A stretch of DNA of 32,000 nucleotides from NCBI RefSeq assembly GCF_022440805.1, contig NZ_JAKNTK010000001.1:3988344-4020343 (forward strand), written 5' to 3'. The DNA is from Holdemania massiliensis (GTDB taxonomy: Bacteria; Bacillota_I; Bacilli_A; Erysipelotrichales; Erysipelotrichaceae). How positions within the stretch are numbered: position 1 is the stretch's first letter; the number at the start of each line of letters is the position of its first letter. The position numbers were made by a program, and so were the translations under genes. The notes under the pieces were generated by a model. The model was not told where the DNA came from. It made no database searches and saw only the letters and a program-made list of their open reading frames with translations. Positions 1 to 32,000 of the stretch are shown piece after piece.

Positions 1-203
1 CACCTGTGATAGTGGTCACTAGCAACTTTGCTATCCGCAATCTTATCGCCAACATTTGCCAATGCCTTTGTTGGTTCTTCTGCAGGATTAATATTTAAAC
101 TTCTAATATCAGCTAATGATAAGCCTTTGCCATCTTCGTTATATGCCCCTTCTACTTGAAAAGCAGAAGTAGCACACCCCCATAAAAAATCTTTATTAAA
201 CAT
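1..203 (-). CDS. 6-phospho-beta-glucosidase (glycoside hydrolase family 1), N-terminal fragment running off the window
   Basis: My translation of the reverse complement from ATG at 203 gives MFNKDFLWGCATSAFQVEGAYNEDGKGLSLADIRSLN...KVASDHYHR. FLWG-A-SA-Q-EGA and D-x-YHR are GH1 N-terminal signatures. AAAGG RBS about 7 nt upstream. Lies directly downstream of the PTS EIIBC gene on the same strand. Confidence 0.8.
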   Translation of the reverse strand, partial: MFNKDFLWGCATSAFQVEGAYNEDGKGLSLADIRSLNINPAEEPTKALANVGDKIADSKVASDHYHR

Positions 204-241
204 ATATAAACCTTTGATCACCTTTCTAATATTAATTTTGA

Positions 242-1642
242 TTAAGCGCTTTTCTTATCATCATCTTTGTATAATATAAAAGTTATAATAAATGAAATTC
301 CAATAGATAAAGCATAACCAATAATAGCTATAATAAAATTATTCGGATTTGCTGGATCCACGAATTGAGGTAAACCTAAGATACCTGTACCCATTAATGA
401 AGTTGATCTTAATGAGAAGATAGCCATAAATCCAGCAGATATTAATCCCGATACTACTACACCTATTATCGCTTTTTTATTTTGTAAAGTAACACCATAT
501 AATGCAGGTTCAGAAATACCGAAGAAAGCAGAAATACCAGCAGAGAAAGCAACCGAGCGATAGTTTTTATCTTTTGATTTTAAAGCAACAGCAAAACATG
601 CACCAGCTTCTGAAATATTATGAGCAACCTTTGCAGGAGCATTGATATAATCATAACCCGTTGAAGCAAATGCTGCAGTAGCGTATGGAACTAAAGGCTT
701 GTGCATACCAATTGCCGTCATAAATGGTAATAATGCCCCTAAAATAGCAACGATAATCCAGCCAAAACTTCCGTGTAATGCCAGTAAACCATTAGTAAAG
801 ATTTCACCCATTTTGAATCCAATTGGAGATAAAACAATTAATGAGAGCGGTGTAACAACTAATAAACATACAAGCGGTACAAATACCATTCTAACTGGTT
901 TCGGGCAAATTTTTCTAAAGTTCTTTTCAACTAAAGCTAAAGCAATAACAGTCAAGATGGCAGGGAAAATTTGTCCACTATATCCATAATTGGGTACAGT
1001 TATACCTAAGAAACTTAACGGTACATCAGCACCTAATATAGCGGTGAATTTCGAATAAATTGATAACGAAACAATAACAACAGCTAAAATCTTATCTGCA
1101 TTTAGTTTTTGAGCTGTAGTAACAGCAACCATAATTGGCAAGAAATAGAAAGCAGCATCAGCAACATAAAATAATATTGAATACAGGCCGCTGTCTGAAG
1201 ACAACAAACCAGCAGAGACGAGTAAAGTTAAAACTGCCTTTAACAAGCCAGCCCCAGTAATAGCTGGAACTAATGGATTAAAAACACCTATTAGGAAATC
1301 TAAGAATTTAGCACCTAAACCATTTTTATTATTCTTCTTTGAGGCAGAAATATCAGATTCATTCTCTCCATCTGCAACTTGCCCACCATTTTGAATGCCT
1401 AATTTAATTACTTCATCAAATACTTCTACAACATCGTTTCCAATAATCACTTGAAATTGAGCATTTACAACAACACCCATTACACCATTAATGGCTTTAA
1501 TGCCGTCCACATCTGCCTTAGAATTATCTTTGAGATTAAAACGTAATCTAGTTGAACAATGTTCTAGGTAAGACACATTTGTTGGTCCGCCAATTTTTTC
1601 GACGATTTCTTTTGCAATTTGACTGTATTTGTCATTACTCAT
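242..1642 (-). CDS. PTS beta-glucoside-family transporter subunit EIIBC (no EIIA domain)
   Basis: 466-aa ORF. N-terminal EIIB with the phospho-Cys motif HCSTRLRF, then a roughly 10-TM EIIC body. Ends without an EIIA domain. Co-oriented with the GH1 gene. Confidence 0.85.
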   Translation of the reverse strand: MSNDKYSQIAKEIVEKIGGPTNVSYLEHCSTRLRFNLKDNSKADVDGIKAINGVMGVVVNAQFQVIIGNDVVEVFDEVIKLGIQNGGQVADGENESDISASKKNNKNGLGAKFLDFLIGVFNPLVPAITGAGLLKAVLTLLVSAGLLSSDSGLYSILFYVADAAFYFLPIMVAVTTAQKLNADKILAVVIVSLSIYSKFTAILGADVPLSFLGITVPNYGYSGQIFPAILTVIALALVEKNFRKICPKPVRMVFVPLVCLLVVTPLSLIVLSPIGFKMGEIFTNGLLALHGSFGWIIVAILGALLPFMTAIGMHKPLVPYATAAFASTGYDYINAPAKVAHNISEAGACFAVALKSKDKNYRSVAFSAGISAFFGISEPALYGVTLQNKKAIIGVVVSGLISAGFMAIFSLRSTSLMGTGILGLPQFVDPANPNNFIIAIIGYALSIGISFIITFILYKDDDKKSA

Positions 1643-1751
1643 AATATTTCCCTTTTTCCTTTTCTTTCCTAAGTACTACATAGCGCTATTTTTGTACATC
1701 AATATTGTATTATTTTTACAACAGCTTGAATACATGATATTTTCTCTATAT

Positions 1752-1772
1752 AATATCTCATATTGAGATATT
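1752..1772. promoter_or_regulatory. Perfect 21-bp palindrome AATATCTCA-TAT-TGAGATATT, candidate LysR operator in the divergent PTS/LysR intergenic region
   Basis: Read directly from the sequence. Ends 19 nt upstream of the LysR ATG (1791). LysR regulators usually bind interrupted dyads in their own divergent promoter region. Confidence 0.4.
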
Positions 1773-1790
1773 TGAAAGAGAGAAATACCT

Positions 1791-2696
1791 ATGGAAAATA
1801 GTCAAATCGAAGCATTTTTAAACATTATTAAATATGGGAGTATTTCCAAGGCTGCGGAAAATACATACACCGCTCAAAGCTATTTAAGTCATAAGCTCAT
1901 GCTATTAGAAGAAGAATTAGGTGTAAAACTTTTAATAAGAGGAAAAGGAACAAGGAATGTTGAACTTACAAATTATGGTGAAGAGTTTCTAACACTGGTA
2001 GAATCTTATCAAGCTACTTGGAGAGATATGTTATCCATAAAAGATTTAAAAACCTCATTAAATTTATCTGTTGGGGGTGTTGACTCTGTTAATTCATTTC
2101 TCTTCAGAAAACTGTACACAAATTTATTAATGGATAAAAAAAATATTTTAAAATTATCAATTCATACTTATCATTCTAGGGACTTATACCAAAGAGTCAG
2201 TTCAAGAAAAATAGATATTGCTTACGTATATAACTCAATCAATTACCCGGATGTAATTACAACACCAATATTTTATGAATCAATGATTTTGCTTTGTAGG
2301 CGGGATAGTCCATATCATAACTTAATGGAGCCAAAAGACTTGCCCCCGGAATATGAAATATATATCAGACATAATTCTGAATTTGAAATATGGCATAATC
2401 AGTATTGGCTGCCAAACAAATTTATGATTAGGATTGCGGCAAGTTCAATTCTTCCAAATATGTTTGTGGACAAAAACTGTTGGTCTATTGCCCCAGCATC
2501 CGTTTTAAGCTACATAACAAAAAATGACAACATGAAAAGTTTTACTCTTGCGGTAGAACCACCATCCATTGTTTGTTACCAGATTGAACATCGTTATCCT
2601 CAACCAAGTCGCCAAGAAGCTATTAACATTTACAAAAAGTATGTAAATGAATATTTGAAATCAACTTATTCAATTAATATTTTCCCGAAAGATTAA
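1791..2696 (+). CDS. LysR-family transcriptional regulator
   Basis: 301 aa. N-terminal wHTH (IEAFLNIIKYGSISKAAENTYTAQSYLSHKLMLLEEELGVKLLIR), followed by a substrate-binding domain of typical length. Divergent from the bgl genes. Confidence 0.85.
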   Translation: MENSQIEAFLNIIKYGSISKAAENTYTAQSYLSHKLMLLEEELGVKLLIRGKGTRNVELTNYGEEFLTLVESYQATWRDMLSIKDLKTSLNLSVGGVDSVNSFLFRKLYTNLLMDKKNILKLSIHTYHSRDLYQRVSSRKIDIAYVYNSINYPDVITTPIFYESMILLCRRDSPYHNLMEPKDLPPEYEIYIRHNSEFEIWHNQYWLPNKFMIRIAASSILPNMFVDKNCWSIAPASVLSYITKNDNMKSFTLAVEPPSIVCYQIEHRYPQPSRQEAINIYKKYVNEYLKSTYSINIFPKD

Positions 2697-2962
2697 ATAT
2701 AAATACTATACAGGCATCGATGTTTGCAGTACTTCAAATCATTTTTATACAAATAAATGAATTAGATGGACACATATATTCGGATATTAAGCGCTTTTAT
2801 GGTAGGTTTGCTGTTTGGATTTGTGATGAAAAGGCAAAATTTAATTTACCATCCTGCTGTCCACACTTATCTTAAAAGAGATGGATGTTCCCTCAAGCTT
2901 GTCATTCCTCTCCTACGAGGTGTATACTAAAAAAATAAAGAATCAGAAAGTGGGGGAATACC

Positions 2963-4375
2963 ATGAGAATTGAAGAATGTCTTGAAAAATCCAGATTTGA
3001 ATCACAGGGATCAATTGTCCTAAAGGGCCAGACGATTCCTTACCGCACCGTCAGCGAAGATAATTTCTTTGTTGATGAAGAAGGTCAGCCGACCGCAACC
3101 CTTTTTTCTTACGCTTATTTTCGCAGCGATATCGAAGATCCGTCGACCCGGCCGGTTCTGTTTGCCTACAACGGCGGTCCAGGCTGTTCCAGCTTGTGGG
3201 TGCATGCCGGTTTATTTGGCCCACGGCGAATCAAGCTGGATGATGAGCTGCATCTGCCGACCGTTCCGCCATTTGAGCTGGAAGACAATCCACACTGTCT
3301 GCTCGATCTGTGCGATCTGGTTCTGGTCGATCCGGTCGGAACTGGCTTTGGACGGCTGATCCAGGAAAAAGCCCGCGCTGAATTCTATGACGCGGACGGC
3401 GATGTCAAGGCCATGGCCCTGTTCATTGAACAGTGGCTGACACGCTACAACCGCCGCAACAGCCCGATTCTGTTGGCGGGTGAAAGCTACGGTACCGGAC
3501 GCTCAGCTTTGTTGGCGGCTGAATTGCTAGGAGCCGGGCCGGTTAAACCGGATACCCTGGGCCTGTCAGTCAGCGGCATCATGCTTTTGGGCAGTACCTT
3601 CTTTGAAGCCAATCCAGCCGAACCTTCCGCTGTTAATCTGATCACGATGGCAGCCACGCATCATTATCATCACCCTCAGGGCAAGCCTTCCCGCAGCGAA
3701 TTCATAGAAGCGGCTTCTCAATTTGCCCAGACCGACTATCTCAGCGCCTTATTCCAGGGCGACGCTTTGCCGCAGGAGCAGCAGGAAGTTATCGCTGAAA
3801 AGCTGGAATACTTTACCGGCATCGAGAAAGCATTCTGGATTCGGCATCATTTGCGGATTGACATGCAGAAGGAATTTGCCCACCTGCTTTTAAAAGATCA
3901 GGGTTTGGCTGTCGGCTTCTATGACGGCCGCTATACCTGGAATGATGACCCGGCCATCCACGACGCCAACGTCATCGCCGATGATCCAGCCATGGGACAA
4001 TACACCCCGGCCTTCCAGACCGCCTTTGCCTTAATCTGCAAGGAACTGAACATTACGTTCAACCGCAGCAGTAAGGGTTTGGTCTTCGATGTCAACGAAA
4101 CATGGCAGCGCAAGCCAAAGACCTCCCCGGCCCAAGCTTTAGCCGGAGCGATGCGGCGTAATCCCAAGCTGCGTGTCTTCTTTGCCAGCGGTCTGTATGA
4201 TCTGTGCACTACAGCCGGCAATGCCCGCTATCTGGCCACACATTCGCATTTAGATCCAAGCCGGGTTCTGGTTGGAGAATATCCATCCGGACACATGGCT
4301 TATCTGGGTGAGGAAAGTGCGAAATTATTAGCTGCGGATATGCGCCGCTTCTTCACACAGGCCATCGAAAAATAA
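2963..4375 (+). CDS. Serine carboxypeptidase-like protein (peptidase S10 family), no signal peptide
   Basis: 470 aa. Contains YNGGPGCSS and the catalytic-Ser motif GESYG. SGHMAY near the C-terminus fits the catalytic His. GGGGGA RBS upstream. Confidence 0.75.
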   Translation: MRIEECLEKSRFESQGSIVLKGQTIPYRTVSEDNFFVDEEGQPTATLFSYAYFRSDIEDPSTRPVLFAYNGGPGCSSLWVHAGLFGPRRIKLDDELHLPTVPPFELEDNPHCLLDLCDLVLVDPVGTGFGRLIQEKARAEFYDADGDVKAMALFIEQWLTRYNRRNSPILLAGESYGTGRSALLAAELLGAGPVKPDTLGLSVSGIMLLGSTFFEANPAEPSAVNLITMAATHHYHHPQGKPSRSEFIEAASQFAQTDYLSALFQGDALPQEQQEVIAEKLEYFTGIEKAFWIRHHLRIDMQKEFAHLLLKDQGLAVGFYDGRYTWNDDPAIHDANVIADDPAMGQYTPAFQTAFALICKELNITFNRSSKGLVFDVNETWQRKPKTSPAQALAGAMRRNPKLRVFFASGLYDLCTTAGNARYLATHSHLDPSRVLVGEYPSGHMAYLGEESAKLLAADMRRFFTQAIEK

Positions 4376-4387
4376 AGTCAAGCATCA

Positions 4388-4429
4388 AAACGGATGTTCG
4401 CGCCTGAAAGCAAAGCATCCGTTTTTTTT
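4388..4429 (+). terminator. Rho-independent terminator after the S10 gene
   Basis: Stem AAACGGATG (4388-4396) pairs with CATCCGTTT (4416-4424), followed by a T-run. Confidence 0.6.
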
Positions 4430-4490
4430 CATTTGCGCTTGAGAAGACTTTGTTTTCATTCCTTGGCTTCTAATAAAAGAAATTAAATAA

Positions 4491-4543
4491 TAAAAAACCG
4501 CAGCGTTCAGGAAACACCCAAGATGTTCCTTCTCACTGCGGTT
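4491..4543 (-). terminator. Rho-independent terminator after reductase 1
   Basis: Read on the minus strand: AACCGCAG ... CTGCGGTT stem (4496-4503 / 4536-4543) followed by TTTTTT (plus-strand A-run 4492-4497). Confidence 0.6.
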
Positions 4544-4601
4544 TGATCTATCTGAATAACCTATGTTTGTTCAGGCCTAGGTTTACAGCTGCGACCTGCC
4601 T

Positions 4602-6512
4602 TTATTTCGCGGCGTTAGCTCCGGCAATTTTTCCGAAAACCATAATGTCCGCGATGGCATTGCCGCCGACACGGTTGCCGCCATGAATACCGCCGGTCAC
4701 TTCCCCCGCGGCATATAAACCTTGAATCGCTTCGCCGGCTTCATTTAAAACCTGAGCTTCCGTATTGATCGTCAGTCCGCCCATCGTATGATGAACGCTC
4801 GGTTTTTCGATAACCGCATAGTAAGGGGCGGTCTCAATTTTACTGCCGAAAACATTCTTTCCGAAATCCGGATCGTTTCCCGCGTCGACATACGAATTGT
4901 ATTTTTCAACCGAAGTTATCAGATTCTCGCTCGGACATCCGATTTGTTCAGCCAGGGCTTCCAGACTCTCTGCCTTATACAGAATTCCCTTTTCCACCAT
5001 CGCGTCGACCTGTTCCTGCGTTGCTTTGTTCTGCAGCGTTGGAATCATATTCTGATCGGCAATGTGGTAGAAAACGCCGTCGGTCTGACTTAAAGCCGCA
5101 CTGGCTAAGACATCCCGTTCCGCATATTCGTTGACAAAGCGATTCCCTTCCTGATTGACAAACATGTAATACTGACTCGGTACCAACAGGCCGTCCGCAA
5201 GCTGGCCGGTCACTGCACTGGCTGTCGGCATCAGCTGAACCATGCCCATGCCTGTCAGCGAAGCTTTTGCCTGCAGGCCAAGTTCAATTCCATCGCCGGT
5301 TGCCCCTGCAACATTGGTAGTTTTAATGCCTTCTGGAATCGCTGGCCAGTAGGTATTGTACTCTTTTACCATTTCCCCATTGGCGCCAAAGCCGCCGGTT
5401 GCCAGAATTACATTTTTCGCATGAATGGTTAAAGTGGATCCATCCTCTTTGCGGCAGATCACTCCGGTTACCGCATCTCCATCCAGAATCAGATCGGTGG
5501 CACGGGTGGCCAGATAAATCTTTCCGTTATGCGCTTCGATATACTGCTGCGCAGAAGTGAAAACGCCTTCCTTACTTTCGAAATTGTGTCCTCTTAACCA
5601 CAGAGATCCTACCGGGCTGGATAGTTCGTCACTGAGCGCCACTCCGACGGTATCCCCCAGCCAATGGAAGGTTTCCAATGATTTTTCACATAAGAGCTGA
5701 ACGAGATCAAAATCACCGCTGATTTCTCCGCCGCTGAGATCGGTTCTTTTTCCAGCCTGGTAAGTTTGAATGATATGCCATTCTGTCGAGTCAAATTCCT
5801 TGCTTGTATCCCCTTTAAGATATTCGCTAATCTGAGATTTTAAGGTTTTCAGCGTTTCCGCATAATCCCCGAACTCACTTTCATCATAGTCAAGCACAGC
5901 CTTCAAGGTTTCAACCTGACCATTGAGCGCATCCAGCTGATTTTCTAATTCCGGATCCGCGGCATTCATCGCAAAGCCGCTGGCCAGCGTGTTGCCGCCC
6001 AAAGCGGATGTTTTTTCAACAAGAATGACGCTGGCGCCCTGTTCCGCCGCACTGCTCGCTGCCGCAATGCCGGCTCCACCGCCGCCAACAACGACCACAT
6101 CGACAGTTTCTTCGGTATCTTCACCGGCTGCAGCTGTCAAATGAATTTCTTTCAGCGCTTCCACATCGGCACCTGCGGAAGTCAGTGCGGACGAGGCCGC
6201 TGCCAGAATCGCTTCACTGGTTATCGTGCAGCCGGAAACCGCGTCAATTCCCAATCCCTGGGCTTCCACAATCGCACTGGGAATCTTTTCAATGGCTGGA
6301 TCGGCAATGCCTTCTGTTTCCTGATGCGAGGTCACCGTGACTGATTCAATCTTATCCGCAGATAAAACAACTTCGACCGTCAGTTCACCATTTCGTCCCT
6401 CTGCCGCTGCGCTGTACGTTCCAGTTTTGAACGCTGATGTTTTCTTTTCCTGCGTTGTGCATCCCCCCAGAAGCAGCATCGCAGACAAGAACAAAACCGC
6501 TAGTTTCTTCAC
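4602..6512 (-). CDS. Extracytoplasmic lipoprotein flavin reductase 1: N-terminal FMN_bind domain + FAD-dependent fumarate/urocanate-reductase-like domain
   Basis: GTG start with AGGAGG 8 nt upstream. Lipobox LLLGGC. FMN_bind domain with DAVSGCTITS. FAD fold VDVVVVGGGGAGIAAASSAAEQGASVILVEK. C-terminal HHTMGG and GGNRVGGNA motifs typical of soluble fumarate-reductase flavoproteins. Confidence 0.85.
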   Translation of the reverse strand: MKKLAVLFLSAMLLLGGCTTQEKKTSAFKTGTYSAAAEGRNGELTVEVVLSADKIESVTVTSHQETEGIADPAIEKIPSAIVEAQGLGIDAVSGCTITSEAILAAASSALTSAGADVEALKEIHLTAAAGEDTEETVDVVVVGGGGAGIAAASSAAEQGASVILVEKTSALGGNTLASGFAMNAADPELENQLDALNGQVETLKAVLDYDESEFGDYAETLKTLKSQISEYLKGDTSKEFDSTEWHIIQTYQAGKRTDLSGGEISGDFDLVQLLCEKSLETFHWLGDTVGVALSDELSSPVGSLWLRGHNFESKEGVFTSAQQYIEAHNGKIYLATRATDLILDGDAVTGVICRKEDGSTLTIHAKNVILATGGFGANGEMVKEYNTYWPAIPEGIKTTNVAGATGDGIELGLQAKASLTGMGMVQLMPTASAVTGQLADGLLVPSQYYMFVNQEGNRFVNEYAERDVLASAALSQTDGVFYHIADQNMIPTLQNKATQEQVDAMVEKGILYKAESLEALAEQIGCPSENLITSVEKYNSYVDAGNDPDFGKNVFGSKIETAPYYAVIEKPSVHHTMGGLTINTEAQVLNEAGEAIQGLYAAGEVTGGIHGGNRVGGNAIADIMVFGKIAGANAAK

Positions 6513-6538
6513 ATTTATTTCCTCCTTGTGACTTTCCT

Positions 6539-6569
6539 ATCATAACCCCTACAACGTTTGTAAGGTCAA
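6539..6569 (-). promoter_or_regulatory. MerR-type promoter for reductase 1: TTGACC (6569-6564), 19-nt spacer, TATGAT (6544-6539), with an imperfect dyad in the spacer
   Basis: Minus strand reads TTGACCttacaaacgttgtaggggtTATGAT. The spacer counts to 19 nt. Dyad CCTTACAA-ACG-TTGTAGGG (6547-6565) has 7 of 9 pairs. The -35 overlaps the TGA stop of the MerR gene. Confidence 0.5.
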
Positions 6570-7375
6570 CCCCGTTTAATGACCGGAAGATAAAAACGAT
6601 GAAAGCGGTGATGTTCCTTATCCTTGTCCACACAGTTCCCCAACGTGTAACCCCAACAATCGCCATTCACTTCATAACCCTGTTGGCAAACATACTCCAA
6701 AGCCCAATGAAAATGCGCCAGATTCAGCCGGTCCTCCCCAATGGTTTCGATCAGAAACGAATAGGCCAAACAAGAGGGATGATTCTCATAATTCTCAAAC
6801 CAGGTTAACTGAAATTCCTGAAAATCGTTTAGCGTGATCCCAAAACCAAATTCGATTTGACTATTTTCATTCGTCCAGTCCTGTTTGCGGACGACCGGGG
6901 AAATAAAGGATATCGGAAGCAGATCTGTAAACTGGCGGTTTTTCTCACCGGCAATTTCACTCATGATGCGGGTTTTGGAAAACAGTGAGAACCGAACAAT
7001 CGCCGGGCTGGTTGTCAGCTCAATTTCATGAAGGTTTGCTTTAACGTTTTCCAGTTCCCGCCGGCAGTCAATCATACTTTGCAGGATCGCCTGCTGCTTT
7101 TTCAGGTTCCACTCGAAATCCTCAATTTTCTGCGAGAGCGTTTCTTCCAGCGTTTCCAATGAACCTTCATAGATCAGCGTCTTGATCTGTTCCAGCGGAA
7201 TATCCATGTTTTTATACCGCAGAATTCCGGTCAGAATCTCCACATCCTGCTGGGCATATTCGCGGTATCCACTTTCATTGCGCACTGGATGGATCAACCC
7301 CAGCCGTTCGTAATGCCGAAGCAGTTCATTGCTGACATTCATGGCGTTAGCGGTTTCTTTAATTTTACTCTTCAT
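6566..7375 (-). CDS. MerR-family transcriptional regulator with a roughly 170-aa C-terminal effector-type domain
   Basis: HTH region NVSNELLRHYERLGLIHPVRNESGYREYAQQDVEILTGILRYKNMDIPLEQIKTL, then a coiled-coil linker and a long C-terminal domain. I prefer the start at 7375 (MKSKIKE, GAAGGAGA RBS) over the ORF-track start at 7411. Confidence 0.8.
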   Translation of the reverse strand: MKSKIKETANAMNVSNELLRHYERLGLIHPVRNESGYREYAQQDVEILTGILRYKNMDIPLEQIKTLIYEGSLETLEETLSQKIEDFEWNLKKQQAILQSMIDCRRELENVKANLHEIELTTSPAIVRFSLFSKTRIMSEIAGEKNRQFTDLLPISFISPVVRKQDWTNENSQIEFGFGITLNDFQEFQLTWFENYENHPSCLAYSFLIETIGEDRLNLAHFHWALEYVCQQGYEVNGDCWGYTLGNCVDKDKEHHRFHRFYLPVIKRG

Positions 7376-7454
7376 TGTTTTCTCCTTCATCTCCGTGAGC
7401 TTCATCTGCACCTTTCCGCTCCTTGATTGGCTTGTATTTCAAAAACGCCGTATT

Positions 7455-7503
7455 GAATAAAAACCGTAAGGTTTTCTTAATTGGCTTAAGATCCCTTACG
7501 GTT
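7455..7503 (-). terminator. Rho-independent terminator after metG
   Basis: Minus strand: AACCGTAAGG (7503-7494), loop, CCTTACGGTT (7471-7462), then TTTTATT. Confidence 0.65.
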
Positions 7504-7522
7504 CATCAAACATCAGTTTTCG

Positions 7523-9451
7523 TCAGCGAACGATGCTGCCCACCGGTAAAGCTTCAACGGAAAGCACTTCGATCTGATCATCGCCCATACCGGCTAAAAT
7601 CATACCCTGTGATTCAACCCCGCGCAGTTTCGCCGGCGCCAGGTTGGTAATGACCACAACCTTCTTGCCAACCATCTGTTCCGGCTTGTAGCTGCCCGCG
7701 ATGCCGCTGACAATCTGCCGCGGTTTCTCCTCACCGATATCAATCTGAGAGACCAGCAGCTTATCGGCTTTCGGATGCTTTTCGCAGGCCAAGACCTGCC
7801 CGACCTTCATTTCAATCTTCGCAAAGTCGTCGATCGTGATCTGCGGCTTCGCTGGTTGGACCGGCTTGGCCGTTGCTTTCTTCGGCTGATCGGCTTCAAT
7901 TTTTTCCAGCATTTCTTTTTCATCAATCCGCGCGAACAGAATCTGCGGTTTCGGCGTAACGTGAATGCCGTCTTCCAGCTGGCCGAAAGTCAGTACGGAA
8001 GCATAGCTGCGCTGTTGGGTCTGGAGCTGATCCAGAATCGCCTTTGATGTTTCAGGCAGATAGCTTTCAAGCAGAATTGCCGCAATCCGAATGCATTCCA
8101 GCAAGTTATACAGCACCGTGGCCAGGCGGTCTTTTTTCGTTTCATCCTTGCCCAGCGCCCATGGCATGGTTTCATCAATGTATTTGTTGCTTCGGCGCAA
8201 GAGTGCGAAAATTTCATCCATAGCATCCGCCACCCGCAGCTCATCCATCTTTTTCTGAACATTGGCCGGCGTCGCTTTCGCCAGAGCGATCAATTCCTCA
8301 TCAATCGGGTCGCTGATCTGCGTCTTACGCACCAACCCGCCGAAGTATTTGTTGGTCATCGACAGCGTGCGGTTGACCAGGTTGCCGAGGATATTGGCCA
8401 GATCCGAATTAATCCGTTCAATCATCAGTTCATAGGTCACTGTGCCATCCTGGGCAAACGGCATTTCGTGAAGCATGATGTAACGTACTGCATCTACGCC
8501 GAAGTAGCGGACTAAATCATCCGCATAGATGACGTTGCCCTTGGACTTGGACATTTTGCCTTCTCCCACCAACAGCCATGGATGACCGAACACCTGCTTC
8601 GGCAGCGGCAGATCCAGCGCCATCAACATAATCGGCCAGTAGATTGTATGGAAGCGCAGAATATCCTTGCCGATCAGATGAACATCAGCCGGCCAGTAAC
8701 GCTTGAACTTTTCTCCATGATTGCCGTCGCAGTCAAAGCCTAAACCCGTGATGTAGTTGGTCAGCGCGTCAATCCAGACATACACGACATGCTTCGGATC
8801 AAAATCCACAGGCACACCCCAGGTAAACGAAGTCCGGGATACACACAGATCCTGCAGTCCCGGTTTAATGAAGTTGTTGATCATCTCATTTTTACGGGAT
8901 TCCGGCTGAATGAACTGTGGATTTTCCTCAATGTGCTTTAACAGCCGATCGGCATACTTGCTCATGCGGAAGAAATAGGCTTCTTCCTTCGCTTTTTCGA
9001 CCGGTGCGCCGCAATCAGGGCATTTTCCGTCCACAATCTGGCTTTCGGTAAAGAAGGATTCGCATGGTTTGCAATACCAGCCCTCATATTCAGACTTATA
9101 GATATCTCCCTGATCATAGAGCTTCTTAAAGATCTTCTGAACCTGACGTTCATGTTCCGGATCGGTTGTCCGCATGAATTTATCATAAGATGTATTCATC
9201 AAATCCCAGATTTCTTTAATCTGACCGGCCACCTGATCAACAAACTGCTGCGGTTCTACCCCGGCAGCTTTGGCTTTGTCCTCGATCTTCTGTCCGTGTT
9301 CATCCGTTCCGGTCTGAAAGAATACGTCATATCCCAGCATTCTCTTATAGCGGGCAATGCTGTCAGCCAGCACGATTTCATAGGTATTGCCGATGTGCGG
9401 CTTGCCTGAGGTGTAGGCGATGGCCGTTGTAATGTAATATTTTTCGCTCAC
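7523..9451 (-). CDS. metG: Methionine--tRNA ligase
   Basis: HIGN and KMSKS class-I motifs. Zn knuckles CKPCE...CPDCG. C-terminal EMAP/Trbp111-type tRNA-binding domain. GTG start at 9451 with AGGAGG 7 nt upstream. The track's longer ORF (to 9517) would run into the T-box terminator. Confidence 0.95.
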   Translation of the reverse strand: MSEKYYITTAIAYTSGKPHIGNTYEIVLADSIARYKRMLGYDVFFQTGTDEHGQKIEDKAKAAGVEPQQFVDQVAGQIKEIWDLMNTSYDKFMRTTDPEHERQVQKIFKKLYDQGDIYKSEYEGWYCKPCESFFTESQIVDGKCPDCGAPVEKAKEEAYFFRMSKYADRLLKHIEENPQFIQPESRKNEMINNFIKPGLQDLCVSRTSFTWGVPVDFDPKHVVYVWIDALTNYITGLGFDCDGNHGEKFKRYWPADVHLIGKDILRFHTIYWPIMLMALDLPLPKQVFGHPWLLVGEGKMSKSKGNVIYADDLVRYFGVDAVRYIMLHEMPFAQDGTVTYELMIERINSDLANILGNLVNRTLSMTNKYFGGLVRKTQISDPIDEELIALAKATPANVQKKMDELRVADAMDEIFALLRRSNKYIDETMPWALGKDETKKDRLATVLYNLLECIRIAAILLESYLPETSKAILDQLQTQQRSYASVLTFGQLEDGIHVTPKPQILFARIDEKEMLEKIEADQPKKATAKPVQPAKPQITIDDFAKIEMKVGQVLACEKHPKADKLLVSQIDIGEEKPRQIVSGIAGSYKPEQMVGKKVVVITNLAPAKLRGVESQGMILAGMGDDQIEVLSVEALPVGSIVR

Positions 9452-9472
9452 AAAAATTCCTCCTTTTTTATA

Positions 9473-9696
9473 ATAAAAAAACGTCCCTGAAAGGACGCTG
9501 ATTTCGCGCGGTACCACCTTACTTCATATCATTTCGATATGCGCTTGCTTCTTAACGCGAAGTCACGTCTTATCCTACGCTGTTCGGATAATCAGTTCCA
9601 AGACCATGTTCACTTTGATTTTCAGTCCTGCTTTCACCTGACCAGGCTCTCTAAATCTAAAATTTCAAAGCTACTCTTCTTTTCTCTACCTTTACG
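9473..9696 (-). promoter_or_regulatory. T-box leader (tRNA-sensing riboswitch), specifier AUG (Met), controlling metG
   Basis: Minus strand carries the T-box core GGTGGTACCGCG (9518-9507). Terminator CGTCCTTTCAGGGACG + TTTTTTT lies at 9499-9473. Stem I elements are AGAGA/AGTA, AGAGAG and a GGTGAAA distal loop. The specifier loop reads TGAAC-ATG-G, with ATG at 9607-9605. Confidence 0.85.
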
Positions 9697-9702
9697 TCCT
9701 TA

Positions 9703-9731
9703 ATTATAGTAGCAGAAATCGCCGATGTAAA
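9703..9731 (-). promoter_or_regulatory. Sigma-A-type promoter of the metG T-box leader (TTTACA-17-TATAAT)
   Basis: -35 TTTACA at 9731-9726 and -10 TATAAT at 9708-9703. The spacer counts to 17 nt. Confidence 0.7.
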
Positions 9732-9797
9732 GCCTTATTCTTTGCCATTCCTGCTTTTTTCTTACGTTTGTTTCACTACCTCTTCACTGATAAAGCA

Positions 9798-9806
9798 TGC
9801 TATAAT
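9798..9806 (+). promoter_or_regulatory. Extended -10 (TGcTATAAT) upstream of the prepilin-like gene
   Basis: TG at 9798-9799 and TATAAT at 9801-9806. No good -35 element. Confidence 0.3.
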
Positions 9807-9833
9807 GGTTATTACAGAGGCGAGGTTATAATT

Positions 9834-10640
9834 ATGAAAAAACAGAAGAAGCGTGGATTCACGTTAATTGAGTTAATTGTCGTCATTGCGATCCTGGTCG
9901 CTTTGTTATTAATATTGGTTCCAAGGTTAACCGGGTTCACTTCCACTGCAGCTGAGGTTCAGTGTCAGCAGACCCGCCAGAAGGTGATGGAGATGTATAA
10001 AGCCTATGAAATAAAAGGTGAACCTGTTTCCGCTAAGGATTTGTTAGCTAATAAAGATGATGAATATTTTATTTCTAAACCGCAGTGTTCTTCCGGTGGG
10101 GAATTGAGTGCTGTTGAAATCAAAGGCTTGGTAACTTTAATCCGTTGCTCCAAACATGGAAGCACGAACTCAGGAAATTTAGATACAACTCCTAAGGGGA
10201 TTCAGAGCGCAATGTTAGAATTCATGAATTTTTTACTAGACGAAAAAACAACCAATCCTAACATTATAAAAGATCTTACCGGGTTTCCTACTTTAAATAA
10301 TGACAGACTCCGAAATTTTATGAAAAATGAAATTTATGGCGGATCTTGGCCATCGTTAAGTGATGACATTGTCAAAGCTGCGAATCTGCCTGATGGAGAT
10401 TACAAGATACAAATCTGCTTCAATCATTATGGCTACGGCGACATCTCTCCTGAAAATGCAATTATCTTTGCATCAACTAGTGAAGCGAATGGAAATTGGA
10501 ACTATAATCTTATTTATGATCAAGATGAGAATTGTTGGTATACTGGCACCAAATCCTTCCCTATCAATAATCAAAGTTGGGCAGAAGTTAAAGAAAAAAT
10601 GGAAAAAAATGGTTGGAAGCCTGTTGAATATACCGAATAA
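9834..10640 (+). CDS. Prepilin-type N-terminal cleavage/methylation domain protein with a large uncharacterised C-terminal domain
   Basis: MKKQKKRG|FTLIELIVVIAILVALLL is a class III signal peptide, with G-1, F+1 and E+5. About 240 aa of non-pilin-sized C-terminal sequence with 6 Cys. Start 9834 is preferred over the track's 9768. Confidence 0.75.
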   Translation: MKKQKKRGFTLIELIVVIAILVALLLILVPRLTGFTSTAAEVQCQQTRQKVMEMYKAYEIKGEPVSAKDLLANKDDEYFISKPQCSSGGELSAVEIKGLVTLIRCSKHGSTNSGNLDTTPKGIQSAMLEFMNFLLDEKTTNPNIIKDLTGFPTLNNDRLRNFMKNEIYGGSWPSLSDDIVKAANLPDGDYKIQICFNHYGYGDISPENAIIFASTSEANGNWNYNLIYDQDENCWYTGTKSFPINNQSWAEVKEKMEKNGWKPVEYTE

Positions 10641-10741
10641 AATTCTTACAACTCCATGACATTCTTCCCGTTCATCAATTTTTATCCTGATGAATTTCTC
10701 TAATCTTCTGTAAGCCCCTGATGGGTGCAGGAGGAAATTAG

Positions 10742-11104
10742 ATGAAAAAATTATGGATGATCGCTTTAACAACAATACTGTTATTCAGTGCTGCCGGTTG
10801 CGGAAAGGAAAAGAAACCAAGCCCGACTCCGGAAGCTACCCCCAGTCCGGAAATTTCAGAACCGATAAAAAGTCCGGATACTTCTGGATCGGAAGAGAAA
10901 ACAATTACTGGCAAGATCAGCGAGATTAAAAATGTCATGTTTGTATTGGATGACGGTCAAGATGCTTATGTCTTTCCATTAGAAGAAGGAACAACGTTGG
11001 AAGGAATTCAGGATGGGGATCAGGTTCAGGTTACCTATACCGGAGAACTGAGTCTTACTGGCGACAGCGAATTAAATACCGTGAAGGTTGAGAAAATAAA
11101 ATAA
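10742..11104 (+). CDS. Small lipoprotein of unknown function
   Basis: Signal peptide with lipobox FSAAGC. Pro/Ser/Thr-rich linker, then a roughly 70-aa beta-rich domain. GGAGGA RBS. Confidence 0.7.
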   Translation: MKKLWMIALTTILLFSAAGCGKEKKPSPTPEATPSPEISEPIKSPDTSGSEEKTITGKISEIKNVMFVLDDGQDAYVFPLEEGTTLEGIQDGDQVQVTYTGELSLTGDSELNTVKVEKIK

Positions 11105-11114
11105 ACTCTGTTTG

Positions 11115-11140
11115 CGAAGGTCAGCTTGCTGACCTTTTTA
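11115..11140 (+). terminator. Rho-independent terminator
   Basis: AAGGTCAG-cttg-CTGACCTT followed by TTTTA. Confidence 0.7.
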
Positions 11141-11209
11141 TGTGTTGTCTTTTAATAAACCGAAGTCTTCGCTTCTACGCTCTCAAATATTCTTTGTATT
11201 ACAAAACAC

Positions 11210-11238
11210 TTGCAATCCCCCAGCATCAGTGGTAGAAT
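11210..11238 (+). promoter_or_regulatory. Candidate promoter TTGCAA-17-TAGAAT for the Ntn-hydrolase gene
   Basis: -35 at 11210-11215 and -10 at 11233-11238. The spacer counts to 17 nt. Confidence 0.4.
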
Positions 11239-11275
11239 GCTTAATGTTTTGTATATCAAATTATTTGGAGGAACT

Positions 11276-12346
11276 ATGAAAAAAACAATCAAACGCCTGT
11301 TGTTAGGCCTACTGGCTGTTCTGATCATCGTGATCGCAGCTTTTGGACTGATGTTCGGCAAGGAAATTCAGACCATCGCTTCGATTAAAAAAGTGGATGA
11401 TTACGGGATGTATTCAATCGAATACAAAGCTGATTACGGTTTGGACAAACTGGTGGAATCCGGCGGAGCATCCAGCGATTCTGAATTGGTTAACTTCGTG
11501 GTCGGAAATCTCTTAAAAGGACTTCCTTTGAAGTTCAATATTCCGGATTTTGGCTGCAGTACGTTTCAGGCAAAAACAGAAGACGGGGACTGGCTGTTCG
11601 GTCGGAATTATGACTTGAATTATGTTCCGAGCATGATCGTCAAAACGAATCCGAAAAACGGCTATGCTTCACTGTCAGTCGCGAATATTTCAGTTTTAGG
11701 TTACGATGCGGATAAGCTGCCGGATAATTTTGCATCAGGAATCATGAGTCTGGCTGCTCCGTATGTCATGATGGACGGCATGAATGAAATGGGCTTTTCA
11801 ATCGGCGTCTTATTGATCAAAGATGAACCCACCCAGCAGAACACTGACAAGCTGGATCTGACTACGACCTCGGCGATGCGCTGGCTTTTAGACAAAGCTG
11901 CCAATGTCGAAGAAGCGATTGCGATGCTTGAAAATATGGATATGCATGCCTCTGCCAATGCTTCTTATCATTTCCAGATGGCTGATGCTCAGGGAAACAG
12001 CGCCGTTATTGAATACATTGACAATGAATTGCGTGTCATCCGCAAAGAACCAGATGGATTACAATATCTGACCAATTTTTTGATCAGTGAAGATGTCTAT
12101 GGTTTCGGCAAGGGTCAGGATCGCTATGAAATTCTTGAAAACACGCTGACTCAGAATCATGGCATCTTATCCGAAATGGAGTCCATGGACCTGCTCCAAG
12201 CTGTCAGTCAGGATAAGATCAGTGAGGATACTGGAAAACAAACCGCTACGCAGTGGTCGGTTGTGTATAACAATACAAAAAAGACCGCAAAGATCGTTGC
12301 AGGAAGAAATTATGATACGGTGATTGAGGTTTCTCTCAGCCGTTAA
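11276..12346 (+). CDS. Membrane-anchored Cys-nucleophile Ntn hydrolase (C45 acyltransferase / choloylglycine-hydrolase-like linear amide C-N hydrolase)
   Basis: Start at MKKTIKR with GGAGGA RBS. N-terminal TM helix. Propeptide of about 93 aa ending DFG|CSTF, then GRNYD; the Gly-Cys junction resembles the autoprocessing site of C45/CBAH enzymes. Confidence 0.7.
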   Translation: MKKTIKRLLLGLLAVLIIVIAAFGLMFGKEIQTIASIKKVDDYGMYSIEYKADYGLDKLVESGGASSDSELVNFVVGNLLKGLPLKFNIPDFGCSTFQAKTEDGDWLFGRNYDLNYVPSMIVKTNPKNGYASLSVANISVLGYDADKLPDNFASGIMSLAAPYVMMDGMNEMGFSIGVLLIKDEPTQQNTDKLDLTTTSAMRWLLDKAANVEEAIAMLENMDMHASANASYHFQMADAQGNSAVIEYIDNELRVIRKEPDGLQYLTNFLISEDVYGFGKGQDRYEILENTLTQNHGILSEMESMDLLQAVSQDKISEDTGKQTATQWSVVYNNTKKTAKIVAGRNYDTVIEVSLSR

Positions 12347-12354
12347 ATTCAATG

Positions 12355-12392
12355 AACTCTTTGTCTGTTTGCCAGACAAGGAGTTTTTTGTT
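12355..12392 (+). terminator. Rho-independent terminator
   Basis: AACTCTTTGTCTG-tttgc-CAGACAAGGAGTT followed by TTTTTG. Confidence 0.7.
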
Positions 12393-12443
12393 TTACCCGT
12401 TGAAAACTTTTTCTTGAAAAATGAAAATTTATTCAAAAACTTG

Positions 12444-12472
12444 TTGACATTCTTTCATTCTTCGCATACACT
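12444..12472 (+). promoter_or_regulatory. Promoter TTGACA-17-TACACT of the second T-box leader
   Basis: -35 at 12444-12449 and -10 at 12467-12472. The spacer counts to 17 nt. Confidence 0.6.
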
Positions 12473-12478
12473 AAGAAC

Positions 12479-12714
12479 AACAAAACATCGAGGAACAGAA
12501 AAAGTAGTCAGAACAAAACCCCAGCGAGCTGATACAGAGTGGAAGGTCAGCGGTACTGATTCTGATGAAAACGCATCTGGGAGATGGCTTTCTGAAACCA
12601 GTAGGAAAGTCCGATTATCCGCGTTAAGGATCTGAGGAGGCCGGACAGACCGGCAATTAGAGTGGCACCGCGAATCCATCGTCTCTAGCTTAGGCTGGGG
12701 ACGATTTTTATTTT
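12479..12714 (+). promoter_or_regulatory. T-box leader upstream of the OppA-family lipoprotein gene; specifier uncertain (CGC Arg favoured, AAC Asn possible)
   Basis: Stem I helices: CATC/GATG (12486-89 / 12583-86), CAGA/TCTG (12496-99 / 12576-79) and TCAGAA/TTCTGA (12508-13 / 12560-65). AGTA S-turn present. Specifier loop reads TGAAAACGCA (12566-12575). T-box core AATTAGAGTGGCACCGCG at 12655-12672. Terminator ATCGTCTCTAGC/GCTGGGGACGAT plus T-run at 12678-12714. Confidence 0.75.
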
Positions 12715-12865
12715 CCCTAATGGGTTCTGGAAAGGAGTGAGAGGATGATCCAGATAGTACAGTTTCAAGTTGACAACCGAAATCGCCCGACCCATCATCC
12801 CGAGAAGCGTTACCGACGATGCTTGCTTAATCCAGATGCTTCAAACTCAAGAAAGGAAAATGAAC

Positions 12866-14494
12866 ATGAAAAAAATCAATTTACTTCTCTGCGCAGGCTT
12901 ATTAATGCTAAGCACTGCCTGCTCTTCTAACCCTTCCTCATCTACGCCAACTCCGCAAACAGCACAGAACGCCATTACCGTTGCCGTCGGCAGCCAGATC
13001 ACCACGCTGGATCCCGGCTACAATACAGAAACTGTCAACAATTACATTTTAGCTCATACCGTTTCCAGCCTGATGACTAAAGATGAAAATGGCACCGTCA
13101 TTCCGGAGCTGGCTGAGGAATACACCGTCAGTGAAGATGGACTGACCTACACCTTAACATTAAAGGAAGGTCTGACCTGGAGCGATGGTCAGGCCCTGAC
13201 CTCCCAGGATTTCAAATACGCGATTTTACGAAATCTGACTTATGGAGCCGATAATTCCTGGGCGATCTACAATCTGACAACCTATCTCAAAGGCGCGGAA
13301 GAGATTGCTTCCAACACCGATCTGGATGCCTCCGCGATTGAAATTGAAGGTGTTGAAACACCGGATGATTCCACGCTGGTACTGAATTTAAAACAACCGT
13401 GTGCTTTCTTTATCAATCTGTTGACCGGCAATGTCTGGGCACCGCTCAGAGCTGACTTTGCGGATGCGCATGATTCAACTTGGGCATTAAAGCCTGGTTA
13501 TCCAAGCATTGGAGCCTATCAGCTGGCCGAATGCAATGAAAATGAAAAAGCGGTGATCGTCAAAAATGACAGCTATTACAAAGCTGACGAAATCACGCTG
13601 GATCAAATCACCTTCCTCGTCATGCCTGACAGTGATGCTCAATCGTTAGCTTATAAAAACGGTGAAATTGATGTGGCACTGAATGTTCCTGTTGATGTCG
13701 GCGTCAATTATCCAAATCAGAATGAAGTCTGGAATATCCCTTCACCTACTTCTTATTTCATCGCTCTCAATTCCGGAGCGACTGCCCCGGAAGCACTGAA
13801 AGAAGCAAAAGTGCGCAAAGCGCTGGCGATCTCGATCGACAAACAGGCTCTGGCTTCAACCTTGGGACCGGAACAATACTACCAGGCACTGGGCGGCTAT
13901 GTTCCTGCCGGTCTGAATGGGATTGATCAGGATTTCCGGAAGGAAGCCGATGCGAAAGGAACAATGCAGGCCTATGATCCAGAACAAGCGAAAGCCTTGT
14001 TAAAGGAAGCCGGCTATGATGAAACTCATCCGCTGAAAATCAAATATAAGTATTCTTCTTCCTTTATCCATTCCGATGTTGCTCAGATTCTCGAAGCGAT
14101 GTGGAAAAATATCGGGATCGACTGTGAATTGGAAGTCGTTGAATCCGGTGTCTTCTATAATCAGATTGACAATGGTGATTTTGAACTTTCCCGTTATGGC
14201 TACACGGCCAGTGATGATCCTTCTCAGTTTCTGACCTTGTGGACAACCGGTCAGCAAGTGGTAGCCGCCGTGGATGATCCGGCTTATGACAAAATGGTAG
14301 CCGAGGCCGCGGCACTGATTGATCACACCGAATATATGGAAGCTCTGCACGCGGTGGAAGAATATCTTGTGGAAGAACAGGCTTACGTCATTCCGCTGTT
14401 CAGCTACAACACGCCGATTCTTAAAAGTGAAAAGATCCAGAATGCGACAAAGAAGGGAACAACGCCATTCTACGGTTATGTCACTTTGCAATAA
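12866..14494 (+). CDS. ABC-type peptide/nickel substrate-binding lipoprotein (family 5, OppA/DppA-like), orphan
   Basis: MKKINLLLCAGLLMLSTAC lipoprotein signal peptide; about 540 aa, typical family-5 SBP length and sequence character. Start 12866 (or 12860) is preferred over the track's 12770, which would lie in the leader region. Confidence 0.8.
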   Translation: MKKINLLLCAGLLMLSTACSSNPSSSTPTPQTAQNAITVAVGSQITTLDPGYNTETVNNYILAHTVSSLMTKDENGTVIPELAEEYTVSEDGLTYTLTLKEGLTWSDGQALTSQDFKYAILRNLTYGADNSWAIYNLTTYLKGAEEIASNTDLDASAIEIEGVETPDDSTLVLNLKQPCAFFINLLTGNVWAPLRADFADAHDSTWALKPGYPSIGAYQLAECNENEKAVIVKNDSYYKADEITLDQITFLVMPDSDAQSLAYKNGEIDVALNVPVDVGVNYPNQNEVWNIPSPTSYFIALNSGATAPEALKEAKVRKALAISIDKQALASTLGPEQYYQALGGYVPAGLNGIDQDFRKEADAKGTMQAYDPEQAKALLKEAGYDETHPLKIKYKYSSSFIHSDVAQILEAMWKNIGIDCELEVVESGVFYNQIDNGDFELSRYGYTASDDPSQFLTLWTTGQQVVAAVDDPAYDKMVAEAAALIDHTEYMEALHAVEEYLVEEQAYVIPLFSYNTPILKSEKIQNATKKGTTPFYGYVTLQ

Positions 14495-14510
14495 TCTCTC
14501 CGTATAAGAG

Positions 14511-14552
14511 AAAAGGATGGATTTCCATAAAACAGTGGAAATCCATCCTTTT
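14511..14552. terminator. Bidirectional terminator between convergent genes
   Basis: Perfect 17-bp stem AAAAGGATGGATTTCCA / TGGAAATCCATCCTTTT with an 8-nt loop. It has A/T runs on both sides. Confidence 0.8.
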
Positions 14553-14555
14553 CCT

Positions 14556-15521
14556 TTACTCGCTTAAAAGTACCGCTTCCAAATCCTGAAGCATCACATC
14601 CAGCGCGGTAATCCCGCCTTCTGCCAGATACCAGACCGTCGGCGTCAAATAGACAATATGTCCCTGCTGCGCCGCTAACGTCTTGGCGGTCAGCTCGTTG
14701 TTCATCACTTCCTCAGCCAGCTTTGCCCCTTCAGTGTTAATCGCAGAATCCCGATCCAACACGAAAATGTATTCCGGGTTCAGCTTGACCAGCAGTTCCA
14801 TGGAAGACTCATTGCCGTGCGTTGAATCCACATCGTCCGCCAAATTGGTGAAACCAATTTCATTGCCGATCAGCGAACAGCGGCTTCCATTGCCCAGAGT
14901 ATTGAAGTTGCTGCTAGTGACCATGCCGATCACCGCGGTTTTGCCTTGGGCTGCCTGGCGCAGAGCTTCGACTCGGCTGTCAAAATGCTGCAGCTGTTCA
15001 GCCGCTTTTTCTTCCATCTTAAATAAGGAAGCGACCTTCATGGCATTCTGTTTTACACTTTCCACGACGCCCAGCTGAGCATCCGTGCTCAAATACACGA
15101 CCGGAGCAATCTTAGACAACGCTTCATATTGGTCGCTTAGCCGGCCGCTGATAAAAATCACATCCGGCTCGCTGGCCATCAGCGCTTCCATATTGACTTC
15201 CTTTAAGGTTCCCAGATTGGCAATGGCTTCATTTTCATTATAAGCTTTTAAATAATCCACCGTAGATGACTTCGGCATCCCGACAACGCGATCGCCCAAG
15301 CCCCAGTTATCCAGCATATCCAAAACCGCCATATCCAACACGGCAATCCGCTGCGGATCGACCGGCACTTCCACGGAGATCATTTCCTGACTTCCGTTCA
15401 GGGTTGTCACTGTCATCGTTTCATTCGGCTTCTGTTCCGACTGACCGGCCTTTTCTGGTTTTGATGCACAGCCGGTAAGTGTCAGCAGTGCTGCCAACAG
15501 GAATATTGTTATTTTTTTCAT
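14556..15521 (-). CDS. Siderophore/iron-complex ABC transporter substrate-binding lipoprotein (YclQ/CeuE/FatB-like)
   Basis: MKKITIFLLAALLTLTGC lipobox. Class III periplasmic-binding-protein character. Last gene of a permease-permease-ATPase-SBP operon. Start at 15521 with AAAGGAG RBS. Confidence 0.8.
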   Translation of the reverse strand: MKKITIFLLAALLTLTGCASKPEKAGQSEQKPNETMTVTTLNGSQEMISVEVPVDPQRIAVLDMAVLDMLDNWGLGDRVVGMPKSSTVDYLKAYNENEAIANLGTLKEVNMEALMASEPDVIFISGRLSDQYEALSKIAPVVYLSTDAQLGVVESVKQNAMKVASLFKMEEKAAEQLQHFDSRVEALRQAAQGKTAVIGMVTSSNFNTLGNGSRCSLIGNEIGFTNLADDVDSTHGNESSMELLVKLNPEYIFVLDRDSAINTEGAKLAEEVMNNELTAKTLAAQQGHIVYLTPTVWYLAEGGITALDVMLQDLEAVLLSE

Positions 15522-15644
15522 TTCTTCTGCTCCTTTTGTTTTTAATTTCGAATCGCAGGGATGCGCCTGCCGCTGGATGCGTTTCATCGCAATTCCGCTT
15601 TTAAGCATAATCCCCCTTTTTTTGACAAGTCCGCTTCTTATCGA

Positions 15645-16397
15645 TTAATAGTAAATGGATAACGGCCGGCCCTCGACCTGTTGAATTTCAAAATCAACGC
15701 CGTAGATTTCTGATAAATTTTCCTTGGTGATTACTTCCTGCACCGTTCCGAAGTGGGCTACCCTGCCCTCGACAAACGCGCAGATATAATCCGAGTAAAA
15801 CGCGGCGTAATTGATCTCATGCAGGACGAGGATTACCGTTTTCCCCAATTCATCGCACAGCCGCCGGACAATTTTCATCATCTTGGTCGCATGGTAGATG
15901 TCAAGGTTGTTGGTGGGCTCATCCAACAAGATATAATCGGTATCCTGAGCGATCACCATCGCGATCATCGCCCGCTGCCGCTGCCCGCCGGACAATTCAT
16001 CGATAAACTGATCGGCAATCGCATCCAGCTCCATATAAGCCAGCGCTTGGTCAACTTTTTCCTGATCTTCCGGCTGCAGCCGGCCCTGACAGTACGGAAA
16101 CCGGCCGAAGCTGACCAGCTCCCGGACCGTCAGTTTCATTTGGATATTGTTGGACTGGGTGAGGATCGCCAGCCGCTTCGATAATTCACGGCTGTTCCAT
16201 TTCGCCAGATCCTGACCTTCAAAGTGAATCAGACCGGCATCTTTGGCGACCAGTCTTGAAATCATACCCATGACGGTCGATTTTCCTGCCCCGTTAGGAC
16301 CGATTAATGACAATACCTGACCCTGCGGAATCTCAAAGCTCACCTCATCAACAACTCGTTTTTTGCCATATTGTTTTGTCAGATGCTGAATTACCAT
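15645..16397 (-). CDS. Iron-siderophore ABC transporter ATP-binding protein
   Basis: Walker A GPNGAGKST, signature LSGGQRQR, Walker B ILLDEP, H-loop LHE. 250 aa. Confidence 0.9.
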   Translation of the reverse strand: MVIQHLTKQYGKKRVVDEVSFEIPQGQVLSLIGPNGAGKSTVMGMISRLVAKDAGLIHFEGQDLAKWNSRELSKRLAILTQSNNIQMKLTVRELVSFGRFPYCQGRLQPEDQEKVDQALAYMELDAIADQFIDELSGGQRQRAMIAMVIAQDTDYILLDEPTNNLDIYHATKMMKIVRRLCDELGKTVILVLHEINYAAFYSDYICAFVEGRVAHFGTVQEVITKENLSEIYGVDFEIQQVEGRPLSIYY

Positions 16398-17359
16398 ACC
16401 TGCTGCCTCCCTTTGCCTAATAACAGAACCAAAAAATAGAAACCGCCGCCAATCGTAATCAATACGCTGATCGGTATGCTGTAAGCAAACAGGTGTTCCA
16501 CGGCCAGCTGACCGCCGACCAGGACGATCATGCCCAGCAGCGCCGAACCGAAAATCAGCCAGCTGTGGCGGTAGGTCTGAAACAGCTGCCGCGACAGATT
16601 GGCGATGATCAGTCCCAGAAATGAAATTGGCCCGACCAATGCCGTCGCAATTGCGATCAGAATCGTCACGCCCAAAAGCAGCCGGCGGTTGGTTTTGTCC
16701 ACGTCAACGCCCAGATTGACTGCCTGATTTTTTCCCAGCGCCAGCACATCGAGCAGCTTCAGTTCCCGCCGCAAAACGACAAGGACGCCTGTGATCAGCA
16801 CTGTGGAAATCAAAAGCAGGCTGGAATTAACGTTGGAAAAGCTGGCGACTAATGAGCCTAACAAAGCGTCGTATTCATTGGGATCCATGATCCGGGTCAG
16901 CGTTGTCTGCATGCTGGAGAAAAAGGTCGACATGACCGTGCCTGCCAGCAGCACATATAAAATCTGATGCTTCATTTTCTTAAACAATGTCCCATAGATC
17001 AAAATCGCCGCGCCGCTCATGATGACCAGATCGACGACAAACGACAGCTGCGGATGCCGGGCGATCAGACTGCCGGAACCGAGAAAGAACACCACCGCTG
17101 TGTGAATCAGCGCATACAGAGAATTCATGCCCAACAGGCAGGGCGTGACGATCTTGTTCTGAATCAAAGTCTGAAAGACAATCGAAGCGCCGCCGATGCA
17201 GAAGGCAGTCACAAGCATCACCAGCAGTTTCGGCACGCGCAGCTCCATCGCATAGGCAGCATATTTCGGATTGACGTTGATCGTCAGATAGCCGATCACC
17301 GCCAGCACAGCCAGGCCGATTAAAATCAGAGCTTTGATCTGTAAACTGCGCTGTTTCAT
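16391..17359 (-). CDS. Iron-siderophore ABC transporter permease (FecCD family)
   Basis: 322 aa and polytopic. Overlaps its neighbours by 7 and 4 nt. Confidence 0.85.
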   Translation of the reverse strand: MKQRSLQIKALILIGLAVLAVIGYLTINVNPKYAAYAMELRVPKLLVMLVTAFCIGGASIVFQTLIQNKIVTPCLLGMNSLYALIHTAVVFFLGSGSLIARHPQLSFVVDLVIMSGAAILIYGTLFKKMKHQILYVLLAGTVMSTFFSSMQTTLTRIMDPNEYDALLGSLVASFSNVNSSLLLISTVLITGVLVVLRRELKLLDVLALGKNQAVNLGVDVDKTNRRLLLGVTILIAIATALVGPISFLGLIIANLSRQLFQTYRHSWLIFGSALLGMIVLVGGQLAVEHLFAYSIPISVLITIGGGFYFLVLLLGKGRQQVW

Positions 17360-18360
17360 CCCTTGCAGCCTCCTTCCGCTTTTTTGATGAATCGACCCTT
17401 GCCGTTAAGCCGCATCCATAACAGGACAAGAAAGATCAGACTGCCCAGAACGCCCACAATCAGCTCAATCGGCAGTTCATACGGAGCTATCACAACCCGG
17501 CCGATCATGTCAGAAATCAGGACGAACAGCGCGCCGAACAGTGCTGTATCCGTCAGCGTCCCGCGCAGTTTATCGCCCTTAAACATCGTGACCAGATTGG
17601 GAACGATCAAACCGATGTAGGAAATACTGCCGGCGACAACGACGACACTGGCGGTGATCATGGCCGCGATCGTCAGTCCCAGAAACAAAACAGCATTGTA
17701 AGAAACGCCGAGATTTTTTGAAAAGTCCTTGCCCATGCCTACGATATTGAAATGATTGGCAAAGATAAAAGCGGCAGCGATCAGCGGCACCACCAGCATG
17801 ACCAGTTCATAGCGGCCTTTCATCACCAGTGAAAAATGGCCGACCAGCCACGAGGACAGCGCCTGCGTCATTTCATATTTATAGGCCAGATAATTCGTAA
17901 TGCCGCCGATCACATTGCCGAACATGATCCCGACAAGCGGTACCATCACGACGTCCCTAAATTGAATCCGCTGAATCAGCGCCACGAAGATCCACGTTCC
18001 GGCGATCGCCGCCGTGAAGGCAAAGCCGGCGCGTACCCATAGGGTTGATCCCGGCATAAACAACAGCGCCAACAGAATTCCCAGCTGGGCCGAGGAAATT
18101 GTCGCGCCGGTCGTCGGGGATACAAACTTGTTCATGCACAGCTGCTGCATGATCAAACCGGCAACGCTCATGCCCATGCCCGTACAAAGAATCGCCAACA
18201 GCCGCGGCAGGCGCGAAATCATCAGAATTTCAAACGCTTCCCAATTCCCGCTGAATATGTCCATCACGCTGAAATCCACAACGCCGATAAATAAGGAAGC
18301 GGCTGCGCATACCATCAGCAGCGCCGTTAAGATCAGCGTACTTTTAACTCGCAGAAGCAT
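17356..18360 (-). CDS. Iron-siderophore ABC transporter permease (FecCD family)
   Basis: 334 aa and polytopic. First gene of the operon. AAAGGAGAA RBS. Confidence 0.85.
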   Translation of the reverse strand: MLLRVKSTLILTALLMVCAAASLFIGVVDFSVMDIFSGNWEAFEILMISRLPRLLAILCTGMGMSVAGLIMQQLCMNKFVSPTTGATISSAQLGILLALLFMPGSTLWVRAGFAFTAAIAGTWIFVALIQRIQFRDVVMVPLVGIMFGNVIGGITNYLAYKYEMTQALSSWLVGHFSLVMKGRYELVMLVVPLIAAAFIFANHFNIVGMGKDFSKNLGVSYNAVLFLGLTIAAMITASVVVVAGSISYIGLIVPNLVTMFKGDKLRGTLTDTALFGALFVLISDMIGRVVIAPYELPIELIVGVLGSLIFLVLLWMRLNGKGRFIKKAEGGCKG

Positions 18361-18380
18361 AGCATTCTCCTTTCCTGAAT

Positions 18381-18406
18381 ATTTGTTAGTTTAAACTAAC
18401 TTAAGC
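18381..18406. promoter_or_regulatory. Operator copy A: ATTTGTTAGT-ttaaa-CTAAC-TTAAGC (core palindrome GTTAGTTTAAACTAAC, 18385-18400)
   Basis: Perfect 16-bp palindrome, 25 nt upstream of the permease start codon. Repeated 68 bp away (copy B). Confidence 0.5.
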
Positions 18407-18448
18407 GTGAAAATAAAAGAGTCGATGGCCCTTCGATTCTATCTTTCC

Positions 18449-18475
18449 ATTTGTTAGTCGCATCTAACCTTAAGC
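18449..18475. promoter_or_regulatory. Operator copy B: ATTTGTTAGT-cgcat-CTAAC-cTTAAGC (GTTAG-N6-CTAAC, 18453-18468)
   Basis: Shares ATTTGTTAGT, CTAAC and TTAAGC blocks with copy A, with the same 6-nt half-site spacing. Confidence 0.5.
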
Positions 18476-18615
18476 TTGTTCAGTCTACCATGTTCCAGCC
18501 AAAAACGCAAGCTTCCCTTTTCTCCTTTCGTATGGCAGTTTTTGCAAATCTTGAAAACTGATCTTTCAGAAGAGCACCGAAACTTCGTCTTCGCCTGAAT
18601 GAAAAACCGCCCATT

Positions 18616-18644
18616 TTGCCTGAAACGAAGAACTATGATACACT
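18616..18644 (+). promoter_or_regulatory. Candidate promoter TTGCCT-17-TACACT (TG-extended) for the RR-HK-SBP-reductase operon
   Basis: -35 at 18616-18621 and -10 at 18639-18644, preceded by TGa. It would leave a very short leader, so the real start codon may be ATG 18672. Confidence 0.35.
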
Positions 18645-18659
18645 GGAAAGACAGAGGAA

Positions 18660-20174
18660 ATGAGGGGCGTTATGACACAGACTGAATCTTCTTTATGCCG
18701 TGTTTTTCTGGTTGACGATGATCTTCTTGTACTGGATGATCTGCGGGATCTGATCGATTGGGAAGCAGAGGGCTTCATTCTGACAGGCACGGCGGGCAAT
18801 GGGGAACAGGCACTGGAACGGCTGGCTCAGACACCCGCAGATCTGGTGCTGGTGGATATTGAAATGCCGCGGTTAAACGGGCTGGCTTTCATCCGGCAGC
18901 TGCGGCAACAGGATCCGCAAATCCAAACGCTACTTCTGACAGCGTTTTCCCGTTTTGATTACGCCCGCGAAGCTGTGTCACTGGGTGTGTATAATTATAT
19001 CCTCAAACACGAACTGACCGCAGAAGGACTGCTCGAAAATCTGCGCGGCATGCGGGAGCAATGGGAACGCCAGAGAACTTCCCGTTATCTTGATGAACAG
19101 GCGCGGTTTCGACAGCTGCTTTTTACCGGAGATCACATTGACTTTTCCGACGTTGGATTCAGCAGCCCACATTCTGGAATCGGTTTGGTTTGTCTGCGGC
19201 GTCTGCCTTCGCTCCATGAATTGATCTCTTTCAAAGCAACAGAAGAGACCGACCACCTTTTTGCGCAGCTTCAGCAAGCCCTGCAGCCCTTGCGCAAAAC
19301 CGCTGTTTTTCTTGTTTTTCTCCAATCCGTCAATGAATGCTGGATCGCTGTGGAAGCCGATCCTCAGCTTGCCAGTGTTCCGTATGAATTTTGTACTGCG
19401 CTGCGAAAGAGCTTGGAAAACATTCTGGCTCCGATGGGGCTGTTGGTCAGTCCGGTTGCGCAGGATCTGTCTGAACTGCGCCGATTGTATCATGAGATGA
19501 ATGAGCGCCAGAATCAGTTGTTTTATTTTCCTAAACAGCGCATCACCCTGCTTCATGAATGTCCGGATGCCATGCCGTATGAGGCTTCGGATTGGGAAAT
19601 TCAATTAGCTCAGATCGATACTCAGGCTAGCCTGTGCCAAACGTCAACGGCGTTTTTAAACGCTCTCGATCAGGCTCGGCCGGCTTTGCCGCAGATTCTT
19701 CTGGCCGTGAAGCTCCTGCTTCAAAAGCTTCAGAAGCGAACAAGGATCAGTGAATTGTCTGAGGATTTTTCAGCATGGAAAACAATCTGTACCTATCCGG
19801 CTTTATGCGACTTTGTCCGCCGTTGGCTGCCGCTTCAGCCCCAGCCGCAGACCAGCCGCAAAACCGACTTTATGATCCGCTACCTGCAGGATCACTGTGC
19901 CGATGAAAACGTTCTTGACGATCTTTCGCAGACCCTGCAGATGAATCGCGAGTATTTAAGCAAACTGTTAAAGAAGGAAACCGGCATGACCTTGGCGCAG
20001 ATGTTGTTGGATCTGCGGCTGCAGAAAGCAATGCGGCTCTTGAAACAAAAGGATCTCAAGATTTATGAGGCAGCCCGGCAATGCGGATTCCACTCCAGTC
20101 AATACTTTGCGATCGTATTTTATAAAAAATATCATGTTTATCCCAGCGATGTATTAAAGGAGCCGTATGTATGA
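18660..20174 (+). CDS. Response regulator with C-terminal AraC-type HTH (YesN-like)
   Basis: REC domain (VFLVDDD ... LVLVDIEMPRLNG ... LLLTAF). Long linker. C-terminal AraC HTH (ARQCGFHSSQYFAIVFYKKYHVYPSD). Confidence 0.9.
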   Translation: MRGVMTQTESSLCRVFLVDDDLLVLDDLRDLIDWEAEGFILTGTAGNGEQALERLAQTPADLVLVDIEMPRLNGLAFIRQLRQQDPQIQTLLLTAFSRFDYAREAVSLGVYNYILKHELTAEGLLENLRGMREQWERQRTSRYLDEQARFRQLLFTGDHIDFSDVGFSSPHSGIGLVCLRRLPSLHELISFKATEETDHLFAQLQQALQPLRKTAVFLVFLQSVNECWIAVEADPQLASVPYEFCTALRKSLENILAPMGLLVSPVAQDLSELRRLYHEMNERQNQLFYFPKQRITLLHECPDAMPYEASDWEIQLAQIDTQASLCQTSTAFLNALDQARPALPQILLAVKLLLQKLQKRTRISELSEDFSAWKTICTYPALCDFVRRWLPLQPQPQTSRKTDFMIRYLQDHCADENVLDDLSQTLQMNREYLSKLLKKETGMTLAQMLLDLRLQKAMRLLKQKDLKIYEAARQCGFHSSQYFAIVFYKKYHVYPSDVLKEPYV

Positions 20175-21940
20175 AGCGTAAAGACATCAAGACCTGGCTT
20201 GTATCGCTGCTTCCGCCCCGACTTTCGGTAAAGCTGGCCGCTGCGCTGGGGGCATTGGTTCTGGTGATGACCAGCGTCACCAGCTTTGTCACTTATCAAT
20301 ACTTCGCTCACATCCTGACCCAGGAAAATCTGAAAAAAGATGCGCAGGTGCTCCGCCAGAATGCCCAGCAGCTGGAAGGCTTTATCCGTGAACTGACAGT
20401 TCTTTCCCGCAGTCTGTTGGCCGATCCGCAGCTGCAGCAGTTCTGCCACACCGCGGATCCGGACTATTTCCAAAAGGAAGCGGCAGCGGATTTATTAACC
20501 CGGACGCTGTCGGTTCAGGATCTGATCCACAGCGCGCTGATTCACCACGAAGATCAGGTGCTCTGGAACCTGTATCCGCTTGATCATACCTTTGATCCGC
20601 TTGCCCAATCTCAGAAAACAAGACAGCTGACTGGATTTACCGAAGCCTTCCTGCTGAAATCCGGCGTGGAACAGCTGCGTCTGGCGGCTTATCACACGCC
20701 GATTGCCGATTTAGTTCATCCCCAGCAGAAAATCGGAGAGCTGTGGATTCTGCTTGATCTGCGGCAATTGGAAACGATGATTCAGGCATGGAATCTGCCT
20801 CAGCAGGAAATCACGCTGATGCAGAATCAGACGGTGCTGATCGCTTCCCCTTCTGGCCTGAATGAACAACAGCTGAACAAACTGGCCAACGATCAGCCCT
20901 TTCCCTCGCTCCAGTCGGTTCGCGGCGGATTTCTGCTGAGCAGTCCGGTGGCCGGTACGCCTTATACCTTATTCTCTTATCGATCCAAGGCCGCACTGCG
21001 CGGACAGGCGTCCTTTCTGATCGTGTTTTTCAGCTTGTTCTCGCTGCTCATCTTCCTTTTATTCGTGATGATTCTCTCCCGCATTGTCCGTCAGTTTACC
21101 GCACCGTTATCCACTTTGACGGCCGGCTTGAATCAATTTGCCGCCGGTGATCTGAACACCCAGATTACCCTGCACAGTCACGATGAGCTGGAAATGCTGG
21201 GCGATACTTTCAATTCGATGGTTGTCCGCATACATGAGCTTTTAGATCAGGCTGTTGAGGATGAAAAAATCCGCAGGAAGCTGAAATTTGATATGATGAT
21301 CTCCAAAATCCATCCGCATTTTATCTACAATACGTTAAACTCTGTCATCGTGATGGCTCGCCGAGCTGGGAATCAGGAGGTTGTCGATATGGTGCGTGCC
21401 TTAATTCTGATCCTTCAGGATGGCATGGCGGTGCATGAGGACCTGTTGATGGACACCATCGAACGGGAACGAGCGGTCATTGAGGCGTATGTCACCATCC
21501 AGAATTATCGCTACAAGCAGAAATTCAGCGTCGTTTACGACATCGACCCAGCGCTGAACGAGCTGCTAATCGCCAAAAACATTCTCCAGCCGTTAGTTGA
21601 AAATGCGATTTTCCACGGCATCATCCCCAAAGAGGGACCCGGACAGCTGACGCTATCCATTCAGCGCCAAAACGATCAGCTGCATGTCGAGGTTCGTGAT
21701 GACGGCGTGGGACTGAGCGCCGAACTGGCCAGCCGCATTGAACAAGGCTCCGCCGCCCTGAATGCTCATCGGGAAGCCGAGAAAAACAGTGTCCATGCGA
21801 TTGCGCTGGTCAATGTCTGCGAACGGCTGGAATTCCTTTACGGCGATCCTGTGACGCTGCACGTCGAAAGTGAGCTGGGGAAGGGTTCCGCATTCATCTT
21901 TGATCTGCCGATCATAGAGAAAGGAGGGCTCCCACAATGA
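20171..21940 (+). CDS. Sensor histidine kinase (YesM/LytS-type His_kinase + HATPase) with two TM helices, a roughly 250-aa extracytoplasmic sensor domain and HAMP
   Basis: HPHFIYNTLNSV phospho-His region. N-box QPLVENAIFHG. G-boxes DDGVG and GKGSAF. HAMP after TM2 (FLIVFFSLFSLLIFLLFVMIL). ATGA overlap with the RR gene. Confidence 0.9.
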   Translation: MKRKDIKTWLVSLLPPRLSVKLAAALGALVLVMTSVTSFVTYQYFAHILTQENLKKDAQVLRQNAQQLEGFIRELTVLSRSLLADPQLQQFCHTADPDYFQKEAAADLLTRTLSVQDLIHSALIHHEDQVLWNLYPLDHTFDPLAQSQKTRQLTGFTEAFLLKSGVEQLRLAAYHTPIADLVHPQQKIGELWILLDLRQLETMIQAWNLPQQEITLMQNQTVLIASPSGLNEQQLNKLANDQPFPSLQSVRGGFLLSSPVAGTPYTLFSYRSKAALRGQASFLIVFFSLFSLLIFLLFVMILSRIVRQFTAPLSTLTAGLNQFAAGDLNTQITLHSHDELEMLGDTFNSMVVRIHELLDQAVEDEKIRRKLKFDMMISKIHPHFIYNTLNSVIVMARRAGNQEVVDMVRALILILQDGMAVHEDLLMDTIERERAVIEAYVTIQNYRYKQKFSVVYDIDPALNELLIAKNILQPLVENAIFHGIIPKEGPGQLTLSIQRQNDQLHVEVRDDGVGLSAELASRIEQGSAALNAHREAEKNSVHAIALVNVCERLEFLYGDPVTLHVESELGKGSAFIFDLPIIEKGGLPQ

Positions 21941-23217
21941 AGGCCTATCGCATTGTTTTTCTTCTGCTGACCCTGACGCTGGCGCTTTTTCTCTATAGCG
22001 CTTTTTCCGCCCCACGTTTGACGCCGGAACCCTCGCAGAAAGAAGTGATTACAGTCTGGGGCTGGGATGATTTTCTGCCGGATGCGTTTGCGGAGTATCA
22101 GAAATCTCATCCCGATGTCGCGCTTAATTACACCGTCGTTGAAAAAAGTGAATATCTGCAGCGCTTTAAACTGGCGCTGGCACTCAATCAGCCCTTGCCG
22201 GACATCTGCATTCTCGAAAGTGAAACGCTCGACGGCATCAACGGAGCCGAGCTGTTTATCGATCTGGAAGCCTCTCCGTATTTCCTGCCGCGGCAGGAAG
22301 TTCTGGAATTTCGTCTGGCTCAGTTTGAAAATGAACTCGGTCATCTGTGGGCTGTGCCGGCTACCTTATCCGCCAGCGGCGTCGCTTATAACCGCACTGT
22401 GGCCCAGGCGTTTCTGGCAACCGAGGATCCAGTTCAGGTGGGAATTGTTTTCAGCAGCTGGGCCGATGTTATCAGCAAGGGCATGAAGTTCAAGGAACAA
22501 TTCCCAGATCGGGCCATGTTTGCCTCACTGGAAGATGCCGCCGTGATGTTGTTTGGACAATCACGCACGCCGTATATTCAAGACAACACGCTGCTTCAGC
22601 CCTACCGTTTCCTCAATGCCTTCCAGATTCTCGACGCCCTGCAGGAGGCTGGCCTGGTCTTCTCCCTGCAGCAGTATTCGCCGCAGTGGATGAACTCGCT
22701 GGAAACCGATCAGGTGTTTTTCTATCCGTGCTCACTCTGGCTGATGTCCATGGGTATTTTTCATACCGGACAAGCCTGGGGCTTTACCCGTGCGCCCAGC
22801 GGCAGCTTTGCCTGGGGCGGTACCGTCTGGGCGATTCCCAAAACCAGCACCCATGCCGCGACAGCCTGGGAATTCATGCAGACAGTGCTGCTTTCGCCTT
22901 CCGGTGCGGCTTATGCCAAAAATCATGGCACCGGAACTTTGATCAGCTACAGTCCGGCTTACAATGAAGAGGGATATTCAGATCTGATCATGGAGGATTT
23001 CGGCGGTCAGAATATCGGCAAGATGTATTTGGATCAGATTTTCCCGGAAGTTCAGACCCGTCCGGCGGGAGAGAACGAAGCGCTGCTGAAAGAAGTTTAT
23101 CTGCAGACTGTCCGAGCGATGATCGGCATGCCGGAAATGAATGGCGAACAGGCTTATGCCCTATTCTTAGAGCGGCTGCATCAGCGGCTGCCGGATTTAC
23201 AGGAGGAACCCGCATGA
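21937..23217 (+). CDS. Extracellular solute-binding protein (family 1 sugar-type SBP), N-terminally anchored, with no cognate transporter genes
   Basis: 426 aa. Hydrophobic N-terminus without a lipobox Cys. ITVWGWDDF and WGGTVWAIPKTSTHAATAWEFMQ are typical family-1 SBP blocks. ATGA overlaps with the genes on both sides. Confidence 0.75.
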   Translation: MKAYRIVFLLLTLTLALFLYSAFSAPRLTPEPSQKEVITVWGWDDFLPDAFAEYQKSHPDVALNYTVVEKSEYLQRFKLALALNQPLPDICILESETLDGINGAELFIDLEASPYFLPRQEVLEFRLAQFENELGHLWAVPATLSASGVAYNRTVAQAFLATEDPVQVGIVFSSWADVISKGMKFKEQFPDRAMFASLEDAAVMLFGQSRTPYIQDNTLLQPYRFLNAFQILDALQEAGLVFSLQQYSPQWMNSLETDQVFFYPCSLWLMSMGIFHTGQAWGFTRAPSGSFAWGGTVWAIPKTSTHAATAWEFMQTVLLSPSGAAYAKNHGTGTLISYSPAYNEEGYSDLIMEDFGGQNIGKMYLDQIFPEVQTRPAGENEALLKEVYLQTVRAMIGMPEMNGEQAYALFLERLHQRLPDLQEEPA

Positions 23218-24947
23218 ACTTGAAGAAAATCATCCCCGCGCTCTGTCTGATTTTGTGCTGCGGCTGCGCGTCTTCCTCCACTCATTGTCAAATTGACGGT
23301 TATTTAGGCCCGATGGAAATTGAAGTGCTGAGTGAAGATCAGCGCATTACCGCGATTCAGGTACTGAGCCATGCGGATACGCCGGAAATCGCAGATCCCG
23401 CCCTGGCCGACTTCATCGCTCAGATTTTAGAAAATCAAACGCTGCAGATCGATGCGGTCAATGGAGCAACCCAGTCCTGTGAAGCACTGCGCAAAGGAAT
23501 TGAGCGCTTGTTGAAACGGCAGGGTTTTACCGAGGAACAACTCTATGCCGCGCGCCCCCAAACGCCGCCTGTCCAAGAGGAAGCCTCAGAAATCTATGAT
23601 GTGGTGGTCATCGGCGGAGGCGGAGCTGGCTTAGCCGCGGCCGTCAGCGCCGCACGCCAGGGGGCTTCCGTTGCGGTGCTGGAAAAAGCCGACAGTCTGG
23701 GCGGCAATACAATCCGGGCTACCGCCATGTATAACTGTGTGGATGATCAGCTCCAGCATCCTTTGCAGATCATGGACAGCGAACAGCTTTTCTTTGAAGA
23801 AACCTTCAACGGCGGTCATCAGAAAGCAAAACCGGAGCTGGTGCGGATCCTGACTTCCCAAGCCGATGAGGGTCTGGCGTTTTTGCAGGAGCTGGGGTTA
23901 GAAATCGACACGGTGATCGACAACTGTTTGGGCGGCGAGCATGCCCGCGGTCATTATTCCAAGGCTCATAACGGTACAGATTTCATTCAGGTTTTGAGCG
24001 ATGCCTGTGTTCGGGAACAGGTTGACTTTTATCTGAATACACGGGCGAAAGCGCTGATTCAGGAGGGTTCTGCCGTGATCGGAGTCCAGGCTGTCCAGCA
24101 ACGTCAGCCGATCCAGTTCCAAGCGCGGCAGGGTGTGATCTTAGCGACTGGCGGCTTCGGCTACAATGTGGAAATGCGGATGCAGTATGATCAGAGCCTA
24201 ACCGGGGATCTGCTTTGCAGCAATACGCCGGGAACAGTGGGCGATGGACTTATCATGGCGCACGCCATTGGGGCTTCACTGATCGACATGGAATATATAG
24301 AGCTTTATCCGATGGCGGATATTTACGACGGCGGACTGCACAACTCCATTCCCAATGCGATCAATCATGGGATTTTGGTCAACACCGAAGGCGATCGGTT
24401 TATCCGTGAGGATGCCGGCCGGGATGAACTGGCCCAGGCGATCCGGGCGCAGGATCACGGGTTTGTCTATTCCCTCGCCGACGATGATTTTTCCTCGCTG
24501 CAGGAAGACCGCGACTTCCTGGAGGGGCTAGTACTGATGGGACAAGTGGTCAAAGCCGATACGTTGGAAGACCTGGCTTATCAGCTGGAACTGGATTTCA
24601 AGGTTCTGGAAGCAGCGGTGAATGACTACAACCGCAGTGTTGAACAGCAGTACGATCCCCGCTTTCAGCGCAGAACGTTAATCAATAAAATTGATCACCC
24701 ACCATTTTACGCCACCGCCAAGACCGTCACTGTGCATCACACGCTGGGCGGTGTTGAAATCAATGAACAAGCCCAGGTTCTCGATCAAAAGAAACAGCTG
24801 ATTCCCCGGCTTTATGCGGCCGGCGAGGTGACCGGCGGGATTCACGGCGCCAATCGCCTGGGCGGCAACTCGTTTCCTGACTGTATCGTCTTCGGACGGA
24901 TTGCCGGAACGGAGGCTGCCGCTCAGCCGCCGCGGCCAATATCCTGA
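23214..24947 (+). CDS. Extracytoplasmic lipoprotein flavin reductase 2: N-terminal FMN_bind + FAD-dependent fumarate/urocanate-reductase-like domain
   Basis: Signal peptide with an atypical Cys-rich lipobox LILCCGC. FMN_bind domain with DAVNGATQS (23451-23477). YDVVVIGGGGAGLAAAVSAARQGASVAVLEK. HHTLGG and GANRLGGNS motifs. Confidence 0.85.
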   Translation: MNLKKIIPALCLILCCGCASSSTHCQIDGYLGPMEIEVLSEDQRITAIQVLSHADTPEIADPALADFIAQILENQTLQIDAVNGATQSCEALRKGIERLLKRQGFTEEQLYAARPQTPPVQEEASEIYDVVVIGGGGAGLAAAVSAARQGASVAVLEKADSLGGNTIRATAMYNCVDDQLQHPLQIMDSEQLFFEETFNGGHQKAKPELVRILTSQADEGLAFLQELGLEIDTVIDNCLGGEHARGHYSKAHNGTDFIQVLSDACVREQVDFYLNTRAKALIQEGSAVIGVQAVQQRQPIQFQARQGVILATGGFGYNVEMRMQYDQSLTGDLLCSNTPGTVGDGLIMAHAIGASLIDMEYIELYPMADIYDGGLHNSIPNAINHGILVNTEGDRFIREDAGRDELAQAIRAQDHGFVYSLADDDFSSLQEDRDFLEGLVLMGQVVKADTLEDLAYQLELDFKVLEAAVNDYNRSVEQQYDPRFQRRTLINKIDHPPFYATAKTVTVHHTLGGVEINEQAQVLDQKKQLIPRLYAAGEVTGGIHGANRLGGNSFPDCIVFGRIAGTEAAAQPPRPIS

Positions 24948-24974
24948 ACTTGAACAGAATGTCCGGTTTTTAAC

Positions 24975-25003
24975 TCGACCTCAACTTGTGATTTTTTTAT
25001 AAT
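24975..25003 (+). promoter_or_regulatory. Weak candidate internal promoter TCGACC-17-TATAAT ahead of reductase 3
   Basis: Perfect -10 at 24998-25003 but a poor -35. No terminator seen between reductases 2 and 3. Confidence 0.25.
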
Positions 25004-25028
25004 TTCCTTATTCAAGGAGGAAAGAGAA

Positions 25029-26819
25029 ATGAAGAAATTACTTGCCCTGACCCTGGGCGCCTGTTTGGCTCTGGGCTTAGGCGGCTGTGCGAATACGCCG
25101 GCTGAAAAAACACCGGAACCTCAACCTGAATCCGGCAACGAACAGTTTGATATCGTCATCGTCGGCGCAGGCGGAGCCGGCCTGGCGGCCGCGGTCGAGG
25201 CGCACGAACAAGGTGCAGACAACATTCTGGTCTTAGAGAAGATGTCCTTTGCGGGCGGAAGCACCACGATGGCTTTCGGCGGCTTTAACTGTACGAACTC
25301 CCGGTTTATGGACGAACAGGGAAAAGAAGAAACACCGGTCATGTTGGTGGATAAAATCATCAAGAACGGCGCCGGCTTTGCGGATGTGGATATGGCAGGC
25401 GTCATCGCCATTGAAACGCCGAAAGTCATCGAATGGCTGGACGGCTTCGGATCGGAATGGGGAAAGATCCGCTACGCTGATCTGCATTGCCCAACTGACG
25501 GCACCATTCCCGGTGTGGAATTAGTCCGTGTTTTAAAAGAACAAGCCGAGAAAAACGGCATTGAAATCCGCTACAACAGTCCGGCTGTCGATCTGACAAC
25601 AGATGAACACGGACGGGTTAACGGCGTGCAGGTCAAAGACGCCCATGGTGAATATACGATTGATGCCCAAGCTGTCATTCTGGCGACCGGCGGTTATGAA
25701 AGCAATCCGGAAATGATCGCCAACTATGACAATCCTGGACTGGCCAACATTCATTTAGCTCCAAGTCAGGGCAATATGGGCGATGGTATCGTTATGGCGG
25801 AAAAACTGGGAGCGGAACTGGTCAACATGGATCTGATTCAGCTGTCCTGTGCAGTTGCGCCGTTCTCCATCCAGATGCAGCTGCCGATCAAAAACAACGG
25901 CGTCGTCTTCGTCAACAAGGAAGGCAAGCGCTTCACCAATGAATACAGCGAAGCCAGTTCAGATCGCCGGATTACTGAAGATATCCTGAAACAAACGGAT
26001 GCGGAATGCTTCGGTGTTTATAATGAAACGATATACCAGACATTCATGGCGATTGAAGAGAAGGATTTCTTCGATGAATACCGGATGACTGGCATCGATA
26101 ACAGCGGCACGGTGATCCAAGCGGATACGCTGGAAGAACTGGCTGAAAAGATGGGTGTGGATCAGGAAGCATTCCTGGCCACGATGAGCAGCTTAAAGAC
26201 AGACGGCATCGGCAATGAAGAAGTTGTCAAGCTGGCTGATACCTACAAATCGGGCCCTTACTATGCCGTGAACTTAACGCCGGGCGTTATGGACACGCTG
26301 GGCGGTGTCAGAGCCGACACAACCGGACGTGTTCTCAACCAGGAAGGCAAGCCGATTAAGGGTCTGTATGCTGCCGGGGAAGTCATCGGTAATGTTCAGG
26401 GTGCTTATTATTCTGTTGGTCTGGGTGAAGCCGTCGTCTTCGGCCGGCTCTCTGCCCGCAATGCGATCGAATACATTCAGGACCGCCAAGGCTTAACCGA
26501 ACACGTTCCATTTGACCGCACTCCGGTCCAGTCAGAAGGTTCAGAAACCGTCAAAGGCAGCTTCACAGACGGTACTTATACCGGCGAAGGTCAGGGCAAT
26601 AACGGACCGATTAAGGTTGAAGTCATCGTTAAAGACGGAAGCATCACTGAAATCAACGTTTTAGAACAGGCTGAAACAGCGAATATCTATGCCGGGGCTG
26701 CAGAACAGTTCATTCCAGAGCTGATCAGAACGCAGAATCTGGATCTTGATGCCGTTTCCGGCGCTACCAATTCCAGCAATGGCATCCGGGAAGCCGTCAA
26801 GAACGCGCTGGGACAATAA
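25029..26819 (+). CDS. Extracytoplasmic lipoprotein flavoprotein 3: N-terminal FAD_binding_2 domain + C-terminal FMN_bind domain (permuted order)
   Basis: Lipobox LGLGGC. FDIVIVGAGGAGLAAAVEAHEQGADNILVLEK. C-terminal FMN_bind domain (about 26550-26816) with DAVSGATNS (26748-26774). VMDTLGG and GNVQGAYYSVGLG sit where the paralogs have HHTMGG and G-x-NR-x-GGN. Confidence 0.85.
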   Translation: MKKLLALTLGACLALGLGGCANTPAEKTPEPQPESGNEQFDIVIVGAGGAGLAAAVEAHEQGADNILVLEKMSFAGGSTTMAFGGFNCTNSRFMDEQGKEETPVMLVDKIIKNGAGFADVDMAGVIAIETPKVIEWLDGFGSEWGKIRYADLHCPTDGTIPGVELVRVLKEQAEKNGIEIRYNSPAVDLTTDEHGRVNGVQVKDAHGEYTIDAQAVILATGGYESNPEMIANYDNPGLANIHLAPSQGNMGDGIVMAEKLGAELVNMDLIQLSCAVAPFSIQMQLPIKNNGVVFVNKEGKRFTNEYSEASSDRRITEDILKQTDAECFGVYNETIYQTFMAIEEKDFFDEYRMTGIDNSGTVIQADTLEELAEKMGVDQEAFLATMSSLKTDGIGNEEVVKLADTYKSGPYYAVNLTPGVMDTLGGVRADTTGRVLNQEGKPIKGLYAAGEVIGNVQGAYYSVGLGEAVVFGRLSARNAIEYIQDRQGLTEHVPFDRTPVQSEGSETVKGSFTDGTYTGEGQGNNGPIKVEVIVKDGSITEINVLEQAETANIYAGAAEQFIPELIRTQNLDLDAVSGATNSSNGIREAVKNALGQ

Positions 26820-26858
26820 CCAGCGGAACACTCAATTCAAAATAAGATATATCCAAGC

Positions 26859-26897
26859 AGAAAGGAAGCGCCGGAATTAGGGTTTCCTTTCTTTTGC
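26859..26897 (+). terminator. Rho-independent terminator ending the reductase operon
   Basis: AGAAAGGAA (26860-26868) pairs with TTCCTTTCT (26884-26892), followed by TTTGC. Confidence 0.6.
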
Positions 26898-27167
26898 TTC
26901 CCGTCTGAGCAGAATAAGAAAATAAGCGGCATCGACAACTCAAAAGATTGTTTTGAGCTTTTACGCTTCTCCTTGATTGATTCCGCGGTGAAACGATGCT
27001 CCGCCTTTTCAGACGCTTTGGCTTCCTGACTTTGATTGGACCATCAGGAATTGTTTGAAAGAGGTATACTCTAAAATCCTTTATTGATATAATTAGAAGT
27101 AATCGTGGTATGGGGATGGTTTTTCCTTCGCTTTTTAAGCCGCGGCATTTCTTTTACAGAACGGAAG

Positions 27168-27785
27168 ATGATGATGACCTATTCAAACAGTAAAACCAAG
27201 CAGCGAATTTTAGACGTTGCCGTTACCTATTTCACCTTGTATGGTTATGAAGGTACCAATCTTGAAGACATTGGCAAAGCCCTGGGCTTATCCCGGGGTC
27301 CGCTTTATTATTATTTTAAGAATAAAAATGATCTTTATCTGGCCGCTATCCGATATCAGATGGAAATTTCCTCACAGGATCTGCAGCGGATTTATGCGGA
27401 AGACCTGGATGTTTTCAGCAAAATCTGCCGGGATCTGACCTACTGTACCTCCTATCGGAAGATTAACCGGGATACCGATCATAACACCGGCGAAGGGCCG
27501 ACGCTGGAAGAAATTGCGAAATACAGCAGGCACTTGTTCTCCCTGCGCAAAACGGCTTTAACAACAGCTCAGGCACAGAATATCATCCGTCCGGATGCCA
27601 ACCTCAATGAAATGACAAGCTTTATCTATCTGTATTACTATGGGATTCAGGGCTTCAATCATGAAAACGAGCTGTATCACATGCTGGACTTTAACCCCAA
27701 CGAGCAGGCCATGGAAATCTTCCGGGAGACGTTCATTGCCAAATACGCGGTGAACCCTGAGAAATGGCTCAAAAAGGAAACTTGA
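27168..27785 (+). CDS. TetR/AcrR-family transcriptional regulator
   Basis: KQRILDVAVTYFTLYGYEGTNLEDIGKALGLSRGPLYYYFKNKNDLY is a TetR_N HTH. Start at the ATGATGATG (27168) is preferred over the track's GTG at 27105. Confidence 0.85.
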   Translation: MMMTYSNSKTKQRILDVAVTYFTLYGYEGTNLEDIGKALGLSRGPLYYYFKNKNDLYLAAIRYQMEISSQDLQRIYAEDLDVFSKICRDLTYCTSYRKINRDTDHNTGEGPTLEEIAKYSRHLFSLRKTALTTAQAQNIIRPDANLNEMTSFIYLYYYGIQGFNHENELYHMLDFNPNEQAMEIFRETFIAKYAVNPEKWLKKET

Positions 27786-27795
27786 CGATCAAAAT

Positions 27796-27824
27796 AAAAC
27801 CTCCGTCGCTGTGGCGGAGGTTTT
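27796..27824. terminator. Terminator hairpin AAAACCTCCG...CGGAGGTTTT between convergent TetR and flavodiiron genes
   Basis: CCTCCG (27800-27805) pairs with CGGAGG (27815-27820), flanked by A and T runs. Confidence 0.65.
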
Positions 27825-27940
27825 ATACGTACTGATCCTCGGTAAAGGAATAATTGTTTTCAGGCAGCCGCTCGCAGCATAAAAAGCTCCCGAAAATACC
27901 GCTCAGCCGCGGTTATAATCCAGACCGCTGAGCGCTGAGC

Positions 27941-29134
27941 TTATTGATTCAGAATAATCTCCACCCATTGCCGGCCGGCAGCTTCTGCTTCTTCCAGCTG
28001 CTTTGGTGATGGCTTAAACCGGACTTTGAATGCCGGCATAACCTGGATTCGCAGCTGTTTCAGGCGTTCTTCCAGGTGCGCAAAGGCTTCGCCGCTCCAG
28101 CCATAGCTGCCAAAAACCGCGGCATACTTGCCGCCGTGAATCACCGGATTCATCAATGACAGAACAGCCCATACCGGCGGCAGGGCTTCCGCCAGAATCG
28201 TCGGCGATCCCAGCAAAAATCCTCGCGCGTTTTCAATCTTTTCCACAACTTCGGCAACGGATGTCTGTGTCAGTTCAACCAGCTCAGCCTGCCAGCCGGC
28301 ACTTTCGATTCCGCGGGCTGCCGCCTGCGCCAGCTGTTCGGTATATCCATAGGCGCTGACATAAGCCAAAATCAGTTTGTTTTCCAGCTGCGGTTCTGCA
28401 TTCCATTTTCGATACTGCGCAAACATTTCCGGCAGCCTGCAGTCCAAGATCGGCCCATGACCCGGACAAATCATGTTCAGTTTCAGAGGTTCAACTTTAT
28501 CCAGCGCCTTCTGCATAAACGGCCGGAACGGCTTTAAAATATGATCATAATAATACTTTAATGCCCGCTCATAGCCATTGTGATCCTGAACTTCGCTCAG
28601 CCGCAGCCCCTCAAACGCATAATGCGCTCCGAAGGAATCACAGGTAAAGAGAATTCCATCTTCCTGAACCCAGGTATACATGGTATCCGGCCAATGCAGA
28701 TTCGGGACGATCATAAACTGCAATGTTTTTCCACCCAGGTCCAATGTCTGCCCCTCTTTCACCGCCAGCGCTTTAAAGTCACGGTTGACGATCTCTTTCA
28801 AAAACTGCAGCGCCGCCGGACTGCCGATCACGGTCAGATTCGGATTGATCGCCAAACATTTTTCGATCGAACCGGCATGATCCGGTTCTGTATGATTCAC
28901 GATTAAATAATCGACGTCACAAAGCGAAACTACCTTCTCAATCTTCTGTTGAAATTCTTCAAAGAAAGGAAGTTTTACCGTTTCGATCAAGGCGTTTTTT
29001 TCCGTTCCCTTCAAAAGATAAGAATTATAAGTCGTTCCAAATTCAGTTTCCATAATGATATCAAAAACCTTCAGCTGGGCATCCTGAACCCCTGTCCAGA
29101 TTAAATCCTGCGTTAACTGTTCGTTGACTGTCAT
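27941..29134 (-). CDS. Flavodiiron protein (FprA-type A-type flavoprotein; O2/NO reductase)
   Basis: Metallo-beta-lactamase-like domain with HTEPDH, LHWPD, CDSFGAHY and PGHGP diiron ligand motifs. C-terminal flavodoxin domain (YVSAYGYTE, GSPT, FGSYGWSGEA). Start MTVNEQ at 29134 with AGGAG 8 nt upstream. Confidence 0.9.
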   Translation of the reverse strand: MTVNEQLTQDLIWTGVQDAQLKVFDIIMETEFGTTYNSYLLKGTEKNALIETVKLPFFEEFQQKIEKVVSLCDVDYLIVNHTEPDHAGSIEKCLAINPNLTVIGSPAALQFLKEIVNRDFKALAVKEGQTLDLGGKTLQFMIVPNLHWPDTMYTWVQEDGILFTCDSFGAHYAFEGLRLSEVQDHNGYERALKYYYDHILKPFRPFMQKALDKVEPLKLNMICPGHGPILDCRLPEMFAQYRKWNAEPQLENKLILAYVSAYGYTEQLAQAAARGIESAGWQAELVELTQTSVAEVVEKIENARGFLLGSPTILAEALPPVWAVLSLMNPVIHGGKYAAVFGSYGWSGEAFAHLEERLKQLRIQVMPAFKVRFKPSPKQLEEAEAAGRQWVEIILNQ

Positions 29135-29554
29135 CTTCATCACTCCTTTATTCATTTTTCCCATTCCCTTAGAAATTAACAGGAAACTTTTTTCAGCAGA
29201 TTCATCATAATCAAAACGATCCTTGATTTCTATTGTAATGCTCATATCAAGCATGAAAGGAGCAGAGTAAGCCGGACTGATCCTGTTTTTCAGAAGAAAC
29301 GATTCCGTTTCAGGATCATTTACGCTGCTTTCTCACTTTTCTTACGGGTCCTGATTTATCCTGATTTAATTATGATTACGAACAATTATAGACCTTTTTC
29401 GCGCAATCTGCCATGAAATCCGGATTGATTCCGATAACGAATCGTGCTATATTGTAGATAGATTTTGAGGCTATAACTATAATTTCACATGGGGAAGGAT
29501 AGTTAATGTCCATCCGCATGGGTTTTTTATTATAGTGGCATAGGAGGACAGTTC

Positions 29555-29755
29555 ATGGTCACAGGAAAAGTAAAATGGTTTAATGCAGAAAAAGGCTACG
29601 GATTCATTACCACCGATGAAGGGAAAGATGTTTTCGTTCATTATTCCGCGATTCAGATCGACGGTTTTAAAACGCTGGATGACGGCGATGCCGTCAGCTT
29701 TGAAGTCGTACAGAGCGACCGCGGCGAACAGGCTGCGAATGTCTGCAAGCTTTAA
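29555..29755 (+). CDS. Cold-shock protein (CspA family, CSD)
   Basis: 66 aa. [12 protein letters not shown] (RNP1) and VFVHYS (RNP2). AGGAGGA RBS. Confidence 0.95.
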
Positions 29756-29773
29756 TTTCACTGACAAAGCGAC

Positions 29774-29798
29774 AAAAGCACTCCTGTGAGTGCTTTTT
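29774..29798 (+). terminator. Rho-independent terminator after csp
   Basis: GCACTC-ctgt-GAGTGC followed by TTTTT. Confidence 0.7.
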
Positions 29799-29857
29799 CT
29801 TTACTCGGGCAGAGTGTTTTTAAGGCTCTGCCTGATCCTTCTTTCTAATCCAATTTC

Positions 29858-30439
29858 CTAAGCTGCCGCATAAATGAAACAGGCGACATTCACTTCCGCC
29901 TTTTGCTTCATCCAATAGCACTCTACCGGAAACGGAAGTTCCTGGGTATCCAATTCCAACGTATCATTCTGACGGTCCTGAACAAACAGCCACAGCGCAT
30001 CCGGGTAATCCTTCGGTTTTGTCCCCTTCAGCAGATGTTCCAGCTCAGCACTGAGCTTTCTTTCCTTCTTCACTTTAACAAATTCCAGTCCCTGATTCTG
30101 ATCCAGCCGCTGCTTGTGCAGAACCAGCTGACTGATCATCTTCACGAGCCATTCCCCATTCCAGGGCTCCATCAGTCCCTTTTGAATTTTCCAGCAGGGA
30201 TAGCCGGAAATCGTCTGCGGGGAAAGGATCAGGACAGGCTCTTTAAACGATGCGGCAAGCTGCGGACTGATCGCCGCAGAGGAGCAGAGAATCGTCTGAT
30301 CCCAGGTTTCTTTGGAAAGGGCAGTGTCTATAATTTGGATGTATTCAATGATAAGCTCACCCGTCTGATGACGGATGCGGTGAACCTGATCCTCGGCCTG
30401 CGGATCAAACGGGTCACATTGCAGGATTCTGATTTTCAT
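29858..30439 (-). CDS. Hypothetical protein, 193 aa, no recognisable motif
   Basis: Protein-like composition; the opposite-strand 190-aa ORF (29903-30475) is L/R/F-rich. GGAGG upstream. Candidate promoter TTGAAA-17-TATTTT upstream. Confidence 0.55.
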   Translation of the reverse strand: MKIRILQCDPFDPQAEDQVHRIRHQTGELIIEYIQIIDTALSKETWDQTILCSSAAISPQLAASFKEPVLILSPQTISGYPCWKIQKGLMEPWNGEWLVKMISQLVLHKQRLDQNQGLEFVKVKKERKLSAELEHLLKGTKPKDYPDALWLFVQDRQNDTLELDTQELPFPVECYWMKQKAEVNVACFIYAAA

Positions 30440-30518
30440 TGTGGTCTATCCTCCGATTCTGTTTTCAGTGTATGAATCAGTCTCGAAAAATATGTGTTCC
30501 TTTCCTGCCTTTCAAAGT

Positions 30519-30547
30519 GAAAAAAAGGGTCCGCAGTGGGATCCTTT
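30519..30547 (-). terminator. Rho-independent terminator after rubrerythrin
   Basis: Minus strand: AAAGGATCC-cactgc-GGACCCTTT followed by TTTTTC (9-bp stem including one G-T pair). Confidence 0.65.
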
Positions 30548-30559
30548 CAATCAGAGAAA

Positions 30560-31099
30560 TTAATAGTTTGCTTTTTCAACTTCAAAGAAGGATTTAGCAT
30601 AGCCGCACAGCGGGCACAGACCCGGAGCGTTCTTGCCGACCATGGTATAGCCGCAGATCTGGCATTTCCACATGACGTCTTCTTCTTTCTTGAAGACTTT
30701 GTCTTCCTTGACATTGCTTAACAGAGCCAGGTAACGTTCTTCATGGCGCTTTTCGATCTTCGCAACCATATCCATCTGTGCTGCGATCTTATTGAAGCCT
30801 TCTTCGCGGGCAACTTTGGCGAATTCTGCATACATATCCGTCCATTCATAGTTTTCACCATTGGCCGCATCCTGCAGATTGACGTCAGTTGTCGGGATCT
30901 GATCACCATGCAGAGCCTTGAACCACAGCATCGCATGTTCCTGTTCGTTGCGGGCGGTTTCCTCAAAGATGTTGGCGATCTGTTCCATGCCTTCAGCACG
31001 AGCCTTCATCGCATAGTAAGTGTACTTGTTGCGAGCCTGAGATTCTCCGGCAAAAGCGCTCATTAAGTTCTGTTCAGTTCTTGATCCTTTTAATTCCAT
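30560..31099 (-). CDS. rbr: Rubrerythrin
   Basis: N-terminal diiron four-helix domain ([19 protein letters not shown] ... EEHAMLW-type E-x-x-H motifs). C-terminal rubredoxin-like CQICGY...CPLCGY. Confidence 0.95.
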
Positions 31100-31515
31100 T
31101 GTTCTTTACCTCTTTCTTTCTCTTTTTCCTGTTTGTCTTTACACTCGTTGCAGCAGCCTTCCAACGAAATATTCAGATCTTCCACGCTGACGCCCATCTG
31201 GTCTTCAACCTGGCGGATCATCTGCTCCTCCACGGAGAATGAAACGTCGAAATACCGCTTACAGTATCGACAATAGAAGTGATGATGTTTTTTCGGATTT
31301 CCATCGTACATGAATCCGGTGCTGCGGTCCTGAAACTTCTGTATTTCGCCCATTTCCGTCAACAGATTCAAGTTGCGGTAGACGGTCGCGATCCCGATGG
31401 AGGGATCCGCCTGCTTCACTTTTTGATAAACCTGATCGGCGTTCAAGTGAATTCCTTCTCCGCGCATCACATCCAAGATCAGCTGGCGTTGCCTTGAATT
31501 CCTGCGAATCATCAT
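31090..31515 (-). CDS. Fur-family transcriptional regulator (PerR-like)
   Basis: 141 aa. DNA-binding helix [17 protein letters not shown] metal site. CRYC and CNEC Cys pairs. Overlaps the rbr start by 10 nt. Confidence 0.85.
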
Positions 31516-31531
31516 CTCACCTCCTAATAAC

Positions 31532-31572
31532 GATAACTGTTATCATTATAGCATAAGTTTTTAGATCGTCAA
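31532..31572 (-). promoter_or_regulatory. Promoter TTGACG-16-TATAAT with an abutting Fur/PerR-type box GATAAC-T-GTTATC
   Basis: -35 at 31572-31567 and -10 at 31550-31545. Perfect 6-1-6 palindrome at 31544-31532, directly downstream of the -10. GGAGG RBS follows. Confidence 0.6.
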
Positions 31573-31660
31573 GAGGTCTACCGACATTTTAATCCGAATT
31601 TTTTCATTATTGAGCTTCCGCTTTTCCTGTGGAGGATCGCAGCGGATCTTATGGCAGGCG

Positions 31661-31694
31661 CAAAAGAAAACGGGATAGGCTTCCCGCTTTCTTT
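31661..31694 (-). terminator. Rho-independent terminator after the partial upstream gene
   Basis: Minus strand: GAAAGCGGGA-agccta-TCCCGTTTTC followed by TTTTG. Confidence 0.55.
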
Positions 31695-31696
31695 CC

Positions 31697-32000
31697 TTAA
31701 TGAACGTAATAGACCTGACGGACAGATTTGCCGAAGTACGGGCTTTCCGGATCATACCATTCCGGACGTGTGCTGCCCTCTTTGTTATAGGACCACTGCA
31801 GTGAATTCACTACGTATTCAGTCGGATCAATTTCAATCCAGTCATTGACTTCCAACAGTTTGGCGATGATCGTCGGCTGCTTTTCGCCCATCGCAGCCCA
31901 GCCTTCAGCACCATAGAGCGTTTCCAGATATAACGCCGCTGCTTTCTGTGCTTCTTCCGAGGCTGGATCCATCAGCTTCGCCGTGCCTTTGATCTGAACG
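31697..32000 (-). CDS. C-terminal fragment of an unidentified protein (reading frame open to the window edge)
   Basis: The frame stays open upstream of the track's Met (31972) to position 32000 (VQIKGTAKLMDPASEE...). It ends ...SVRQVYYVH. I recognise no family motif. Confidence 0.5.
   Translation of the reverse strand, partial: VQIKGTAKLMDPASEEAQKAAALYLETLYGAEGWAAMGEKQPTIIAKLLEVNDWIEIDPTEYVVNSLQWSYNKEGSTRPEWYDPESPYFGKSVRQVYYVH

Follow-up and report, generated by a model that had tools for sequence, protein, structure and literature searches.

The closest described counterparts of the locus reported here are the BmrR/bmr system of Bacillus subtilis and EcmrR of E. coli. Cryo-EM studies of both regulators provide the basis of the mechanism considered below, and their promoters follow a common logic, in which a 19-bp spacer carries a palindrome and the DNA is distorted (PMC7722741, PMC8113463; reviewed in PMC9909328). 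For the mer system, the operator TCCGTAC-N4-GTACGGA and the spacer rule have been described (PMC1526738). Additionally, a MerR regulator flanks the gene of the 2-enoate (cinnamate) reductase FldZ (bioRxiv 10.1101/2025.11.25.690607).

In gut Erysipelotrichaceae, Holdemania among them, flavin reductases of the respiratory type number in the tens, most of them without an assigned substrate. In H. filiformis, the reductase genes lie alongside two-component systems or cytosolic HTH regulators, and their expression is induced by the acceptors of the encoded enzymes; substrate-specific induction is the main route to de-orphaning such enzymes (bioRxiv 10.1101/2022.12.26.521950). The term "MerR" has no occurrences in the text and supplement of that study by Little et al., which names no MerR regulators, promoters or operators and whose supplement contains no MerR or Cir entries.

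The DNA analyzed here, referred to as the window, is a stretch of 32,000 nucleotides from Holdemania massiliensis (contig NZ_JAKNTK010000001.1). It holds two genes that form a self-contained module, a BmrR-like one-component regulator lying directly 5' of a flavin reductase.

The regulator-reductase junction

The elements of the module and of its upstream boundary are as follows.

7457..7503, minus strand: probable metG terminator (function inferred), a hairpin with a T run 3' of metG; 10-bp stem AACCGTAAGG/CCTTACGGTT, 22-nt loop
6566..7375, minus strand: gene of the MerR-family regulator (merR), 269 aa, from the open reading frame and its ribosome-binding site; ATG at 7375, TGA at 6568-6566
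6566..6568, minus strand: TGA stop of the regulator, inside the -35 hexamer (bases 2-4 of TTGACC)
6564..6569, minus strand: -35 hexamer TTGACC, read directly and found by a hexamer scan
6546..6566, minus strand: predicted operator, 21-bp pseudo-palindrome ACCTTACAA-ACG-TTGTAGGGG, centre at 6556 (spacer base 8)
6547-6565, minus strand: dyad core of the earlier reading, CCTTACAA-ACG-TTGTAGGG, from a dyad search
6545..6563, minus strand: spacer of 19 nt, read directly and by scan
6539..6544, minus strand: -10 hexamer TATGAT, read directly and by scan
6530..6534, minus strand: predicted transcription start, at about 6532, placed solely by the standard -10 to +1 spacing
6521..6526, minus strand: Shine-Dalgarno sequence AGGAGG, 8 nt ahead of the GTG, read directly
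4602..6512, minus strand: target gene, a lipoprotein flavin reductase of 636 aa with FMN_bind and FAD_binding_2 domains; GTG start at 6512-6510

A previous sequence-only reading of the window had proposed this layout (TTGACC-19 nt-TATGAT, AGGAGG-8 nt-GTG, the TGA within the -35 element and a dyad in the spacer), and it proved correct to the base. The gap from the regulator stop to the reductase start comprises 53 nt (6565-6513), and 7/8 arm pairs match within the dyad at 6565-6547 (7/9 by the counting of that reading). A ribosome-binding site GAAGGAG, located 7 nt 5' of the merR ATG, is kept in relatives. The metG hairpin forms the upstream edge of the two-gene module. Between merR and the reductase gene, sequence reading and a scan revealed no terminator, so some co-transcription is likely.

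Judged from the window copy alone, the promoter motif and the dyad are not statistically significant. The pattern TTGAC-N20-TANNAT occurs once in the window against 0.39 occurrences expected by chance, at least one match was obtained in 36 of 100 shuffles, and the dyad was equalled or bettered in 171 of 2000 spacer shuffles (p~0.09). The weight of the motif derives from its position in the 53-nt gap directly 5' of a gene and from its conservation elsewhere. It should be mentioned that the built-in promoter scan passed over the TTGACC/TATGAT pair because it allows only 16-18 nt spacers; it was replaced by a scan over 15-21 nt. A second copy of the operator, which would point to other regulon members, was not found in the window within 3 mismatches.

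The regulator and the reductase

The regulator was divided into three predicted parts.

7172..7366, minus strand: winged helix-turn-helix, residues 4-68 (coverage by Pfam PF13411)
7037..7159, minus strand: long helix, residues 73-113, predicted to form an antiparallel coiled coil for dimerisation (DSSP on the AF2 model)
6569..7030, minus strand: GyrI-like (BmrR-type) effector-binding domain, residues 116-269 (Foldseek, predicted fold)

The N-terminal domain was matched by Pfam MerR_1 (PF13411; 3.8e-13, 49.8 bits, cut-off 21.6) and MerR (PF00376; 1.1e-10, 41.6 bits, cut-off 28.2), and the family alignment shows no variation at the MerR signature residues R20, Y22, E23, Y37 and R38. The AF2 model of the regulator, built on an alignment of 8 sequences, reached a pLDDT of 87.5 and a pTM of 0.71, the four other AF2 models having a pLDDT of 65-72. 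Using the full-length model, Foldseek retrieved BmrR (3iao; E 2.2e-11, TM 0.59) as well as EcmrR and BrlR, and its C-terminal part matched the EcmrR C-terminal domain (6wl5; 6e-5) and SbmC/GyrI (1jyh; 1.5e-4). The model also superposes on BmrR, EcmrR, CueR, CadR and MtaN, and the profile built for the family can be aligned to EcmrR from position 3 to position 265; identity to BmrR and EcmrR in the structural alignments is 14-17%. The expectation of a BmrR-type C-terminal domain, to be checked by HMM or fold search, was thus borne out by fold, but the HMM side gave no Pfam GyrI-like match to the window regulator, and neither Pfam nor NCBIfam assigns a family to this domain. A Pfam Cass2 match (8e-5) was found in one of 20 relatives. 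On these models, the regulator is predicted to consist of a MerR helix-turn-helix, a coiled coil and a GyrI-like domain. It shares the predicted fold of BmrR and probably its mechanism, and it is probably not a multidrug-efflux activator, since its target is a flavin reductase.

The regulators of this type form a new, rare and previously undescribed subfamily of the MerR/GyrI-like type. The C-terminal domain is represented by just 22 representative clusters in 1.84 billion proteins at E<=1e-3, and its motifs WGxTxGN and HxRxHRxYxP persist despite the divergence of the regulators. A third round of the word-indexed homologue search, performed with a 20-sequence profile, added nothing new, and a scan of the genome collection for relatives returned H. 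massiliensis only. A metagenome scan was dominated by HTH-only matches, the full-length relatives being confined to the loci L007, L008 and L009. No match was obtained by tblastn of the C-terminal domain against plasmids, and an exact-sequence look-up of the window regulator returned no record.

The target enzyme is a flavinylated, extracytosolic reductase of the flavocytochrome c type, belonging to the fumarate/urocanate reductase superfamily. It was matched by FMN_bind (PF04205; 5.7e-15), FAD_binding_2 (PF00890; 4.1e-61; flavocytochrome-c-type) and NCBIfam TIGR01813 (330.9 bits against a cut-off of 285.45), and it has the lipobox LLGGC. The nearest solved structures are the Shewanella fumarate and urocanate reductases. 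The alignment keeps the equivalents of Fcc3 R402, H504 and R545, which we take to be the catalytic Arg and the carboxylate-binding His/Arg sites. At the positions aligned with Fcc3 His365/Arg381, presumably marking fumarate, and UrdA Tyr373/Asp388, presumably marking urocanate, the enzyme has Met (QLMPT) and Pro/Ser (LLVPSQYY). The predicted active site speaks, as an indication only, against fumarate or urocanate as the substrate. A comparison with CirA, CirC and CirD of Little et al., made via published mutant residue numbers, gave no assignment. Two other flavin reductases in the window, 30-33% identical to the target, lie 3' of a two-component system. At 18.6-23.2 kb a response regulator, a histidine kinase and a solute-binding protein precede these two paralogues, in agreement with the suggestion that the sensing logic there is a different one.

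Conservation of the promoter and operator

Compared with the window, both an H. massiliensis locus (L001) and that of a metagenomic Holdemania (L007) are identical at 56/56 nt in the stretch from stop to start and at 100% in the operator (6546..6566); third codon positions of merR and the reductase gene are 84-86% identical in the same comparisons. The metG hairpin region is identical at 63/68 positions, and the 79 nt between this hairpin and the merR ATG are 58-68% identical and carry indels. As judged from these alignments, the stop-to-start promoter stretch is under purifying selection.

The spacer measures 19 nt in all 13 lineages with a related regulator, with the qualification that in L093 and L094 a naive scan for hexamers scores other candidates as high as the 19-nt pair. 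TTGAC is invariant in the -35 element of the same 13. Ten regulator lineages all have TTGAC(C/T)-19 nt-TAnnn(T/C), and these TTACAA-type regulators are pairwise only 24-49% identical. The operator TTACAA-N3-TTGTA was identified in 11 of the 13 lineages and is centred on spacer base 8 in ten lineages. In each of the 11 aligned TTACAA-type promoters this base is the axis of symmetry, 6-9 of the 9 pairs being symmetric; the family consensus is TTACAAnnnTTGTAagGt. A free dyad search placed the centre there in 7/7 promoters searched. The recognition helix of the TTACAA-type regulators starts with S-x-E-L; paralogous regulators with KPTL, PDTV or RDTL at this position have other dyads in the same 19-nt frame.

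Downstream of the TTACAA-type regulators, the readable genes are orthologues of the reductase, 53-80% identical over their full or near-full length; in L091 the identity is 52% over the 61-aa fragment available. Besides Holdemania, the genome record CP000724.1 and several metagenomic lineages carry this orthologue. The regulator diverges 2-3 times faster than the enzyme, and the operator stays constant. Conservation of the dyad 5' of orthologous reductases, which the sequence-only reading had itself named as a test, was thus found, TTACAA-N3-TTGTA standing beside orthologues of 52-80% identity. Its proposal of an over-long-spacer promoter of the MerR type is likewise upheld, given that spacing, dyad register and operator sequence are kept while the regulators differ. 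Given that the two-gene module and its operator are found again in some ten lineages of bacteria distant from one another, the module appears to be a real, conserved switch, with a mode of action that is very probably the usual one of MerR regulators.

The tandem order of regulator and reductase had been regarded as unusual, but it is the norm in this family, where 10/13 lineages examined have it. The overlap of the stop codon with the -35 element had also been called unusual. It recurs in 6 lineages, the other carriers being L002 (gap 1)/L005, L088, L089, L090 and L091, but it is missing from the remaining ones. L092 and L009 have the same promoter type in a divergent gene arrangement. MerR-type promoters 3' of the regulator gene are occasionally seen also in unrelated MerR loci, as observed in a control set made up of other loci from the metagenome scan, with HTH-only matches.

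Proposed mechanism and comparison with known systems

We consider it probable that the regulator is a cytoplasmic one-component small-molecule sensor that activates the reductase promoter by DNA distortion of the MerR type. A regulator dimer would be bound to the operator at all times. As long as ligand is absent, the suboptimal 19-bp spacer would keep the -35 and -10 elements, both good hexamers in themselves, out of phase and the promoter silent. Ligand bound in the GyrI-like domain would cause the spacer to be kinked and untwisted, and the hexamers, realigned in this way, would allow transcription of the reductase gene from a start near 6532. Induction would proceed without a rise in regulator levels and without an autoregulatory loop, the former because the promoter lies 3' of the regulator gene. 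The merR gene itself would be expressed from a weak upstream promoter or by read-through from metG; within 150 nt upstream of merR, no sigma-70-like promoter matching at least 8/12 positions was found in any of the three Holdemania sequences. Both activation and the cytoplasmic small-molecule nature of the signal are what we infer from the established mechanism of the MerR family.

As ligand, the electron acceptor of the reductase itself or a close analogue of it is the most likely candidate, and probably this is an alpha,beta-unsaturated carboxylate. Against the explanation as a whole count the extracellular action of the reductase, its sensor being cytoplasmic, and the finding of no transporter or importer conserved in the module among the loci compared. 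The same mechanism could respond to another signal, such as the product, a redox or stress cue, or broad xenobiotics as for BmrR. This would fit the extracellular position of an enzyme whose module conserves no importer, and GyrI-like MerR regulators (BmrR, EcmrR, BrlR) are typically promiscuous multidrug sensors. Nevertheless, we regard it as unlikely: from lineage to lineage the regulator is found in a one-to-one pairing with the same single, well-conserved reductase orthologue, WGxTxGN and HxRxHRxYxP are kept although the divergence of the regulator far outpaces that of the enzyme, and in H. filiformis each reductase is selectively induced by the acceptor it uses (bioRxiv 10.1101/2022.12.26.521950).

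A pure repressor released by ligand, or a roadblock to read-through, in either case lacking activation by DNA distortion, is improbable. An operator overlapping the -35 element and the spacer would occlude RNA polymerase, and the MerR-fold repressors GlnR, TnrA, CarH and HspR are among the profile matches. The closest structural matches, however, are the activators BmrR and EcmrR, and the strictly kept 19-nt spacer would leave a poor promoter after derepression. Moreover, what marks the activator class is a conserved over-long spacer in which the dyad takes the position known from the merT, copA and bmr promoters (PMC1526738, PMC8113463).

Very little speaks for a simple read-through operon, in which the sole promoter would lie 5' of merR and TTGACC-19-TATGAT would be fortuitous. 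The absence of a terminator between the genes would agree with it, as would the chance expectation of 0.39 for the motif alone. Against it stand the 56/56 conserved nucleotides, compared with about 15% divergence at neutral sites, the 19-nt promoter and operator shared by 10 or more lineages, and a region upstream of merR that has no recognisable promoter, is poorly conserved and contains indels. In addition, L092 and L009 use the same promoter type divergently, an arrangement in which read-through is impossible.

Weakest of all is the view of the dyad as an RNA hairpin (a merR terminator or attenuator, or an element at the 5' end of the reductase mRNA) rather than a DNA operator: the arms do pair 8/8 with one G-U (-8.2 kcal/mol), but this energy is no different from that of shuffles (z -0.96), no U tract follows, nothing comparable forms in L008, L002 gap 2, L006 or L009, no Rfam family matches in the region, the dyad lies upstream of the predicted start and hence outside the reductase mRNA, and a register fixed to both hexamers is a need of an operator and not of a hairpin. 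A terminator or attenuator role was rejected on folding energy, relatives and register.

Activation by DNA distortion, the preferred reading, does not depart from the MerR paradigm and holds no conceptual surprise, so the value of the locus lies in annotation and testability. For one conserved reductase orthologue, a regulator, an operator and a promoter can be named concretely, and with these in hand the electron acceptor could be revealed by a reporter fusion or by screening ligands on the purified 269-aa regulator. Drug efflux is what the known GyrI-like MerR regulators control; the present subfamily is linked instead to enzymes of the respiration type. On a more tentative reading, rather less likely than not, this rare clade could be the dedicated cytoplasmic sensor of one extracytosolic reductase orthologue that is widely conserved. 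With the stop codon locked in the -35 element and the operator sharing bases with it, the module might travel and be maintained as an indivisible unit, and the regulator, bound at all times, might both block read-through from its own gene and activate on ligand. If so, the consensus TTGACy-TTACAA-N3-TTGTAArGt-N2-TAnnnT would be a handle for de-orphaning the reductase substrate by reporter, and the operator consensus would also predict reductase induction in gut metagenomes.

The reductases of H. filiformis studied by Little et al. come from the same genus and belong to the same enzyme class as the reductase described here. The fldZ locus likewise combines a MerR-family regulator with a reductase of alpha,beta-unsaturated carboxylates, but the FldZ enzyme is cytoplasmic and of the OYE type, and the reductase here is extracytosolic. 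This pairing is mirrored in L009, where a distant family member (22-24% identity over the full length) is divergent from an Oxidored_FMN+Pyr_redox_2 enoate reductase gene with a 19-nt spacer promoter, its operator being unrelated to the TTACAA type.

The MerR/PmerT (Tn21/Tn501) and CueR/PcopA systems likewise have a 19-bp spacer and an operator whose outer bases are shared with the -35 element, and the operator centre of PmerT and PcopA is likewise 1-2 bp promoter-proximal of the spacer midpoint. MerR and CueR are metal sensors with short, Cys-containing C-termini, unlike the GyrI-like regulator here. Their genes are divergent, with merR autoregulation, or unlinked; here the genes are in tandem and no operator lies 5' of the regulator gene.

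BmrR/bmr of Bacillus subtilis and EcmrR of E. coli share the three-part architecture and fold predicted for the regulator. The target differs, being a respiratory-type extracytosolic flavin reductase and not an efflux pump. So does the gene order: bmrR lies downstream of bmr in Bacillus subtilis, whereas the regulator here is located 5' of its target and ends inside the -35 element. Finally, the pairing of the regulator with one enzyme orthologue suggests a specific rather than a multidrug ligand.

Probable promoter between the regulator and R1 genes

Re-reading of the minus strand reproduced all the coordinates of the sequence-only reading, which had placed a MerR-type promoter with a 19-nt spacer between a MerR-family gene and the flavin reductase gene R1.

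7375-6566 (-): MerR-family gene, 269 codons, ATG at 7375 and TGA at 6568-6566 (ORF reading; Pfam MerR_1)
6569-6564 (-): -35 hexamer TTGACC (sequence reading)
6565-6547 (-): dyad CCTTACAA-ACG-TTGTAGGG in the spacer (sequence reading)
6563-6545 (-): spacer, 19 nt (sequence reading)
6544-6539 (-): -10 hexamer TATGAT (sequence reading)
6526-6521 (-): AGGAGG, 8 nt before the GTG at 6512
4602-6512 (-): R1, 636 aa, GTG start (ORF reading; Pfam, NCBIfam)

The regulator gene is preceded by the RBS GAAGGAG, which is kept in relatives, and its product matches Pfam MerR_1 (3.8e-13). Its stop context is GGT-TGA-CC, the TGA forming bases 2-4 of the -35 hexamer, and 12 nt separate TATGAT from AGGAGG. R1 has a lipoprotein signal (MKKLAVLFLSAMLLLGGC), FMN_bind (5.7e-15) and FAD_binding_2 (4.1e-61) domains, and a score above the cut-off of NCBIfam TIGR01813 (flavocytochrome c). 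Taken alone, the window copy of the promoter motif is not beyond chance: TTGAC-N20-TANNAT is expected 0.39 times per 32-kb window of the same composition and was present in 36 of 100 shuffles, and the dyad was equalled or bettered in 171 of 2000 spacer shuffles. The case for the promoter rests on position and conservation.

The same locus was found in Holdemania massiliensis AP2 and in a metagenomic Holdemania. In both, the 56-nt stop-to-start stretch is identical to the window (56/56), against 84-86% identity at the third positions of merR and reductase codons and 58-68%, with indels, in the 79 nt separating the metG hairpin from the merR ATG; the promoter between the genes is therefore the most conserved stretch of the locus. 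The region upstream of merR, where an operon promoter would need to sit, is the least conserved, and none of the three Holdemania sequences has a -35/-10 pair there that reaches a score of 8/12.

The window also contains a pair of T-box leaders (Rfam RF00230; 122 and 116 bits) at 9488-9695 (-) and 12482-12689 (+), one upstream of metG (7523-9517) and the other preceding the gene for an SBP_bac_5 peptide-binding protein (12770-14494). Since merR lies directly past the metG hairpin, it might be expressed in part through read-through under T-box control. The ORF at 9768-10640 (+), adjoining the metG T-box region, has a type IV pilin or pseudopilin N-terminus (KKRGFTLIELIVVIAIL).

Conservation in distant regulator lineages

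The C-terminal domain of the regulator is rare (22 representative clusters among 1.84 billion proteins, E<=1e-3), and DNA was recovered for 12 further regulator lineages. A TTACAA-N3-TTGTA operator was present in eleven promoters representing ten regulator lineages, as the first regulator-to-reductase gap of the L002 contig (gap 1) and L005 form a 73%-identical pair. When aligned on the -35 element, each promoter has TTGAC(C/T), exactly 19 nt and TAnnn(T/C), giving the consensus TTGACc TTACAAnnnTTGTAagGtt TAtaaT, with symmetry about spacer base 8 at 6-9 of 9 positions; apart from that pair, the regulators share only 24-49% pairwise identity. Conservation of spacer and dyad at related loci, by which the sequence-only reading proposed to judge the promoter, was thus borne out, also upstream of orthologous reductases, as an R1 orthologue lies behind the promoter.

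Promoter layout at comparison loci (locus; orientation; regulator stop; reductase identity to R1; regulator identity to the window MerR)
L002 gap 1, L005; tandem; TGA within TTGAC; 76%; 38% (identities for the first L002 cassette)
L088; tandem; TGA within TTGAC; 80%; 36%
L089; tandem; TGA within TTGAC; 67% (gene cut by contig end); 33%
L090; tandem; TGA within TTGAC; 80%; 36%
L091; tandem; TGA within TTGAC; 52% (61-aa fragment only); 36%
L008; tandem; TAA about 15-26 nt 5' of the -35 box; 53% (gene cut by IS); 29%
L093; tandem; TAA about 15-26 nt 5' of the -35 box; 53%; 32%
L094; tandem; TAA about 15-26 nt 5' of the -35 box; 59%; 30%
L092; divergent; not applicable

The overlapping stop, which had been considered unusual, is confined to six lineages (the window, L002 gap 1/L005, L088, L089, L090 and L091). 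It is not a one-off and not a requirement, but a recurrent, retained compaction. Where they can be read, the genes behind the TTACAA-type promoters are R1 orthologues, whereas the window's two other flavin reductases share only 30-33% identity with R1. The neighbouring genes differ from lineage to lineage, so the module comprises the regulator, its promoter and the reductase; in L002, two units of this kind stand in tandem, with differing operators.

Several observations concern individual modules. Between the window and L002, L088, L090, L093 and L094, reductases are 53-80% and regulators 30-38% identical, while the operator hardly varies; conservation inside the regulator is highest in the HTH (46-59%) and lowest in the coiled coil (16-22%). 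The two MerR-to-flavin-reductase cassettes at L002 2357-8148 (also in L003 and L004) lie on one contig, each served by a separate promoter with a 19-nt spacer and a differing dyad; the second encodes a regulator about 21% identical to the window MerR and a reductase 28% identical to R1, and the arrangement resembles a duplication of sensor/enzyme modules that are insulated from each other. A lone operator half-site (GTTGTAAAGT) at L002 ~2272-2290, some 65 nt 5' of where the first merR begins and near a TTGATT-18-AATAAT promoter-like site, has no full dyad around it and may be chance or a remnant. In L008 (3903-6461) the orthologous reductase breaks off after 450 aa and an IS transposase (rve, HTH_21) comes next; an insertion appears to have disrupted the reductase gene, with regulator and promoter intact. 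In the window region 18660-26819 (+), genes for an AraC-type response regulator, a Cache/HAMP histidine kinase and a solute-binding protein precede those of the two other flavin reductases, both lipoproteins, in one of which FMN_bind is C-terminal rather than N-terminal.

Three more distant members (L002 gap 2/L087, L006 and L009) keep the 19-nt spacing and dyad centre, with half-sites unrelated to the TTACAA type. Their recognition helices start with KPTL, PDTV or RDTL, as against S-x-E-L otherwise, which is what changed DNA specificity would look like. Promoters with a 19-nt spacer in classical divergent orientation occur at L092 140-300, which has a TTACAA-type operator and a terminator-like hairpin past merR, and at L009 2700-2821, driving an OYE-type (Oxidored_FMN+Pyr_redox_2) enoate reductase.

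In a naive hexamer scan of 17 loci allowing spacers of 15-21 nt, the 19-nt pair was the unique best in 15 and merely tied with other candidates in L093 and L094. Such matches are not a default product of the scan, because only one of 70 unrelated MerR-family control loci, scanned over 100 nt past the regulator stop, had a 19-nt pair; 60 had no promoter-like site there. Pairs with 20 nt occurred in six, two of them (L058 and L068) with convincing mer-like dyads, so tandem MerR-type promoters outside this subfamily exist, but are uncommon. These two TTGACT-20 nt promoters lie ~40-60 nt past the regulator stop, with dyads CCGTAC-CACG-GTACGG and CTGTAC-TCGG-GTACAG, and show the regulator-then-promoter tandem layout in other MerR subfamilies.

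Three other explanations were considered. Action of the regulator solely as a repressor is less likely, fitting poorly with the conserved over-long spacer. The dyad could instead function as an RNA hairpin, but its energy is -8.2 kcal/mol (z -0.96), no U tract follows the arms and no such hairpin is found in other lineages. A pure read-through operon is contradicted by the conservation pattern, the lack of a detectable promoter upstream of merR and the divergent family members.

Predicted regulator structure, proposed activation and candidate ligand

For the regulator, AlphaFold2 was run on an alignment of eight sequences. Its best model (pLDDT 87.5, pTM 0.71) has an HTH followed by a helix of 41 residues (73-113) and then an alpha/beta domain (116-269); the four remaining models were weaker (pLDDT 65-72). 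A Foldseek search of the PDB matched the best model to full-length BmrR (E 2e-11, TM 0.59), EcmrR and BrlR, and its C-terminal part to the EcmrR CTD and SbmC/GyrI. A 20-member family profile aligns with EcmrR across positions 3-265, and one member matches Pfam Cass2 (GyrI-like clan); the window regulator has no Pfam match outside the HTH. The C-terminal domain suggested to be BmrR-type is therefore right at the level of the predicted fold.

The outer bases of the dyad are shared with the -35 hexamer, and its centre lies 2 bp promoter-proximal of the spacer midpoint. This geometry agrees with published descriptions of metal-responsive MerR regulators (PMC1526738) and with the BmrR and EcmrR transcription complexes (PMC7722741, PMC8113463). 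By analogy, we infer the standard MerR cycle for activation at the R1 promoter: a regulator dimer would be permanently bound to the operator, the 19-bp promoter would be silent without ligand, and ligand would cause kinking and untwisting that realign the -35 and -10 boxes. With the promoter past the regulator gene, induction would not feed back on the regulator. As no terminator separates the two genes, the bound regulator might, speculatively, also limit read-through from merR.

Alignment of R1 with Shewanella Fcc3 and UrdA showed that R1 retains the catalytic Arg as well as the carboxylate clamp formed by His and Arg, with Met and Pro/Ser at the positions which we take to be Fcc3 His365/Arg381 and UrdA Tyr373/Asp388. 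Because the clamp is kept and these substrate residues are replaced, the substrate is probably an unsaturated carboxylate other than those of Fcc3 and UrdA. An insertion in the FAD domain (residues ~190-258; ~67 residues between the aligned blocks versus ~15 in Fcc3/UrdA) is common to the L002 and L008 orthologues. The MerR regulator adjoining the fldZ cinnamate reductase (bioRxiv 10.1101/2025.11.25.690607) and the L009 pairing with an enoate reductase likewise point to an unsaturated carboxylate. The acceptor of the reductase is favoured as the inducing ligand, given that the regulator is paired one-to-one with just one orthologous reductase and that induction of Holdemania reductases is substrate-specific (bioRxiv 10.1101/2022.12.26.521950).

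That Holdemania reductases co-localise with cytosolic HTH regulators has been stated generally (bioRxiv 10.1101/2022.12.26.521950). In the literature searched, we found no description of the regulator subfamily or its operator, nor of any flavinylated extracytosolic reductase with a MerR-type promoter. In practice, the defined pair of sensor and operator offers a means to de-orphan a conserved reductase. Both protein folds and the mechanism are already known, and the regulators form a small new subfamily within the known MerR type.

Follow-up and report, generated by a model that had tools for sequence, protein, structure and literature searches.

Gene content of the locus

The window analyzed here is a 32-kb stretch of DNA from the gut bacterium Holdemania massiliensis. 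Its plus strand carries, at 18660-26819, a five-gene unit whose open reading frames (ORFs) encode an AraC-type response regulator (RR), a YesM-type histidine kinase, a family-1 solute-binding protein (SBP), and two lipoprotein flavin reductases, here called reductases 2 and 3. An ORF check returned the gene coordinates of an earlier, sequence-only reading of this DNA and the three 4-nt ATGA overlaps that it had described, which join the RR to the kinase, the kinase to the SBP, and the SBP to reductase 2. GGAG-type ribosome-binding sites were present 6 to 8 nt upstream of the kinase, SBP, and reductase 2 starts, as had been stated for the overlapped genes, and also upstream of the reductase 3 start. 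The end of the unit is marked by a predicted intrinsic-terminator-like hairpin at about 26855-26899, followed by UUUUGCUU (-20 kcal/mol; z, -2.85; 3/200 shuffles folded equally well), in good agreement with the terminator first placed near 26859-26897. All the domain families proposed for the locus (Response_reg, HTH_18, PF06580, SBP_bac_1/8, FMN_bind, and FAD_binding_2) were matched by Pfam.

The RR (18660-20174) has the domain order of YesN-type regulators, with a receiver (Response_reg, 1.1e-22) followed by a C-terminal AraC-type helix-turn-helix (HTH_18, 1.6e-17; HTH_AraC, 3.6e-10). Its acceptor aspartate sits in an LVDIEMP context, and the second ATG (18672) is a possible alternative start of translation. 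The kinase (20171-21940) is of the YesM/LytS type: two transmembrane segments surround an extracellular dCache-like domain of about 235 amino acids (weak dCache_1 match), followed by HAMP (8.7e-13), His_kinase (PF06580, 5.9e-15), and HATPase_c (9.9e-10) domains, and the His box reads HPHF.

The SBP (21937-23217) matched SBP_bac_8 (3.3e-15) and SBP_bac_1 (3.4e-11). As noted previously, its N terminus is a hydrophobic helix without a lipobox cysteine, resembling an uncleaved membrane anchor; the helix spans residues 3 to 23 of the predicted model, for which the pLDDT is only 63.7. The family is small (588 matches at E<=1e-3 among 1.84 billion representatives), and all its relatives in the PDB are sugar-binding proteins (5ixp, the cellobiose-binding 8bfy, and arabino-oligosaccharide binders). 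In line with the earlier statement that the SBP has no permease, the larger ORFs of the window, when scanned with Pfam, contained no BPD_transp_1 gene, and none was found in the flanks of orthologous cassettes. The SBP gene shares an operon with a kinase and an RR and has no cognate permease or ATPase, as is typical of three-component sensors, and we presume that the SBP is the extracellular ligand receptor for the kinase. Elsewhere in the window, a neighboring FecCD ABC system is served by a Peripla_BP_2 protein of its own.

Conservation of the unit and of the gap between the reductase genes

The order RR-kinase-SBP-reductase, whose recurrence in relatives had been in question, was found again: the five genes occur in identical order, with unrelated flanks, in seven lineages of gut Firmicutes. 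The order is kept in H. massiliensis AP2, Holdemania filiformis, Dielma fastidiosa, and metagenome-assembled genomes or contigs of Bulleidia-like, Erysipelotrichaceae, "Christensenellaceae," and Pseudoflavonifractor origin. In every lineage, reductase 2 either overlaps the SBP gene or begins no more than 2 nt after it. This constancy supports the proposal that the sensor genes and the two reductase genes make up one conserved, self-contained unit. Every gene tested is under purifying selection, with dN/dS values against H. filiformis of 0.108 for the RR, 0.100 for the kinase, 0.065 for the SBP, and 0.055 for reductase 3, and a value of 0.12 for reductase 2 against strain AP2. With a dN/dS of 0.065, the SBP was rejected as a decayed transporter remnant.

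The SBP and kinase trees agree with each other, which indirectly favors a physical partnership of the two proteins, and in both, the reductase-linked proteins are monophyletic, forming one clade. Some outgroup sensors (L008 and L014) adjoin sugar ABC transporter or glycosidase genes, sugar importers being found next to outgroup sensors only, while equally close outgroups flank a cluster of peptidase M20, 2-hydroxyacid dehydrogenase, and amino-acid permease genes, indicating that this family of sensors is not tied to one class of ligand. The description of the sensor as "sugar-type" is therefore borne out by the sugar-linked outgroups and the PDB relatives but not by the outgroups linked to peptidase and amino-acid genes. 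One could still imagine that the sensor genes are a leftover of a sugar-uptake locus, lying next to the reductases by accident and without control over them, since the SBP and the kinase both come from families that are typically found in regulators of sugar uptake. The retention of adjacency and order in seven lineages with unrelated flanks, the strong purifying selection on all sensor genes, and the monophyly of the sensor clade make this barely conceivable.

Reductases 2 and 3 are separated by 81 nt in the window and by 81 to 158 nt across the lineages. The gap contains a promoter-like site at 24975-25003 (TCGACC-17-TATAAT), consisting of a weak -35 element (TCGACC), a 17-nt spacer, and a -10 element (TATAAT, 24998-25003) that is conserved in all orthologous gaps. 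Upstream of it lies a box at 24950-24971, TTGAACAGAATGTCCGGTTTTT, conserved across 8 loci with the consensus TTgaACAaAATgTcc.g.TTtt; in 8/8 loci (7 lineages), ACA[GA]AA is located 44 to 45 nt upstream of the only -10-like hexamer. The box is the sole zero-mismatch match within the window, and we presume it to be the binding site of the phosphorylated RR. The conserved promoter suggests that reductase 3 is probably the regulated target, only reductase 2 being translationally coupled to the sensor. Of the coupling to both reductases proposed earlier, the part concerning reductase 2 thus stands, given its ATGA overlap, while reductase 3, with an 81-nt gap and its own conserved promoter, falls outside it. 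Folding revealed no stable hairpin in the 81-nt gap (z, +1.04), so that, in the window, transcription of reductase 2 probably continues into reductase 3; in lineage L011, a terminator-like hairpin lies between the two reductase genes.

Domains and active sites of the two reductases

Reductase 2 (23214-24947) carries an N-terminal FMN_bind domain (PF04205, residues 29 to 101, 6.7e-11) and a FAD_binding_2 domain (8e-70). In reductase 3 (25029-26819), an N-terminal FAD_binding_2 domain (3e-60) is followed by a C-terminal FMN_bind domain (residues 523 to 594, 3.7e-15), which corrects its first assignment to the N terminus. The flavinylation-type motifs are DAVNGAT in reductase 2, where the window strain has an asparagine in place of the serine of strain AP2, and DAVSGAT in reductase 3; D-x-x-x-G-A-T is conserved in all orthologues, and the GAT threonine is invariant. 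Judged by eye against the lipobox rule, both reductases and all their orthologues have the lipobox cysteine. The lipobox of reductase 3 is LGGC, while that of reductase 2 (LCCGC) is atypical at position -3 and canonical in the orthologues. The prediction of two lipoprotein FMN_bind and FAD_binding_2 reductases with a D-A-V-x-G-A-T motif was thus upheld, and both proteins bear features of extracytoplasmic, presumably flavinylated enzymes. An extracytoplasmic location combined with FMN_bind domains is a hallmark of chain-fed reductases (PMC11334425).

Among solved structures, the best matches to both reductases are Shewanella flavocytochrome c3 (Fcc3; 1qjd) and UrdA (6t85), with E values of 2e-81 and 3e-77 for reductase 2 and of 5e-59 and 1.6e-45 for reductase 3. 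Unlike these relatives, the Holdemania enzymes have no haem domain and harbor FMN_bind in its place. Reductase 2 passes the NCBIfam flavocytochrome c subfamily model TIGR01813 (392.7 versus a cutoff of 285.45). Active-site mapping against Fcc3 showed that it keeps R402, the arginine of GANRLGG, and H504, while H365 is replaced by tyrosine and the E378/R381 proton path is missing. By these residues, its site is of the two-arginine type of enoate (fumarate/urocanate-type) reductases. A specific fumarate or urocanate reductase identity was rejected, since H365, E378, and R381 are replaced and neither reductase reached the cutoff of any NCBIfam equivalog, the only match being that of reductase 2 to the broad TIGR01813 subfamily.

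Reductase 3 lacks equivalents of Fcc3 H365, R402, H504, and R545: the aligned residues are serine for H365, alanine for R402, methionine and aspartate for H504/H505, and tyrosine for the GANRLGG arginine (GAYY). No arginine was found at the R402 position in either HMMER or MAFFT alignments, and the chemistry of reductase 3 may therefore differ from enoate reduction. Its site appears to be of the Tyr type, as in some cinnamate reductases. The characterized Cir enzymes were rejected as a match, as their residue positions fit neither reductase 2 nor reductase 3. Reductase 3 is nevertheless the most conserved gene product of the unit, sharing 75 to 81% identity with orthologues from loci in which RR identity drops to about 35%.

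The two active sites, as mapped, differ in type, which makes it probable that the enzymes act on two related substrates or at two steps. They could also have different roles. Reductase 2, coproduced with the sensor genes at a basal level, might belong to the sensor, making the SBP ligand from a precursor or destroying it as negative feedback, and leave reductase 3 as the sole regulated effector. The SBP-reductase 2 junction that is tight in every lineage, the separate promoter that reductase 3 always has, the two types of active site, and the hairpin of L011 would all fit such a division. However, closely packed operons are common, and their packing may be without functional meaning, and the hairpin-free gap makes read-through into reductase 3 likely in the window. 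To our knowledge, there is no precedent for a reductase acting as a sensor part in this way, and we consider it highly improbable. We also judge it very unlikely that reductase 2 is a working sensor part in the wider sense, one that produces or uses up the SBP ligand at the cell surface or takes its substrate directly from the SBP. If true, the unit would comprise a sensor of four parts that responds to enzymatic turnover and not simply to a compound being present, and reductase 3 would be its sole output.

Known systems and a possible sense-and-reduce cassette

The unit is a variation on already described arrangements and is less new than first claimed, being preceded by TorT-TorS-TorR and by the reductases of Little et al. 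(bioRxiv 10.1101/2022.12.26.521950). What is new here is the conserved promoter and upstream box inside the 81-nt gap before reductase 3. In the Tor system (torCAD TMAO reductase; Escherichia coli and Vibrio), a transporter-less binding protein senses an extracytoplasmic electron acceptor and, by way of a membrane kinase and an RR, induces an extracytoplasmic reductase (PMC8050422), and the same logic is proposed for the Holdemania unit. All the families differ, however: TorT is a Peripla_BP_1 protein, TorS is a hybrid kinase with an HBM-like sensor, and the target is a molybdoenzyme with a cytochrome in a Gram-negative host, whereas the Holdemania unit combines SBP_bac_1/8, a PF06580 kinase, an AraC-type RR, and lipoprotein flavin reductases in Firmicutes. 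Membership of the Tor system was rejected on these differences (Pfam) and on the score of the TorS NCBIfam model (44 bits versus a cutoff of 676.5); TorR, too, is of the OmpR type and not AraC-type.

The regulators of CuaDSR, XylFII-LytS-YesN, and HptASR are AraC-type, and their kinases are of the LytS/YesM type. Like the Holdemania unit, CuaD-CuaS-CuaR (Ruminiclostridium cellulolyticum), XylFII-LytS-YesN (Clostridium beijerinckii), and HptA-HptS-HptR (Staphylococcus aureus) have a dedicated sensor SBP with a kinase and an RR (PMC10384115 and PMC8050422). CuaDSR is reported to have a family-1 SBP and a constitutive sensor operon directly upstream of the RR-activated target operon (PMC10384115). 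The targets of all three systems are importers (cuaABC, xylFGH, and uhpT), while the adjacent, coinherited genes in Holdemania encode two predicted surface reductases, and nothing is imported. The binding proteins differ as well: XylFII belongs to Peripla_BP_4 and HptA to SBP_bac_11 (PMC8050422), compared to SBP_bac_1/8 here, and CuaD is a lipoprotein, unlike the cysteine-less membrane-anchored Holdemania SBP.

UrdA, CirA-D, CrdA-D, and IrdA of H. filiformis, Eggerthella lenta, and Sutterella wadsworthensis share the PF00890 superfamily and signal peptides with the Holdemania reductases. Little et al. found two-component systems adjoining the H. filiformis flavin reductases, which are induced by, and reduce, respiratory acceptors; they described Arg-type and Tyr-type active sites, the latter still belonging to active reductases, and reported that urocanate and cinnamates enhance growth of H. 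filiformis and that urocanate stimulates its ATP synthesis (bioRxiv 10.1101/2022.12.26.521950). These reductases have an adjacent regulator and substrate induction, and they share the genus Holdemania with our unit. Their paper contains neither the five-gene unit nor the reductase pairing or the internal promoter, and the term solute-binding protein has 0 occurrences in it.

Taken together, we regard it as fairly probable that the unit serves gut Firmicutes as an inducible "sense-and-reduce" cassette. The membrane-anchored, transporter-less SBP would bind an extracellular small molecule, possibly the acceptor itself, and signal through the extracellular domain of the kinase, which would phosphorylate the RR. 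The RR would then bind the box at 24950-24971 and activate the promoter with the weak -35 element before reductase 3, reductase 2 being produced along with the sensor from the overlapping operon. Both reductases would be lipid anchored on the outer face of the membrane, where electrons would pass from a membrane electron-transfer chain to covalent FMN in the FMN_bind domain and on to FAD, and each would reduce a C=C bond of an organic acceptor. No ApbE, FmnB, PplA, EetAB, or Ndh2 gene was found in the 32-kb window, so that this electron supply is an assumption. The layout, which parallels that of CuaDSR, was counted in favor of the cassette. Counting against it, the SBP is of a carbohydrate-binding kind, a poor fit to an organic-acid acceptor, and a 1-nt insertion in the reductase 2 gene of H. 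filiformis DSM 12042, if real, would make reductase 2 dispensable there. Moreover, the region upstream of the RR gene showed no box in the window scan, which leaves the induction of reductase 2 unaccounted for.

The same wiring could also respond to a companion cue, the SBP sensing a carbohydrate or cyclitol moiety and the reductases acting on the unsaturated acyl part; chlorogenate, feruloylated oligosaccharides, and other esters or glycosides of hydroxycinnamates would be examples of such compounds. This would explain why every PDB relative of the SBP binds sugars and why outgroup sensors adjoin glycoside hydrolases and sugar ABC transporters, and it would suit a reductase 3 with the Tyr-type site of the CirA/CirB clades, since CirA and CirB of H. 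filiformis reduce chlorogenate and rosmarinate esters (bioRxiv 10.1101/2022.12.26.521950). Nevertheless, the equally close outgroups with peptidase and amino-acid genes leave the ligand class unfixed, and the flanks of orthologous loci revealed no glycosidase or esterase gene beside the cassette in any lineage, so we hold this variant to be rather unlikely.

A detoxification or redox-dumping device, which would remove a toxic unsaturated compound or shed excess reducing power without conserving energy, seems distinctly unlikely. Among the Pfam-scanned ORFs of the window, no gene ties the reductases to a proton-motive or quinone-dependent chain, and inducible reductases for reactive enoates would fit such a function, as with acrylate reductases, whose inducible reduction of reactive enoates is compatible with detoxification. 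Against this, extracytoplasmic FMN_bind enzymes bear the hallmark of chain-fed reductases mentioned above (PMC11334425), and in H. filiformis, the urocanate and cinnamates that enhance growth are reduced by homologous enzymes, with urocanate also stimulating ATP synthesis.

Organization and conservation of the five-gene unit

We called ORFs across the window and found five long + strand ORFs between 18660 and 26819, at exactly the coordinates that the sequence-only reading had assigned to an AraC-type response regulator (RR; 18660-20174), a YesM-type kinase (HK; 20171-21940), a family-1 solute-binding protein (SBP; 21937-23217), and two reductases (reductase 2, 23214-24947; reductase 3, 25029-26819). 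The RR/HK, HK/SBP, and SBP/reductase 2 junctions are 4-nt ATGA stop/start overlaps, and GGAG-type ribosome binding sites lie 6 to 8 nt ahead of the HK, SBP, reductase 2, and reductase 3 starts. All predicted domains were found by Pfam search: Response_reg and HTH_18/AraC in the RR; HAMP, His_kinase (PF06580), and HATPase_c in the HK, with a weak dCache_1 match in its extracellular part; SBP_bac_8 and SBP_bac_1 in the SBP; and FMN_bind and FAD_binding_2 in each reductase. While FMN_bind was indeed present in both reductases, the same placement that had been implied was not, the domain being N-terminal in reductase 2 (residues 29 to 101) and C-terminal in reductase 3 (523 to 594). Both reductases carry a lipoprotein signal peptide and the D-A-V-x-G-A-T motif, the SBP starts with a hydrophobic helix devoid of cysteine, and folding gave a terminator-like hairpin 3' of reductase 3 (-20 kcal/mol, z -2.85). 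A Pfam scan of the larger ORFs in the rest of the window revealed no permease of the family-1-SBP type, and no electron-delivery genes were found inside the 32-kb window. The operon upstream of the unit, divergent from it, encodes an ABC system of the FecCD type together with a Peripla_BP_2 protein of its own. Overall, the gene anatomy read from the sequence is confirmed.

The sequence-only reading had also proposed that recurrence of the RR-HK-SBP-reductase order be checked in relatives. Locus comparison showed the five genes, in the same order, in several gut lineages: Dielma fastidiosa (loci L001 to L003), Hadza-gut contigs and a Bulleidia-labelled MAG (L004/5 and L012), further metagenome contigs (L006/7), an Erysipelotrichaceae MAG (L011), a "Christensenellaceae" MAG (L013/L016), and a Pseudoflavonifractor MAG (L017). 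Within Holdemania, protein identity to the H. massiliensis window was 96 to 99% over all five genes in H. massiliensis AP2 (L009) and 71 to 92% in H. filiformis DSM 12042 (L010). In all lineages compared, SBP and reductase 2 overlap or are separated by at most 2 nt, and the gap between the two reductases measures 81 to 158 nt. The flanks of the cassette differ in every lineage, and the five genes therefore move as one unit. Identity to the window was graded, from about 35% for the RR through 42 to 47% (HK), 47 to 54% (SBP), and about 57 to 58% (reductase 2) to 75 to 81% for reductase 3, the exception being the second reductase of the "Christensenellaceae" (47%).

For the pair H. massiliensis/H. 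filiformis, dN/dS was 0.108 for the RR, 0.100 for the HK, 0.065 for the SBP, and 0.055 for reductase 3; for reductase 2, the comparison with strain AP2 gave 0.12. A decayed SBP, left over from a transporter locus, had been named among the findings that would refute a sensor rewired to the reductases. The low SBP value rules against this, and the SBP is therefore no decaying remnant. The orthologue of reductase 2 in H. filiformis DSM 12042 harbors a 1-nt insertion (L010, about 10285 to 10300; GACGGGAGGACTG versus GACGGCGGACTG in the window) that breaks it into two frames at about residue 373; the type strain has either a true pseudogene here or an error in its draft assembly.

Predicted promoter and conserved box ahead of reductase 3

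The 81-nt gap ahead of reductase 3 harbors a promoter-like TCGACC-17-TATAAT (24975-25003), and folding revealed no stable hairpin in it. Alignment of the corresponding gaps, taken from lineages with only about 50% protein identity, yielded a box with the consensus TTgaACAaAATgTcc.g.TTtt at window positions 24950 to 24971, a proposed RR binding site, plus a conserved -10. In all eight loci, the 130 nt preceding reductase 3 contain a single -10-like hexamer, and ACA[GA]AA was found at a distance of exactly 44 or 45 nt on its 5' side in eight of eight. The Pseudoflavonifractor locus, which was retrieved once the motif had already been defined, fits it; L016, likewise a later retrieval, has the same gap sequence as L013. 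In the Erysipelotrichaceae MAG (L011), a terminator-like hairpin lies between the two reductase genes. The window contains one exact copy of the box, and searching the remainder of the window, including the region 5' of the RR gene, for a second one returned only two-mismatch matches at chance level.

AraC-type activators usually act at a conserved site adjoining a weak -35, and the conserved box followed by a weak -35 would correspond to this layout. With its predicted internal promoter and conserved box, the cassette thus resembles CuaDSR/cuaABC, described in PMC10384115 as a constitutive sensor operon directly upstream of an RR-activated target operon. Similarly, the sensor genes of the cassette lie upstream of a probable target with its own predicted promoter. 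However, unlike in CuaDSR/cuaABC, one of the reductases (reductase 2) sits in the sensor operon.

Two further repeats were observed upstream of the unit. The direct repeat TT[CT]GCCTGAA occurs at 18590-18599 and 18615-18624, 25 nt apart and just 5' of the RR gene, and the RR genes of H. filiformis and the Pseudoflavonifractor locus are likewise preceded by TTGCCTGAA; this element may be part of the sensor-operon promoter or operator. The region between the unit and the divergent FecCD-type operon contains ATTTGTTAG-N6-CTAAC twice (18381-18400 and 18449-18468, 68 nt apart), with the palindromic core GTTAG-N6-CTAAC. Both copies also occur in H. filiformis, and the pair probably represents the operator of the transporter operon.

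Ancestry of the sensor and active sites of the reductases

The sensor-SBP family is small: an exhaustive HMMER search of 1.84 billion representatives yielded 588 relatives at E ≤ 1e-3 and 69 at E ≤ 1e-30. An exact-sequence look-up of the window SBP gave no match, and its relatives were gathered by way of homologues. At about 30% identity, context look-ups placed the RR-HK-SBP trio, except where noted, beside other targets. These were a second, transport-type SBP_bac_1 gene with a GH63-like glycosidase (L008), a divergent sugar ABC transporter with GH42 (L014), and a GH43 gene (L015, where the SBP is found without an RR-HK pair and adjoins a dCache-HAMP-SpoIIE protein). In L018 to L020, the nearest relatives of the sensor without reductase linkage, the trio (HK-SBP only in L020) adjoins a conserved 2-hydroxyacid dehydrogenase/peptidase M20/amino-acid permease cluster, which is a further non-sugar, non-ABC output of this sensor family. 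Rough neighbor-joining distance trees, which carry no bootstrap support, were concordant for SBP and kinase, and the eight reductase-linked loci formed one clade in both. All PDB matches of the SBP-clade profile were sugar-binding proteins (5ixp, 5e-28; the cellobiose-binding 8bfy, 9e-20). NCBIfam holds no family for the SBP, and its AlphaFold2 model, built on an 11-sequence alignment, was poor (pLDDT 63.7). Taken together, the outgroup contexts, trees, and PDB matches indicate that recruitment of a sugar-type sensor to reductases is broadly right as evolutionary history; the sensor family is, however, more versatile than "sugar-type" conveys.

The nearest solved structures for both reductases are the Shewanella flavocytochrome c3 fumarate reductase (Fcc3) and urocanate reductase, and we mapped residues onto Fcc3 by multiple alignment of orthologues. 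Reductase 2 retains the catalytic R402 and H504 and the GANRLGG arginine, but has a tyrosine in place of H365 and lacks the E378/R381 proton path. In reductase 3, H365 is replaced by serine, H504/H505 by Met-Asp, and the GANRLGG arginine by tyrosine, while the R402 column holds an alanine and a 2-residue insertion, with two arginines a few residues on. PDB alignments had placed R402 at a GKRF motif; this was rejected, as a recount and the multiple alignment place it at the TTRD arginine, and reductase 3 is therefore without an R402 equivalent. By these residues, the two reductases are not duplicates of each other. Their difference is exactly the split drawn by Little et al. (bioRxiv 10.1101/2022.12.26.521950) between an Arg-type "clade 1," which includes UrdA and CirD, and Tyr-type clades, which include active cinnamate reductases. 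The predicted substrate of reductase 2 is probably an alpha,beta-unsaturated carboxylate, and that of reductase 3 would probably be bound in a different way. No curated NCBIfam equivalog model fits either reductase. The published mutant positions of the Cir enzymes (CirA Y634, CirC Y511, and CirD R716) are also incompatible with the lengths of reductases 2 and 3.

Most of the concept is already covered. Little et al. (bioRxiv 10.1101/2022.12.26.521950) report about 50 flavin reductases in Holdemania and leave binding proteins unmentioned. Genomes of gut Erysipelotrichaceae encode about 50 such reductases each, most of them without a known substrate. For Firmicutes, sensors of three components that include a dedicated SBP are well documented (PMC8050422 and PMC10384115), and the former paper also presents TorT-TorS-TorR, a binding-protein sensor without transporter for a respiratory acceptor. 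In the literature searched, we found no description of a YesM/YesN/family-1-SBP sensor combined with flavin reductases, of a fixed Arg-type plus Tyr-type reductase pairing, of the internal promoter, or of the mobile five-gene unit.

The source databases label the SBP "ABC transporter substrate-binding protein" or "multiple sugar transport system," and these labels are misleading. YesM/YesN/SBP sensors commonly lead annotators to assume sugar uptake; in the cassette, this sensor family is recruited to a non-importing output. The value of the cassette is mostly practical, as a handle for substrate finding: a reductase pair with its own putative soluble, high-affinity ligand receptor offers a route to deorphanization, in which metabolite libraries can be screened with purified SBP, and the conserved promoter-box region can serve as a reporter.

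Other features of the window

A third FMN_bind plus FAD_binding_2 reductase (636 aa; 4602-6512, - strand) immediately follows a MerR-family regulator gene (6566-7411, -), and the two (4602-7411) form a second, different regulator-reductase pairing in the window. Past the end of the five-gene cassette, L006/L007 likewise carry a MerR gene and a reductase, here one with FMN_bind in two copies.

On the 3' side of the cassette, a TetR regulator gene (27105-27785, +) separates it from an oxidative-stress cluster (27941-31515, -) encoding a flavodiiron-type protein (ODP beta-lactamase fold plus flavodoxin), rubrerythrin, a Fur-family (PerR-like) regulator, and a 193-aa protein without Pfam match.

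Two T-box leaders were detected. The first (122 bits; 9488-9695, -) lies upstream of a methionyl-tRNA synthetase gene and overlaps the first 30 nt of the called ORF 7523-9517 (GTG start), so the true synthetase start is probably further downstream. The second, full length (115.7 bits; 12482-12689, +), is directly 5' of a lone SBP_bac_5 (oligopeptide-type) gene (12770-14494, +) without adjoining permease genes.

The G+C content rises from about 0.32 to 0.35 in positions 1 to 3000 (PTS EIIBC gene and LysR regulator) to about 0.49 to 0.54 from 3001, and a second low-GC stretch (9000-11000) harbors a PilJ-type pilin gene; these shifts may mark boundaries of acquired DNA. A choloylglycine-hydrolase-family (CBAH/AAT) protein, possibly a relative of bile-salt hydrolases, is encoded at 11210-12346 (+), with the pilin gene on one side and the T-box-controlled binding-protein gene on the other.
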